From a virus (taxonomy: Duplodnaviria > Heunggongvirae > Uroviricota > Caudoviricetes), in IMG/VR virus record IMGVR_UViG_3300028886_000031, positions 64,001-128,000 of that record: DNA of 64,000 nucleotides. One strand, 5' to 3'. Position 1 is the first letter of the stretch. Every line of letters begins with the position of its first letter. The notes beneath the pieces are model-generated. The model was given only the letters and a program-made list of their open reading frames with translations, was not told where the DNA came from and searched no databases. Of the stretch, positions 1-64,000 are shown in pieces. Made by a program: the position numbers and the translations under genes.

Positions 1-1185
1 ATAGATTGGACTATAGCACCTTCTTCATTCTTTGATAATGCTATATTAATGGAAAAATTAACATCTGATGAACAGATTGTTCCTTGGGTGTTTGATATTA
101 ATGTAGATTTTAATTTTGACGTAGTTAAACAAACACTTATTGATTTTCTAGAATGTGCTCCTAAACTTATAGATATTACAGTACATAACATTGATGGAAT
201 TTATAGAGATTTTGAAACTAGAGTTATTAAAGATAAGAAGATTAATACAAATGAGAAGATACAGATATTTCTAGGGACAATTACAAATGATGAGAATTAT
301 GAGATATCGACTAGAAAGAAGAATATATTGACATATCCTACTGCAGAAGATAATTATAGACAGGTCAAAGTAGATACAGATCAATATAATGCTTTTAAAG
401 GACAATTTAATACAAATATTACACTAAGACAAAAACGTGAAATTACATCTATTTGTGATAGATTATTAGATGATGAAAAAAGAAGATTAAATGGTGAATT
501 CTATACCCCTACAAAATGGTGTGATTATTTTCATAATAGAATTTGTGAAACAATTAGTCCAAATTGGAAAAGTGAATATGTAGTATGGGATATGTCTTGT
601 GGGACTAAAAATTTAACAAGAGATTATAATTTTACTGAGTTATATTGTTCTACATTAGAACAAGCAGATTTAAATATAAGTCAGAATTATAACATCAATT
701 CCGTTAGTTTTAAATATGATTTCTTAAATGATGAATTAGAAAAATTACCAACAGGTTTATTAGAAGCATTTAAACAAAATAAGAAGATTATATTTTATTT
801 TAATCCACCTTATGGAACGAGTGGCGTTATGTCCACTGAAGAAGGTAATACTAAAGGTAAAGGATTATATAAAACAAAAATTAATAAAGAAATGCTTAAA
901 TTAAAACTTGCAGAATCTTCCAGACAATTATATGCTCAATTTCTATATAGAATAGTTAAAATTAAACGTCAATTTAATCTGACTAATTGTTATATTTGTA
1001 TAATATGTAATCCTGCATATATGCAGTCTAGTGGTTATAAAAAATTTAGAGAAATATTTTTACAAGAATTTGATTTTGTAGATTCTTGGCTATTTAATGG
1101 TAGTGAATTTAGTAATGTATCTTCTAATTGGGGAATTACATTTACAATATGGAAATCTATAGTAAATCCGGAGGACTTTGTATGA
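1..1185 (+). CDS. N6-adenine DNA methyltransferase, catalytic part (probably 5'-truncated by the window edge)
   Basis: GEFYTP (motif X), VWDMSCGTKNL (SAM-binding motif I) and FNPPYG (motif IV). The frame is open from position 1 to the ATG at 49, so the true start may lie upstream. Confidence 0.85.
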   Translation: MDWTIAPSSFFDNAILMEKLTSDEQIVPWVFDINVDFNFDVVKQTLIDFLECAPKLIDITVHNIDGIYRDFETRVIKDKKINTNEKIQIFLGTITNDENYEISTRKKNILTYPTAEDNYRQVKVDTDQYNAFKGQFNTNITLRQKREITSICDRLLDDEKRRLNGEFYTPTKWCDYFHNRICETISPNWKSEYVVWDMSCGTKNLTRDYNFTELYCSTLEQADLNISQNYNINSVSFKYDFLNDELEKLPTGLLEAFKQNKKIIFYFNPPYGTSGVMSTEEGNTKGKGLYKTKINKEMLKLKLAESSRQLYAQFLYRIVKIKRQFNLTNCYICIICNPAYMQSSGYKKFREIFLQEFDFVDSWLFNGSEFSNVSSNWGITFTIWKSIVNPEDFV

Positions 1186-2120
1186 GGACAGAATTTCCAC
1201 AGAAAATTGCTGATAGTAATGAAACTAAAATATTTTATAATAGAGATAATAATATTGGTACATTATTGGAGTGGTATAGAGAACCAATCAAAAATTTAAA
1301 AAATAAAATAGAATATTTAGCATTAAAAAGCGGAATTATACCAGTATCAGATGAATGTAAAAAATGTTGCTTAATAGAAAATTCTTTTGGATCTCTAATT
1401 TCTTGTTGTAATAATATATATCAAAGTACGATGTTTGTATTTCTGATGACTTGTCCAAATACACAAAAAAATGGTAGTGCTTTAGATAATACATCTATCC
1501 TTCCACAAAATTTCTTAAAATGTGTATCAGCGTTTACTGCTAGAAAAGCTATAGATTCTACATGGATAAATCAAAAAGATGAATATATGGCTCCAAATGA
1601 ACAACATCCAAAATTCCAGCAATTCCAGAATGATTCTATAATATACTCTCTATTCAATTCTTCATCACAACAAACATCTCTTCGTAATATTCAATATCAT
1701 AATAAAACATGGAATATTAGAAATAACTTCTTCTGGTGTTCTAATTCTTGGATTAAAGCATTAGCTGAATTATATAACAATGAACAAGTATATAATGATT
1801 TAATTCAATATCCAACAGATCCTTATGTATATACTTTAATAGGTCAAAAAATAACAAATAGAGAACCTTTTGGTAGAACAGCATTACAAGTTCTAGATAA
1901 AGCTTCTCATCTATTAGAAACTACTTTTCAATATAGAAATGAGTTTAACAATGAACATCCAGAATATCAAGTTTGCAATTGGGATTGCGGATATTATCAG
2001 TTAAAACCAATGTGGAAAAAGTATAAAGAAAAAGAGTTTAAAGAATTTAGAGAATTATATTTAACATTTAGAGATGAGTTAAAACCTTTGGTATATGAAC
2101 TTGGATTCTTAAAGGAGTAA
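1182..2120 (+). CDS. Putative specificity/C-terminal partner of the methyltransferase
   Basis: ATG at 1182 overlaps the MTase TGA (ATGA) with GGAGG just upstream. No catalytic motifs; the role is inferred from position. Confidence 0.55.
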   Translation: MRTEFPQKIADSNETKIFYNRDNNIGTLLEWYREPIKNLKNKIEYLALKSGIIPVSDECKKCCLIENSFGSLISCCNNIYQSTMFVFLMTCPNTQKNGSALDNTSILPQNFLKCVSAFTARKAIDSTWINQKDEYMAPNEQHPKFQQFQNDSIIYSLFNSSSQQTSLRNIQYHNKTWNIRNNFFWCSNSWIKALAELYNNEQVYNDLIQYPTDPYVYTLIGQKITNREPFGRTALQVLDKASHLLETTFQYRNEFNNEHPEYQVCNWDCGYYQLKPMWKKYKEKEFKEFRELYLTFRDELKPLVYELGFLKE

Positions 2121-2126
2121 TAAACA

Positions 2127-2432
2127 ATGGCATGTGATTCAAAACAGTTTTTGAAAGAAGTTGATGAATTTGTCAAAAATATTCTTAGTAAAAGTAGCTG
2201 GCTATTTGGACTTGGTGAGAAACGTGAAAAAGAAATTTATGATTATTTAGACTCTAAGTTTAATGGACATGAAATATACTATAGAAGAAGTGAGCCAACA
2301 TGTACTCAAGCAGAAATACTATTGAGATTAAAAGTTTTAAATAAATATGGAACTGGAAATGATATAATTATTTATAATTTTGATGTCAATGGAATTCCTG
2401 GTAGGTTATATTATAAAATAGAAAAGGAATAA
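2127..2432 (+). CDS. Hypothetical protein
   Basis: 101-aa ORF, AAGGAG RBS, tightly packed in the operon. Confidence 0.7.
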   Translation: MACDSKQFLKEVDEFVKNILSKSSWLFGLGEKREKEIYDYLDSKFNGHEIYYRRSEPTCTQAEILLRLKVLNKYGTGNDIIIYNFDVNGIPGRLYYKIEKE

Positions 2433-2437
2433 TTCGA

Positions 2438-3781
2438 ATGCCAGAGCACATAATACAACCAACTGGAACTCTTCTATCACAATGTGAAGAGCTATATGGC
2501 AGATATGGTAGATATATTAATAAATGGAGAGCTTTTCCATTATACGAGGATGGATTAAAATTAGCTGAAAGAAGAATATTGTACTCTGAATATTTAACTG
2601 CTAGAAAGAAATATACAAAGTCTGCAGAAGTTGTTGGATATTGTATTGGTAAACTCCACCCGCATGGCGACCAAAGCGCATATCAAACATTGGTTCAATT
2701 GTGTAATTGTGGATTAAGTGATTACAATGGTAATTTTGGTACATCTATTGGATTACATGATGAACCTGCTGCAGCTATGAGATATACAGAGGTAAAAATG
2801 AATCAAGATGTTGTAAACATGGCTTTTCAACATCTTGATTTTATACCATTTGAAGAATTGGAATTACCTACAAAGGAACCAATATATTTAGCATCTAAAT
2901 TTCCATTCTGTTTGTTGAGAAAGACAAATTATTGTATTGGACTTGGATTTGGATTCAGAACATATATGCCATCTTATACAAAGGAAGATCTTGTTAAACG
3001 TCTTAATTGGCTCTTAACTAAACAAGGTGCGGAGCCAATTATTAGACCAGTGACAGATTGTACTTTTGATAAGGATGATGAACCTTTTAAAGAACTTCTT
3101 ACAAAAGGTAAAGCAAAGATAATGTACAAAGGAAAAGTCAAACTAGATAAGGTAAATAAAGCCGTAATAGTTAATTCCATATCTCCAGCTAGGAAATGGA
3201 CTGGATTGTTAAATAAGTTAAAGGATCAAATACAAGTTCAAAAATCTATAGGATTCTTGGACGAATCATGTGGTGATAAAACGGAAGTTGTCTTTAAGGC
3301 AATTAAACGTGGTCAGGATATGGAGAAACTATATAAGTTAATTCAAAAGAATGTCTGCGGTGAGGTTTCCTTTACATGCAACGTATGTGATGTAGATGGA
3401 AACGTTAAGACTGTTTCGATAGATGAGCTTTTACTTAAATCTTATGAGACATATAAACAAGCTAACATTAAGATGTTAGAGTTTAATATTAAGAAATGCC
3501 AACAAATTATAGATGAATTAATATTGGTATCTAAAGTAAAGAAAGTTTTGCCTAAATGGCTTAAAGAGTGTCCAGAAGACATAGATGCTCTTATTAACGG
3601 TGTTTCTATGGATACATCTATTGATAAAGATGTTCTTAAAGAAATGTTTGATAAATATACGATACCACGTTTTCTTAAGTGCAAAACAGATACTGATGAT
3701 ATGCGTAAGAAAATGGATATTTTTAAAAATGATTTAGTTAACATCAACAACTTTGTCTGGAGGCTTTATGAACAGCTGTAA
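2438..3781 (+). CDS. Type IIA DNA topoisomerase, GyrA/ParC-like (T4 gp52-like) subunit
   Basis: RAFP..EDGLK..RRILY, KSAEVVG..GKLHPHGDQS, GNFG and the catalytic AAAMRYTE. At 447 aa it lacks a C-terminal pinwheel domain. Confidence 0.93.
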   Translation: MPEHIIQPTGTLLSQCEELYGRYGRYINKWRAFPLYEDGLKLAERRILYSEYLTARKKYTKSAEVVGYCIGKLHPHGDQSAYQTLVQLCNCGLSDYNGNFGTSIGLHDEPAAAMRYTEVKMNQDVVNMAFQHLDFIPFEELELPTKEPIYLASKFPFCLLRKTNYCIGLGFGFRTYMPSYTKEDLVKRLNWLLTKQGAEPIIRPVTDCTFDKDDEPFKELLTKGKAKIMYKGKVKLDKVNKAVIVNSISPARKWTGLLNKLKDQIQVQKSIGFLDESCGDKTEVVFKAIKRGQDMEKLYKLIQKNVCGEVSFTCNVCDVDGNVKTVSIDELLLKSYETYKQANIKMLEFNIKKCQQIIDELILVSKVKKVLPKWLKECPEDIDALINGVSMDTSIDKDVLKEMFDKYTIPRFLKCKTDTDDMRKKMDIFKNDLVNINNFVWRLYEQL

Positions 3782-4232
3782 ACTATTCGAGACACTCTCC
3801 AAATCCAATTGTAACTTAACGGAAGAATATAATCCAAAATCTTACGATTGTACGGAATCTTGTCCATGGTATTCTAAATGTTTCTATAATTGTGAATGTC
3901 CACCTCAAAATCCAAGATTACAGGAGTTCTTTGGTGGATGGCAGAAGTATGCTAGATATGATATAAATGATAAGAAATGTGTTTTATCTAGTATAAATTG
4001 TCCAATTATTAACATATTGCATCTAATTAGTCCAAATAAGGTAGATGATATAATTATTTATAGAGTAGCAAAAAAGAATAAGACACAAAAGAAGTATAAT
4101 ATACGATATTATTGTGTACAGGGCAATAAAACCAAACTGTGTGCTGATATCGTAGAATTGAATAATTTTATGGATAAACGTTGCAGTTATTCAGGAAGAA
4201 AAATTAATCTGGAGGATTTTAAAAATGTTTGA
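3768..4232 (+). CDS. Cys-rich hypothetical protein
   Basis: ATG at 3768 after GGAGG; CTESCPWYSKC..CEC cluster. Confidence 0.6.
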   Translation: MNSCKLFETLSKSNCNLTEEYNPKSYDCTESCPWYSKCFYNCECPPQNPRLQEFFGGWQKYARYDINDKKCVLSSINCPIINILHLISPNKVDDIIIYRVAKKNKTQKKYNIRYYCVQGNKTKLCADIVELNNFMDKRCSYSGRKINLEDFKNV

Positions 4233-4674
4233 ATGTAGTAAAACCTATAAGTTTGAATACGCACATCAGCTATTCACATCATATACAAATTTATGTCATG
4301 AAACAATTCATGGTCATAGTGGAAAAGTAAGAATTACTTTTAGAAATAATGAAAATGCCACATTAGATAAAGATAACATGGTCATAGATTTTGGTAAGAT
4401 TAGTGCTACCATAAAAGAATCACTAATGAGTAAATATGATCATGCATTGTTTATCCCAAAGGATTTTCCAAAGGAATATTTGGATATACTTGGTAAATAT
4501 AATAAAAGACTTACAATTACGGATAAGAATCCAACTGCTGAACAATTTGCGTATGATATATTCTATTTTGTAAAGCATATTTTACAATCAGAACCAAATA
4601 ATTGGATGATTTGCGTTACTAAAGTAGAGTTTTGGGAAACGGAATCTGGCTGTGCTACATATCAGGAAAGATAA
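4225..4674 (+). CDS. queD: 6-carboxy-5,6,7,8-tetrahydropterin synthase (PTPS/QueD)
   Basis: FEYAH, C..IHGHS, MVIDFG, DH, NPTAE and WETE motifs of the T-fold PTPS family. Confidence 0.92.
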   Translation: MFECSKTYKFEYAHQLFTSYTNLCHETIHGHSGKVRITFRNNENATLDKDNMVIDFGKISATIKESLMSKYDHALFIPKDFPKEYLDILGKYNKRLTITDKNPTAEQFAYDIFYFVKHILQSEPNNWMICVTKVEFWETESGCATYQER

Positions 4675-4676
4675 TT

Positions 4677-6074
4677 ATGGTTTTAAAAGTTGGTTCTTCA
4701 ATTGAGATCCCAGGAGACTGTAAAAATGTCTTCTGGGTATCTCAAGTTCTAAATGATCTAACAAGAACTCAAAAAAGTTATAATGATCCAGATACTGTTG
4801 AAACTGTCACGTTCTACGAATTAAAAAATAATAAGATTAAAATTCCTAGGTTGTATAATTTAGCTAGATATGGTGTAGAACTAGAGGAGTATAAGACAGA
4901 AGGGGAAGATATAAACATAAATAATGTGTTTAGTCCAAGAAATGAACTTCAAGTAGAGGGCGTTAAATACTTCTGTACACATAATGATGGAATTTTAAAG
5001 TTAAATCCTGGTGAGGGTAAAACAATTATTTCTATTATTGCTATATGTACATTAAAGAAAAAATCCATTATATTTGTACACAAGGACAGTCTTGTATCTC
5101 AATGGAAAGAAAGATTCTTACAAGCATCTGATATTAAGGAAGAGGATATTGGAATTCTAGATACATCCAAATATTTAGAAGTTATTAAGAAACCGATAGT
5201 TATAGGTACTGTTCAGACAATGAACAGTATGATTAAAAAATATCCAACATTAGAGGAAGACTTCAGAAAAGCTAATTTTGGAATTGGTATATGGGACGAG
5301 TGTCATACAACTGGAGGTGCTCCGTTGTTCTCAAAATCTATATATTATATTCCAGCAAGAAGATGTTTTGGATTAAGTGCCACGCCATCTAGAAGTGACC
5401 ATAATGATGATATAATTGGAATGCACCTTGGTAATGTAGTAGAGCCAAAAGGAAAATCTGATACATTAAAACCAAGAATTGTGATGACATATTTTGATTT
5501 TCTTGTAATGTCCACTTTCTCGTATTACATAAATTATGGATTCCCTGATAAAGATGGAAAAAGACAGTCTTATGCACAGTTTGATAAAAATAGATATTTA
5601 TCTATGTTAACATCTAAAAAACAAACACGATACATTAGAACTGTACATAAGATAATAGATGTTATTTATAAGAAGAACAGAAACATTTTGGTATTATGCG
5701 ATAGAATTAAAATTATAGATAAACTTGCCGCTGGTTTCCCGGAAGAGGATGTTGGATTCTTTCTACCTAGAACTGGAAAGGATAGGGACAAACATCTACA
5801 CAGAAAGATTGTATTCTCTACTCCTGGATCAGCAAGAGACGGAACAGATAATCCTGAGCTAGATTGTTTAATATTGGCTACGCCGCTGGGAAATTTAGAT
5901 CAAGCGATTGGAAGAGTAACACGAATGAAAAGTGGTAAAGCACAACCAATTGTTATTGATATAGTAGATTCTGGTTGTCCCGAAATGGTAAAATGGGGTG
6001 ATTACAGAAAAAGACAATATGAACAGAAAAAACAAGAATCCGGTTGGATGTTAGAAGAAAAGTTTTTAAAATAA
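4677..6074 (+). CDS. SF2 DExH helicase (UvsW/XPB-like)
   Basis: PGEGKT, DECH, GLSATP and QAIGRVTR motifs. Confidence 0.9.
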   Translation: MVLKVGSSIEIPGDCKNVFWVSQVLNDLTRTQKSYNDPDTVETVTFYELKNNKIKIPRLYNLARYGVELEEYKTEGEDININNVFSPRNELQVEGVKYFCTHNDGILKLNPGEGKTIISIIAICTLKKKSIIFVHKDSLVSQWKERFLQASDIKEEDIGILDTSKYLEVIKKPIVIGTVQTMNSMIKKYPTLEEDFRKANFGIGIWDECHTTGGAPLFSKSIYYIPARRCFGLSATPSRSDHNDDIIGMHLGNVVEPKGKSDTLKPRIVMTYFDFLVMSTFSYYINYGFPDKDGKRQSYAQFDKNRYLSMLTSKKQTRYIRTVHKIIDVIYKKNRNILVLCDRIKIIDKLAAGFPEEDVGFFLPRTGKDRDKHLHRKIVFSTPGSARDGTDNPELDCLILATPLGNLDQAIGRVTRMKSGKAQPIVIDIVDSGCPEMVKWGDYRKRQYEQKKQESGWMLEEKFLK

Positions 6075-6400
6075 TGTTAACTGTTAAACAAAAATTAATG
6101 TATGCAACTATAAAGAAATTATTTTCTAAGTTACATACAAAAAATACAGAGTTTTCTATGGATTATTGCAAATCCGTAATGAAAACGACAGTGAAGGAAC
6201 TGTATAAAATATATCCTGATAAGAATGTGGGTAAGTTATCTGTTAATTGGTTCGATGAAAAATTTAACAAAACACCAGAAATAGATAAAAACACATATTG
6301 TTTTGAGATAAACTTTCATGATATATACCATGAAATGCCTTGGCTTATATGCAGATTTTACAAAGGTCAAGCAAAGGTATCACTCTATCTCATCCAATAG
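6074..6400 (+). CDS. Hypothetical protein
   Basis: TAATG-coupled to the helicase stop. Confidence 0.6.
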   Translation: MLTVKQKLMYATIKKLFSKLHTKNTEFSMDYCKSVMKTTVKELYKIYPDKNVGKLSVNWFDEKFNKTPEIDKNTYCFEINFHDIYHEMPWLICRFYKGQAKVSLYLIQ

Positions 6401-6466
6401 AAAAATATAACTTTAAGCATAATATAATATATGTTATGAAAACAATAAACAAGAAAGATTCATATT

Positions 6467-6955
6467 ATGAATAATACAAACGAAAAAGTTATTCTAGAAG
6501 CAAAACTTCCAGCTCAGAAAAAAGAACAAAATATTCTAAAGTTGTCCATTAATGAAGAACAAGCATCAGCAAATATCGCAAAGAGTCTTGTTCAAGATTT
6601 CATGACATTAATAACTATTGCTGGTTTAAAGGCAGTATTTTTGAAATTTCCAGATAGAGCTGAGTTTTTACAACAGCTTAAAGATGCTTGGAAACATAGA
6701 ACATCTACTCAGATTGCTGAGGAAACAAAAATCTTCCAGAGTTCTATTATGGAAGCTTTTAGTTCTGAGGCAAGCGTCTCCAAGGAGACAACTGACAGGA
6801 TGAATAAACAATTAGAGTCTTTTTATGCTACTAGAGATAAGTCTGTTAAGATAGCTGAAGATGCTATTGATAATATTATCAAAGCAATAGTAGAAGATGA
6901 TGCAAATGATAAAACTGAAACACCCAAGACGGAGAACACGAATGAAGCACGATAA
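6467..6955 (+). CDS. Hypothetical helical protein
   Basis: 162-aa ORF after an AT-rich intergenic gap. Confidence 0.7.
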   Translation: MNNTNEKVILEAKLPAQKKEQNILKLSINEEQASANIAKSLVQDFMTLITIAGLKAVFLKFPDRAEFLQQLKDAWKHRTSTQIAEETKIFQSSIMEAFSSEASVSKETTDRMNKQLESFYATRDKSVKIAEDAIDNIIKAIVEDDANDKTETPKTENTNEAR

Positions 6956-8006
6956 AGAAACGTATCTTCGGCGTATTGAGATGAATCTCGATAACGCCAA
7001 TTATAGTGCGGAGAAGAAGGCTGAAATTTTTGCCAGACTCCGCATTAATAATATGGATAAGAATATAGAGAACTATCGCTGGAAGTCTATCCGTAAATAT
7101 TTCTTACATGATGTAGATCCTTTGAATATTAGGTTCTATAAAGTTATAGATCTCTGTTCAGCAGTTGTCATAAGGAATCCAGAGACAGATACGTATTCTG
7201 TGGCGTTTAGTTTTATACATCCATCAGATCTTAATATATATCCTTTTTATGATGAGTATAAGAAATGGACGTTAATTAATTACATCCGTGGAAAGTTTAA
7301 GTACGAAGGTATTAAGGCTAGAAGTTCCATTAATGCTATTTGTATAGCATATAATCAGAATAGCTCCAAATTTCCTAAGAATAGACTTTTGTTGCCTGAG
7401 CAGGGTCTTCCTAAGAAGATTGTTCCGTATCTTTATCTCAGAGATATATCTAGTTTTGTGTATGATACTCCAGTACAAGCATGTGATGACATCACGATTC
7501 AGGATATAAAGAATGGTATCTTGAATAGACCGGAAATTCTGGATAAACTTAGTACTAAGTATAGTCTCAGTAAGAACAAGTTGAAGGCTAGTGGAGTAGA
7601 TATTAGGGAAGTGAGATATTATTTAACATTCCAGAACATGAATTGTATGGTAATACGCAACAACGGTAAGTTTACAGTTACGTTTAGCTTCATGTCACCT
7701 AAGGAATCTATTGTATTCAAGAAGTTCTATAATAATCCAGTTGATATTGTTCTCTCTGGAAAACTTACATTGATAGAAAATTATCTGGCAAATAAGTTCA
7801 CATATATTGTAGATGATTCCAATAACAGTCTCTCTGCTGTTGTAAGGGCATTTAACTCTAATAAGAATAAGTTTCCGAATAAAATTTATAAGAGGCTGAA
7901 GATGGACATCAAGTTTGCTCCAGCACTAGGAACATCTGAAAATTATTATAATGAACTTAAAACCATTAAGTTTATGCCGGATGTTACAACACAGCAAACG
8001 TTTTAA
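6942..8006 (+). CDS. Hypothetical protein with two tandem homologous domains
   Basis: ATG at 6942 after GGAG. The pattern VIRN..(Y/F)xVxFSF..P..NY..KFxY..S..A..A(Y/F)N.N..KFP occurs twice. Confidence 0.75.
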   Translation: MKHDKETYLRRIEMNLDNANYSAEKKAEIFARLRINNMDKNIENYRWKSIRKYFLHDVDPLNIRFYKVIDLCSAVVIRNPETDTYSVAFSFIHPSDLNIYPFYDEYKKWTLINYIRGKFKYEGIKARSSINAICIAYNQNSSKFPKNRLLLPEQGLPKKIVPYLYLRDISSFVYDTPVQACDDITIQDIKNGILNRPEILDKLSTKYSLSKNKLKASGVDIREVRYYLTFQNMNCMVIRNNGKFTVTFSFMSPKESIVFKKFYNNPVDIVLSGKLTLIENYLANKFTYIVDDSNNSLSAVVRAFNSNKNKFPNKIYKRLKMDIKFAPALGTSENYYNELKTIKFMPDVTTQQTF

Positions 8007-8026
8007 TTAATTAGAGGATCATATAT

Positions 8027-8446
8027 ATGTTAATATTACCATCAGTAGGTGCTACTGTAAGTAAGATTCAATTAAATGAGTCTGCTACAAGGGCAAGAAT
8101 TACATTTAGTGATGGGAGCTCTACCATTGTTTCTACTGTAAACACGCCAACTAAAAAAACTGTTTCCAAAACAATGGTATCTCCAAATAAAGTAGTAAAG
8201 AAGAAGGTCGTCATTCATAAAGAATCTGCTGGAATGCCAATGTACAAGCAGTTTAAAACACGTGATGGACAGATCATTCCAGTCCCAACAATGGATCAAT
8301 CTAAGATGCAACTTATAGAGGCAAAGAAGATTGATGTTATTGCCCGTGCTAAGAAACGTGCTGAAATGCTAGAGGCTAAGACAATGGATGCCTCAGCAAA
8401 GATGGTAGCAGATATGAAGGACGGCGAAGAGATAAATATGACTTAA
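8027..8446 (+). CDS. Hypothetical basic protein
   Basis: 139-aa ORF with GAGG RBS. Confidence 0.7.
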   Translation: MLILPSVGATVSKIQLNESATRARITFSDGSSTIVSTVNTPTKKTVSKTMVSPNKVVKKKVVIHKESAGMPMYKQFKTRDGQIIPVPTMDQSKMQLIEAKKIDVIARAKKRAEMLEAKTMDASAKMVADMKDGEEINMT

Positions 8447-8593
8447 AGATATTAAATCTACTTAAAATGTTCTCTAGATGTTAAATATATTAATATATGA
8501 ATAAGAATACAATTCTCTGGACATTCATATTACTTGTTATTTTTATAACTGGTGGTTGTGTGTCCAGAGAAAAGTACATTCCTTGGTGGGCTA

Positions 8594-9259
8594 ATGAAGT
8601 TCGAAATTGATAATGATGTAGATGTTTCTTTTTCTGGAAGACATTCTAGGGGAACAACTCCAGTCGAATATAGACATCCAAACATTATTGATTTAAGAGA
8701 TTTTTGTTTGCCAACGGATAATCAAGGGAATACACCACATTGTGTTGGCTATACTGTTGGTGGTTTTTTGGAGGTACATAATTGGAAGAACACACATATA
8801 CCTAGACAAATAAATGCAGAGAAATTATATGATTTAGGTAGAAAATATAAAGCTGATACAAGAACTGGAACTCGATTGGAATATGTTTTATCCCAATTGA
8901 AGACAGATGGGTTCATAAAAGGAACTCCAAAAAAGATAGAGACAAAAGATATAAAATATTTTATTCACCAGTATGGTGTTGTGATGTGTGCATTTTACAT
9001 TACAAATGAATGGTATTCGTTAGATAGAAAATATAGAATTAAAGAAAAGAAAACTCCTAAAACTCTCGGTGGTCATTGTGTTTTAGGATGTGGATATTGT
9101 GAGGATGGTTTGTATATACAGAATTCATGGGGGTATAAGAAGTGGGGTAATTATGGTTTTGCCATTGTACCTTGGAATTTGGTATATAAACAATTATCAT
9201 ATTCCATGTGTGTCGATGGAATTGAACTATCCAATATCACGGAGTTTTTTAATGCTTAA
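8594..9259 (+). CDS. Papain-like (family C1) cysteine peptidase
   Basis: DLR..PTDNQG.TPHCVGY (oxyanion Q and catalytic C), GGHCVLGCGY (H), IQNSWG..WG.YG (N). Confidence 0.9.
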   Translation: MKFEIDNDVDVSFSGRHSRGTTPVEYRHPNIIDLRDFCLPTDNQGNTPHCVGYTVGGFLEVHNWKNTHIPRQINAEKLYDLGRKYKADTRTGTRLEYVLSQLKTDGFIKGTPKKIETKDIKYFIHQYGVVMCAFYITNEWYSLDRKYRIKEKKTPKTLGGHCVLGCGYCEDGLYIQNSWGYKKWGNYGFAIVPWNLVYKQLSYSMCVDGIELSNITEFFNA

Positions 9260-10184
9260 AGCTGATCCTAAAGTTCTAGAGAAAATAAAGAAACTATTAG
9301 ATCACCATGCTGGAAGTTTAAAAATAAATTCAGAACATGAAGCATTCTGTGCTTTGGAACTTGCTAAATCCATGATGAAGAAATATCATCTGGATATGAT
9401 GCAAGTGAAAGAGTCATTTGAGGAATCTGATATAACACATAGACCAGTTGATAAATGTTCTGTTTACAAGATTCCAATATGGATGTGTAATCTGATCAAT
9501 ACTGTGAATAATATTTGTAATTGCAGTTGCATATTGGAGAAGGTGCCACAAAGTAGTGGTTACATTCACATAAGCATTGTTTTTGTGTGTCTGGCTGCTG
9601 ATTTAGATAAAGTAACACATTTCTATAATTTCCTTAAGAAAACGGCGTATAAATTAGCGAATAAACACGTTAAAGAGATACATGGAAATTATACGAATTG
9701 GAGATCTTTTTGCGAAGGATTTACTTCTAGACTTTTAGAAAGGTCAAGAGTTTTCAACATAGATATTAGTGAAAATACATGGAAAGAAAGTTCGGACGAA
9801 ACAAGAGATGCTGAGGAATTCAGCGCTGATGATTTCGAAGAGTCCGAAGAGGAAGTAGATGATGATTTTGAAGAATTTGAGAGTGAAGATGATGTATCTG
9901 TGGATGAAGTTCCAGAAAAGAAGAGTGAAATAGATACAGAAATTGCTAAGTATGAACAAAACACAGATATACAATTATACGAATATTTAAGAAACGTTAA
10001 GAAGAAAATAGATTCTTATATCAAAAAGAACATGAATAACATACGATATGAGAATGTAAATAGAAAGTCTAATGTACTTAAGACTTCATATATGATTGGT
10101 AGAGAACAAGCTGAAAACACTAACTTGAAGTTCATTGATAAATCACATCAACTGACTTCGAAAACAAAGGAACAAAAACAATGA
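9252..10184 (+). CDS. DUF2786-like protein with acidic insert
   Basis: N-terminal EKIKKLL..SEHEA..AL..AK.MMKKY.LD and downstream SFCEGF, typical of DUF2786 proteins; long D/E tract. Confidence 0.7.
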   Translation: MLKADPKVLEKIKKLLDHHAGSLKINSEHEAFCALELAKSMMKKYHLDMMQVKESFEESDITHRPVDKCSVYKIPIWMCNLINTVNNICNCSCILEKVPQSSGYIHISIVFVCLAADLDKVTHFYNFLKKTAYKLANKHVKEIHGNYTNWRSFCEGFTSRLLERSRVFNIDISENTWKESSDETRDAEEFSADDFEESEEEVDDDFEEFESEDDVSVDEVPEKKSEIDTEIAKYEQNTDIQLYEYLRNVKKKIDSYIKKNMNNIRYENVNRKSNVLKTSYMIGREQAENTNLKFIDKSHQLTSKTKEQKQ

Positions 10185-10780
10185 ATACTGATGTCTGCTC
10201 AAAAATATTGCGTGTTGCTACATATGCTATGTCTGCAACGGCACTTGCCCAGAAGCTTGGTAAATCTAAGGGTTATATGATTGCTGATGAGATCCGTCAC
10301 CTTGTTGACAATGGTCAGCTGGTTGAGAATACGTCTGGCGCGTATCCTACTTACAAGGTTGCTGAGCAGCCTGTGAGCACCCGCGCTTGTCAGACGACTG
10401 CTCGTGATACGACTGTTGTTGCTGACACCGTAACTACGCCGGCTGCCAATAAGCTTCCGGAAGGATATGTTGTCTCGAAGGCTGGTAAGCGCAAGTCGGA
10501 TAACAAGGTTGGCCGTAAGGTCACTCTTCCGAATGGCACCAGCTATTTTGTTGAGAATGGTGATACTCTTGTAAATATCAACGATGGTGATTACGTGAAG
10601 ATTATCACCTCGAAGAATGGAGCTGTCCCTGAGGCTCAGATTTCTACTCTCATTGAGCAGTATACTCACGAGCGTTCTATGACCGCTTACACCATTAAGC
10701 ACAAGTTTGGATCCATCGGCCGTGATCAGGCTGTTGGTGTTCTTGACTATAAGATCACTAAGTGCAACAAGGCTGCATGA
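10181..10780 (+). CDS. wHTH-fused candidate ubiquitin-like (beta-grasp) modifier
   Basis: N-terminal HTH-like segment (SATALAQKLG..IRHLVDNGQL), Thr-rich linker, and a C-terminal ~70-aa strand-strand-helix-strand pattern ending in a small-residue tail (YKITKCNKAA). Lies directly upstream of E2/E1/JAB genes and has distinct GC-richer codon usage. The ORF is secure; the Ubl call is inferred. Confidence 0.5.
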   Translation: MNTDVCSKILRVATYAMSATALAQKLGKSKGYMIADEIRHLVDNGQLVENTSGAYPTYKVAEQPVSTRACQTTARDTTVVADTVTTPAANKLPEGYVVSKAGKRKSDNKVGRKVTLPNGTSYFVENGDTLVNINDGDYVKIITSKNGAVPEAQISTLIEQYTHERSMTAYTIKHKFGSIGRDQAVGVLDYKITKCNKAA

Positions 10781-10803
10781 TTTAATAGCTAGCAGCTAAA
10801 CTG

Positions 10804-10840
10804 ATTGCCGGACCTACGTATTAAACGTGGGTCCGGCAAT
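10804..10840 (+). terminator. 16-bp stem-loop between the candidate Ubl and E2 genes
   Basis: ATTGCCGGACCTACGT-ATTAA-ACGTGGGTCCGGCAAT with one G.U pair; only a weak T tract follows. Confidence 0.7.
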
Positions 10841-10856
10841 TTACTCGGAGAAACAA

Positions 10857-12581
10857 ATGTCAGAAGAAACACCTCAAACAAATAGTCAAGTAATAACTGA
10901 TGTAAAAACTGCACTTGTTAATGTTCTGAGAAATGATGCTTCGTTATGTAATTACGAAAGATTTACGGATTATGGAAAAATAGAAAGGGATAGTTATAAT
11001 GATAAGTATATGTGGACTACAATACAATGTGATTTGAATCATGATAATACAGCTAACAATTCTCAGATTATTAGAATTGTTAATAAAATGGATACGAAGT
11101 TTTTCACTATGCTATTTGGATATAACGGAAGCCCGTCTTCTATAGGTCTAGATAATGGCGTAGCTATTTTATATAGTAATATGTTAATAAATATGCCTTC
11201 TACGTCACGTGATAGACGTCAAACGAGAGTCGATGATTGTCTAAAGAGTTTAATTAGTAGAATGGTAAATTTGGATTGTACATTTAAAATCAAAGGAACG
11301 TGTTTAACAGCCCTTGATTTTATAGGTAAGAATCCAAATCATACCTCTACTGAAGCTGAATTCACATTTAATCTATATGAATATGTAAAAAAGTTTATTT
11401 TTATTGGAGATAAATGTTATCTACTTGCTGTAATGGATAAATATCATTATATATATGTTAGCCAGAAAACGCTGGAAATTATTTATAAGTTGGATACAAC
11501 TGCTGATAAATCACAATTTAGAGATGCTGTTTTGAAACTGTATGGATATGCTAGTTCTAATTGTTTGTTGATGTTAAATGTCCCAATGGCACAATATATC
11601 ACGAATGATATAACAAATCTCGTTATAAATGATACATTAAAAGATAATGTGTTTGCTGAATTAGATAAAAATGGCTCAAGTGATTTCAGTGAACTTTTTG
11701 AGTATAAATTTAACAATGATGCTGTGACGGATGATTATATCAAGAGTAATATTAAACAAATAATTTATACTTATGTAGATAATTATGTCAAGACATATTA
11801 TTGTTTAAAGGATTTTAGCTTTGTAAGCTTAATAGACAATATAAAGTATAAGATGAAAGGTCTTTATGCTAGCAAGATCAACGAAGCCTTTCGTAACGGA
11901 CTTGTAATATCTAGGGTTTGTCAACGGTGCGGGTGGAATATTTATGACAATAAGACATACCGTGATGTGAGACCGAGTACGATGAACTATAATAACCAGT
12001 ATATATGGAAAGATGTAAATATTATCCCAGATACATGCGTTCTCTATGATACTGATGCTAGAGATTTTGGAATAGATAAGTATAGAAAACTTAATGAAGC
12101 TGGAATTCATAAACTCAGAACCGAATATGGGATTTGTGTTAAAAGATTGTTTATATGTTTAAATGAAGGCACTATGCTATGTATTGGAAAGCATCCTAAT
12201 GTCTCTTCGTCCGGTCAAGTCTGTATGGGAGATATAAAAGGAACAATTGTTTTCCAGGATGTATCAGATGATGTAATAATATCTAACTTAGCAACATGTG
12301 AAAAATTACTGACATGTATTCATTATGCTAGTTCATATACAAGTAGTGGTCAGAATGTATTTACAAATCCAGATTACAGTTTGGACTATAAGAATTTTGT
12401 AAATGGATTTGATTCTGATAAATCGGCAAGAGAAGCTGCAAAGAAAGATGAAAATTTAATAAAGAACGCTGTGCAGTTGGAAGATGACTTTGAAGAAGAA
12501 TCCATGGATTCTTCAGATAATTCTTCGACCGAGCAACAAGGTTCTGGAATAATAGAATCTGATGACTTTGAGGAGATATAA
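10857..12581 (+). CDS. Large protein with C-terminal E2 (ubiquitin-conjugating-like) domain
   Basis: ATG at 10857 after GGAG. HPNVSSSGQVCMGD (12192-12233) matches the E2 HPN[VI]xxxGxxC catalytic signature and is followed by a helix and an acidic tail. Confidence 0.72.
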   Translation: MSEETPQTNSQVITDVKTALVNVLRNDASLCNYERFTDYGKIERDSYNDKYMWTTIQCDLNHDNTANNSQIIRIVNKMDTKFFTMLFGYNGSPSSIGLDNGVAILYSNMLINMPSTSRDRRQTRVDDCLKSLISRMVNLDCTFKIKGTCLTALDFIGKNPNHTSTEAEFTFNLYEYVKKFIFIGDKCYLLAVMDKYHYIYVSQKTLEIIYKLDTTADKSQFRDAVLKLYGYASSNCLLMLNVPMAQYITNDITNLVINDTLKDNVFAELDKNGSSDFSELFEYKFNNDAVTDDYIKSNIKQIIYTYVDNYVKTYYCLKDFSFVSLIDNIKYKMKGLYASKINEAFRNGLVISRVCQRCGWNIYDNKTYRDVRPSTMNYNNQYIWKDVNIIPDTCVLYDTDARDFGIDKYRKLNEAGIHKLRTEYGICVKRLFICLNEGTMLCIGKHPNVSSSGQVCMGDIKGTIVFQDVSDDVIISNLATCEKLLTCIHYASSYTSSGQNVFTNPDYSLDYKNFVNGFDSDKSAREAAKKDENLIKNAVQLEDDFEEESMDSSDNSSTEQQGSGIIESDDFEEI

Positions 12582-12582
12582 A

Positions 12583-12885
12583 ATGAGATATTCAGAGAGG
12601 TGTGTCTCAATAAGACCACATAAAAATTCACAACGGTATTGTCAGGATTTTGAAGTGATAAAATATGATCCAGACGATGATATTGGAAATATAACATATC
12701 AAACGGACACACAGCCAATATTATCGAATGAATTCTGTAAAATTTCGATTGATTGGGATGATAGAAAAATCTATTTAAAATGTATTGATAATAAAGGAAA
12801 TATCTTAATTAAAAAGACTTTAAAAAATAAAGTAGCAACTCCGGCAGTATTGCAACCACAGGAACCTGAAAGTGAGGAATCTTAA
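12583..12885 (+). CDS. Hypothetical protein within the Ubl-system cluster
   Basis: ATG at 12583 after GAGGAG; beta-rich, about 100 aa. Confidence 0.65.
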   Translation: MRYSERCVSIRPHKNSQRYCQDFEVIKYDPDDDIGNITYQTDTQPILSNEFCKISIDWDDRKIYLKCIDNKGNILIKKTLKNKVATPAVLQPQEPESEES

Positions 12886-12887
12886 GA

Positions 12888-13751
12888 ATGTCTAGCGCTG
12901 ATCTCTATAATAGACAAGAAAAATTGCAGCTTATTAATTATGATAATGCTGTTGTAATAGGATGTGGCGGAATAGGAAATTGGGTAGCTTTAGATTTAGC
13001 ATTGTCTGGAATGGTAGGTAGTCTTTATTTGATTGACCCAGATACAATTGAAGAGTCAAATCTAAATAGAACTTTATTTGATTACACGGATATAGGATGT
13101 TATAAAGTAGATTGTGTAACTGATCAAATAATAAGAAGAAGACCAAATCAAATAATAAACAAAATGAAATGTTTTATGAATGATAGTTTAGCGGAGAAAT
13201 TTATAGAGAAACTGTTTAATGGTGATAATTCTTATTATCATACAGATACTGTTTTTGTAGATTGTCGTGATGATATATACACTGATTGTTATCAGTTAAA
13301 TTGCAAACTGTATAAAGTTGGATATGATGGAACGGAGATAACAATAGACGGCAATCCAAGATTAACGGAAGTTCATGGTCAGCGTGGTGGATCATATTCT
13401 GTTACTCCATCTTATGTCGGATCCGCTCAGCTTGCAGCAATTCTTGTTGTAAATGATTTGTTATATCCAAAACATACAGATATGTATAGGCGTGATGGTT
13501 CTAATATGCCAACTAGACATGCTATATACAAATGGGCAAAGAAAGAGGATTTTCCATATATCAATCAGAGACCTTGTTTTGAATTTGATGAAATTGGAAG
13601 GTTAAATGATACAATCAATATCAATGTTTCAGATATTCTTCAGAAATTTATGGAAAATAATCACCAGTATGTTATTCCCAATGAAACTTGGGACAATCTT
13701 CCAAACAAAGTCACAGAGGAGTCTGAAAACAATGGAACAGAACAACAATGA
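12888..13751 (+). CDS. ThiF/MoeB/E1-family adenylating enzyme
   Basis: YNRQ, VIGCGGIG, LIDPDTIEESNLNR, DIG.YK and VDCRD motifs. Confidence 0.92.
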   Translation: MSSADLYNRQEKLQLINYDNAVVIGCGGIGNWVALDLALSGMVGSLYLIDPDTIEESNLNRTLFDYTDIGCYKVDCVTDQIIRRRPNQIINKMKCFMNDSLAEKFIEKLFNGDNSYYHTDTVFVDCRDDIYTDCYQLNCKLYKVGYDGTEITIDGNPRLTEVHGQRGGSYSVTPSYVGSAQLAAILVVNDLLYPKHTDMYRRDGSNMPTRHAIYKWAKKEDFPYINQRPCFEFDEIGRLNDTININVSDILQKFMENNHQYVIPNETWDNLPNKVTEESENNGTEQQ

Positions 13752-14619
13752 GATAGATAATATTTGTCCGAAGATAACTGGGTTTTCTGAATCTACTTCA
13801 GAATCCGAGGAATTGGAAATGTTTGACGATGAAGATCTTATGGAAGCAGAATCTGTAAATGTGACCAGTGATAAAAAATTTGATCCTAAGTCTATTGAAG
13901 TTGGTGAATATATAAACAAGGATATAGTTCCGGTTAAAAGGATTAAATGTATTATTCCATCTAAACTTTTAGATAGTATTAGGGAGATCGAAATAGGTGT
14001 CAATAAGAAATTTGGATCATCTAATGAATTCTCTATATTCATTCATGGTGATTATGATCCGAATGGATATTTGGTTGTTAGTGAGGATTTTTATATTCCA
14101 AAGCAAGTTGTATCTGGTGCATCTGTTCAATATAATGAAGAACCAGAACCACATTATAATGGATGTTTGCATAAGCATCCAGATGGATGTACAAGTTTTA
14201 GTGGAACGGATGAAAAATATATTAATAGCAATTTTGATTTTTCATTGCTATATGTTCAGCAAAAAATATCTAAAGGAATTATTAATATTCATTATGATGG
14301 CATACATAGAATACAATGTGATCTGAATATTCAAATGGATAACGAAAAATGTGTATGCGGAATTAACATTGATAATATAACAAAAAATGTTCCGAAGACT
14401 TATCAATTAAACAGACCTTATAATCCATTGGATGTTCCTACTCTTCCAGGAATGTATTTTCCTGGATTTAATGAAAAAACTGGAAAAGAAACAAAGGAGA
14501 TAATAATGCCGCATGTATATCCAAATGCACTAAATTTAGATGATGAATCAGAACCGGAAACGGATTCTATGGAATTCTTTTCCGATCCGGAATTATATCC
14601 TAACTTGCTAGGTGATTAA
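13732..14619 (+). CDS. JAB/MPN+ metallo-isopeptidase
   Basis: NEFSIF (catalytic Glu), IPKQVV and HKHPDGCTSFSGTD (HxH-x7-S-x2-D JAMM motif). Confidence 0.87.
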   Translation: MEQNNNEIDNICPKITGFSESTSESEELEMFDDEDLMEAESVNVTSDKKFDPKSIEVGEYINKDIVPVKRIKCIIPSKLLDSIREIEIGVNKKFGSSNEFSIFIHGDYDPNGYLVVSEDFYIPKQVVSGASVQYNEEPEPHYNGCLHKHPDGCTSFSGTDEKYINSNFDFSLLYVQQKISKGIINIHYDGIHRIQCDLNIQMDNEKCVCGINIDNITKNVPKTYQLNRPYNPLDVPTLPGMYFPGFNEKTGKETKEIIMPHVYPNALNLDDESEPETDSMEFFSDPELYPNLLGD

Positions 14620-15683
14620 TGAAAATAATTTGTATTGGTGATATTCATGCTAGCGGGTTCGGGGATGACCCGCTAGTAGATAACCTCCCAGAAAGATTAT
14701 ATTATATAAAGAAATCCCTTGAATATATAATGGATTATGGCAGAAAAAACGGAATAGAACATTATGTAATTCTTGGTGATGTTTACCATGATAAAACAAT
14801 TATATATAATACAAGTCAGGCAATGTTGCTTGATTTCTTTAAGCAGTATGAAGATAGAACATTTTATATAATAAGTGGAAACCACGATTTATCATCTACT
14901 GGTGAAAACCAAAAGTCTGCAATACTGGCTCTTGGTGAATTGAATAATGTTCAGTGCTTTACAAAACCAGTAATTATAAATAAAAGTCAATTTGTTAAAG
15001 TAGATACTCCATTGTTCTTTGTACCATATTCAGGAAACTTTCTAGATAGTATAAAGAACTTTAAGAACATAGAACCTGATACAATATTGTTTTCACACAT
15101 AGGTTTAAATGAGGCTGTTCTACAATCTGGTTTGAGTAGAGTTGACAAACTTAAATTATCTGATCTAAAACAGTTTAAATTAGCAATATTGGGTCATTAT
15201 CATAAACCTCAAGATTTTGGTAATGATCAGACTCATGTATGGTATGCTGGATCTCTTATTCCAAGAGACTGGAATGATAAAAATGAAAAGAAAAGGTTTC
15301 TAGTTCTAGATACAATTACTAAAGAAGTTCAAAGTGTAGATTTAGATTGTGGTGTTCCACAGTATATTGAGATTGTAATTCCTCCTAAGAGTACTCCTGA
15401 ATTCATTACATCTGAAATGAATAGAGCTAAAATTATAAAGAAACAAGGAAATAAAGTTCGAGTTATTAATAAAAACAATCCGAAAATCAAAGAAGATGAT
15501 ATATCCGATATGATTGTATTGGAACAGCAGGAAATAGATGTTACAAATCGTGGAATCACGGTTGAGCAATCTAAACTGGATCAATGCAAGAAATACATGG
15601 AAATTAAAAACATTCCGGAAGATGAACGTGAGGCATATTTAAAAGTGCTAAATGATTCTAAACTCTTGGAGGTGACAGAATGA
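14619..15683 (+). CDS. sbcD: Mre11/SbcD-like nuclease (T4 gp47-like)
   Basis: Calcineurin-like phosphoesterase motifs GDIH, GDVYH, GNHD, SH and GHYH; TAATG-coupled to the JAB gene. Confidence 0.92.
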   Translation: MKIICIGDIHASGFGDDPLVDNLPERLYYIKKSLEYIMDYGRKNGIEHYVILGDVYHDKTIIYNTSQAMLLDFFKQYEDRTFYIISGNHDLSSTGENQKSAILALGELNNVQCFTKPVIINKSQFVKVDTPLFFVPYSGNFLDSIKNFKNIEPDTILFSHIGLNEAVLQSGLSRVDKLKLSDLKQFKLAILGHYHKPQDFGNDQTHVWYAGSLIPRDWNDKNEKKRFLVLDTITKEVQSVDLDCGVPQYIEIVIPPKSTPEFITSEMNRAKIIKKQGNKVRVINKNNPKIKEDDISDMIVLEQQEIDVTNRGITVEQSKLDQCKKYMEIKNIPEDEREAYLKVLNDSKLLEVTE

Positions 15684-16003
15684 GTGACATATACACAAAT
15701 TCCAAAAATCTTCGTAATGTTCCAATACCATATGAATTTCCAAATATGGCTGATTTATGTATGAATAACGGACATCCTTACGATGGATACGTAGATTTCA
15801 TGGTAATAACGGATTCTGATTTTGAAAGGGATATGTTGTTGCAAGATAAATTGATAAATGCCGAAACATTAATACATAGTAGAATTAGAGCTGAATATCC
15901 AAATAGAAGATATAATTTAAAATTAAGTGTTGGTTGTACGATAGGTCATGTTTATTATAGATTATATTATCTGCTTGATTTCTTAGACAATAATCGCTGG
16001 TAA
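15680..16003 (+). CDS. Hypothetical protein
   Basis: ATGA-coupled 107-aa ORF. Confidence 0.65.
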   Translation: MSDIYTNSKNLRNVPIPYEFPNMADLCMNNGHPYDGYVDFMVITDSDFERDMLLQDKLINAETLIHSRIRAEYPNRRYNLKLSVGCTIGHVYYRLYYLLDFLDNNRW

Positions 16004-16017
16004 GAGAAAGGATCAAA

Positions 16018-16350
16018 ATGATAAGGAACGATTTCGTATCAAATAGTTCTTCGTCCAGTTTTGTTGTTGGATTTGTAACTAAAAAAGATTTTGTCGATTT
16101 CAAAAATAAAATATTAGATGAATGGGGTCGAGATAATAAGTTCGGAAAATTATTAGAACAATATTTTGAAAATAATATTCAAGATAAAGATGATTATGAT
16201 GAAGAAAGAGTCGATAAATACGAAGTATTACTTAGAGGATTATACCAATCTACAGAAGATGATTTTGAAACATTGGCACCAGGACTTTTAGTATACGAGC
16301 ATATTTCGTATGGTGATGAAAATGAAGGAATTCAGCTTCTTTATGATTAA
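16018..16350 (+). CDS. Small protein of the MxIRxxFVSNSSSSSF family seen in large phages
   Basis: N-terminus MIRNDFVSNSSSSSFVV. Confidence 0.7.
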   Translation: MIRNDFVSNSSSSSFVVGFVTKKDFVDFKNKILDEWGRDNKFGKLLEQYFENNIQDKDDYDEERVDKYEVLLRGLYQSTEDDFETLAPGLLVYEHISYGDENEGIQLLYD

Positions 16351-16365
16351 AAAGAAAGGATTCGT

Positions 16366-18993
16366 ATGATTAACTTTATATTGGATAAAATCCAGTTGAG
16401 AAATGTTCGTAGATATGGTGATGAAATGATGGAAATGGATTTTCCATTAAACAACCTTACTGTATTTACAGGGAAGGTCGGTGCTGGAAAATCCACAATC
16501 CTTAAAGCTGTTTCAATGGCTTTATATGGAGATGATGGTGGTGCAAAAAACCAAAAATTATCTATAGATGATCTTGTAAATGAAAAGAATAAAAAGAATT
16601 TGGAAATACATTTGTATTTTCATTCTACTGTAGATGATAAACCAGAGGAAACAAAATATGAAATACATTTGTTTCATAAACATTCAAAATATAATAATAA
16701 ACTTGTATTTGTAAAAGATGGAAAAGATATATCACTTGCAAGTAAAACTGAGACGTATGAGTTAATCGAAAGAACGTTAATTCCCAGCAGCGTTTATCAT
16801 AATACATACTATTTTACCCAAAACTGCAAGAATTTCTTTACATCATTAACAAATTCAGAACAGAAAGAGATATTTAACTCTATATTGGATCTTTCAGAAT
16901 ATGAAAGTTATTATGAAAACACTAAGAAGGAACTTGAAAAAGTAACTTCTGATTGTGAGAAATTAAATTCTACATATCTTGTACAACAAGAGAAAGTAAA
17001 GAATTTAGAGAATAACATAGAAGATAAAAAGAAGAATTATGATTATCAGGTTACAACATCTAAAGGTAAAATTTCTATTATAGAGCAGAAATTAGAAGCT
17101 GCTGGAATGGAGTTAGATAGATTAACAGAGGAAATAGAAAAATATGGTAATGTAGATGACGAACTTGTTAAATTGGAAATGCAGAATCAAGAACGTCGTC
17201 TAAATATGGAATCAGAAACAACTAAGTTAAAAGAAGAATATAAAAAACTTATGGATGATTTCGATTCTAATGAGGTTCATAATACTAAGCAAAAGTATAT
17301 AAATCTCAGAGGAGAACGTTCTCGTGATATTCAATCTAAGATTCAAAATATTAATGCTGAGATAGAGAAATTAAAAGTTGAAGAAGAGAAGATGTTAGCT
17401 GAAATAGATTCCAAATCATCAGATAAAATATCTGAGTTAATGTCTGAAAAAAATGATGTTATTTCTAATAAAAAAGATGAGATTAAGAAATATGAATTGG
17501 AAGTTGCTAAATTGGGTTCAGAATGCCATCGTCAGGAATTATTAGTACAAGATGAGACGAGAAAACAAATAAGCGAAATAGAAAAGAAAATAAGTGTAGA
17601 AAGAGAATTTATTTTTCAAACAGATGCTGGTTTAAATCTATTAAGGACTGAGTATACAGATAAAATTTCTAAACTTAAGAATTATAGAGAAGCACTAGAT
17701 AAACCAGATGCTATATGTTCTGAATGTGGTCAAAAATTGGTTAATAAAGACCATATTAGAAAACATATTGTTGAATTAGAAAAAGAGTTAGAAAAGATTA
17801 AATCTGAAGGTATTAAAGGTAAAGAAGCAAAAGATAAACGTCAAAAAACAATTGATGAGTATAATAAACAAATAGAAGATTTAGAAAATAATTTAAAATC
17901 TAAAATAAAAGAACTTGTTCAAAAGAAGGATGAAGATTCTAAAGAATTTAAGTCTAAATTGGATATATTGTATAAGGAAGTAGATAAGATAAATGATGAA
18001 TATTTTATTAAGGTAAATGAGGTTAAAGAATCAAAAATACAATTAAAGAATACAATTATGGAGTCATCTATTAAAGATGGTGATTTAAAGAAATCTGAAT
18101 TGGAATCTTTGAAAAAAGAACAATTAGAAATAGATAATCAAATTAAAGCTGAATATAAAGAAGAACTAGATAAACTTCGTGAAGGATTAAATAAGAAATT
18201 AGAAGATATCAAACAGAAAATTCAAGATATTGAATCTAGTTATTCTAATTATAAACAGACAACTTACATAGAAAAATATCAAGATTTAAAAATTCGTAAA
18301 ACGAATCTGGATAATATAAAGAAGGAACAAGATGATTGTAATATTTGTATAGAGAAATACAAGAATGAAATTAAAGTGATTAATGAAGGAATAGAATCCT
18401 CTAAGCAATTTTGTGATAACTATCTTAAGGAATATGAAGTTCTTCTAAATACAGAGAATGACAAAATAAATAAAATGAATCAGGATCTTAAGGAATATAA
18501 TAAGAAGAAAGAAATACTGGAGTTCTGGAAAGTGGCGTTTTCTGATACTGGAATTAAATCTATGTTAATAGATTCCGCGTTACCACATATGAACGAATGC
18601 GTCAGTACAGAACTAGAAAGAACTGCACCTGGAAAGTTTACGGTTTCGTTTGATACATTGTCTGAAACGAAGTCAGGTAAGATTCGTGATAAATTTAATA
18701 TCAATATTTTGAATAACGAAACTCAATCTACGGGTCATAAGAAATTGTCCGGAGGCGAAATGAGGATCGTAGATTTGTGCTGTATGTCGGCATTAAGATC
18801 TCTAGCTGAAAGATTATATCAAAAGAGATTCTTCCATATCTTCTATGATGAGATATTGGATTCTCTGGATGATGAGTGTAAACAGATGTTCTGTGCTAAT
18901 GTTAAGGTTCAATCCACAACAGGTAGAAATATAACATTGGTAACACACGATCTTCCGGATGATGTAGATCCAGATAGAGTGTTTCCGTTCTAA
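16366..18993 (+). CDS. sbcC: Rad50/SbcC-like SMC ATPase (T4 gp46-like)
   Basis: Walker A GKVGAGKS, Q-loop FTQ, long coiled coil with CSECG zinc hook, LSGGE signature, FYDE Walker B, VTH. Confidence 0.94.
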   Translation: MINFILDKIQLRNVRRYGDEMMEMDFPLNNLTVFTGKVGAGKSTILKAVSMALYGDDGGAKNQKLSIDDLVNEKNKKNLEIHLYFHSTVDDKPEETKYEIHLFHKHSKYNNKLVFVKDGKDISLASKTETYELIERTLIPSSVYHNTYYFTQNCKNFFTSLTNSEQKEIFNSILDLSEYESYYENTKKELEKVTSDCEKLNSTYLVQQEKVKNLENNIEDKKKNYDYQVTTSKGKISIIEQKLEAAGMELDRLTEEIEKYGNVDDELVKLEMQNQERRLNMESETTKLKEEYKKLMDDFDSNEVHNTKQKYINLRGERSRDIQSKIQNINAEIEKLKVEEEKMLAEIDSKSSDKISELMSEKNDVISNKKDEIKKYELEVAKLGSECHRQELLVQDETRKQISEIEKKISVEREFIFQTDAGLNLLRTEYTDKISKLKNYREALDKPDAICSECGQKLVNKDHIRKHIVELEKELEKIKSEGIKGKEAKDKRQKTIDEYNKQIEDLENNLKSKIKELVQKKDEDSKEFKSKLDILYKEVDKINDEYFIKVNEVKESKIQLKNTIMESSIKDGDLKKSELESLKKEQLEIDNQIKAEYKEELDKLREGLNKKLEDIKQKIQDIESSYSNYKQTTYIEKYQDLKIRKTNLDNIKKEQDDCNICIEKYKNEIKVINEGIESSKQFCDNYLKEYEVLLNTENDKINKMNQDLKEYNKKKEILEFWKVAFSDTGIKSMLIDSALPHMNECVSTELERTAPGKFTVSFDTLSETKSGKIRDKFNINILNNETQSTGHKKLSGGEMRIVDLCCMSALRSLAERLYQKRFFHIFYDEILDSLDDECKQMFCANVKVQSTTGRNITLVTHDLPDDVDPDRVFPF

Positions 18994-19040
18994 AAAGACT
19001 TTAAATAAAATCACTTGAATATATTGTGGAGATAACTTTT

Positions 19041-19526
19041 ATGTTGAAATGTTCCAATTTAATGTACTGTTTTGAATTGGATGGTGTTTTGGTTGACAAC
19101 GTTCCGTATGATGATAATGTAGTTATACGGAACGTTAGTCTATTCAAAAATAAGTCAATTTTCAATCCAAATGAGTTAGATATTAGGTGGAATATTATTA
19201 CAAATAGACCAAGAGTAGATATCCCTTGGATAAAATTATTCTGTTTTAAGAATGGAATGACACCATGTGAAATTATTACATATAAGAAGTTTTTAAAAAG
19301 ATATAATCTAGCTGAATACTCAGCAGATTTTAAACTTTCTATCTTTAAGGATATTTTAGATGAAAAGCGTAGTGTAAAGTATACAAAAAACAAAGTTGAA
19401 AATATAATGCATATATGCAACGACCAGACAGAGAATTATTATATAAATTCGAATAGGGATAACTATCCTGTAATTTCTGTCAGTATGATCGATTTCAAAC
19501 GTGAGTTCTTCAACCACATAGTCTAG
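19041..19526 (+). CDS. HAD-superfamily-like protein with degenerate motif I
   Basis: YCFELDGVL (DxDG-like with D replaced by E), IITNRP and a downstream Lys (FK). Confidence 0.55.
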   Translation: MLKCSNLMYCFELDGVLVDNVPYDDNVVIRNVSLFKNKSIFNPNELDIRWNIITNRPRVDIPWIKLFCFKNGMTPCEIITYKKFLKRYNLAEYSADFKLSIFKDILDEKRSVKYTKNKVENIMHICNDQTENYYINSNRDNYPVISVSMIDFKREFFNHIV

Positions 19527-19543
19527 AAAAGGAAAAAGAAACA

Positions 19544-19924
19544 ATGGCAATTAAAACAAACGCCGATGGCTCTAAAGTCAATGTTATACGTCTAGATGCA
19601 AAAGACGATGAAGTCAAAAGAAAAGAAGCCAAGGGTATGATGGATCTTTGCCGTCTCGTAAGAGAAAGCAAATTCAATGTAAGACGCTGTATCATGGCAA
19701 TTCATGATCCAGATGTTGCTACGTTCTATAATGTTCCTGCCTCAGAAAGCAGGAGTTATGCTATGGTAGAAATTTTTGGTTCTAATAATAATTCTGTAAA
19801 TGATTTCAGATTGAAAATGAAATTAGTTGAAGGATTTCTTGTTTCACATAAATATAAAGTAGTAGCCTCCAAGGTCTTTAATAAAGAATATCCAATTGGT
19901 AAGATTGTTGTCAGTCTCGTTTAA
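19544..19924 (+). CDS. Hypothetical protein upstream of RNAP genes
   Basis: 126-aa ORF with AAGGA RBS. Confidence 0.7.
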   Translation: MAIKTNADGSKVNVIRLDAKDDEVKRKEAKGMMDLCRLVRESKFNVRRCIMAIHDPDVATFYNVPASESRSYAMVEIFGSNNNSVNDFRLKMKLVEGFLVSHKYKVVASKVFNKEYPIGKIVVSLV

Positions 19925-19949
19925 CAATTGATTTCAAGGAGGAATATCA

Positions 19950-22900
19950 ATGAAGATTGATTGGCTCAATATCGATGAGTTCTGTAAGAACTTACCTGAA
20001 GTAACAACATCTAAGATATATTCTAAAAAGATCTTTCATCCAGAAGGATTATTCTCTGAACAGATTTTTGGACCTGTGAAGAGTTATACATGCTCTTGTG
20101 GAATTTATTATGGGCGTTCGAAACATAATACAGTATGTCCAATTTGTGGAACTAAAATAGAGAATAGCAATGTTCGTAGAAAGAACATGGCTAAGATTGT
20201 ATTGCCGTTTGGGGTAATTAATCCAATTATGCTCTTTACAATTAAGAGAGTGAAGTTGGAGATTTATAACATCATCATGAGCATGATCATGGATAATGAT
20301 GTTATGGGTTATTACTTCGACGAGAATAAAGAAAAGTTTATTAAGGTTCTTAAACCTACGTTAGACACAGAAGGAACGGCAATTCCGGATGGAGTAACGT
20401 TATATAGTGGTCCAAAACAGACTTTCGATCTTGTTAAGTTTGAAGCTGAACGTAACATGGAAACGAGTCGTTATTGGAAGTTTATATATGATAGACTTGA
20501 TAATTATTGGATGCATAATATAGGAGTTGTTCCACCAGAGTTTCGTCCAGTATCTAAGAGTAACAATCAACAGATGCGTGACGAGATGAACAAGTTCTAT
20601 TTGAAGATATTGGAATTCAAGGCTGTCAATAAAGATAATCAACTTAATCTCCAGCCGACATCTGAATCTGAGTCAGAACCTGAATCTGTCAATGAGAATG
20701 AAAGTGTTGCTGAGATAGAAAATGTAGAACAAGCTATAGATATGCTTGCTGAAAACATTCAGCATCAGGTAGATGAATCACAACAGACAGAGACTACACA
20801 GACTGTTAATCCAGTTCCTCAGCAGGCTCTAGATGATATTTATAGGTTTAGCTTTAAAAACCTTCAGAATTACATACTTGATCTTTATCAATTTATATTT
20901 GATAAATTCTCTAAGAAATCTGGTCTGATTCGTGGATCTATTCTTGGTAAAAGAATTGACTTTTCTGGTAGATGTGTAATTGATCCGGATCCAAACTTGG
21001 AACTAGATCAGTGCGGAATTCCGTATTTAATGGCACTAGAGTTTTATAAACTTCAAGTTGCTAATAGATTGTTGGAGTTGAAAAACTTCAATGGACATAA
21101 GTTCTACAGATTTGACCCAGTTTTGGATTTCATTGATGAATGTATCGAGAAACATGATTTCTGTTTGTTTGATATTGTAAGTGAAATAGCAAATAATAAG
21201 TTGTTTATATTAAATAGACAGCCAACACTTCATAGAATGGGATTAATGTCATTCCGTTGTGTTGTTCATAAGGATTATGTCATCAAGACGCATCCATTTA
21301 TATGTGAGCCATACAACGCAGACTACGATGGTGATCAGATGGCTGCGTATATTTCATTGTATCCGGAAACGGAACAATCTAATAGAGATCATCTATTTAT
21401 TATGGAGAACTTGATATCACCGTCTACTGGTGATGTATGTTTGTCTGTAAACCAAGATGTTGTTTTGAGTCTGTATCTTCTAACACAAGACAATGCAACT
21501 CCAAAGACAACATATTCGGGACCTAAGATTTGGCCTGGAAAGAAAGATGGTGATGTTCTTGAAACATATGAAGGCAGGATAGAGTTCAATAACATTTTAC
21601 CGAGTAACTTCCCATTCTTTAATGAGGAACTCACAAAAGGAAAAATACATAGTCTTTTGAATGTTATATGTAAAAACTATGATAAAGATACAATCAAGAA
21701 AGTACTTGATAACATCAAGGTTCTTGGTTTTACAAAGACTACACAGATTGGTTCTACGTTCTCGTTAAAGAATCTAGCAACGGATGATAGAATTGCAGAA
21801 CATATAACTAAGATTGTAGATGATAATAAGAAGTCTCTGGCACAAAAGTTCTTTGAACTTGCTGAATCACCATTGAAGAAGGAAGTCGAAAATAACTTCC
21901 CGTATGCTAACTTTATTAGATCTGGATCACGTGGTACTTGGGATCAAGCTGACCAGTTAATATGGTGTCGTGGATATGTATCTAACTCTAAAGGACAAGT
22001 TGTGGAGACTCCAATTAAACACAATCTTGTAACTGGTCTAACTAGAGATGAGTTCTTAACATCTTGTTATGGTGCTCGTAAGGCACTTTTGGATGTAGCG
22101 TTAAATACTGCTGTGTCTGGTTATCTAACTCGTAAACTTGTCTATGGACTTGTTAATGTAGAGTTGGATGAAAACTGTGATGATTGTGGAACAGATCAAT
22201 ATATGGAACTAACAATTCCTGAGGAATTGACAGATGAAAAGATAGAGCAATTAACAGCTGATATTGCTGATCCTAAATTGAAGCAACTTAAGATAGATGA
22301 ACTTAAGATTAAGAAGGCTAACAGCATTAGTCCAATAAAACTTGCTAAATCTTTAAGATATAGATGGTATAAGGACGAGGATGGTCAGCTTAAGATGGTT
22401 ACTGAAAATGGATTCAAGAATCTCTTAGGAAAGACAATTAAACTTCGTTCGCCCATCTTCTGTAAGAATCCGAGAATATGTAAGAAATGCTATGGTGATT
22501 TGTACAAACAACTTCATAGTAAATATATCGGTGTTATTGCTGCACAAGCACTTGGTGAGGTTGCAACTCAGCTCACGTTGAGAACATTCCATGTGTCTGG
22601 AGTTGCCCAAATGAACAAGGGTCAGCAGGATGATACACAACAAGATATTATTAACGATCTTACGAACGTGAAGAAGATTCTTCATGGTGGTAATGATTGG
22701 AATACAACTGGTTATAAAGATATGATTATGAATCTGTTCCATATCTATTCAAACCATAAAACTCTAATGTTAAATCATTTTGAGTTAGCTGTCTCCCAGC
22801 TAATGAGATCTGGTTCTAGACGCTGGAGAAATGATCCGAATAGAGATGAACATGAACCTAATATAGTATCTATTGAGAAAGTTCCATCACTTGAATCTCT

Positions 22901-23012
22901 ATTCTTGGCACTAGCTTTCTCAAAGCCATATGTTTATATTATAGGTGCTATTATGGGCAATGCCCAAACAACAGATGGTATTCTAGAAAAAATGCTTATA
23001 AACAAAGTCTAA
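19950..23012 (+). CDS. rpoC: Multisubunit DNA-directed RNA polymerase beta' subunit
   Basis: GLFSEQIFGP, CSCG..CPIC zinc site, VPPEFRP, LGKRIDFSGR, LNRQPTLHR, catalytic YNADYDGDQM, bridge helix SGYLTRKL, trigger loop GEVATQLTLRTFH. Confidence 0.97.
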   Translation: MKIDWLNIDEFCKNLPEVTTSKIYSKKIFHPEGLFSEQIFGPVKSYTCSCGIYYGRSKHNTVCPICGTKIENSNVRRKNMAKIVLPFGVINPIMLFTIKRVKLEIYNIIMSMIMDNDVMGYYFDENKEKFIKVLKPTLDTEGTAIPDGVTLYSGPKQTFDLVKFEAERNMETSRYWKFIYDRLDNYWMHNIGVVPPEFRPVSKSNNQQMRDEMNKFYLKILEFKAVNKDNQLNLQPTSESESEPESVNENESVAEIENVEQAIDMLAENIQHQVDESQQTETTQTVNPVPQQALDDIYRFSFKNLQNYILDLYQFIFDKFSKKSGLIRGSILGKRIDFSGRCVIDPDPNLELDQCGIPYLMALEFYKLQVANRLLELKNFNGHKFYRFDPVLDFIDECIEKHDFCLFDIVSEIANNKLFILNRQPTLHRMGLMSFRCVVHKDYVIKTHPFICEPYNADYDGDQMAAYISLYPETEQSNRDHLFIMENLISPSTGDVCLSVNQDVVLSLYLLTQDNATPKTTYSGPKIWPGKKDGDVLETYEGRIEFNNILPSNFPFFNEELTKGKIHSLLNVICKNYDKDTIKKVLDNIKVLGFTKTTQIGSTFSLKNLATDDRIAEHITKIVDDNKKSLAQKFFELAESPLKKEVENNFPYANFIRSGSRGTWDQADQLIWCRGYVSNSKGQVVETPIKHNLVTGLTRDEFLTSCYGARKALLDVALNTAVSGYLTRKLVYGLVNVELDENCDDCGTDQYMELTIPEELTDEKIEQLTADIADPKLKQLKIDELKIKKANSISPIKLAKSLRYRWYKDEDGQLKMVTENGFKNLLGKTIKLRSPIFCKNPRICKKCYGDLYKQLHSKYIGVIAAQALGEVATQLTLRTFHVSGVAQMNKGQQDDTQQDIINDLTNVKKILHGGNDWNTTGYKDMIMNLFHIYSNHKTLMLNHFELAVSQLMRSGSRRWRNDPNRDEHEPNIVSIEKVPSLESLFLALAFSKPYVYIIGAIMGNAQTTDGILEKMLINKV

Positions 23013-23027
23013 TGAAAGGATGAAATA

Positions 23028-26000
23028 ATGATAAGGATTCCTTCTTTTGAATTGTCTGATTTAAATGCTTTTAACTTTCGTGAGTATGAATGGGATTCTA
23101 ACACGATTATAAATGTTATAAAACAGATACTTCAGAATTCAGAGAAATATAACATTACCGTCAAGAATGTCTCAATAGAGGAAAAACCAGAAAAGAGTAA
23201 CTCCAGTGAGATCAGAAAGACGTTATCAAAGATTCTTAAAATAGATCTTGTTTATCATAATGGTGACACAAGTATAGATATTCCGTTGGACTATGAAATA
23301 CCTTGGCTAATTAACAACCATTTCTATATTGGTGGTAATTACAAGGTAGCAATATATCAACTTTATGACAAGCCAATTATTAATGTTCAGAAAAAGAACA
23401 TCATTAAAATAAAGACTACGTTGTTTCAATCGTTTAACGTAGAAAAGAAGAAACCAACGAAAAAGAGTAAGATAAATTTTGAGGCACAGTTCTTCAATAA
23501 GAAATTTCCTTATGTTTATCTGCTAATAGCTAAACATGGAATCGATTGGTGTAAACAGACATTTAAGTTGGATGATAACTTTGAATATATTGATGATGCT
23601 GAATATGCTAATAAAACGGAAGAGGTTCAACTACTTCGTAGTGATATGAAGTATGTTCTTTCTAACGCTGCTATTGATAAAGCCCGTCTATTTAGGACAG
23701 ATTTTCCAAAAATGACGGATGCTGAATTTGTACAAAATATGGATCTAATTACAGATCTGGATATTTTCACAAGTAGGTATTTAAGTACTGGAAACATTAT
23801 TGATGAGTTCCTTGCTATATATGAGAATGGAACTTATGATGATTCAGATTACAGCAATAAGAGACTTCGTTTCTCAGAGCAGGTGATATATTGCTGGGTT
23901 ATCAAAGATCTTTATAGTCTGTTTAACCAGATTAAGACAAAGAGCATTAAGAAATTGAGATTCAATATAAACAATAAGGTTATTCTACAGAATGCCAATG
24001 TTTCAAGTATTGTTCAGTTCGACACATGTATTAATCCATTGTATGAATTAGCTATATTGTCTAGAACATCTCTATCTGGTCCTGGTGGATTTAAGAAAGA
24101 GAATGTTCCTACGAACATGAGGGATATTCATAGTTCAATGCTTCATATAATAGATCCGTCTGATACTGGTGACCGTGATGGCTGCGGAACAATTCAATAT
24201 ATTGTACCTTCTGCTAAATTTAAGGAAGATGGTTGTTTAGAAAGTTGTGGACCGAATTCTCCGGTTAACTCTGTGTCTACATCTTTTGTACCTCTTTGTG
24301 AACATGATGACCCTGTTAGACTTCAAATGAGTTCATCTCAGCAACGCCATGCTGTAATGTTGCAGAATTTCGACTCTGCAATTATTCAGTCTGGCATTGA
24401 GGGAATGTATTCTAACCATACATCTTTCTTATATACAGCAAAGGATGATGGAACAGTCATCTATAAAAATCGCGACATTGTAATTGTTAAATATAATAAC
24501 GGCACATTCCAGACATTACATATTGGATATAGAAAACTATATATTAGTGTTCTAGATTTCTATCATGTGTATTATAATGTTGGTGATACATTTAAGAAGG
24601 GTGATATTATTGCTGAGTCTAATTTCATGAAGAGTGGAAAAATCTGTCTCGGCAAGAACCTGAGAGTATGTATAACTCCTTATTATGGTCTAAACTACGA
24701 GGATGCGATTGTGCTATCTGAAAGGGTTAGACGTGAAAAGATGTTTACATCTGTTCACTATAAAGAGATTGTAATAGAAGTTCCGAAGAATAAGGTTCTG
24801 TTGAATATCACGGATAACAAAGATACCTATAAGGTAATTCCAAGTATTGGTGATCAGGTTAAACGTGGCGAGGTAATAGCTAAACTCAAAACAATTGATA
24901 AAGAGCGTTTCCCGAGCGTAATCTTTGAGAAGTGTTCTGAAGTTAAGAGTGATGAGGATGGTGAGGTAATAGATGTTAAGGTATATGCTAACAAATGGAA
25001 TACTGACTTTGAGCAATTTAATGATTTCGTTAAGAGTTCAATAGCTCAGAATAAGATAGAAAGGGATAACCTTGTCAAGGAAGTTTCTGAATATCTAAAT
25101 AGTGACGAACTTGAACAACTTGTATCTACATTGGATATTAATAAATCCGAGAAAAACAATTACAAGTACAAAGGTGATGTCATTGATGGAGTTAGAATTG
25201 AATTAACAATTAAATATGACCGTGATCTTCAAATAGGTGATAAACTGGCAAATAGACATGGTAATAAAGGAACAATTTCAAGGTTTGTTCCCGATGAGTT
25301 AATGCCTGTAAATCAGGAAGATGGAACTCGTGCCGATATTGTGATTAATCCTCTTGGTATTATTTCACGTATGAATGTCGGTCAGGTATTTGAATGTCAT
25401 TTGTCCGAAGCTGTTATGAACCTTCGTAAGAAGTGTCATGTAATGCTTCATGGTGCAAATGACACAGTAGTAATAAAGGATCCTGATATAGATGGTGTAA
25501 AGAATTATATTAATGGATTTATTGATATAATCGATTGTACAGAAAATAAAACATATTCGACTCAAGCTAAAGAAATTATTAATGGGTTGAATTTTATGCA
25601 ATTGTGTTCATTGGTTAAAAACTTTACTGTAATTCAGCCTCCATTCCAGAGCATTGGAACGAAGGAACTTCAGAAAGCTATGGAATATACAAACACTAAA
25701 TATGAGGTTCGTGTATATGATCCTGTATGCAAAAAGGAAATCAAGAACGACCTTGTATTCGGTTGGCTCTATTATATGAAACTAAATCATATTTCCCAAG
25801 ATAAGATTGCCTATAGAGGAATTGGACCATATTCGGCTAAAACAAATCAGCCGTTGTGTGGCAAATCCCGTAAAGGTGGTCAAAGACTTGGCGAGATGGA
25901 AATATGGGCTGTAATAGCACATGGTGATGAAAAGAATTTAAATGAGTTCATTACAACAAAATCAGATAGTATTCAATTGAGGAACAAGTATATTTCCCAT

Positions 26001-26243
26001 TGTATTGGAAACGAGGAACTCCTCGCAGACCAGGACGATGATAAGGTTCCACAATCACTTAGGTTGTTGGAAAGTTGCTTAAAGTCCATAGGTATAGATT
26101 TTAAGATCAACAGTGAGAAGACTGATGATGAAACCCAAGAGGTGACAGATACGGATCCGATCTTGGATGATCTTATGAATGAGGAAGATATGGAAGTCCT
26201 CGATGATACAAATGATACATACGATAGTGATGATAAGGAGTAA
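23028..26243 (+). CDS. rpoB: Multisubunit DNA-directed RNA polymerase beta subunit
   Basis: SLSGPGG, RDIHSS, EHDD..R.QM.SSQQRHA, GLNYEDAIV, GDKLANRHGNKG, NPLGIISRMN.GQ, YMKLNH, GGQRLGEMEIWA. Confidence 0.97.
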   Translation: MIRIPSFELSDLNAFNFREYEWDSNTIINVIKQILQNSEKYNITVKNVSIEEKPEKSNSSEIRKTLSKILKIDLVYHNGDTSIDIPLDYEIPWLINNHFYIGGNYKVAIYQLYDKPIINVQKKNIIKIKTTLFQSFNVEKKKPTKKSKINFEAQFFNKKFPYVYLLIAKHGIDWCKQTFKLDDNFEYIDDAEYANKTEEVQLLRSDMKYVLSNAAIDKARLFRTDFPKMTDAEFVQNMDLITDLDIFTSRYLSTGNIIDEFLAIYENGTYDDSDYSNKRLRFSEQVIYCWVIKDLYSLFNQIKTKSIKKLRFNINNKVILQNANVSSIVQFDTCINPLYELAILSRTSLSGPGGFKKENVPTNMRDIHSSMLHIIDPSDTGDRDGCGTIQYIVPSAKFKEDGCLESCGPNSPVNSVSTSFVPLCEHDDPVRLQMSSSQQRHAVMLQNFDSAIIQSGIEGMYSNHTSFLYTAKDDGTVIYKNRDIVIVKYNNGTFQTLHIGYRKLYISVLDFYHVYYNVGDTFKKGDIIAESNFMKSGKICLGKNLRVCITPYYGLNYEDAIVLSERVRREKMFTSVHYKEIVIEVPKNKVLLNITDNKDTYKVIPSIGDQVKRGEVIAKLKTIDKERFPSVIFEKCSEVKSDEDGEVIDVKVYANKWNTDFEQFNDFVKSSIAQNKIERDNLVKEVSEYLNSDELEQLVSTLDINKSEKNNYKYKGDVIDGVRIELTIKYDRDLQIGDKLANRHGNKGTISRFVPDELMPVNQEDGTRADIVINPLGIISRMNVGQVFECHLSEAVMNLRKKCHVMLHGANDTVVIKDPDIDGVKNYINGFIDIIDCTENKTYSTQAKEIINGLNFMQLCSLVKNFTVIQPPFQSIGTKELQKAMEYTNTKYEVRVYDPVCKKEIKNDLVFGWLYYMKLNHISQDKIAYRGIGPYSAKTNQPLCGKSRKGGQRLGEMEIWAVIAHGDEKNLNEFITTKSDSIQLRNKYISHCIGNEELLADQDDDKVPQSLRLLESCLKSIGIDFKINSEKTDDETQEVTDTDPILDDLMNEEDMEVLDDTNDTYDSDDKE

Positions 26244-26246
26244 ATT

Positions 26247-26897
26247 ATGGAAGAAATGACAGTTGATATGGTTAAAGATATGATTCTTAAAGGTGCCAGC
26301 AAAGAGAAAATTAAAGAAGCTCTTGAAAAGATATATCCTGGCGCTATGGAGAAGATAAAAGAGCTAATAGCCATTATTGGTGATGATCCTGAAAGGGAGG
26401 GTCTACAAGACACTCCCTTCAGGGTTGTTAAAAGTTGGCTCGAGATATATGGTGGTTATAAATGCAATAATACAAAGCTGGATACGTCATTTGAGGATGA
26501 CACAGGTGATTTTGATGAGAGTCAGATTATAATGTGTAGGAATATAGATTTCTATTCTACATGTGAGCACCATATGATTCCTTTTCATGGATATTGTCAT
26601 ATTGGTTATCTTCCGAATAAGAAGGTCATTGGTGTATCTAAGTTAGTAAGAATTACAGAATATTTTGCAAAGAGACTTCAAATTCAAGAGAAGCTCTGTA
26701 CACAGATTGCAGATTATATACAGAAAATTCTGGAACCACAAGGTGTTGGAGTTATTATAACTGCTGAGCATCTCTGTATGAAAGCCAGAGGAGTTCGTAA
26801 TGCAACAAGCAATATGGTAACATCACAGATGCGTGGTAAATTTAGAACACAGATAGAGACTAGACAAGAGTTCTTATCACTAATTGGTCTTAAGTGA
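26247..26897 (+). CDS. folE: GTP cyclohydrolase I
   Basis: REGLQDTP.RV, STCEHHMIPF, IGVSKL.R, RLQIQE and HLCM.ARG motifs. Confidence 0.96.
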   Translation: MEEMTVDMVKDMILKGASKEKIKEALEKIYPGAMEKIKELIAIIGDDPEREGLQDTPFRVVKSWLEIYGGYKCNNTKLDTSFEDDTGDFDESQIIMCRNIDFYSTCEHHMIPFHGYCHIGYLPNKKVIGVSKLVRITEYFAKRLQIQEKLCTQIADYIQKILEPQGVGVIITAEHLCMKARGVRNATSNMVTSQMRGKFRTQIETRQEFLSLIGLK

Positions 26898-26923
26898 CCA
26901 GAAAAAGTTCTAAGGAGAAACCA

Positions 26924-27754
26924 ATGAACGAAGAAATGACGAATGAGATTCAAAATATGATTAATGTATCTGAAAATGATGAAGTTCAGAACGAACAAGA
27001 AAATGTAGTCAATGAGATAACTGAGACCGTTACGATGGGAAATATAGCTCCACAGGAAGTTGAAACAGAAGTTCCTGCTGTGGAAGAGGCTGCACCGGAA
27101 GCTGATCCTGTTGGTGATCCGACTGATGAGGCTGCACCGGAAGCTGATCCTGTTGTCGATCCGACTGTTCTTGTCGAGTCTGATTGTGTAACTGTATCAG
27201 ATGTTATTCTTCAAAATGTAGATAAACATATTAAGATGACTCTTTTGAATGATCTCGTTCACGCAAATTCTGCTGATGCTGACGTTTCCAATTACATTGT
27301 ATATGTGAACACAGATAAGAAGATTCCGTGCATTTACGATTGTCAGAAATTGATTGTTCCGAAGGCATCTGTTCAGAATGCTGATGGAACCTGGAACATC
27401 ACGTCGATTGAAGGACGTCGTTCTGGTTTTGTGATTAAGTGTCCGGGACGTGACCTTGTTATGTCCAAGAACTTCATCTACGATATCATTTTCAATGAAT
27501 CTGGAAATATCGTCAGCATTAGCGAATATAATCGCAAGCATGCAAACAACAATGTAGTTGTAGAAGTTCCGCCTTCTTTGGATTATGATGTTGTTTCCTT
27601 CTGCATCTCTAGCGTACTTCCGAAGATTGTGAAATGTGGAAAGTATAAGACGATACCTGAGCTTTACGAGCAGGTTAAGAATAGCTACAACAATGTAGAC
27701 GATATCAATGCAATGTTTAAAATTGCAGAACTTCGTTTGAAGATCGGTTGCTAA
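26924..27754 (+). CDS. Hypothetical protein with acidic repeat-containing N-terminus
   Basis: ATG at 26924 after AAGGAG; EAAPEADPVxDPT twice; GC-richer codon usage. Confidence 0.75.
   Translation: MNEEMTNEIQNMINVSENDEVQNEQENVVNEITETVTMGNIAPQEVETEVPAVEEAAPEADPVGDPTDEAAPEADPVVDPTVLVESDCVTVSDVILQNVDKHIKMTLLNDLVHANSADADVSNYIVYVNTDKKIPCIYDCQKLIVPKASVQNADGTWNITSIEGRRSGFVIKCPGRDLVMSKNFIYDIIFNESGNIVSISEYNRKHANNNVVVEVPPSLDYDVVSFCISSVLPKIVKCGKYKTIPELYEQVKNSYNNVDDINAMFKIAELRLKIGC
27086..27167 (+). repeat. Two-copy tandem repeat, 42-nt period, in frame
   Basis: GAGGCTGCACCGGAAGCTGATCCTGTTG..GATCCGACTG at 27086 and 27128. Confidence 0.9.
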
Positions 27755-27762
27755 TCAGATAA

Positions 27763-27845
27763 GAGTTGATCCGTAATTGAAGCATTTATTTCATGATGCT
27801 GTGAGTGAAAAAGGTATTAACCTTTCGTTACGTGATCAGATACTC
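27763..27845 (+). ncRNA. Candidate structured RNA (three-way junction) in intergenic region
   Basis: Closing stem GAGT/ACTC, TGATC/GATCA and CGTAA/TTACG, with inner hairpins AGCAT/ATGCT and AAAGGT/ACCTTT. Confidence 0.4.
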
Positions 27846-27871
27846 AAAAAAACTCTCAGAAATTTAAATTA

Positions 27872-28606
27872 ATGATTAATCAAAAATGTCCACTTGTTCT
27901 GCATGATTTATATTATTATGATATAGTTAGTGCTTTTCCAACAATCATGCAGAACCAGAATTTTAATTTTGGAAATATTGATTTAACAAACAAACAAGAA
28001 AGAAATACTTTTATCGGTAAACAACAGATAAAGAACAAAAATTTATCTGGTTATTTAAATGATTCTGTTAAATATCTGACAGATTTTTATTTGCAATATA
28101 ATGAGATAGATGATGAGGACGTTATCTTTAGACAAAAAGATGGATTTATCTTAAAGACACTACTTCCTAAAAATAATCTATATATAGAAATGTCTCTTAG
28201 ACATACACTTCCACTTTTGTATATAGATACGAAACGAGAAGGCATGTTATACTTCGATGAGACAGATGAACTATATGTTAAGGGGGTTAGATATTATTAT
28301 GAGAAATTGGATGAGATATATTCAAAGTTTCTTAATTTAGATTTTTATGATACACGGACTTTGTGTATTCAACTACAAGATATAAAAGATAGTGTTGTTA
28401 ATAGTAATGATAAGCTTCTGTTCGGTATAAATGGGGATGATGTTCAATATACATTTATATTAAAGAATGGAAAGAAAGTACGTACCTATGATCCAGACTT
28501 TGTAGAGTTGGACGAGATAGATAAATATAGATATTTTAACCATTATTTTAAACCATTCACTGATTCTGTTTTTATAGAAGGGATTATCAATGGAAAAACA
28601 AACTAA
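27872..28606 (+). CDS. Minimal divergent family-B DNA polymerase-like palm domain
   Basis: YYYDIVSAFPT (motif A-like), IFRQKDGFI (motif C-like), YVKGV and EIDKYRY (C-terminal PolB-like); only 244 aa. Confidence 0.6.
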   Translation: MINQKCPLVLHDLYYYDIVSAFPTIMQNQNFNFGNIDLTNKQERNTFIGKQQIKNKNLSGYLNDSVKYLTDFYLQYNEIDDEDVIFRQKDGFILKTLLPKNNLYIEMSLRHTLPLLYIDTKREGMLYFDETDELYVKGVRYYYEKLDEIYSKFLNLDFYDTRTLCIQLQDIKDSVVNSNDKLLFGINGDDVQYTFILKNGKKVRTYDPDFVELDEIDKYRYFNHYFKPFTDSVFIEGIINGKTN

Positions 28607-29048
28607 AGAATATATTTTTGATTGGGTTGTTGGTTTTGAAAATGAAGCCCTGGAACATATGAGGGAAGAAGTTATAAAGACAGCTGAGTTTAACTTCGGA
28701 CCAGTTGGAAGGGATGTTGCTGAGAAGTATTATAGAGCAATTGATGGGGAAGAAGATTTCGATTCCGAGTCTATAGATGAGGAATGTGACGATTGTAAAA
28801 AACGGGCACAAAAGATTGCCAAGAATATGCAACTTATTCAGTATATAAGCGCTATTCTTCTAAAGGATTCTTTAGATCAAGCTGTTCAGGATTCTGATTG
28901 TAATGAACTCTTGGACTGTGTTAATAAGAAAACTCATGAGATTTTTAATAAGACATGTTTTGATCTTGATCCAACTGAATTGAAGTTTAAACTACTTCTA
29001 AACGCTTGCCGGAGGTTACAGCCAAATGAATGTAACGGAACTGAATGA
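28590..29048 (+). CDS. Hypothetical protein
   Basis: 152-aa ORF overlapping both neighbours. Confidence 0.7.
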   Translation: MEKQTKEYIFDWVVGFENEALEHMREEVIKTAEFNFGPVGRDVAEKYYRAIDGEEDFDSESIDEECDDCKKRAQKIAKNMQLIQYISAILLKDSLDQAVQDSDCNELLDCVNKKTHEIFNKTCFDLDPTELKFKLLLNACRRLQPNECNGTE

Positions 29049-29712
29049 AAATTTAGAAAATGATACACGGATTATAGTTAAGAAATCTACAGATAGATTG
29101 AATTATTCAACAATATCCGATTATCTAGATGACTTTATACATACAGAGTATAAGAAATCTCTATCTGAACAAGATTGTTTAGACAGATTTAGACGGACAA
29201 TATTATTGTGCTGCAATACATTAAGAACTGTTAAATATGGTGAAATTATAGCCAGAACACTTAAGAACATGATTCGTATATATGTGAATTACGATAAGTT
29301 TGAATTGATAGATGTAGAGTATAGTCCTTTAAATTTCTGGTTCTATAAGTCTCATATATCACGTGTAGAAGATGGTGTACAGCATATTGTTCTAATAGAT
29401 AACGTAGAGTACGTTTGCTATAGAACATGTGTAGATAAAAAGGTAACACCGGATAAATGTTCTATCTTTGATATCGGTTCTTTTATTATAGATTTTAAAT
29501 TAAACAATGAGATAAAACATTGTGTATTTACATTCAAGATAACAAGAAATAGTGGACATAGAACAGTTATGCCAGATATAAAAAATATAACAGAGGATAC
29601 TTATCAAAAATTTATAGAATCTAGAGATAAGCTTGTTTCTGAGAATCCATATTTACGGAATAGTCAGTATTCAGATTATGACGATAGTTTATTAACCATA
29701 TTAGCCGTTTAA
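29026..29712 (+). CDS. Hypothetical protein
   Basis: 228-aa ORF with GGAGG RBS. Confidence 0.75.
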   Translation: MNVTELNENLENDTRIIVKKSTDRLNYSTISDYLDDFIHTEYKKSLSEQDCLDRFRRTILLCCNTLRTVKYGEIIARTLKNMIRIYVNYDKFELIDVEYSPLNFWFYKSHISRVEDGVQHIVLIDNVEYVCYRTCVDKKVTPDKCSIFDIGSFIIDFKLNNEIKHCVFTFKITRNSGHRTVMPDIKNITEDTYQKFIESRDKLVSENPYLRNSQYSDYDDSLLTILAV

Positions 29713-29726
29713 AGGAGTAACAAACA

Positions 29727-30854
29727 ATGAAAAACAATGCTATAAAGTACCAGGATGTAATAGATGGAAGTAGAAGCTATAAACAGATTCTAGGTATACA
29801 AAAAGATACGAAAGAGTTCCTTCCGTATCATACTAAGAGGTTTATAGATTTTGTAAAAGAGGAATATCCAGAAAAACTAAATTCAAGTAATCTAGATATG
29901 TCTACTCTACTTATGATTTTAAGATATAGGAATTGTGATATTTCTATTCCTTATTATAAATCAACAACTGTTACAAGAGTAAACAAAAATGAGATAGTAA
30001 CAGATTCTGAAAGAAAAGGAAAAATATTATCACTTGTAAGCAACAAAGATACATTTAAGTTTAGTGTATTAATTGCTGATGAAAGTTATTCAGAGAAGAA
30101 ATTTGATGGAACAATGACCAATTTCGTTCCAAAGAATTATTCTATTACTGGCGTAGATGGAAACTTTCACGAAAATTGGTCAGAGTTTAAATTTGATATA
30201 AATAATAAGGAAAAAGATTATTTTTCTGATATATTGGATAATTCTACAATACATTGCAAGAAGTTTGTTAATCCTCAGTTAGCACAGGCGTTCTATTCTG
30301 AGTATTATAGAATACTTAAGACGTTAGATGATCGTCTTGATGCTGAAAGAAAATATATAACTAATATAAAGCAGACATACATACCAAAATGCAAAACATT
30401 GCCTAATTCTGAGTTCACAAACGCTGATACATCTAAAAAAGTAGTAGACGAAAGTGCCAAGCAGTTCGAGTCCGTTAAGACGCTGTGTTTTGAGACAAAA
30501 ATATCCAACCTCCCGGAACACTATAATTTTAACTATATTGTTGTAAATAATAGAACTCCAGAGCAAATTGTTTCCGAATGTGAAGATTTATTAGATGGAT
30601 TACTTGGTGTTAAAGGTGAGATTCGTTTCCTTTATAGATTAATAGAATGTGCCTTCTCTAAAGTTAATCCATACAAAGAAGATATGAAACCTTCAGATTT
30701 TCAGAAATATAATAGATGTGATTGTAAGTGGAATGAACAAACAGTAAGATTACCAAAAGGGAGAATCGATTGGTTCGAACTTATGTTTAAGGATTACAGT
30801 ATCTTAGTGAGGTACTATTATAAATCAATACAACAAAGAATAAACAAGGAATAA
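29727..30854 (+). CDS. Hypothetical protein
   Basis: 375-aa ORF with AAGGAG RBS. Confidence 0.8.
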   Translation: MKNNAIKYQDVIDGSRSYKQILGIQKDTKEFLPYHTKRFIDFVKEEYPEKLNSSNLDMSTLLMILRYRNCDISIPYYKSTTVTRVNKNEIVTDSERKGKILSLVSNKDTFKFSVLIADESYSEKKFDGTMTNFVPKNYSITGVDGNFHENWSEFKFDINNKEKDYFSDILDNSTIHCKKFVNPQLAQAFYSEYYRILKTLDDRLDAERKYITNIKQTYIPKCKTLPNSEFTNADTSKKVVDESAKQFESVKTLCFETKISNLPEHYNFNYIVVNNRTPEQIVSECEDLLDGLLGVKGEIRFLYRLIECAFSKVNPYKEDMKPSDFQKYNRCDCKWNEQTVRLPKGRIDWFELMFKDYSILVRYYYKSIQQRINKE

Positions 30855-30860
30855 TAATAA

Positions 30861-31040
30861 ATGTCAGATAAATGGAGATTTGATCCAAATCGTGACTATA
30901 CAGCCGACGAAGAGGATTATGGAAATAGACGTGGGAATTTCCAGCGTTTCAAAAATAGAAATAAAAAGAAACGCTCCCGTTTCAATGATAATAATTCTGA
31001 TGATGAGGATACAAGAGGAAAGCGTAATAGCTGGAGGTAA
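30861..31040 (+). CDS. Small highly charged protein (59 aa, not in the ORF track)
   Basis: MSDKWRFDPNRDYTADEEDYGNRRGNFQRFKNRNKKKRSRF...; fills the gap exactly and has AAGGA upstream. Confidence 0.65.
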   Translation: MSDKWRFDPNRDYTADEEDYGNRRGNFQRFKNRNKKKRSRFNDNNSDDEDTRGKRNSWR

Positions 31041-31043
31041 TTA

Positions 31044-32369
31044 ATGGCAGATCCAATTCTAAAGAGATTAGATGAATTAATATCTAGCCTTAATAGTACA
31101 AATGCCACAAACCAAAAGATTTTATTACTTAAAGAATATTCCGATTGCCAAAAAATTCTATCTTATACATATGATACAATTAAGTATCAATATGGTGTAA
31201 CATCAGATAGTATTTTAAACATAGGTTCGACATTGGATTTGTCTGATGCCGTAGAGTATGTAGATTTAGAACATCTCTTGATTGCGTTATCGAACAGAAC
31301 ATTAACTGGTCATAACGCAATCAAGGCATGTATGAAATTTATACAACAAAATGATTCCTATAGAAACTTAATTCTTAAAGTTATAGATAGAAATCTTGAG
31401 ATACGAATTGGATCTCAGATTATTAATAAAATTTTTCCTGGTTGCATTAGTGAGTTTAGTGTAGCGTTAGCTAACTCACTTAGTGATTATGATCCAAACA
31501 GAACTAAAATAGATTTTACAAAAGACGAGTATATTGTAGAACGCAAACTTGATGGCGTTCGTACAATAGCCATTATAGATAAAGATGGGAATATTACATT
31601 TAAATCTAGAAATGGTAAGATTTATAATACACTCGGTGTTATTGAAGATCAACTTAAATCTTTAAAACTTCATAATGTAGTTTTAGATGGTGAGTGCTGT
31701 TTATTGAATTCTGATGGTACGGATGACTTTCAAGGTATGATGAAAGAAATTCGTAGAAAAGACCATACGATTCAAAATGCAGCATACCGTTGTTTTGACA
31801 TAATACCTTTAGATAAATTCTATGCTAAAGCAGATGATACTCGGTATTCGTTTAGATATAATTGCTTACAAAGTGTACTTGGCAAAAATCTTCCTAATGT
31901 TGGATATGTAGACGCTTGGATGGTTAAATCATGGAAAGATGTAGATCAGTTACAAAAAATGGCTATTCAAAATAATTGGGAAGGTTTAATGCTTAGAAAA
32001 AATACAGCATACAAAGGAGATAGGTCTAATGACCTTCTTAAGATTAAACAGTTTAGTGAACATGAGTATGTTGTAAATGATATTGAAGTTGGACCATTTA
32101 GGGTCATCAATTATGATGCTAATGGAAAAGCATATGAAGCTACAGAAAATATAGTTACAACAATTTTTATTACACATGAGGGAAATAAAGTTGGAGTTGG
32201 TTCAGGGATGTCTATAGATATGAGACGTTTGTGGACGAAGAACCCATCTTTAATTCTCGGTAAAACAATTACAGTTAAATATTTTGAAGAAACAATAGAT
32301 AAAAATGGTAATAAGTCTTTGAGATTTCCAACTTTAAAAACAATTCATGGAATAGAACGTAATACATAA
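31044..32369 (+). CDS. ATP-dependent DNA ligase
   Basis: ERKLDGVR (motif I), VLDGE, FD, EGLMLRK, LLKIK, VGSG and SLRFP. Confidence 0.96.
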   Translation: MADPILKRLDELISSLNSTNATNQKILLLKEYSDCQKILSYTYDTIKYQYGVTSDSILNIGSTLDLSDAVEYVDLEHLLIALSNRTLTGHNAIKACMKFIQQNDSYRNLILKVIDRNLEIRIGSQIINKIFPGCISEFSVALANSLSDYDPNRTKIDFTKDEYIVERKLDGVRTIAIIDKDGNITFKSRNGKIYNTLGVIEDQLKSLKLHNVVLDGECCLLNSDGTDDFQGMMKEIRRKDHTIQNAAYRCFDIIPLDKFYAKADDTRYSFRYNCLQSVLGKNLPNVGYVDAWMVKSWKDVDQLQKMAIQNNWEGLMLRKNTAYKGDRSNDLLKIKQFSEHEYVVNDIEVGPFRVINYDANGKAYEATENIVTTIFITHEGNKVGVGSGMSIDMRRLWTKNPSLILGKTITVKYFEETIDKNGNKSLRFPTLKTIHGIERNT

Positions 32370-32382
32370 AGGAGAATCAATT

Positions 32383-32745
32383 ATGTCAATTAAGAAAAAA
32401 GAATGCACTGAATCCAATGCTACATCTAACAAGACAGTAGAATATTCTTATAATCACTCTAGAGACTGGAGTATTGATGAATGTATACATTTCTGTCTAC
32501 AACAAGCTAGGGATGATAAATCTAATTCTGATATGTATTTAAAGATTATCAAGTACCTTCTTGATAAATGCCCTGTAACGTGGCATTATCAACAGCAGCC
32601 TTGGTATCCGAACATTACTTATACAAATAATGATAAAAAGGTACAACCTGAATGGGATGAGATATATAAAGTAACGTGTGATCACTCGCCAGAATTAAGT
32701 ATCTCATCTAGCATGAATTGTCTTACGAAAGAACAGCATGAATAA
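32383..32745 (+). CDS. Hypothetical protein
   Basis: 120-aa ORF with AAGGAG RBS. Confidence 0.7.
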   Translation: MSIKKKECTESNATSNKTVEYSYNHSRDWSIDECIHFCLQQARDDKSNSDMYLKIIKYLLDKCPVTWHYQQQPWYPNITYTNNDKKVQPEWDEIYKVTCDHSPELSISSSMNCLTKEQHE

Positions 32746-33049
32746 AGTTGAGTATTCTTATATCATATATGATGATGATATTGGAGGAAATGTTAAGGAA
32801 CAAAAATTTATAGATTTCGATACGCTATATGATGATATCGAACGTGATGTATATAGTTATTGTAGCGACTTTCCTGAGGGAGAGGAAAAGGACGATTTAG
32901 AGCTACATGATGAAAAATATTGGTCTGAACGAGCTGTGTTAAATAGTTTAGCAAGTTTCGATTTCCTTGGCGGTTTACGTGAATGGGTATGTTGGTTCCC
33001 AGGACATCATAGAAAAATAATAGTATCATATGGCTGGGAAAAGAAATAA
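32738..33049 (+). CDS. Hypothetical protein
   Basis: 103-aa ORF overlapping the upstream stop. Confidence 0.65.
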   Translation: MNKVEYSYIIYDDDIGGNVKEQKFIDFDTLYDDIERDVYSYCSDFPEGEEKDDLELHDEKYWSERAVLNSLASFDFLGGLREWVCWFPGHHRKIIVSYGWEKK

Positions 33050-33063
33050 TATACAATATTTAT

Positions 33064-33106
33064 AACAAAAAGTGGGTTACAGATCGTTGTGATCCACTTT
33101 TTTGTT
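33064..33106 (+). terminator. Intrinsic terminator-like hairpin
   Basis: AAAAAGTGGGTTACA-loop-TGTGATCCACTTTTTT; G.U pairs favour the + strand; ends in a T tract. Confidence 0.75.
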
Positions 33107-33117
33107 GGAGATTTTTT

Positions 33118-33321
33118 ATGACAAAGAAAGAACGTAGAGATGTTAAAGATGCACTAGACCTTCTTATTAGATGCGAAAGAGTAATTACAAATCTTATCAA
33201 GGATGGAACACTTGTAGATAAAGATATCTTAAGAGATCTCAAACTTAATGGCGTAACAGATGTAAGATCTAAACTAGATGATGAAAAAGAAAGACAAGAG
33301 AGTAAAAATGAAAGGCAATGA
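33118..33321 (+). CDS. Hypothetical protein
   Basis: 67-aa ORF with GGAG RBS. Confidence 0.6.
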   Translation: MTKKERRDVKDALDLLIRCERVITNLIKDGTLVDKDILRDLKLNGVTDVRSKLDDEKERQESKNERQ

Positions 33322-33541
33322 ATTTTTAAGTTATTGTAAAAAACTCCAGGCATGTGTCAAGGAGTATAAGAAACAAATTCATGAAACTGCAGATGATGAA
33401 GATGCAGCGTACTTCTATGACAAAGGTCTAAAAAAATGGATAAAAGACAATATGGAATCCTTGGATGTTTTAGCAACTCTAAACTTGGATCGTGGTTTCG
33501 TAACATTTGTAAAGCATTATCTATTTTCAGAGGAAAATTAA
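33308..33541 (+). CDS. Hypothetical protein
   Basis: Overlapping small ORF in an operon-like run. Confidence 0.55.
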   Translation: MKGNEFLSYCKKLQACVKEYKKQIHETADDEDAAYFYDKGLKKWIKDNMESLDVLATLNLDRGFVTFVKHYLFSEEN

Positions 33542-34038
33542 TGCAATTTGACATTATAGAGACATCTGTATCAGATGAAAAATTTAATGATAAAGTTTTT
33601 GAAATAACGGATACTAGAAAGTGTTCTTGTGTACATTTCGATTATCTGAAACAGTATGTTATAAAGTTTACGGATGTTCTATGTGATTACAAGACCAAAC
33701 AACCAATAAAGGATCCAAGACTTGTAGATATAGATGTAAATCTTAGAAACTGGATGTTAAATTTTGATAGTGTAGAATCTCTAAATCTTTTTAGAAACGA
33801 ACTCTTGAATTATTATCAAGGTCGTTATCAGTTATATGTAAAGATTATATCTGATATAGAATCTAAGAATTTAGTTATAGACGGATATGAAATACCAGAG
33901 AATCTTTTAACATTTAGAAAAGATTCTGATTCTGTATCTAAGTTAAAAAGAAATATTATTAAGATAGTTCCGTGTGTAACGGAAGATGTACTTAGTGAAA
34001 ATGATACAACAGAAAAGGAGTCAACTGATGGGATGTGA
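33541..34038 (+). CDS. Hypothetical protein
   Basis: TAATG-coupled, GAGGA RBS. Confidence 0.65.
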   Translation: MQFDIIETSVSDEKFNDKVFEITDTRKCSCVHFDYLKQYVIKFTDVLCDYKTKQPIKDPRLVDIDVNLRNWMLNFDSVESLNLFRNELLNYYQGRYQLYVKIISDIESKNLVIDGYEIPENLLTFRKDSDSVSKLKRNIIKIVPCVTEDVLSENDTTEKESTDGM

Positions 34039-34621
34039 TATGCACCAAAGAACTTGGATATATTCCAAGAAGGATAGAAAATACTTAGATATTCATGAGA
34101 TAGATGAATATGATAGTTATTGCTTTCCTCCATTGTATACGGGACGGTATTATGATCTATTTGCTGTCTTGGCTGGAGTAAGAGGATATAGACTTCAAAT
34201 TCCGGAAAAATATGTTTCTGGATATGGAGTTCCGGACTTTGCATCTAAGATTTTTAAGAAGATGTATGAAGAATGTCCTTTTCATAGTGCTATATGGTTC
34301 TATCCAAAGGATCTAGATAATGCCTTGGATGACAGAATTGAACTTCTCGAAGGAATGAGGATAAAATATAAGAATCTTAAAAAGAAGTATCCAAAAAATT
34401 GGTATTTTCATTGGAATGATAGTATAGATGTTGATTCCGATGAATATGATAACGATGATTATGTATGGTATGATCCGGATGATGAGTATTTATTAAAAAC
34501 TCTTAGAGATATTAAAGAAAAACTTCAGAAATATATTGTCAAAGATGATCCAGAAGTAGAATGGAAGACAAAATTTTACGATCCAACAAAAACAGTAATA
34601 TGTTTTTACTTTGATTCGTAA
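34028..34621 (+). CDS. Conserved phage protein of the MGCDxH..RxYxLFxxLAGVR type, function unknown
   Basis: MGCDMH start after AAGGAG, GRYYDLFAVLAGVRG, HS..W and C-terminal FYFDS. Confidence 0.7.
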   Translation: MGCDMHQRTWIYSKKDRKYLDIHEIDEYDSYCFPPLYTGRYYDLFAVLAGVRGYRLQIPEKYVSGYGVPDFASKIFKKMYEECPFHSAIWFYPKDLDNALDDRIELLEGMRIKYKNLKKKYPKNWYFHWNDSIDVDSDEYDNDDYVWYDPDDEYLLKTLRDIKEKLQKYIVKDDPEVEWKTKFYDPTKTVICFYFDS

Positions 34622-34638
34622 TAGAGAGATGGCACAAT

Positions 34639-35886
34639 ATGCAACTGAGTAAAGATCAACAGGATGCAATATCCACGATTTTGGATTGGTATAAATCACC
34701 TACACGCAAGCAATATATAACTCTAGGTGGTTATGCGGGTACTGGTAAAACGACTGTTATAGCCGAATTACGCAGCCTTTTACCTGTGGATTTAAAAGTT
34801 GCATATTGTGCCTATACAGGCAAGGCAACATCTGTTCTCAGGAATAAACTTCTTAAGAACAAGTCCATATATAAAGATGATAAAACTGGAACAATTCATT
34901 CTTTGATATACGAACCTATACTTCAAGGTGATGAAATTATAGGATGGAGAAAACAACCAGTTTTGGAATATGATCTAATTATCGTAGATGAAAGCAGTAT
35001 GGTTTCTAGAGATATATTTGATGATCTATTATCTTATGGGAAACCTATTATATGTATTGGAGATCATGGTCAATTGCCGCCAATTTCTGATGATGATTTT
35101 AATTTAATGTCTAATCCAGAAATTAGACTAGAGATTATACATAGATATGATAACTCGGAAGAATCACCATTGTTAAAGATATCAGAAATTGCTAGAAAAG
35201 ATGGTTTTATTAAGTATGGTATCTATGGTGATAATGTTTTGAAAGTAAAACCTAAAGAATCTGGATTTATTACTCAGTTCGTAAAAATGATGGGTAATTT
35301 TGAAAATTCATTTTGTGTTGTTGGATTTAACAACACAAGAATACAAATGAATAGAAAATTTAGAACTTGGCTCAAGAGACCGGATTGTCCTCTTGTTGGG
35401 GATAGAATTATATGTTTAAGAAATAATAAAAACGCAACAGATATTCCAATTTACAATGGTATGATTGGAACATTAACTGAAAAATTTTCTTGTGAAAAAT
35501 TTTATGATGTATCTTGTAGGTTTGATGGTGAAACAGAGTTATACAAGGGATATATAAATAAGAACAATTTTAATGCAGAGAAACAACCGCCAATGGAGTA
35601 TGTTTACAAAAGTGAAATACTTAAATGGAAGAAACAAAATAGTGTAGGCGATTATTATAGTGTTAATAACAACATTATAAGAAAAAAAGAGAGAATAGCA
35701 TTAGATAATTTTGATTACGCATATGCCATTACATGCCATAAATCACAAGGTAGTGAAATGGAAAATGTAATGGTATTAGAACAGAAGTGTTCTTATTGGT
35801 CCAGTGATGATATGTGGAGAAGATGGTTATATACAGCAGTAACAAGAAGTCGTAAAAATCTATTAATAGTATCTGAAGAGGGTTAA
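34639..35886 (+). CDS. SF1B helicase, Dda/RecD-like
   Basis: GYAGTGKTT, DESSMV, IGDHGQLPP, YAITCHKSQGSE and LYTAVTR. Confidence 0.93.
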   Translation: MQLSKDQQDAISTILDWYKSPTRKQYITLGGYAGTGKTTVIAELRSLLPVDLKVAYCAYTGKATSVLRNKLLKNKSIYKDDKTGTIHSLIYEPILQGDEIIGWRKQPVLEYDLIIVDESSMVSRDIFDDLLSYGKPIICIGDHGQLPPISDDDFNLMSNPEIRLEIIHRYDNSEESPLLKISEIARKDGFIKYGIYGDNVLKVKPKESGFITQFVKMMGNFENSFCVVGFNNTRIQMNRKFRTWLKRPDCPLVGDRIICLRNNKNATDIPIYNGMIGTLTEKFSCEKFYDVSCRFDGETELYKGYINKNNFNAEKQPPMEYVYKSEILKWKKQNSVGDYYSVNNNIIRKKERIALDNFDYAYAITCHKSQGSEMENVMVLEQKCSYWSSDDMWRRWLYTAVTRSRKNLLIVSEEG

Positions 35887-35888
35887 AA

Positions 35889-36428
35889 ATGAAAGCTACA
35901 ATGTTAAAGAAAAGAGATTGCATAAACATTAAGGATTTAACTGATCCTATTGTTTTGAAGCGTGTAATAGATACGTTGCTGGATCCAAAGAATCCAGATT
36001 CTAACAAGATAAGAAAAGAAGTTATTAAAAACATATCTCATATAATTCAAAAAGACGATGCCTTTATTACAACAATTAAGGGTCTCGTTGTTGATAAGGC
36101 TGAAAATGTTACAAAGGATATTGTTAAGGAAACCATAGAAGAATCTAAGGAATATCTTACAAATGCTCTTGTTAACACAATTAATTTTCAGGCACAGGAT
36201 TATTTTGAGGACAAGAGAAAATTTGTAGATAATGTTCTGAAGAAAACGATTAATGATTGTATAAGAGATATACTTACAGAAACAAAGAAAGTTATAGAAA
36301 AAGGAAATAAAAAACTGAAAGATAATATCAGTGATAAAAAATCTACCAGTATAGATGTACCTTTGGAGCATTTGTCTGAAGTAAGAAATTATGTTCAATT
36401 TCTTTCGTCTCAGAAACAAATAAAATGA
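35889..36428 (+). CDS. Hypothetical helical protein
   Basis: 179-aa ORF with GAGG RBS. Confidence 0.7.
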   Translation: MKATMLKKRDCINIKDLTDPIVLKRVIDTLLDPKNPDSNKIRKEVIKNISHIIQKDDAFITTIKGLVVDKAENVTKDIVKETIEESKEYLTNALVNTINFQAQDYFEDKRKFVDNVLKKTINDCIRDILTETKKVIEKGNKKLKDNISDKKSTSIDVPLEHLSEVRNYVQFLSSQKQIK

Positions 36429-36468
36429 TAGAAAAAATTAATAATAGTTTTCTATTGTCAAAAGCTTT

Positions 36469-36615
36469 ATGATAAAGATTAGTTTAGATCAAAAAAGTTG
36501 TCCGTATTGTGAAATTAAAAATGATAGACCAATTTGTAAGAAAACTGGCAAACTGTGCTGTCATTTAAATTGTCCATACGATCAAGAAGAACAGGATGAC
36601 GGATACAATCGTTAA
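36469..36615 (+). CDS. Small Cys-rich putative zinc-binding protein (48 aa, not in the ORF track)
   Basis: MIKISLDQKSCPYCEIKNDRPICKKTGKLCCHLNCPYDQ... Confidence 0.45.
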   Translation: MIKISLDQKSCPYCEIKNDRPICKKTGKLCCHLNCPYDQEEQDDGYNR

Positions 36616-36644
36616 TCATATTGTCTTTTGCCTAAAGGTTTAAT

Positions 36645-37970
36645 ATGGTTAAGGGAAAGAATTCGTTTTATAGTTCTAACGCTGGATATTTTAAAGTGGA
36701 ATTCAAATGTCCAGGTGCTAAATATTTAGAAGCCAACTTTAGAACAATAAGGATTAATAATCAGATTGATAGGCATTTTCCTCTTGTTTTTTTGGAATTT
36801 TTTATAGATAATCAGGTATTCATCGAATATAATTTATATCCTCAGAGTGAAATTACAATGCTTCTGTACTATTCGGATGAAGATAACAAAATATTTGGTC
36901 AACCACTTATATTCAATCTGGTTATACTGGAGATGAATGTAGATCTTCCACAAAAATACATTAATAACGTTACTGCTACACAAACTGCTGATATTCAGAG
37001 ACAAAAAACAATTATAACATGTGTTCCAAAACAATGTCATGAATTGTTAAACGTAACAATTAATGGAATGTGGGAGAATCCAGTAACTGTACAAGGTGCA
37101 GTTATGGGAGTTATTGGAGAGGTAAATCCAAAATCTAAAATAGTTGACACTAGAAAAATGAATACATCTCTTCTAGAGCAATTTATTATTCCACCTATGT
37201 CGTTTAAAAATTTCTTTACATACATGGACGAAACTTATGGAATATATAAAGGAAAATTATTCTATTATGTTAATTATAATGGAACTTTTATGATGTGGGA
37301 ACTAAAAACAAAATGGGATGATTTTGGTGATGGTGGATTATATACAGTTCATAAAATGCCTTCCTATTCCACATCAGATGCAGTATATACAATTCCGGCA
37401 CAACTAGCTAGAAGTACACCGAATAATTATATCACATATAATAATATAAAAACAATATGTATGACAAATGATCCATTTGTCCCGGATGGTGGTCAACAAT
37501 TACATGTATTTCACCCAAATTGGGATATCTCTAAACTTGTAGTATCAGATCCAATCGGAGAGGCTACAACATACGGAATACATTCTAGTAAAAAAGATTT
37601 AAAAACGAATAATGGAATTTTAAAAAAGAGAATATGTGCATTTGATCATAATCTCGGTGACGAGAATGGATCTACATATGATAAGTATATCACAGCTAAT
37701 TACATAGATCCAGCTTATAAGATGAATTTTGTTTACTTAACATTATTGAGAAAGATTAAGCCACATATTGTAATGAAAGTTGGGCAACCATTTTATTTAA
37801 AAACATATGCTGAACAAGAGAAATATCCAAATTCTGATTATGAAGGAAAATACCTTATAACAGAATCTATATTAAAGTTAACAAGGGATCAAGGACCACA
37901 GATGGGTCATGATACCGTTTTTGCTACATGCGAGATAACAGCAGTTAGAACTAGTCAATCACACAAATAA
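36645..37970 (+). CDS. Probable virion structural protein (baseplate-hub-like)
   Basis: Beta-rich with C-terminal GKYLITESILKL resembling hub proteins; adjacent to the tail module. Confidence 0.45.
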   Translation: MVKGKNSFYSSNAGYFKVEFKCPGAKYLEANFRTIRINNQIDRHFPLVFLEFFIDNQVFIEYNLYPQSEITMLLYYSDEDNKIFGQPLIFNLVILEMNVDLPQKYINNVTATQTADIQRQKTIITCVPKQCHELLNVTINGMWENPVTVQGAVMGVIGEVNPKSKIVDTRKMNTSLLEQFIIPPMSFKNFFTYMDETYGIYKGKLFYYVNYNGTFMMWELKTKWDDFGDGGLYTVHKMPSYSTSDAVYTIPAQLARSTPNNYITYNNIKTICMTNDPFVPDGGQQLHVFHPNWDISKLVVSDPIGEATTYGIHSSKKDLKTNNGILKKRICAFDHNLGDENGSTYDKYITANYIDPAYKMNFVYLTLLRKIKPHIVMKVGQPFYLKTYAEQEKYPNSDYEGKYLITESILKLTRDQGPQMGHDTVFATCEITAVRTSQSHK

Positions 37971-37977
37971 TATTCAA

Positions 37978-39150
37978 TTACTCATTTAGACCTTTTTTTC
38001 CAGCTTTTTGTTGAGTTGTTGAACCTCTATTTGATGGATTATTATTTTGTGAAGTATTCGCTGAGCTGCTAGTATCAGCAGGAGATGAATTACTATTAGA
38101 ACTTCCACCGCTGCCATATTTTCCTACAGATCCTGGTTTTCCTGTAGAATTTGGCTTTCCTTTTCGCATTCCTTCGCTATCACGTTTAACTGTTGGAATT
38201 GACTCACTTTTTGGTGCTGGGCAATTAACCATAACAGAATAGCAATTTTGTATAGACATTCTTATATCTATTATGTTTGGTCTTCCATCGGCGGCAAAGT
38301 CACCTTCATCACCACCTTTGATTACACTTAAATTGGAACAAAAAGCCATTGGCATATGCAAGACGCCATCTATTTTAAAGTCGAATATATATGGCCATGT
38401 ATATAATATCCCATCTTTTGATTTTGGAGTTACAAGCAATTGTAATGCTGCTAATGGTGCTAATATATTATTTTCATAATCTCTTGTTTCTAGATTATAA
38501 TAGCAATATAATCTCGTATTTAATTCGTATGATTGTTGGTAAGAACAGTTCTTCCACATCTGAGGCCAATTTACTTTAGACCAAGGACTTTTAGCAACTT
38601 CTCCTAGCTTTTCTAATGCTGCACCAATTCCTTCGTTTCCAGCAGATTTCATCTTAGCACCTTGTTGAATAGCCCAATCTGTAGCACTTTTATATGCTCC
38701 AGTTAATTTGCTAGCTAATCCTCCAAATAATGGACTATCTTTCGCTAAGTCTTTAGCCATTTGATCTAATTGATCTGTATCTCTAATTCCTGATATTAAT
38801 GCTAATTCGGCTCCAGCACCTCCCATAAGAGATCTACCGGCGCCGCCAAAGATTTCGGAGTCACCAAATTGATTAGAATATGTTTCAGTTACAGATTGTG
38901 GATTCGATATAACAATTCTTAGAACTTTTCCTTTCATGGAATGACCAGCAGCATCAAGATCTGTCTCAAAATCACCAAACGCATCTTGTGGTTGATATAT
39001 ATTTCCGTCTTTATCTATTTTAGATTTACATGGCTTAATTTCAGCAATAACCATTTTAGAATCTAGATGATTTTTGAACTCCATGGTTTCAGTACCCATT
39101 TTATTAAGCTGAGATCCTGGATATCCAATATAATCTTGTATTTGACCCAT
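37978..39150 (-). CDS. Probable baseplate/tail-tube-initiator structural protein
   Basis: WPQMW..SY..RL..PLA.L..L..P..Y.WP..LS..KGG..P..ID pattern seen in large-phage virion proteins; directly downstream of the tape-measure-like gene. Confidence 0.55.
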   Translation of the reverse strand: MGQIQDYIGYPGSQLNKMGTETMEFKNHLDSKMVIAEIKPCKSKIDKDGNIYQPQDAFGDFETDLDAAGHSMKGKVLRIVISNPQSVTETYSNQFGDSEIFGGAGRSLMGGAGAELALISGIRDTDQLDQMAKDLAKDSPLFGGLASKLTGAYKSATDWAIQQGAKMKSAGNEGIGAALEKLGEVAKSPWSKVNWPQMWKNCSYQQSYELNTRLYCYYNLETRDYENNILAPLAALQLLVTPKSKDGILYTWPYIFDFKIDGVLHMPMAFCSNLSVIKGGDEGDFAADGRPNIIDIRMSIQNCYSVMVNCPAPKSESIPTVKRDSEGMRKGKPNSTGKPGSVGKYGSGGSSNSNSSPADTSSSANTSQNNNPSNRGSTTQQKAGKKGLNE

Positions 39151-39162
39151 ATAATAAACCTT

Positions 39163-42100
39163 TTATTTTACAATGCCTACACTTTCAATCATTCTATATG
39201 TCTGATCTACATCGTAATTATTAATAACTGTTCCGCCATGTTGTGATCCACCGGATGTAATATTTTTAACTATGTTTATATTACTGCTATTAATTGCTTG
39301 AATAGATTTTTGTAATTGTTTTTCAATTTGTTCACTTGTTCCTTCTGTTGTTCTGGATTGTGAAACAGTAGACATGGATTCTGTGTTAAGTGCCATTATT
39401 CTAGGATTAACATTATAATTTGGAACAATTTCACCATTAATTATAGCAACGCCTTTTTGAATTCCATTTGAAACACTAGCACCAACATTACTAATAGCAT
39501 TTCCAGCAGTATTAAAAGTACTTTGAATTCCATTCATAATGGAATTTCTAGCATTATTTGTACTATTAACTATTCCTGTGATGCCATTAGATATAGAAGA
39601 TCCTGTTTTATTAATAATGTTAGATCCAGAATTTAACATATTACTAAAGAGTGACCCAAATGAACTAGATGTTGTAGATATAGCTTGTGATACTTTCGAT
39701 CCCATATCGTTATTTGCACCAGAAACGTTATTACTGCTATTAATTATCTGCATATGTTGATTATATATATCTTGTGCATATTTAGATAATATTTGATTAC
39801 GACTATTTGTGATCATCTTAGGAGTCCAATCTGGATGGTCCTTCTTTAATTTTTCGTCTAGTAACTTCTGATAGTCTCTTATTGAATATAATGATCTAGT
39901 TCCAGTTTTCTTAGCACTATATTTTGAAGCAATTGATTTCACATTTTCCTGGAGATATTTGAAATATTCTTGTTCATCTGATTGTGAAATTTGCGCTACG
40001 GATTTAGCACTACTTGAAAGTGAACTGCTGCTAGAATTAGAACTATTAGATTCTGAACTTGTAGATGCTTGTATATTTGATCTGAATTCAGATACAGCTA
40101 CATCACTATTAGGTGCTGTCTTCGATTCAGCATTAATACTTGTTATGTTAGAAGTAGAATTATTATTTGTAACTTCGTTTTTAACATTATTTGCTGTATT
40201 CGATACTGATGTGGATGAAGAAGAACTGCCCGTCATCTTAGCCATTTCTTTCTCATAGATTTCTCTTTCCTTCTCTAATGCACTTCTATCATTATTACCT
40301 CCGGCTAAATATGCTGTTCCTTTCTCCGTGAACATTAGTCTATTTGGACCGCCTTTATAACCAAGACTATCCAAAACTAACATCTCGAAATTGGAATTTA
40401 ATTTTCTAATTAAAATATCGGAGATTGTTCCGCGATTATATTCTGGGAATTGTAATAATAACTCTCTATTGTCATCTAAAAATTTCTTAGTAGCATTTTC
40501 TTTAGCTTCAAAATAATTTTGTGATGATTGATATTCTTTAAATGCTTCTGATGCTGACTCTTTTGCTAATTTACTTAATTCTCTAATTTTAGTTGCTGTA
40601 TTACCTTTGAACTTAGTTACTTTTGTTGATACATCTGTATAACCACCTTCAGCATATCTTTCTATTTCAAATTTAGATATTTCTGGATTTTTATATAGAT
40701 TATCTGTAATCGAAGATATAGAACTAGAATTACTACTAGAACTTATAAAATCGTATATATTATTAGATAAGCCACCTTCGGCAAATTGTGCAACATTATT
40801 TAGATTGTCAGCAACTAGAGAAGATATTGTATTTATAGCATTACTTGTGGAATTTGTAGATGTTGAGCCACCATTAGCAAAATAAGTTCTTGGTTTAAAT
40901 TCTTTCATGACGGCTTTATAACTATCTCCGTCAAATTTTAAATCATAAATTTGTGGAGAACCAGCAGCTTTTAATATTTCAAGATAGTTTTCATGAAATG
41001 ATGCTTTTCCAGTTCCTGTTGTTATATTATTTATGAATTCATAAGGATCTTTTCTACCCATTTTTATAGCTAAGTCGTATAATTGTTTTTTCATGAACAT
41101 TTTAGCTATATCATTTTCTATAGAAAATTTACCAGTATCACCACCAACGGAATCATCGTGATTAAAATCTCTACTTATGATATTTCTTAAAACATCTTCG
41201 TTAAATTCTTTTGACATGAGATAAAGTATTCTATCATTATCTCTCATATCATCAGCATTTAAACCATTTTCTTCAGCTATAGAATATCTTCTATCTCTAA
41301 GAACTTCATTTAAGAAATCTCTTGTAGGTAAATCACCACCATATTTTTCTTGTACAGCTTTTCTAACATATTCTGGATAATTATAAGATGACCAATTATG
41401 TGGAACAATTTCTGTAGATGATGTATTTAAAACATATCCTGGTGCTACAGGATGTAAAAATGCAGTAGCTGGATCTTGAGACTTTTTCCATTGTCTAATA
41501 CGATATTCTTCATCTAATTTAGCCATAAGTCTATTCGATGTTATACCAGCATTTTTTCTTCCGCCAACATTATATAAACAATAATAATATTTCTGTTCTA
41601 ATTCTGAATCGGAGAGTTTTTCAATATCTTTCTCTGTAAGACCATTATGTGTTTGATTTAATATCCAATCATTTGATTTCTTAGTTTGTGTAGATCTTGG
41701 ACTATTTTTTGTTAAAGAATTTTGTGTAATATTAGTCTTTGAATTATCAATGGAATTTGAAGATGAGGATACTAACTTTCCATTTCTTGTGTGTTCTTCA
41801 GAAATTGTTGTTACATCATAATTTATAAATGTTGGCTTGTTAGGATCTGGAAGGCCTTCTGTTAAACCTCCTTTAGCAAATTTCTTTGTATTTTTATCTT
41901 TCTTTTTTTCTGGACTATTAACTAGCAATCCACCAGCAGCTTCAATTACACCGACTTGGTTAGCCATAGCGTCAGCTATTCCTTTTTCTTGTTCATATCT
42001 CTTTTCATCCATTGGATTTCCATCGATATCTCTTGCTTCGGCTTCAGATCTCAATTCATCTGAAGCATTTGATGCCAATTCTGATAAAGGTGCTATTGGT

Positions 42101-45100
42101 TTATTTGCTGCTGTTTTCTCTTTCACTATTGGTGATTCTGCTACAGCTTTAGCCATACCTGCTGCTTCACCTACTGCTTGGGAAGAAGATTTATTATCTG
42201 TAGGAGGTGTCTTTGTACCTCCCATCTGATTTAATCTGGCCTTTAACTCTGCAGTTGATACATAAGGTTCATCCATGGAAACAGTTGCTTTATGGAACAA
42301 TGATCCTTTTTCATACTTTACTTGTGAAGCGAATTCTGGGTGAAGTTTTAAGAAATCCTCACCATAATGCCTCATATTCATCCCGTTAGTTGGTTCGAAA
42401 TATACAGAATCTTGAGTATAGTTAAAATCATTTGCTGAAGGAAGGTGTCTATCATAAGCATCCTGAAGAGTATAGAATTCTTCCAGTTCCTTCCACATGT
42501 TAGCGTATTTAGCTTTTATTTCTTGTTCTCTCTTTAACGCTTCCTGATATTCTTTGGATTCTTTGCCATATCTACCACCTACGTATGCTGTAGACTTTTG
42601 ACCACCATCACCTTCCATGATCTCTTTGAATTCAAGTTGATTTAAATCACGCCTTCTATCCTCTAAGAATCTTTCTGGATTTCTATAAATTCCTGGTCCA
42701 GACATTTTATAATCTGTAAAGAAAATATCTTTGAGACTGAAATTCGTTTTAAGACCTTTATATTTCTCTTTTAGTTCCTTAATTCTATCTAGCTTATAGT
42801 CTTCGTCATATCTTCCTTGAGCATACTGTAGATATTGATCACGAAATGCTGATAACTGCTTGCCTTTGTTTGTTTGTGCAAACTGTGTGAAAATGTCTTT
42901 TAAATCACTCTTGTATTTAAAACCTAACCCTACTTCATTCTTATCATGAGACCAAACATTTCCCTGGAATCTATCTAATAATAATGAAGTTTTTTCGTCT
43001 GTAGATTGCAGACCATTTAGTCCAGCTGTATATGATAAATTTTCTAAAGGTATTTTATATTTAGTCTTTAATGATTCTAATTCTTTGGTTTCTTCTGGTG
43101 ATAACTTTTCCTTTTTGGCAAGTTCTTCTAGCCTTTGAATATCCGTATATTTATCATATAATGCTTTTTCTTCTGGATGTTCTTCAAAATATTTAGAGTT
43201 CTTTTCTAATCCGTCTTTTATAAATTCTGATTTCTGTATATCCTGATCAGATAAGTGTGATTTTAACTTATATTGATTATCCTCTGCATACTTTCTAAAT
43301 CTGTCTTCTAATTTATGTATGCTCTTATGTACACCATTTTCTTTATCAGCAAATGGATCAGCTACTGGCTCTGGAATATTTGGCACTGATGATAATTTCA
43401 CTTCTGGTGGCTTTATGCCTATTAATTCTGGCTTTATTAATTTTGCTTCAACTTTTGGCTTAATTGATGCTGCTGTCTGAGTTACGCCGGCGGATTTTGG
43501 AAGTTTTTTAGGTAGTTCAGCATTTTCTGATAGACCAAGTTTCTTCTCTACTTCTCTTCTCTTCTTTATTAAAACAGTTGACCATATATCCTGTGCTTGT
43601 GCCTCGATATGTTCTCTAGCATCTTCGTCCATTATTCCATTAGCGTCTAATAATTGCTTAACATATTCCTCGTATTCTGCGGATCCTACTTTATTTCTTG
43701 TTATATGATCTTCTGTAATGAATTTATCAACATTCTTCTCTAATGCCGGATATATAACATTCTTTTTAATTAGGGAAATTTCTGTTCTATCTTTTCTTGA
43801 AAATGCCGTTTTCTTTCCAGCGTCAACAGACGGAGGTTTCGGAGTATCTGATTCATTCTCAGAAAATGGAAACTCTGGAGTAGGACGGCCCATATCCTCT
43901 ACTTCCGATCGTAACTGTTCAATTTCCCCAGCTTCAATTCTATTTTTTGGACCTTCTTTTTCACGTTTTTCTAATTCAGCTTTTTTCTGTTCATATACAG
44001 ATGGTGCTTCTCTGTCTGGTTCCTCTGCTTCGCTACCGTAATAAATGGATGCTTCCTCTTGAAGTTGTTTATCTTCATTTAAAGCACTAATTAATGGTTC
44101 CTTAGTAGTGTTCGACTGAAGGAATTCAGATACTTTTTCATCAAATTTCGGTCTCTTTATTTTACCATCTCTATAATCCTGAGAAAATTTTCTCAAATCG
44201 AAATTTTCATCTTCAAAAAGACTATGCACATATTGTGCTTCATCTCCATTGAATGTATATTCCAACTTCGAGAGTTCCTCAATAGTTTTTAGCTCTTCTT
44301 TTGTTAATTGACCGCCATTAGCTTTTTTTGTTCTAGCACGATTTAATGCTAATCTTTGTTCTGGATTCATTAAATCAATTACTGTACTTACAACAGTTCT
44401 ATTGTCATTTTTATCTCTTCCATATCTACTCAAAACATTAGCGTTGAGACTAGAGAAGAGTTCTCTGGAATCACCTGATATTGGCTTATCGCTTAAATAT
44501 TTTTTCCTGGCTCCTAGAATACCAGTTCCTTTTACAATATTTCCATCTTTATCTTTTTTACCTTCTAAGTACTCTAATTCTTTTTGGATTTGTTTAAGCC
44601 GTTCTGGTGAGCCATTCGGGTCACCATTTTCTGCGGAAGCCCTTAGAGAATTTTCTTCTTCTTTTAATCGTTCTATTTCTTGTGTCAATTCGTTTTCTAA
44701 TTCTTTATCTTCTACTTTGGAAGTTATATATTTACCAGCTCTAGAATGAAAATCTGTCCATTCAAAATCTGGCTCAAGTAGTCCAGAAATTGCATCTTTT
44801 GCTTTTACACCGAGATCTTTAGCAGCATCTAAACCTTTTTGACCCCATTGTTTTAATGGAAGATCTTGTAATGTGTCTACTAATTTATCTAATTTATCAG
44901 ACATCTCCTTTAGATACTTGTTGCCTTTTACTTCTTCTTTAGCAATTACATTTGTGGCATTAGCAGTAGTTTGCTCTGGAGAACTATTTTCCGATCCATC
45001 CCTCGGAGTAGTTCCTCCGCCAGTCTTAAACATTTCTAATTCTGAAGGTTTAAATCCAACATGCTTGAAGTTTTTGGCTACTTCTGTAGAAATTGCCTCT

Positions 45101-48100
45101 ATCGCATCTCTTCCTTCCTGATCATGTGGACCAAATGCGTTATAAGAACCTTCTGCATTAAGTTTTGCAGCAGTTGCTTCTGTGATTTTAGCAAGCATGT
45201 TTCCAGGTCTATATGTTGCTGGAAGATAAAAATGACTGCCTTTACCGAGAAGATTTGTAAATCTATATTCTGGTCCAGCCTCTCCCCAAATAGCATTATC
45301 TTCTGGTTCATATCTAGCTTGCTTAGAGAATTCTGTTGTAACACCTCCAGCAGCATTTTGAGATGGAGTAGGATTTGAAGGAGATACCTCAGAATTTTTT
45401 TCTGAACTTTGTTCTTCCTCCATATTAATGGAGTTTGGTTTTGTTGCTGCTATCTTATATATAGCTGGTAATAATGATGCTATCTGTTCTTTAGTTGCTC
45501 CAGACTCTTCTAATGCTCTCACCTGTTCTTCTACAGATCTCATAAAGATATTTCTATCATATACCATTGCTTCTTTAGAAAGGGTATATGTTTTTATATC
45601 TCTTAAAGTTTCATTAATACTTATAAGCTGTTCGTTGTTGGATTCTACAGCTATAGTATTATTAGCTAAAGCTTGCGTGTTTTCTGTTGAGGATTTAGCT
45701 GCATATTCTTCTAACTCTTTTTTAGCTGACTCTACATCTTCTTCTGTTGTCTGTTGTTTTGGAAATTTTGCAGCTTTATCTAATAAAAGTTTTTCTATGT
45801 CGGAAGTTAGTTTTTCTGGTGTTAATTCAGCGTTTTCAAATTTTTGAAGTGCCTTTATTCTTACAGTTTCTAATGCTTTAGATCTATTTTCTAATGGCAT
45901 ATTTAATGCTTCGATTAAATCATCTGATAGTTCATCATTGTCTAATACAGACTGAAATAAAATTCCACCAACAGAATCCATATGCTCTGGATTTTGTAGA
46001 TTAATTCCAAATGTCTCTTCTATATCTCTAGCAGATTGTATTATGTTGCTCAAATATCCGCCTCTAGTTTCGAGATCTAAACTTTCAAAACGTCCCTGTC
46101 CTTTTGCTTGTGGGTTAAAATGTCCTTCTAAAACATTATCTGTACCAAGTAATCTAAAAGTTGCTTTCTCTTTAAGCTTATATAGAGCACTATTTTTATC
46201 ATTTCCATTTTGTTGAAGTGCTAGTAAATATTTGCTAACTCTTTGTCTAGATGCTGTATTATTATCTGGAATTATAAAAGACTTAGATGCTTTAACATAA
46301 TCGGAGTTAGCAATTTGACCACTAGAAATAATATATTCCATATAGCGTCTAATAAGCATTGTTTGCGCGTATGCTATAACATATAATGGCATAGGCTGTT
46401 TAGTTCTGATAGTATCAGCTTCTTCTTTATTAAATTTCTGACGCCAGCCATTTTTACCTAATGTTCGTAAATAATTCAAATAATTTTCTTCAAAATATTC
46501 ATATAATACTCCATAGGTAGCAGTATATGTATCTATACAGTTTATATCATTATTTGTCCATATAGAACGCAGGCGTATAGTATACTGAGGACTCACTGCC
46601 TCCATTTGATTTACTAGAGTACTACCAGTATAATCATTAATACAATTAGCTTTAAATGTTTTAAATATAGCATTTTTGAATTGTGGATTTACTATATAAT
46701 TCTCGCCAAATTTTGGCCAGCGCTTACCCTGCAGAATATTATGTTCATCACATATTTTTTTAACAAGTTTATTAACTTTGTCGAATTGTGGACCTTGTGC
46801 ATCTCTTATATGATACATAAAATAATTAAAATTCGGAACCCAGTTATCTGGATTAAGAGAATTATTAAAAGATAATATTTCTGGGTATTCTTCTTTTATT
46901 TTTTTAGTAAATTCTTTATCCGAAAGTGCATCACTGATATACGCATTATGTATAGAGATATTCTCTGCTGACCTTATAAGATTTTCTTTTCTAAAGAATT
47001 TAGTATATTCCGTATTGATAGTTTGAATATTTAATTCCTTAAATCCTGCTGCTGTGTTAGATTCTATCTTACTTAGGAATTTGTCACTAGATATAGCTAT
47101 TCTGGCAACATTATAATGTGTATCTGTATTAGATGGAAGTGTTAATTCCTCTAGATTAGAGATATTTGGATTATCTTCATCATATGAAGTCAGACTTGCG
47201 TATTGTGTGAGTTTTCTTTGTTTGAGATATTCCTGTTGTTTTTTATTAAAAGATTTATATCTAGCAATTCTATTTCTATTTATTAACTCTCTTCTAGAGA
47301 TAAAATAATCTTTCTGTTCTGTTGGGATATCACTATGGCTTAAAAAATCCATATCATTATTATAGCTTGGATCGAATATTTCTGTTATCTCTTTATCTTC
47401 GTCTGTTCTTTCATCTATGTTTATTTGTGTACTTTTATTTTCTCTATTTAAAACCCAATTTTTATAAAATTGGGCAAACATATTCTGTACTTCTTTTGAA
47501 TCCCATTTTAGGGAAACGGCATTTGTTTTTTTCTCATAATCTTTTTTAGAAATTTTTGGATCATTTCCACCATTTATTTTGATAAGTAATGTTAATTGCT
47601 TTATTTTTGCTATAAGTTCTTTATATTCATCTAAAAATTCTTTATCTGATCTCCAAGAATAACTGGATATTTTATTAATAATTCCAACTTCTGATAAATA
47701 TGCTTTATAAACATTTGATAATTCTTTAATACATTCTAATTGTTCATTTTGTTTGTCTTTATATTTAATTAAGACTTTATCAAATTCTTTTACATGCTTT
47801 ATATTTTCACGTGTCCAGAAATTAACATCTAGAAACATTTTTCTTACGTTTTCACAATCGTTCTGTGCTTCTATTTTATCTTTAATTTTAAAGCAGGTTA
47901 CAATGGAATCTATAATAAATTGTGCGGCAGTTAATGCCGCAGTAATCAGTAAACTCGTACCAGCAGTTAGTGGTGCAGCATATAATGCTACTAATCCAGC
48001 GAGACTAATAAATGCTTGAGCTGATTTAGTTAAGCCATATCCGATATTCCCTTGTTTAAATTCATTATATGCTTGAACACCATACATTCCTCCTTCAAGT

Positions 48101-51100
48101 AGGCCTCCAGCGATTCCTAATATTTTTCCAGTTTTACCAACTCCTCTTACAACTTCCCCTTGTGCTGCAGTTCTAAAAGCAGTTGCTTCTAAATTAGTAG
48201 CTGCTGTTGGAACAGAACCCGGCCTCATTCTCATTAATGACCCTTCTGCAGTTAATGCAAGATTCCTATACATTAGAGGATGTCTATTTTTTAATATATC
48301 AAATATTTTTTGTAAATTTTTAATATTTGTGAAAGTCGTTCCGGAGGACCCAAGTTTTGCAAAATCCATATATTTTTTAGCTACAGAATATCCTCTTGCT
48401 GTATCTAAAAACATATTTGTAGCACCTTCGTATACATCATCTGCTGGAAGTTGTAAGGATACTTTATGTTCTCCAAGAATTGGATCATTTACAACATAAT
48501 CCATATTCTGTTCTAGATATTGCTGTAGTGGTCCAGCTCCTAAGAATTGGGATAATGAAATTAATGCTCCAGCTTTTGGATTCGCCATGAAATTATATAA
48601 TAAATTAGCACCTTGAGCAGACTTATGATAATCTCCTTTATTAGCATTTTGCCATATTTTATAAGATTCTATTAAAGGTGCTACCCATCCAGCTTTTCCA
48701 CTTTTTAAAACTCTTGGTAGAAATGCTGTTTCTAGTGTTTTTAATGGGTCATTTATCATGTTTTTCAAAACACTGCCTTCAAATGTATTTGGATTTTTCA
48801 AATTTGGCATTGCGTTGTCATTACTTGTCATTTTCTTAAATAATGCCCAAATTGCAGCTCCACCAGCAGCACTTAACAATGGATGATTCATCATAAATCC
48901 ACCGATACCTTTTAGTGTATCACCAATGGAACTCATTAATCCGCTGAAAAGCCCTCCTTCTTCCGACCCCTTTCCACCTGATCTGATTGATAAACTATCT
49001 GTATTGCTCACAACATTTTCTAGTAAGCTAATAACTTTTTCTTCGTGTTCTAGATGTTGTTGCTCTACAGTTACCTGTCCACTACTATCACCATTTAGAA
49101 CATCTTCAACATCTCCACCACCTTCTTTAACATCAGCAGCAGCTTCACTAGGTGATGTCACAACTCCGCCAGCTACACCTTTTCCTTCCAATATATCTTT
49201 AATATTTTGTAACGCAGCAAGTTGGTCTTTAAATACATTAAAGTTTTGTTGTGGGACTCCTTTGATTTTTGATCTTAAAGCACTTAAAATTAACTGGTTT
49301 GGTTGTACTATTGTAACTGGAATAATTGAATCACCAACTTTTTTGACTGTATTTTCTTTTCCAACTTCTAATCTTTTTTGTGCTTCATCATGTGCTTTTA
49401 CTAACTTAATTCCAGCTTGATGTTTCTTTTGTGGATCCTTTTCTGTTTCCCATTGTTTCTTGAGTTCCTCTAGTTCTTTATAATATGCATCATCATCTTT
49501 CTGAGCACTATTTGAAAGAAAATCTTTGAGATCAAATGTTTTTCCTTTTTCGAGAGTTTGATGTCCAGGTTTATACCATTTTCCAAAAAGACTATGACCA
49601 GTTCCAAGAAAACCTCCACCAAGTCCAGTAATCTCCGTAATGTGATCCATTAGACCACTTATACCATACTCATCTTCTGCAGCTTTAATACTCTGTCTAA
49701 GGTTTTTTGTAGCTTCTTTTAGAAATTTTTTTCTGTCTTTATCTGATAAATCTGGATGTGTATTAATTGTATTTAAATCTCTTAGGGATCTAGCAATGTC
49801 TGGATCTTTTAACACCTGATCATATTTGACATTATCTTCCCCTTTGAATTTCATTATCTTTTTTCTCTGTATCTTACCATAACCGGCATAGTCTACATCC
49901 GAGCCAAAGACAGCATCACGAAATTCGTTAACTCTATGATCATTATTTAAATGTTTATTTTCTCTCCTGTTTCCGGTAAGTGTATTATACCACTTAGCGG
50001 ACATTTGATCTTTCCAATCTTCATCATTAAAACCGAGGAAGAAAGAACCGAGATTTAATCCAGCTTTTCCAAGTTTTCCAAGAATTGGAATTTTTGCAAA
50101 GGATGAATCATCATAAGATTGTTTTAGTTTTCCAGCTGCTCTTTTTAGAACAGTTGTTGCCACACCTTCGTGACCAACATATTTTTGAGGTGCTCCACCG
50201 ACAGCTTTAATAATTTCATTTAATTGACGTCTAGAAAGATCAATTCCAATACGTTCCCATTCATAAATTTTAATTAAGGCATCTGTGATAGTCTCCATTG
50301 GATTTGGAGATCTTTTAATATCTTTAGCATATCTTCCAGAAAATAATAAATTGATACCAGTAAGATCTTTACCAAGATCCCATAGTGTGTGTAGTATACC
50401 ACCGCCTTTTGGAGCATTTGGATCTGTGAAATTCTGAGCAAACTCTTTTTGTGTTTTAATGAGTTCGCACAATAGTGCCGCTACATCAGCTGGATTATTC
50501 TGTCCAGTAGCAACTCTGCCCTGAATACTGCTCAAGGATCCAGGACTTCTACCGACACTCATTCCACCACTACCACCAGACCCATTATTTTGTTTTGGAG
50601 AACTTGCTAGAATTGTTCTTAATTCAGATACAGTTACTGGTCTATCACCCCTAGAAGCACCTTGTCCGTTCCTTCTATTTCCTTTCCCAGATAAACTATC
50701 TTCTAAACTATTAATACTTGTGATAATTTTACTTGTATTAGCGTTATCGTTTTGAATTTGCTTAGCTGTTCCAGAATTTATGGCTTGTAATTCTTGACCT
50801 TGAAGTTGGACTCCATTCTGTTCAATTTTCTCTAATCTATCTAGGTTAAGTCCTTTAGATCCATGACCATGAAAACTATTCATGACACTAGAAATAGATT
50901 TTTTTATCATGCCACTGAAGCTTATTCCAGCATTGTTCATTGCTTGCTGAATAGCAGCACCTATTGGTCCAACTGCTGCGTTAGCAACCATCTTTTTCAT
51001 TTCATTGGTATCTGGACCGAAATCTTGTTTGTTAGCTTGATAAATTCTATTGGCACCTCTTCCAACTGAAGCAATTCCAGATTTAACTATGGATCCAACG

Positions 51101-51225
51101 CCGCCAATTCCATCGCTAATTCTACTTAGAATTGATTTTTGTGATTTTATTTCATTGCTTACATTATTTAATCCACTAGCAATTTTATCAAAATCTGCTT
51201 GATCTGAATTGTTAAAACTATTCAT
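39163..51225 (-). CDS. Giant tape-measure-like virion protein (4020 aa)
   Basis: Helical Gly/Ala-rich segments, a hydrophobic stretch (AFISLAGLVALYAAPLTAGTSLLITAAL), GEAGPE and repeated (F/Y)AxGG motifs, S/N-rich C-terminus, position in the tail module. Confidence 0.75.
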   Translation of the reverse strand: MNSFNNSDQADFDKIASGLNNVSNEIKSQKSILSRISDGIGGVGSIVKSGIASVGRGANRIYQANKQDFGPDTNEMKKMVANAAVGPIGAAIQQAMNNAGISFSGMIKKSISSVMNSFHGHGSKGLNLDRLEKIEQNGVQLQGQELQAINSGTAKQIQNDNANTSKIITSINSLEDSLSGKGNRRNGQGASRGDRPVTVSELRTILASSPKQNNGSGGSGGMSVGRSPGSLSSIQGRVATGQNNPADVAALLCELIKTQKEFAQNFTDPNAPKGGGILHTLWDLGKDLTGINLLFSGRYAKDIKRSPNPMETITDALIKIYEWERIGIDLSRRQLNEIIKAVGGAPQKYVGHEGVATTVLKRAAGKLKQSYDDSSFAKIPILGKLGKAGLNLGSFFLGFNDEDWKDQMSAKWYNTLTGNRRENKHLNNDHRVNEFRDAVFGSDVDYAGYGKIQRKKIMKFKGEDNVKYDQVLKDPDIARSLRDLNTINTHPDLSDKDRKKFLKEATKNLRQSIKAAEDEYGISGLMDHITEITGLGGGFLGTGHSLFGKWYKPGHQTLEKGKTFDLKDFLSNSAQKDDDAYYKELEELKKQWETEKDPQKKHQAGIKLVKAHDEAQKRLEVGKENTVKKVGDSIIPVTIVQPNQLILSALRSKIKGVPQQNFNVFKDQLAALQNIKDILEGKGVAGGVVTSPSEAAADVKEGGGDVEDVLNGDSSGQVTVEQQHLEHEEKVISLLENVVSNTDSLSIRSGGKGSEEGGLFSGLMSSIGDTLKGIGGFMMNHPLLSAAGGAAIWALFKKMTSNDNAMPNLKNPNTFEGSVLKNMINDPLKTLETAFLPRVLKSGKAGWVAPLIESYKIWQNANKGDYHKSAQGANLLYNFMANPKAGALISLSQFLGAGPLQQYLEQNMDYVVNDPILGEHKVSLQLPADDVYEGATNMFLDTARGYSVAKKYMDFAKLGSSGTTFTNIKNLQKIFDILKNRHPLMYRNLALTAEGSLMRMRPGSVPTAATNLEATAFRTAAQGEVVRGVGKTGKILGIAGGLLEGGMYGVQAYNEFKQGNIGYGLTKSAQAFISLAGLVALYAAPLTAGTSLLITAALTAAQFIIDSIVTCFKIKDKIEAQNDCENVRKMFLDVNFWTRENIKHVKEFDKVLIKYKDKQNEQLECIKELSNVYKAYLSEVGIINKISSYSWRSDKEFLDEYKELIAKIKQLTLLIKINGGNDPKISKKDYEKKTNAVSLKWDSKEVQNMFAQFYKNWVLNRENKSTQINIDERTDEDKEITEIFDPSYNNDMDFLSHSDIPTEQKDYFISRRELINRNRIARYKSFNKKQQEYLKQRKLTQYASLTSYDEDNPNISNLEELTLPSNTDTHYNVARIAISSDKFLSKIESNTAAGFKELNIQTINTEYTKFFRKENLIRSAENISIHNAYISDALSDKEFTKKIKEEYPEILSFNNSLNPDNWVPNFNYFMYHIRDAQGPQFDKVNKLVKKICDEHNILQGKRWPKFGENYIVNPQFKNAIFKTFKANCINDYTGSTLVNQMEAVSPQYTIRLRSIWTNNDINCIDTYTATYGVLYEYFEENYLNYLRTLGKNGWRQKFNKEEADTIRTKQPMPLYVIAYAQTMLIRRYMEYIISSGQIANSDYVKASKSFIIPDNNTASRQRVSKYLLALQQNGNDKNSALYKLKEKATFRLLGTDNVLEGHFNPQAKGQGRFESLDLETRGGYLSNIIQSARDIEETFGINLQNPEHMDSVGGILFQSVLDNDELSDDLIEALNMPLENRSKALETVRIKALQKFENAELTPEKLTSDIEKLLLDKAAKFPKQQTTEEDVESAKKELEEYAAKSSTENTQALANNTIAVESNNEQLISINETLRDIKTYTLSKEAMVYDRNIFMRSVEEQVRALEESGATKEQIASLLPAIYKIAATKPNSINMEEEQSSEKNSEVSPSNPTPSQNAAGGVTTEFSKQARYEPEDNAIWGEAGPEYRFTNLLGKGSHFYLPATYRPGNMLAKITEATAAKLNAEGSYNAFGPHDQEGRDAIEAISTEVAKNFKHVGFKPSELEMFKTGGGTTPRDGSENSSPEQTTANATNVIAKEEVKGNKYLKEMSDKLDKLVDTLQDLPLKQWGQKGLDAAKDLGVKAKDAISGLLEPDFEWTDFHSRAGKYITSKVEDKELENELTQEIERLKEEENSLRASAENGDPNGSPERLKQIQKELEYLEGKKDKDGNIVKGTGILGARKKYLSDKPISGDSRELFSSLNANVLSRYGRDKNDNRTVVSTVIDLMNPEQRLALNRARTKKANGGQLTKEELKTIEELSKLEYTFNGDEAQYVHSLFEDENFDLRKFSQDYRDGKIKRPKFDEKVSEFLQSNTTKEPLISALNEDKQLQEEASIYYGSEAEEPDREAPSVYEQKKAELEKREKEGPKNRIEAGEIEQLRSEVEDMGRPTPEFPFSENESDTPKPPSVDAGKKTAFSRKDRTEISLIKKNVIYPALEKNVDKFITEDHITRNKVGSAEYEEYVKQLLDANGIMDEDAREHIEAQAQDIWSTVLIKKRREVEKKLGLSENAELPKKLPKSAGVTQTAASIKPKVEAKLIKPELIGIKPPEVKLSSVPNIPEPVADPFADKENGVHKSIHKLEDRFRKYAEDNQYKLKSHLSDQDIQKSEFIKDGLEKNSKYFEEHPEEKALYDKYTDIQRLEELAKKEKLSPEETKELESLKTKYKIPLENLSYTAGLNGLQSTDEKTSLLLDRFQGNVWSHDKNEVGLGFKYKSDLKDIFTQFAQTNKGKQLSAFRDQYLQYAQGRYDEDYKLDRIKELKEKYKGLKTNFSLKDIFFTDYKMSGPGIYRNPERFLEDRRRDLNQLEFKEIMEGDGGQKSTAYVGGRYGKESKEYQEALKREQEIKAKYANMWKELEEFYTLQDAYDRHLPSANDFNYTQDSVYFEPTNGMNMRHYGEDFLKLHPEFASQVKYEKGSLFHKATVSMDEPYVSTAELKARLNQMGGTKTPPTDNKSSSQAVGEAAGMAKAVAESPIVKEKTAANKPIAPLSELASNASDELRSEAEARDIDGNPMDEKRYEQEKGIADAMANQVGVIEAAGGLLVNSPEKKKDKNTKKFAKGGLTEGLPDPNKPTFINYDVTTISEEHTRNGKLVSSSSNSIDNSKTNITQNSLTKNSPRSTQTKKSNDWILNQTHNGLTEKDIEKLSDSELEQKYYYCLYNVGGRKNAGITSNRLMAKLDEEYRIRQWKKSQDPATAFLHPVAPGYVLNTSSTEIVPHNWSSYNYPEYVRKAVQEKYGGDLPTRDFLNEVLRDRRYSIAEENGLNADDMRDNDRILYLMSKEFNEDVLRNIISRDFNHDDSVGGDTGKFSIENDIAKMFMKKQLYDLAIKMGRKDPYEFINNITTGTGKASFHENYLEILKAAGSPQIYDLKFDGDSYKAVMKEFKPRTYFANGGSTSTNSTSNAINTISSLVADNLNNVAQFAEGGLSNNIYDFISSSSNSSSISSITDNLYKNPEISKFEIERYAEGGYTDVSTKVTKFKGNTATKIRELSKLAKESASEAFKEYQSSQNYFEAKENATKKFLDDNRELLLQFPEYNRGTISDILIRKLNSNFEMLVLDSLGYKGGPNRLMFTEKGTAYLAGGNNDRSALEKEREIYEKEMAKMTGSSSSSTSVSNTANNVKNEVTNNNSTSNITSINAESKTAPNSDVAVSEFRSNIQASTSSESNSSNSSSSSLSSSAKSVAQISQSDEQEYFKYLQENVKSIASKYSAKKTGTRSLYSIRDYQKLLDEKLKKDHPDWTPKMITNSRNQILSKYAQDIYNQHMQIINSSNNVSGANNDMGSKVSQAISTTSSSFGSLFSNMLNSGSNIINKTGSSISNGITGIVNSTNNARNSIMNGIQSTFNTAGNAISNVGASVSNGIQKGVAIINGEIVPNYNVNPRIMALNTESMSTVSQSRTTEGTSEQIEKQLQKSIQAINSSNINIVKNITSGGSQHGGTVINNYDVDQTYRMIESVGIVK

Positions 51226-51227
51226 AT

Positions 51228-52214
51228 TTATAAAGATCCTAAGAATTTATAATATTTACTATGTTTATAGTAATATTGACTTGATACACTAACGATCTCA
51301 CTTGGAAAAATAAGTTCTTGATATATTAAAGTATTATCTTTCCATGGGTCCTTAGAGAAAACTCTAACGTATGCTTCTCTAAAGCAATTAATTATAGTGG
51401 CGTTATCAGGACTTCTCCAAGTTCCAGCTATTCTGCCACTAAATATATCTTTAGCTAATACTGCAATTTTAGTTGCAATTTTTGCAGATAAATCACTTTC
51501 GCAACCACATTGTTCTAAAAGCATTCCAAACTTTTCACCGATTGCTTTACAATCTGTGGCTGATGTAGCACAACCAGCACATGAATATAGATATTCGTGG
51601 TTATATATTAAATATTGAACAAGATATTTAATTCCATTATCTGGTTCTAGGAGATTTTTGACAATTGTTTTATCTTTTCCAGTTAATGAGTTCCATGCTG
51701 ATCTAAAACCTCCCGTGTAAGCCTTATACAAACATGCGCAAAAATATCCATAAAAAGAATATAATTCATTTTCCCAAAGTTTTATAAACTCACTTGTGAA
51801 ATTAAAACAATACATGTGTTGAAGTTCATGTACAGTTGTAAACATGATAGGAAGACTTCCGGCACCCATTAACCTCTGAACATTATCCATTAATATATAA
51901 AGTCTGTTCTGTTTAGATGTATAGAATCCAAGAACATTTTCATATTCTTTGGCATTCATACAAGCATCACCTTTGAGGTTTTTATTAAGCATCCTTATAA
52001 AGTCCTCTGTACATTCTACTGGAACAATTCTCTCTTTGTTTATTAGCTTAATAATTTCATTAACAATGGAACTACTTAGATGTTTAGACAGCATATCTAT
52101 GTATTTCTTTTTAACATCTAGATTTGTCACCATTTTTGGTGAAACAGGAATCATTCTCTTAAAGGTAAAAGATAAACCTTTAGAAACACCATCAGTTGTA
52201 GAAATAATTTTCAT
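51228..52214 (-). CDS. Putative zincin-like metallopeptidase
   Basis: LGFY..LYI followed by TTVHELQH (HExxH) and a downstream Glu (PSE). Confidence 0.6.
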   Translation of the reverse strand: MKIISTTDGVSKGLSFTFKRMIPVSPKMVTNLDVKKKYIDMLSKHLSSSIVNEIIKLINKERIVPVECTEDFIRMLNKNLKGDACMNAKEYENVLGFYTSKQNRLYILMDNVQRLMGAGSLPIMFTTVHELQHMYCFNFTSEFIKLWENELYSFYGYFCACLYKAYTGGFRSAWNSLTGKDKTIVKNLLEPDNGIKYLVQYLIYNHEYLYSCAGCATSATDCKAIGEKFGMLLEQCGCESDLSAKIATKIAVLAKDIFSGRIAGTWRSPDNATIINCFREAYVRVFSKDPWKDNTLIYQELIFPSEIVSVSSQYYYKHSKYYKFLGSL

Positions 52215-52291
52215 TGTCTAATAAAACCACAAATAAATGTTTAAATTTATTCGTGAATATTATCAGTATAAAACTAATGGTTCTTTAACAT

Positions 52292-55200
52292 CTATAGATC
52301 TTCACTTTCATTCCAGCTCTCTGGAATAGATTCAATTTCATATTCACTTTCCGGATAACTTTCATTCCAAGATTCAGGAATAGATTCCTTCCAACTTTCA
52401 TTCCAACTCTCGTATTCACTTTCCGGATAACTTTCAGATTCATTCCAGCTCTCCGATTCTGTGTCGTCATCGTATATTTCAATATAGCGTGTTTCAAGAA
52501 GATTCCAGTCCATATACACTAAATTATTAGTACCTTTTATTCTTGTTATCGAATTGCCATATTTATCAATAAAATTAATTATTATACTAGAACTTGAAAC
52601 GAAATTCAAATTACTGTAATATATTTTATCGGAATTTATATATAAGTTATCATATGGATATAAAGGATAGTCCTTTGCATATGTTTTTATGGACATTGTA
52701 ACATACTGCTGTGAATAATTACTTACATATATCTTTTCGTACTCAGATTCACTCTCGACATCGGGATAACTCTCAGATTCACTCCAGCTCTCCATAGATT
52801 CGGATTCATTCCAACTTTCCGGATAACTTTCGGATTCATTCCAGCTCTCTGGAATAGATTCAATTTCATATTCACTTTCCGGATAACTTTCATTCCAAGA
52901 TTCCGGAATAGATTCTTTCCCGCTTTCGTATCCACTTTCCGGATAACTTTCAGATTCACTCCAGCTTTCATATCCACTTTCCGGATAACTTTCGGATTCA
53001 CTCCAGCTTTCATTCCAACTTTCTGGATAACTTTCACTTTCACTTTCTATATAATTTGGTCCAAATCTAAATGCTGGTCTAGAATAATAACAATAGGTAG
53101 GAGACGGAGTTTCCATTAAATTTCCGCCATTACTTAATAATATAACTTGAGATGAATTTTGTACATTACTTAATGTTCTGGTAAAACATGTTCTATCCGT
53201 AAAACAATCTGGATACTCTATTCCAGTCCACATTTTGTTATAAAAGATAACAGAATCACCAAAATACTTTTTGGTTCTATTAACATTACCTATTCCAGTA
53301 TAAGTATATTTTAAACCAAATAATTCAGATACAGATGGTATAAATATCTTATCATCTATTATATTTCCATCGTAATGACTATTTCTATCATTTCTCTGAT
53401 ATAAGGTACAATTGACTAAATATCTATTATTTATTAAGTATCTAAATTCTTTAAAATAACTTCCATCTTCTTGTAAAGTTTCAAATATTCCATAATATTG
53501 CACACTCGAATTATAAGTACGAGCTGTATTATATACATTACCATTCCAGTTGTTTCCGTCGGCATATCCTTTTGTATAATAAGTTCCATTATAAAATTCT
53601 GTTTCTGTAATTGTTACTGGAGTTATATAACCTTCTATGTAAAGAGGTTCTCCTGAATTATATTGGTAATTGTTCAACTTTGTAAATGAGTCAGAAGATG
53701 AATTATAAGAATATAAATCACAGTTTTTATTATTATGATATTTTAGTTCATTACTAGCAAGAATTCCGCCGATTGTTCCATTATCGGAAAATTTTAATCC
53801 AGATATAGTTGTGAATATTTTGCTGTCTTTTTCCAAAAAATCTAATCGTAAATGTGAATATTTATATCCATTGTGTTTTAGAATTTCCTGTTGTGAGCCA
53901 TTACTTAATATAATATATTGAGATTTCATAAAGGTTAATAGAGGAGATTTTTTATCATCACACGCCCAGAACTGAACACTCTCTGTTCCATTTCCGTTAT
54001 CAAAGAACTCTGTTATAAAAAATTTTTCATTGTAATATAAACTATTTGGATCTTCAGTAAATGTCCAAACATCTCTTAAACTGAACATTTTGCTAGAAAT
54101 ACCATAACAACAGGAGTCGTATATATCTTTAGCAGAGGTGCTACTTAAATTACGACCTTTAACACGAACAACTCCTTTATCAGTAATTTGTACAATTTTT
54201 GACCATGTTATTACATTGTTGGTTGCTGTTATTGTATAAGTACCTAGACTTGGAAGTTGAAATTCCAAATCACATTGTAATTCAGATGTAGTATCTGTTA
54301 ATATTATCTGATTATTGTAAGTTACACTTACTTGGTATCCAGGCAATTCAGCAACTCTAATAATATAAGGATTTGAAGCTTCTAATGTACCAGTTACGCC
54401 TAAAATTGTAACATCTTTTTTAATATTTTCTGGTTGAATATTTGAATCTACAGAAGACGTAACTGGATTAACAATAACTCTGTGTAAGAAAGATTGATTT
54501 ACACCGTTACAATAACAGCATGTTTGACCTAATATATTATTTTCCGCATTTGAAATACTGTTTCCTGGACGATATGTTCTAATTTTACCATCACTTGTTA
54601 CCATGACATTAACATACATTCCATTATAGTTATCCCACATTGTAAACATATGAGGAAAACTGCCTGAAGTTCCACTTACTTTGGTCCAAGTTAATCCATC
54701 ATTAGTGGATTTATAAATTCCATTTCCATTGCCAGATCCAGCGAAAATCCAGCCATATCCAGAACAAAATGATGTAAACTCACCTGTTATTTGAGATGTT
54801 TGTTCCCATGTTATACCGTAGTCTGTAGATCTATATATTCCATTGCTTCCAATTCCAGCGACTGCTATTCCATTTTCTGCACTATGTATAGCTTTTACGA
54901 CACCGGAAGTTATATTACTTTGATTAATACTAGATCCATTTGATTTTGCATAATATATTCCAGATCCATTTGTTCCGATTAAAAAATTCACATTAGAATC
55001 ACCGCTATTTTGTTTCTCTATTGGTATTAGAGATGTTGCCAAGACAGATGATACTTTAGTAAAATTGTTATTATAACTATAATAAATTCCGTCAGAACGA
55101 GCTGCTAAGAGGTATGTGTACATAGTAGAAGTAATTATAGATAATGCTATAATAGAACATTGTAGATCATTATATAGATTCCATGTAATACCATTATCAT

Positions 55201-56692
55201 TCGAATAATAAATTCCATTATTACTTGCAGCAAATATCTTATCACCTTGTTTTGTTATAGAATGAAAATTAATATCTGTTGTAAATTGAAGATTTGAATT
55301 AATTGCATATCCATAGCTATTTACATTATAAATTCCAGGTGAATTGGAGAGACAAACAAGAGCATCGGAATGATTGCTGGCTATTTGTTGATTAGAAGTT
55401 GGATCTATAGTTAGACTTATTGGTCTAAGTTTTGATGTAATAACTTTAGAAAATCCTACATCAGAGGACTTTGGTATATAGCTCATCGTGCCAGCGCAAG
55501 GGAGTGCCCTTATGTTAACTTCCGACGTTGGAACATTCAATTTAAAAGGTCTAATAGAGTCATATCCTGTAAGTTCTATATATTTTAATCCAGAACCAGA
55601 AGAATTAGAATCACCATAATAGAGTCTATTATTGAAAATAAATCCAGCTGTACCATATGATTGTTTATAACAAGACCAATCTTCACCATTTGTAGATGTT
55701 GCAACTCCAAGAGGATATTGGTTCCCTGATCCAATTAGACAATATAATATATTGTTGTTAGACATACAATAAGATGTCCATGTAGCCGATTGATTATTAG
55801 AATTGAAATAACTAATGTCAAAGCTAGTAGATTTAGTCCAAGTTATTCCATCTGCTGAATAGAATATACCAGCAAAACCAATAAATAAAAATTTATTTTT
55901 TAAATATTGTATTTTAAATGTCGTAGACATCAAAACACCACCAGATATATCTTCAATATTACATTGTGTCCAAGTGCTTAAATTACTTGAATAATATAAT
56001 TTTCTACCAGTTCCTAAAGAATAATTCATTAATACATACTTATTATCACCATAACATATATTGTAATTATAATTGGATAGACTATATTCGTTCCAATTTG
56101 TAAGATTATTCGACCATATTATTTTATCCTTCATGGATACAATGATATTATCTTCATCCGATGTTATATCATATATATAATTAAAAGTATAAGAGGAATC
56201 ATCTTTTGTCCAGCTAGTTCCATTATCCGAGTAATAATAGTATGTTGATTTTGTATTATTAAGTATAGCAAAATATTTATTTAGATTCTGGACATATATT
56301 ATTTTTTTAATTGTTGTAGCATTACTATCACTAAATGTTGCTCGATTCCAGTTTGTTGTATTTGTAGAATAATATAAGCCATTAGAAGTAGACACGAATA
56401 TTATATCATTTATAATAGTGGCATAATATATGGGCCAATTAGACACGACATCTACAGAATTTCCAGATGTTAATGTTGGAATTATATATGCTGTAGAATC
56501 TGAAGATAAATCATTTTTAGTTATAGTTAAATTTTTTATATCTTCTGGATTAGCTGAATTAATACTGCTAATGGTTTCTGGAAGGTTAGCAGTTATTTTA
56601 TTTTGTGGAATTGTAGCATTTTTTGACTCACATGCAGCATAGGCAGCTTCAATTCTATCTTTTAAATTATTTATAGCACTAGCGATACTCAT
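52292..56692 (-). CDS. Tail fibre/receptor-binding protein with Asp-box beta-propellers and acidic repeat tail
   Basis: Many YSxDxGxTW Asp-box repeats, NIQPENIKKDVTILGVTG linker, DKIFIPSVSE..RPAF domain and C-terminal ESESYPESWN repeats. Confidence 0.8.
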   Translation of the reverse strand: MSIASAINNLKDRIEAAYAACESKNATIPQNKITANLPETISSINSANPEDIKNLTITKNDLSSDSTAYIIPTLTSGNSVDVVSNWPIYYATIINDIIFVSTSNGLYYSTNTTNWNRATFSDSNATTIKKIIYVQNLNKYFAILNNTKSTYYYYSDNGTSWTKDDSSYTFNYIYDITSDEDNIIVSMKDKIIWSNNLTNWNEYSLSNYNYNICYGDNKYVLMNYSLGTGRKLYYSSNLSTWTQCNIEDISGGVLMSTTFKIQYLKNKFLFIGFAGIFYSADGITWTKSTSFDISYFNSNNQSATWTSYCMSNNNILYCLIGSGNQYPLGVATSTNGEDWSCYKQSYGTAGFIFNNRLYYGDSNSSGSGLKYIELTGYDSIRPFKLNVPTSEVNIRALPCAGTMSYIPKSSDVGFSKVITSKLRPISLTIDPTSNQQIASNHSDALVCLSNSPGIYNVNSYGYAINSNLQFTTDINFHSITKQGDKIFAASNNGIYYSNDNGITWNLYNDLQCSIIALSIITSTMYTYLLAARSDGIYYSYNNNFTKVSSVLATSLIPIEKQNSGDSNVNFLIGTNGSGIYYAKSNGSSINQSNITSGVVKAIHSAENGIAVAGIGSNGIYRSTDYGITWEQTSQITGEFTSFCSGYGWIFAGSGNGNGIYKSTNDGLTWTKVSGTSGSFPHMFTMWDNYNGMYVNVMVTSDGKIRTYRPGNSISNAENNILGQTCCYCNGVNQSFLHRVIVNPVTSSVDSNIQPENIKKDVTILGVTGTLEASNPYIIRVAELPGYQVSVTYNNQIILTDTTSELQCDLEFQLPSLGTYTITATNNVITWSKIVQITDKGVVRVKGRNLSSTSAKDIYDSCCYGISSKMFSLRDVWTFTEDPNSLYYNEKFFITEFFDNGNGTESVQFWACDDKKSPLLTFMKSQYIILSNGSQQEILKHNGYKYSHLRLDFLEKDSKIFTTISGLKFSDNGTIGGILASNELKYHNNKNCDLYSYNSSSDSFTKLNNYQYNSGEPLYIEGYITPVTITETEFYNGTYYTKGYADGNNWNGNVYNTARTYNSSVQYYGIFETLQEDGSYFKEFRYLINNRYLVNCTLYQRNDRNSHYDGNIIDDKIFIPSVSELFGLKYTYTGIGNVNRTKKYFGDSVIFYNKMWTGIEYPDCFTDRTCFTRTLSNVQNSSQVILLSNGGNLMETPSPTYCYYSRPAFRFGPNYIESESESYPESWNESWSESESYPESGYESWSESESYPESGYESGKESIPESWNESYPESEYEIESIPESWNESESYPESWNESESMESWSESESYPDVESESEYEKIYVSNYSQQYVTMSIKTYAKDYPLYPYDNLYINSDKIYYSNLNFVSSSSIIINFIDKYGNSITRIKGTNNLVYMDWNLLETRYIEIYDDDTESESWNESESYPESEYESWNESWKESIPESWNESYPESEYEIESIPESWNESEDL
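52302..53045 (-). repeat. Two arrays of ESESYPESW(N/S) coding repeats including an 81-nt direct duplication
   Basis: Arrays at about 52302-52458 and 52740-53045; 52307-52387 and 52835-52915 differ at one position by my reading. Confidence 0.9.
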
Positions 56693-56694
56693 AT

Positions 56695-57036
56695 TTAGAT
56701 TCCATTTATAATTGTTTCTAGATCACCAAGAGTATCTTCAAACTCTTGTCTTGTTACATAATCATTTAAATCTGATGTTAAAGAAATTGTTCCATTTTTA
56801 GATGGAAGGTTATATGTATAGGTTCCATTTGATATCTTGGATACAATCGCATCATTTAACTTTACAAATGGAGTATTGGCATAAGTCGAACCATTACCAA
56901 TTTTAAACCCAATAGTCCCATCAGAATATCTAACAACAATTAACTCTTTATTGGCAATTATTGTGTTAGGATGTGTATTCCAGTTGTTTTCTGTATCTGT
57001 CCTAAGTTTAATTTGGACTTTGATTTGTTGTGCCAT
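56695..57036 (-). CDS. Small protein with Mtd_N/hyaluronidase-N-like fibre attachment domain
   Basis: IKLRTDT..NW..II..E..GFKIGNG..P motif. Confidence 0.7.
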   Translation of the reverse strand: MAQQIKVQIKLRTDTENNWNTHPNTIIANKELIVVRYSDGTIGFKIGNGSTYANTPFVKLNDAIVSKISNGTYTYNLPSKNGTISLTSDLNDYVTRQEFEDTLGDLETIINGI

Positions 57037-57071
57037 AAAATATCTAAACCTCTCTATTTATAAAAAATAAC

Positions 57072-57179
57072 TAATTACTCTGGTTAGCATAGATATATTT
57101 CACTCTATGCTAACTCAGAATAATTAATAGATTATATCTTTCACTGTATTTAAATTTAATTTAAAACAGTGAAAGATAT
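57072..57179. terminator. Two tandem long inverted repeats in the intergenic region
   Basis: GTTAGCATAGA/TCTATGCTAAC (extended to 57072-57126) and ATATCTTTCACTGT/ACAGTGAAAGATAT (57134-57179). Confidence 0.7.
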
Positions 57180-57185
57180 TTCTTT

Positions 57186-59696
57186 TTAACTAACAGAAAC
57201 TTGTTCTGTAGCTGATCCACCATCAAGAATCAATTCACTAATGTCAATTGTAACACTCTTATTGGAATCTGGAATAATGGTAGCAATATCTGATGTATTA
57301 TACTTAACATTAATTTCTTCTATGACATTAACGTCCGCTCCAGCTTCAATTCCATTAAGTTTTGCCAATGCTGTATCCAAACCGCTAATCTTGCTTGTAG
57401 CAATTGCTGCGTTAGATGCGATATCGTTGTTATCGATTGTACTTTTTCCAGCAAGTGATCCAAGAGTTGGCTTGTTTAGAATATAGGAATCTTTTGAATT
57501 ATCCGTCTCATTCCAATCAGATTGAACGTTAACTTCAGCGTTATTTGCAATTCCATTAAGTTTCGTTAATGCTGCATCCAAACCGCTAATCTTGCTTGTA
57601 GCAATTGCTGCGTTGGAAGCAACATCAGAATCTGTAATGGAACTCTTTCCAGCAAGTGTTCCAAGAGTTGGCTTGTTCTTGATAAATGCGTCTGATGTGT
57701 TGCTTGTCTCATTCCAGTCAGATTGAACGTTAACTTCAGCACCATCAGCAACATTTAACGCAGACAACGCAGCAGATTTTGTAATAGATGCAGTTTTTGT
57801 AGTGCTATCTATTGTCATTGCTGTTCCAGCAAATGTAATAGAGTTAATTACATTACTTCCAGAACCAACTTTGACCCATTTATTAGTGCTACCCATCCAG
57901 CGGTATTCTACGTTGTTGTAAACGCATACATCACCAATTGCTGCCGTCTTTGTCTCACCAGAAATTGTAATCTGCTCAGAAGCGTCAGAAGCTGTTACAT
58001 TCGTGTTTGTTGTTCCAAGAAATGCCTGTTTAGAAGCAGCTAAATCAATAGCATAGTCTGCTACGCCTTTTGCTTCTGCAATAGAGCCAGTACCGCTGCC
58101 AGTTATCTTCGCAAGTTCTGCCTTAGAGATTAAACCAAGATCCGTATCTTCTGTACCATCGCTTGCGTGTGCTAAACGTGAGTCACCAGTAACAACAACT
58201 TCAGAAGCTGTAATATTGCTGTTTGTTAAATTTCCGTTTGAATCTAATGCTGCAAGTTTTCCATTTGTACTTCCGCCAGTAACTTTATCAGCTTTATCAG
58301 AAACATCTGTAATAATGGAGTTCTTGGAAATTCCAGAATCCGCTAGATTGCCATTAGCATCAAGTGTAGCAACATTTCCGGCAGCAGTAGGAACCTTCTT
58401 ATCAGCTTTACTGGATAGACTTGTTCCAAGAAGAGTTTCAATATCTGAACCAGTTGCTGCTGTAGCAGAAGCAATATGACCTTCAGATGTTGTGGTAATC
58501 TTATAGATTGCTGCAGTTGTCTTAGCTGTTGTTAATCTACTAGAGTCTGTAGCATGATCATATGCCGTCTTACCTCTATCACCTCTATAAGCCGTACTAG
58601 ATGTTTCACCAAGAGCTAATGTTTCTGATATCACAACAAGACCAGAATCTCCAGATCCACCGTATCTATATGTCTTATTATCAGTCAAATCAACGTAGAT
58701 CTTTCCAGATTCTGGATTAGTAGCAACCCAAGATGTTCCATTATATGTTACAATCTTATTCTTATTTGATGCTGCACTATTTGGCGAATAGTAAGCCATA
58801 TCCTTGACTGGAGATGCTGGAACTGTACCAGTAATGTTCTGGAGTTCTATAACATCGTCTACATAAGCTGGAAGAAGTGCAGCTGGAATTGTTGGATTAG
58901 TTGTGCCAGCAACAAGTTTATCAATAGAAACGTTTGGAAGATCGTCACCAGTTAAAGCTCTTCTTGAAACTGTTATCTTACCATCTGTTTCAGAGACAGC
59001 TGTTACAAATTGTTTTGAAACAGCAGTATCTGTTACATCTAAGCCGGCAATCTGTTCATCTGTGTAAGCCTTAGCTTCTTGTAGAACCTGTTCACCAACT
59101 TCACTAGCATTTTCAAGTGAAACAAGTTTACCATTAGATTTTGTAAGAGTAATGGTATCTGGACTAAAATAACCATCGCCATAACTTGCACCACTACTAC
59201 TTGTTCCATTATAAAGGACTTGATTAATATTGTCAATATCTGTAACAAGTTCATATCCATTAGGAATATCCTTAACAAGTGCATAGCACAATCTTGTGTC
59301 TTCTGAACATAGAGAATAATAGTTATTGTTATTGTACTCTATATTGTCTACTCCGACAATATAAGGATTTGTTGTACTTATTATAAGTTTCTTATCAAAA
59401 TCAACTTTTACTATAGTCGATTCTGAGTCTATGAATGTTGTTTCTATTATATAAGAATCATCTTTCTGAATCTTATAAATGGTAGGTACTCCATTTATCG
59501 TAACAGAAACAACCTGACCAAAATAGTTCTTTGCTTCAGTACTAGATGTATCACCAGCTTCTACAGCAACTGCTGCAGCCATAAGTGCTTCATTGTAATT
59601 TTCAAAGTAAGCATTAATATCTACTGGTGCAGGGAATGCCATTGCAGCAGCAACGTTAGACTGCACAGATGGAATTGCGTTTTTATAAGTAGCCAT
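57186..59696 (-). CDS. Tail fibre protein
   Basis: LPAYVDDVIE..PESGKIYVD..LALGETSSTAYRGDRGK module, KADK repeats and AEVNVQSDWNET repeats. Confidence 0.85.
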   Translation of the reverse strand: MATYKNAIPSVQSNVAAAMAFPAPVDINAYFENYNEALMAAAVAVEAGDTSSTEAKNYFGQVVSVTINGVPTIYKIQKDDSYIIETTFIDSESTIVKVDFDKKLIISTTNPYIVGVDNIEYNNNNYYSLCSEDTRLCYALVKDIPNGYELVTDIDNINQVLYNGTSSSGASYGDGYFSPDTITLTKSNGKLVSLENASEVGEQVLQEAKAYTDEQIAGLDVTDTAVSKQFVTAVSETDGKITVSRRALTGDDLPNVSIDKLVAGTTNPTIPAALLPAYVDDVIELQNITGTVPASPVKDMAYYSPNSAASNKNKIVTYNGTSWVATNPESGKIYVDLTDNKTYRYGGSGDSGLVVISETLALGETSSTAYRGDRGKTAYDHATDSSRLTTAKTTAAIYKITTTSEGHIASATAATGSDIETLLGTSLSSKADKKVPTAAGNVATLDANGNLADSGISKNSIITDVSDKADKVTGGSTNGKLAALDSNGNLTNSNITASEVVVTGDSRLAHASDGTEDTDLGLISKAELAKITGSGTGSIAEAKGVADYAIDLAASKQAFLGTTNTNVTASDASEQITISGETKTAAIGDVCVYNNVEYRWMGSTNKWVKVGSGSNVINSITFAGTAMTIDSTTKTASITKSAALSALNVADGAEVNVQSDWNETSNTSDAFIKNKPTLGTLAGKSSITDSDVASNAAIATSKISGLDAALTKLNGIANNAEVNVQSDWNETDNSKDSYILNKPTLGSLAGKSTIDNNDIASNAAIATSKISGLDTALAKLNGIEAGADVNVIEEINVKYNTSDIATIIPDSNKSVTIDISELILDGGSATEQVSVS
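57348..57740 (-). repeat. Two-copy in-frame repeat, 201-nt period, in tail fibre
   Basis: AEVNVQSDWNET..NKPTLG.LAGKS.I..ASNAAIATSKISGLD.AL.KLNGI occurs twice. Confidence 0.85.
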
Positions 59697-59719
59697 GTTT
59701 TATATCCTTTTCCTTAAAA

Positions 59720-61279
59720 TTAAGCTGTAATTGAATATGTATCTACCACAAGACCAGCAGGTCTATTCATTACATAAACAGAATATGTAATTGGATTTGC
59801 ACCACTAGCATCCTTAACAGATACATCTTGCTTTACAAACGCCTCTGTAATGTTCTTGTTAGAATCATTTGAATCTTTGATGGATGCAAGATTTGTCTTA
59901 GTACATGTAGCATAAGTTCCTGTGGCACCAGTTGGTTTAGACTTTGGAATTGCTATAACAACAGCTTTCGTACCATTAGCAATTGTTAAGTTTGTATTGC
60001 TAAGAGCACTAAATGTCTTATTTTGAAGACCTCTAATAAGTGCACTATCTATTGTTGGATTAGCTGTCGTTGTATATCCATAGAAAGTATATCTTCCGCC
60101 AGTTACTGTACTTGAATTCTTTCCTGTAATGCTTCCACTACTTCTCTGAACAACTGGGTTGGAATTTGTATTTTTGTTTGTCTTTGCTATAGAACCAGCG
60201 CTATAATTTACAGCAGCCGTGACTTTATAACTTGTAGTATCAGTTACTGTAAATTGAGCAAATGACTCTGATTTTGCCGTTTTTGTTGCACCAGCAGTAT
60301 CTGTTACAGTATATGATGTTACAGATGTACCATCGTTTACACTAGAGTTATTCCATGGAGTATTGTACTTTCCTTGAGTATAGTTAACAGTATAACTTGG
60401 AGTGAATGAAGATCCAGCTTCCTTAACTCCAGCTCCAGTCAATGTAACAGACATAGCTGGTGGTGTTCCCATAGTTGGTTGAACTGTTTGGTCAAGAATA
60501 TCACCAAGAACCTGTTTTAAATTCTTTCCAGCAGCGTTATATGTTCCATCTGAAAGCTTTATGTTTCCAACGTTTGTATAGGATCCAGCTAGATCGAAGT
60601 TAGAATCGAAATATACATTCTCAGCATTGTAATTTCCATCCATAGCTGCCCAAGTGATTCCACTTTGAGTTACTTTAGCTGTAAATGCTATGTACTCATA
60701 TAACTCAGTTGAGTTAATAGCTGTTTTAATAACAAATGTGGATCCAGTTTTTACGGTAGCAACTTCAGTTGGGTGATCTGTAAAATATCTATTAATTGCT
60801 TGCTGATCACTTTCACCAGTTTGTCTTGTTGTTTCGAAATAACTTGTTGTAGCATTAGAAACGGCTTCATCTACATAATCCTTTGTTGTAACTGGATTTG
60901 TACTGCTTAATTGTCCTGTTAATGGGATAGTAATAGAGTTAACTATAGTCCAATCTGTCTCATTTGGAAGTTTTCTTTCTAGAATGATCTTTTGACCACT
61001 TGCTTCAGAATCCCATTCAGTGTTTAACTGATACTCATAAAGAGAATTTTCAAGACCTCTAACATTAGCGACTGGAATTGTTAAATCTTCACTTAACTCA
61101 CTCCAATAGTTTCCACTATCAGATACACCGATTTTAACGATGTATTTATTATTAGTTGAATCTAAGCCAAGAGCTGCTTCACCTTTATAAATCTTAACTT
61201 TAGTAGCGTTTGCTGCACTATTCCAGTTTGTGAGGGTATCTGTTCTTAGCTTAATTCTAGTTTTAATGGTATTTGCCAT
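59720..61279 (-). CDS. Fibre protein with Mtd_N-like N-terminus and Thr-rich beta-sandwich C-terminus
   Basis: IKTRIKLRTDT..NW..GE..VKIG, TTKDYVD and a Thr/Ser-rich Ig-like C-terminal region. Confidence 0.75.
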   Translation of the reverse strand: MANTIKTRIKLRTDTLTNWNSAANATKVKIYKGEAALGLDSTNNKYIVKIGVSDSGNYWSELSEDLTIPVANVRGLENSLYEYQLNTEWDSEASGQKIILERKLPNETDWTIVNSITIPLTGQLSSTNPVTTKDYVDEAVSNATTSYFETTRQTGESDQQAINRYFTDHPTEVATVKTGSTFVIKTAINSTELYEYIAFTAKVTQSGITWAAMDGNYNAENVYFDSNFDLAGSYTNVGNIKLSDGTYNAAGKNLKQVLGDILDQTVQPTMGTPPAMSVTLTGAGVKEAGSSFTPSYTVNYTQGKYNTPWNNSSVNDGTSVTSYTVTDTAGATKTAKSESFAQFTVTDTTSYKVTAAVNYSAGSIAKTNKNTNSNPVVQRSSGSITGKNSSTVTGGRYTFYGYTTTANPTIDSALIRGLQNKTFSALSNTNLTIANGTKAVVIAIPKSKPTGATGTYATCTKTNLASIKDSNDSNKNITEAFVKQDVSVKDASGANPITYSVYVMNRPAGLVVDTYSITA

Positions 61280-61323
61280 ATTCGTATATCCTTTTTTTAT
61301 TAAGAACGTTTAAATTTGTTAAT

Positions 61324-61905
61324 TTATAATACTTGAGTGGATGTTCCACCTTCTATTCCTTTGTTTTCAAGTACGGTTTCGACATCCAGTTGTTGTTGCA
61401 ATTCAGTTATATCATTTTTAATATTAGTTATTTCTGTATTATGTATCTCGATATTGTTGTTTAATTGCTCAATGCTGTTGCTATGGTCTGCTACTGTCAT
61501 TTTAAGTTTCTGTATCTCTTCAGATCCGCCACCAGTAGCATCGTCTAAAATTTCCTTTAAGTTTTTATCACCTATGTAAAATCCTTCTATACCATTAACT
61601 GGATTAATACTATACGTTCCTGGATCATTTCCTTTGTATGCTGGAGGAACTTTTTTATCATGACTCCATACGTATGTGTTTAGATCTTCTTTTATTTTAA
61701 ACCAATTACAGTCATGGTTTCTATTGATTATAGATGGACAACTTCTATACCTACGTGGATCATGTTTAGGTAGTCTTGGATCTATATTTTGAATACATGT
61801 ACAAACCGTATGAACATCGGTTCCTGTATTTTTATCCGGAGGATACTTAAATTTTGGATCATTCCTATAGAAGTAACAGAATTTACAAAAGATGTTTCGT
61901 TTCAT
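61324..61905 (-). CDS. Hypothetical protein (Cys-rich N-terminus, C-terminal coiled coil)
   Basis: CKFC..C.C..CP..C pattern and a heptad-rich tail. Confidence 0.7.
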   Translation of the reverse strand: MKRNIFCKFCYFYRNDPKFKYPPDKNTGTDVHTVCTCIQNIDPRLPKHDPRRYRSCPSIINRNHDCNWFKIKEDLNTYVWSHDKKVPPAYKGNDPGTYSINPVNGIEGFYIGDKNLKEILDDATGGGSEEIQKLKMTVADHSNSIEQLNNNIEIHNTEITNIKNDITELQQQLDVETVLENKGIEGGTSTQVL

Positions 61906-61922
61906 AGTTATTTTAAATTTAT

Positions 61923-63125
61923 TTAAAATTCATCAATTTCTGTTATGCCGGAGATTGGTGTCTGGGTGACTGTGTAATTGTACATAAATTGATATTTTTG
62001 ATCTGGATTAATTTCTACATTGTTAAAAATAACAATTCTAATTTTCTTCTTGGATTCCTTATGAATATTTTCTATTTTGTAATCCTGCCCATGTTTTAAA
62101 ATTCTTCCATCTAAAATAAATTCGAAGTTGTTATAAGTTTCAGGATTCTTATCAATATCCGTTAGAAAAATACATCTATTATTAACATCATCTTCAGTCA
62201 TTCTACCTTTCTGAAGATATGTATTGTTTCTCATTGAATATGGTACGTAAGATCTTTTATCTACTTTAATCATATCTCTTACATTTTCCCATAAGCATAG
62301 ATTATGTTTCTGGATATATTCATAGATTCTATCTTGCATGTGTTTTTCAACAAGACATCTAAAATATCCATCAGATGGTTCCGTGATTGTTTTTAGATAC
62401 TCGAATTTAACGAAATTAAACATATAGCACATAAGATAGTTGTATACCCATATAGATAATGGAGATTGTAATGTATAATAATAGTTCTCATCAAAAGGCT
62501 CTATTAATTCATATTGTCCAGTTCTGTAATAATATAGATATTCACATAATCCAAGCTCCTCCTCTGTTAACCCAAAAACGTTCTCATCTTCAGCGTAAAT
62601 AATAATTTCTGGATCATCTTGTGATTCTGGATCGAAAGGTGGATCGTCATAATGTAATTGGTCTGTTCCGGATGCTACTATATGGGAATTATAATTCAAA
62701 TATTTTGTTGGTTTAATTCCATAAGGATAATCCATATCTGGATCACCGTCTTTTAGATCTAAAGTTGAATTATTCAAATTCATTATATCTTTAAATTTTT
62801 CATCGTCTTTAGCCGCATATACCCAAGATGAATTATAATAGACTTGTACACGTCTAAACATCATTGGTTCGTATATATAAAGTTTTCCAATGTTAACTGT
62901 TCTGTATTTCCATATAAAATGATATCCATCGTCATATGTATTTCCGGATGGATCTGCTGTTTCATTAAACAGAAGTTCTACCACAGAATCTCTGGATCTC
63001 CAAAAATCAGATATTTTTGTTGGACAAGATATATATGAATTATTGAATGAATTATTATATAAAGTTCTATTTGTCCAGAAATTAACCTCTGGTACAATCT
63101 TATGTAGATAATTAAATTCAGCCAT
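61923..63125 (-). CDS. Hypothetical, probably virion-associated protein
   Basis: 400-aa ORF; the C-terminal LDGRIL..G.DY.I resembles baseplate/fibre beta repeats. Confidence 0.7.
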   Translation of the reverse strand: MAEFNYLHKIVPEVNFWTNRTLYNNSFNNSYISCPTKISDFWRSRDSVVELLFNETADPSGNTYDDGYHFIWKYRTVNIGKLYIYEPMMFRRVQVYYNSSWVYAAKDDEKFKDIMNLNNSTLDLKDGDPDMDYPYGIKPTKYLNYNSHIVASGTDQLHYDDPPFDPESQDDPEIIIYAEDENVFGLTEEELGLCEYLYYYRTGQYELIEPFDENYYYTLQSPLSIWVYNYLMCYMFNFVKFEYLKTITEPSDGYFRCLVEKHMQDRIYEYIQKHNLCLWENVRDMIKVDKRSYVPYSMRNNTYLQKGRMTEDDVNNRCIFLTDIDKNPETYNNFEFILDGRILKHGQDYKIENIHKESKKKIRIVIFNNVEINPDQKYQFMYNYTVTQTPISGITEIDEF

Positions 63126-63135
63126 ATATAATTTA

Positions 63136-63324
63136 TTAATGTATTGATTTTTTGAGAGGAGATTCTATTTTAAAGTATCTATGTTTTTTCTTGTTCTTTT
63201 TCTTTTTTGTTTTATCACCCATGTAAACATCTTGAAAGGTTCCAGAATTTGTAGCTAGAGATTCGTAAGATGATAAACCTGCAGAACACATACAATTCTC
63301 ATTGATAAAGGAATATAATTTCAT
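63136..63324 (-). CDS. Small basic hypothetical protein
   Basis: Probable start at 63324 (MKLYSFINE..); the longer start overlaps the AT-rich divergent region. Confidence 0.4.
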   Translation of the reverse strand: MKLYSFINENCMCSAGLSSYESLATNSGTFQDVYMGDKTKKKKNKKKHRYFKIESPLKKSIH

Positions 63325-63402
63325 AATCTTTTTTAATTTTATTTGATTTTTCTTTAAATGTTCTAAAATAATCTCGATTTTTCTATATATATACATTTTT
63401 AG

Positions 63403-63444
63403 ATAAGTCGTTATCAGTCGAAGCGGTTTCGGCTAGCGATTTAT
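63403..63444 (+). promoter_or_regulatory. 5'-leader stem-loop downstream of an AT-rich divergent promoter region
   Basis: ATAAGTCGTT/AGCGATTTAT and AGTCGAAG/TTTCGGCT with several G.U pairs on the + strand, directly before the AAGGA RBS. Confidence 0.5.
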
Positions 63445-63461
63445 TAAAAAGGAAACAAACA

Positions 63462-64000
63462 ATGAAAACAAAAGATCCATTACGTGATTCTCTGACTGCT
63501 GAAGAGAGACAACTCGTTCTCACCCTGGCAAAGGAGAGTCCCTTAATGTCTAGGGCAAGAGCTCTGGACAAAATCAATTCCGAACGGACACGTCTCGGTA
63601 TTGTTAGAATCTCCAAAGGCGGGTGGAATGCCGAGATGAGAGCAGGGGGTCTCGGTAAAGGCTGTCTCAAGGGATATTATATTCCTAAGATCAAGGAAGT
63701 AGTTGTAAAAGTCAGCGAGCAGATTACCCCTGCACCAGCAATGTTTGAAGATGAAAAATATGAATTGACGGAGAACACTAAGCTGGCATTGAAGTGGCTC
63801 TGTGCTGGAGCAACATGGCGTCAGATGAGGAAGCTAACTCAATTCAGTTGGGACACAATAGAGACAGTTAAAACTGAATTGCTGGTTATGGGTATCATAG
63901 ACCAAATAAATGGTCGCTGGCACTTTATCTGGACTTCGGACGAAATCAATTATCGTTTTCCGGAGTGTGCAGGAAACGACATAACATATACTGAAGTAAT
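63462..64000 (+). CDS. Hypothetical protein, 3'-truncated by the window edge (possible HTH)
   Basis: ATG at 63462 after AAGGA, open to the window end (MKTKDPLRDSLTAEERQLVL..); GC-richer. Confidence 0.7.
   Translation, partial: MKTKDPLRDSLTAEERQLVLTLAKESPLMSRARALDKINSERTRLGIVRISKGGWNAEMRAGGLGKGCLKGYYIPKIKEVVVKVSEQITPAPAMFEDEKYELTENTKLALKWLCAGATWRQMRKLTQFSWDTIETVKTELLVMGIIDQINGRWHFIWTSDEINYRFPECAGNDITYTEV

Follow-up and report, generated by a model that had tools for sequence, protein, structure and literature searches.

Does a large phage run a protein-tagging system of its own, built around a ubiquitin-like (Ubl) modifier that ends in alanine and carries a nucleic-acid-binding type of domain? 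The question is raised by one gene in a 64,000-nucleotide stretch (here the window; G000:C1:64001-128000) from a virus record of 321,650 bases with a completeness rating of 100%; for this gene, a sequence-only reading had proposed a winged helix-turn-helix (wHTH) fused to a beta-grasp modifier with a non-glycine end, so that conjugation could tether targets to DNA. The record has a GC content of 0.31 and 15 tRNA genes, and most public runs that contain it carry the label bovine gut metagenome. The open reading frame proved real, with the claimed anatomy and 199 amino acids ending YKITKCNKAA-stop, and its ATG overlaps the stop codon of the upstream gene (10181-10184); a similar-looking gene lies upstream of the orthologues at two other viral loci, L216 and L291 (neighbours read by eye). 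Genes near the tag encode a topoisomerase subunit, a helicase, SbcD, SbcC, RNA polymerase subunits, DNA ligase, PTPS and GTP cyclohydrolase. The tag gene lies beside the phage's own E1, E2 and JAB genes (Table 1), and a protein-tagging system operated by the virus itself is therefore likely.

Table 1. Features of the tag locus, with positions in the window.
Feature	Position	Strand	Remarks
DUF2786/DUF7168 protein	9090..10184	+	translationally coupled upstream neighbour
wHTH-Ubl fusion gene (P0001), 199 aa	10181..10780	+	single copy in genome
Winged helix-turn-helix domain, aa 3-61	10187..10363	+	Zalpha/Zbeta-like shape
Thr-rich flexible linker, aa 62-91	10364..10453	+	pLDDT <50 at 64-84; length varies (alignments)
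Conserved beta extension with Lys-rich hairpin, aa 92-127	10454..10561	+	pLDDT about 92-95
Predicted ubiquitin-like (beta-grasp) domain, aa 128-199	10562..10777	+	from secondary-structure order and hhalign
Tail N196-K197-A198-A199	10766..10777	+	A199 is the putative conjugation residue
17-pair RNA hairpin after the tag stop codon	10803..10841	+	-33.7 kcal/mol, z -7.5, 0/200 shuffles
E2 (UBC-like), long N-terminal part, 574 aa	10857..12581	+	HPN 12192-12200, Cys 12222-12224
107-aa ORF	12562..12885	+	small ORF here also in L048 and L216, not L291
E1 (ThiF family), single domain, 287 aa	12888..13751	+	Pfam ThiF E 1.1e-18; nucleotide-binding motifs intact
JAB/JAMM peptidase, HKH..S..D motif	13606..14619	+	Pfam Prok-JAB E 0.0018, below cut-off

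To describe the architecture of the protein, we built an AlphaFold2 model on an alignment of 54 rows (all 60 family proteins except P0024, P0033, P0034, P0039, P0046 and P0060), which reached a mean pLDDT of 85.5. The proposed order of wHTH, linker, hairpin and strand-strand-helix-strand-strand is present throughout this model: the wHTH is predicted to comprise helices 3-12, 19-25 and 31-43 and strands 47-50 and 57-60; the beta extension, in which G95, Y96 (or Phe) and P117 are nearly invariant, holds the strands of the Lys-rich hairpin (110-115 and 121-125); and the C-terminal domain is predicted to fold as strands 128-133 and 138-143, helix 151-164 and strands 170-179 and 185-194, with pLDDT 80-95 over 128-199. 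An earlier model from 7 rows gave the C-domain a pLDDT of 45-55, so this domain was not read from it.

The family comprises 60 proteins including the query, collected by three protein searches and one profile search. A tail of the form [NDS]K[AGP][AG] followed by 0-3 residues is kept by 56 of the 60; the search profiles included the tail and may favour matches that keep it, and many of the best-matching stretches end well before it. The tails are NKAA (33), DKGA (13), NKAG (6) and one each of NKGA, NKPA, NKGG and SKAG, so that the last residue of the motif is Ala in 48 and Gly in 8. Forty of the 56 stop exactly at the A199 position, the other 16 carry 1-3 extra residues, and of the four proteins lacking the motif, three are short and the other is a repeat protein, apparently unrelated. 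K197 is invariant (54/54), and the tail persists down to 22% overall identity. In an unrooted tree of the 56 C-terminal stretches, the Gly label needs 2 changes, of either direction, as compared to a shuffled mean of 7.6. A terminal Gly-Gly of the ThiS/MoaD type is absent from the tag and occurs in one of the 56 tails.

Three of the roughly 60 members come with genomic context (the window, L216 and L291), and in all three the order is upstream gene, wHTH-tag, E2, E1, JAB and SbcD. The L216 orthologue (hhalign probability 99.3) ends IDKGA, and that of L291 (E 4.9e-61) ends KHNKAA. Scans for further loci with the tag protein or its alignment returned none, or L216 only. A DNA pattern for the tail gave 8 matches, with L291 as the one true member; we set aside four that were motif-ending ORFs without a cassette hit and three without such an ORF.

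Similar cassettes were collected by E1 scans of viral, metagenomic and genome sequences (three of the scans taking the best 80 loci each). Dozens of viral loci have a plain Ubl of ~90 aa in the slot of the tag, followed by an E2-like gene, E1 and JAB, and in many relatives the genes ahead of the block look, by eye, like those of a clamp loader and a sliding clamp. The E2 motif is present in 53 and the JAB motif in 52 of 61 distinct tag-bearing loci, some of them incomplete. A seed profile of nine small Ubls matched SUMO2, with a best E of 6e-4 for a tandem construct and about 0.3 for single chains. For the 59 distinct plain tags, a pattern placed Gly in register in 45, Lys in 8 and Ala in 1, and reading by eye of the five it missed gave Gly 4 and Ser 1; four of the eight Lys tags continue with Gly or Ala, so their register is ambiguous. 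None of the 59 ends in GG. L218, a plain viral Ubl of 80 aa, ends PYEKAA. Most of the E1 loci from genome contigs (best 80) were MoeB/ThiF-like metabolism genes and were set aside, and against GenBank phage records the E1 gave weak matches only.

The link between tag and plain Ubls came from profile comparison. With the 54-row profile, aa 128-199 matched a 56-sequence viral Ubl profile end to end in hhalign (probability 83.8, E 8e-6, 66 columns), with NKAA aligned on the D-x-A-G of the plain tags; the segment from strand 3 to the last strand is shorter in the tag. This was the only profile to make the connection, at moderate probability, and single-sequence and shallow-profile comparisons of the C-domain with viral Ubls were not significant (one p of 0.003 over 20 columns). 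Given this alignment, Ala199 is most likely the counterpart of one terminal Gly and not of a GG pair. Thus the claim of a non-glycine terminus stood, while the contrast with GG fell away: related viral tags have one terminal Gly (x-A-G), and the contrast is one of Ala versus Gly at a single position. Provided that P0001 is a modifier, we regard A199 as probably the residue used.

Two other fates of this end deserve consideration, both improbable in our view: firstly, that the Ubl is activated with its mature end at A198 (K-A), after JAB has trimmed A199; secondly, that its activation leads to a non-protein product, that is, a thiocarboxylate or a linkage to a small molecule, lipid or nucleic acid. 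Thirteen relatives end DKGA, with Gly at the A198 position, and several viral Ubls end K-G or K-A plus an extension, which suits the first; however, the NKAG, SKAG and NKGG relatives have their Gly at the A199 position, the exact stop there in most tails fits A199 better, and a D or N at -3 is common to YDVAG, KDARG and YEKAA. The second finds an echo in base-modification-type genes of the genome (PTPS, GTP cyclohydrolase), whereas the Cys E2 and the JAB point to conjugation and not to sulfur transfer. The PTPS (QueD-like) and GTP cyclohydrolase genes lie at window positions 4225-4674 and 26247-26897 and suggest 7-deazaguanine DNA modification.

Structure and family searches bore mainly on the N-terminal half. 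Every match listed by Foldseek and VIA for the model covers aa 1-69, and because the wHTH filled these lists (as it did that of the PDB sequence search), the missing beta-grasp row is no evidence either way. Pfam, PHROGs and NCBIfam assigned the tag to no family; a DUF5013 match (E 0.0016, under the Pfam cut-off) and two PHROG rows (E 0.01-0.05) were judged chance, and a FAT10 match (E 0.77) was out of register and discounted. The ESM Atlas gave wHTH-type leads only (under 0.9) and nothing for aa 88-199. No shorter stand-alone relative appeared among 1145 candidates of 30-106 aa, and no second Ubl-like segment below E 1.6 among 2416 six-frame segments of the genome searched with both viral Ubl profiles.

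Codon usage and a structure after the stop codon set the tag gene apart and recur in other Ubl genes. The visibly GC-richer codon usage noted from the sequence was borne out among the 329 genome ORFs of at least 100 aa: GC is 0.47 (median 0.30, rank 3), GC3 0.46 (median 0.21, rank 6), the AAG share of Lys codons 0.89 (median 0.27, rank 3) and the share of C-ending codons 0.35 (median 0.17, rank 14). The Ubl gene is GC-richer than its own E1 in 51 of 57 loci. RNA hairpins similar to that of the window follow 44 of 57 Ubl genes as compared to 7 of 57 E1 genes (z below -2 against 40 mononucleotide shuffles; window and L216 included), and the hairpin is likely a terminator or attenuator, or a stabiliser, that sets the tag above the level of the enzymes. 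Promoter and terminator scans performed at chance level and missed it. Contigs from RNA libraries cover the tag gene in four of four runs (at most 3 samples, 2 studies), with long matches of X18 and X21 within 9985-10811 and contig ends at 10757 (X3), 10765 (X4) and 10811 (X18); we take them as a weak hint of transcription, as contigs give no level and DNA carry-over was uncontrolled. Missing cover over other parts of the cassette was not read as low expression.

Could the protein be a bystander, an abundant phage nucleoid or regulatory protein merely beside the cassette, while the E1, E2 and JAB act on a host tag or counter Bil or CBASS? A beta-grasp superposition was not obtained, since the wHTH filled the structure-match lists; E1-JAB pairs occur with neither Ubl nor E2 nearby in L002, L006, L013 and L064; and the available text on Borg JAMMs proposes them as anti-SAMP enzymes (PMC12660748). 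Yet the tail is kept to such low identity, exchanges Ala for Gly at its last position and bears extensions, and the profile match runs end to end in a gene that shares its slot and its hairpin with plain Ubls; we therefore consider a bystander very improbable. The modifier claim is supported by the place of the gene in the cassette, its profile match to viral Ubls, the conserved tail and the shared hairpin and codon bias; the beta-grasp fold is a prediction from the order of secondary structures. We conclude that P0001 is very probably a ubiquitin-like modifier.

The neighbouring enzymes carry the motifs expected of their families. In 56 aligned E1s of such cassettes, R9, the GxGGxG glycines, D50, N58, R61, K73 and D128 are invariant. 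Tyr170 (13395-13397), assigned to the crossover by sequence position, is Tyr in 54 of them, whereas a Cys in the crossover segment (150-174) occurs in one, which is not the E1 of the window; fifty retain C126 of the DCxD motif, which may be an alternative nucleophile. The E2, for which the ORF finder gave a start at 10827, carries HPNVSSSGQVCMG. It matched no library entry itself, and Pfam UQ_con was found in four of ten viral members, that of the window not being among the four; a profile of its stretch and nine others matched eukaryotic E2s (best E 1.7e-5) with Cys on Cys, and HPN..C is invariant in all ten. Its ~440 aa ahead of the core (window 10857-12100) matched no family. The E2s of L216 and L291 are long as well (501 and 622 aa), and such N-terminal parts may choose targets in place of an E3. 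The JAB of the window matches that of L001 (BLASTP E 2e-7). A papain-like ORF (Peptidase_C1, E 0.012) lies two genes upstream of the tag at window 8552-9259; it might encode a further deconjugating enzyme, but L216 has no such gene at the corresponding place.

Gene order, domain layout, tail conservation and enzyme motifs, all directly observed, are the basis of the mechanism that we propose, whose catalytic steps we infer throughout. On balance we favour a phage-owned E1-E2-JAB system that tags proteins via Ala199, in which the wHTH possibly holds the targets on nucleic acid. The E1 would adenylate Ala199; the tag would pass to Tyr170 of the E1 as an oxyester, by analogy with Bub, and then to the E2 cysteine as a thioester; the E2 would place it on target lysines without an E3; and the JAB would trim the 1-3 residue extensions of relatives and remove the tag. 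The RNA hairpin and codon bias may together provide a large excess of tag over enzymes. The least supported steps come last: the wHTH may grip the nucleic-acid backbone through K30, R54 and Y58 without sequence choice, and tagged proteins may be gathered at phage DNA, most plausibly replication or recombination proteins or those of host defence. The gene neighbourhood suggests replication and recombination proteins as targets.

How does this arrangement compare with known systems, as described in the available portions of the cited papers? Like type I/II Bub, the window has a minimal ThiF-type E1 with an invariant crossover Tyr and no crossover Cys (BubCD uses its one invariant crossover Tyr, Y370) and a JAB gene, the JAB of Bub being known to process its Ubl (PMC11601596); Bub Ubls also bear varied N-terminal domains (10.1101/2024.11.21.623966). 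Unlike Bub, whose E2 has Ser-His and whose genes include BubAB, BubCD and BubBD fusions, the phage E2 has HPN..Cys (10/10) and the genes are separate, no DUF6527 (BubE) Pfam match was found in 22 neighbouring proteins, and the tag is virus-encoded, Ala-ended and fused to a wHTH. With Bil (BilABCD) it shares four separate genes for Ubl, Cys E2, JAB and E1 and no recognised E3 (PMC11601596; 10.1101/2024.11.21.623966); it differs in its E1, a single 287-aa adenylation domain without the IAD-AAD-CYS layout or crossover Cys, in being carried by the phage and not by the host, and in the Ala terminus and wHTH fusion. The N-terminal domains of Bil and Bub Ubls are described as N/G-rich, coiled-coil or DUF1508, and the portion available names no wHTH (10.1101/2024.11.21.623966). 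The cassette is thus one that resembles Bil and Bub in its working and fails the defining features of both. A hand-over from a Tyr-E1 to a Cys-E2 is not among the mechanisms described in those portions of the cited papers.

An Ala end has a precedent in type II CBASS, where conjugation by Cap2 proceeds via a C-terminal Gly or Ala, is reversed by a JAB (Cap3) and involves an attached functional domain (PMC10097602). CD-NTases encoded in Cap2/Cap3 operons have Gly or Ala as their last residue, the E. cloacae enzyme with an Ala end is conjugated, and Gly-to-Ala in the E. coli system lowers but keeps conjugation, according to the text available of that paper, so the Ala terminus of the tag is less odd than it appears. 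In contrast to CBASS, the phage modifier is beta-grasp-like with a wHTH and not a nucleotidyltransferase, and its E1 and E2 are unfused. PRTRC (NCBIfam TIGR03735-03736) likewise places Ubl, E2, ThiF and JAB genes on a mobile element; however, the E1 of the window scores 21.7 bits against a cut-off of 144.75 (TIGR03736), and tag, E2 and JAB match no PRTRC model. Within the available portions of the literature, the phage link between Ubl and JAB is the lambdoid tail-assembly set (PMC1779556), stand-alone ThiF occurs on archaeal elements (PMC13444090), and the terms 'JAB' and 'Ubl' are absent from the part available of PMC7824862. A literature search that covered few subscription papers found no phage-encoded Ubl-E2-E1-JAB block or wHTH-Ubl modifier.

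What, then, would the wHTH contribute? Its fold in the model is compact and Zalpha/Zbeta-shaped, with MarR/ArsR wHTHs within 1 Z unit. The best match is 1xmk, the second Z-domain of ADAR1, which is not known to bind Z-DNA, and the next-best sequence match is the RPA32 C-terminal wHTH (E 0.038). Asn and Tyr of Zalpha helix 3 read Z-form nucleic acid. At the positions that map to them (aa 35 and 39), Asn occurs in 1 of 54 members and Tyr in none; in contrast to the Zalpha/Zbeta domains of ADAR1, ZBP1, PKZ and CyHV-3 ORF112, the tag wHTH thus lacks this pair. The recognition helix (helix 3) has a net negative charge in 48 of 54 aligned members, and the net charge of the whole domain ranges from -6 to +8. 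Conserved residues are T20, G27, K30, G53, R54 and Y58; position 30 is K/R in 54/54, position 54 R/K in 42/54 and position 58 Y/F in 54/54, at spots where wHTH domains usually contact the backbone. Six members (P0031, P0039, P0042, P0046, P0047 and P0054) have two wHTH copies.

These features cut both ways for the proposed tethering to DNA, which the acidic helix makes a weaker idea and the conserved K30, R54 and Y58 sustain; the tag wHTH might equally bind nucleic acid or not. A rather unlikely alternative keeps the same tag chemistry and makes the wHTH a protein-docking module, as in RPA32 and ESCRT-II, with no DNA involved; the module would bring in another protein, for example the RNA polymerase of the phage, SbcCD or a protease of the host. 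The acidic helix 3, the rank of RPA32 directly after ADAR1 and a best match not known to bind Z-DNA agree with docking, whereas the residues kept at the usual backbone-contact places do not, and the tandem copies in six members suit binding to a polymer. Equally doubtful is the fullest version of the phage scheme, in which a family of giant phages runs a relay from Ala-adenylate through E1 Tyr oxyester to E2 Cys thioester and a Zalpha-like, nucleic-acid-binding tag ties proteins to phage DNA or RNA; the tag would then be a localisation code and not a mark for degradation or blocking.

A tag with a built-in wHTH would relocate proteins through covalent marking. The bacterial E1-E2-Ubl-JAB systems of the cited papers serve, in the portions available, to defend the host against phage; in the present case all components are viral, and the set is common among large phages. 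The tag also varies at the one residue considered invariant (Gly, Ala, possibly Lys or Ser). Two questions become accessible with four small proteins: natural Ala/Gly orthologue pairs bear on the need of ubiquitin-type tags for a terminal Gly, and the pairing of a Tyr-E1 with a Cys-E2 on the mixing of oxyester and thioester steps.

The survey yielded several further observations. Plain Ubls ending Y-[YN]-E-A-K plus TAG were found at L056:1642-1863, L088:4663-4920 (L209 is the same contig), L208:570-881 and L211:3781-4047; they have no Gly or Ala after the Lys, their relatives in L212 and L210 continue with G or A, and they represent either Lys-terminated tags or amber read-through. The viral Ubls at L019:3378-3959 and L210:4552-4989 have C-terminal extensions of about 55-70 aa, Cys-rich in L210, which a JAB would have to release. 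A second viral group (L232, L243, L251, L254, L256, L263, L266, L274 and L283) has Ubl-like ORFs of ~73 aa ending N-[QRKST]-K-A, mostly extended, beside a different E2-like gene and an E1; these nine ORFs have no detectable homology to the tag family (probability 0.2), and L232 has an E1 with a Cys-bearing loop, while no JAB motif was flagged there. E1-JAB pairs follow an HNH-like ORF in L002, L006, L007, L013 and L064 with no E2 or Ubl directly upstream, and their partners may lie elsewhere in those genomes. In the phage genome itself, there are apparently two RNA polymerase beta-prime-like genes (window 19950-26243 and G000:C1:48567-51632; 1020 and 1021 aa, with similar starts), and the minus strand of the window encodes, at 39163-51225, an ORF of 4020 aa that is tape-measure-like judging from its size and position.
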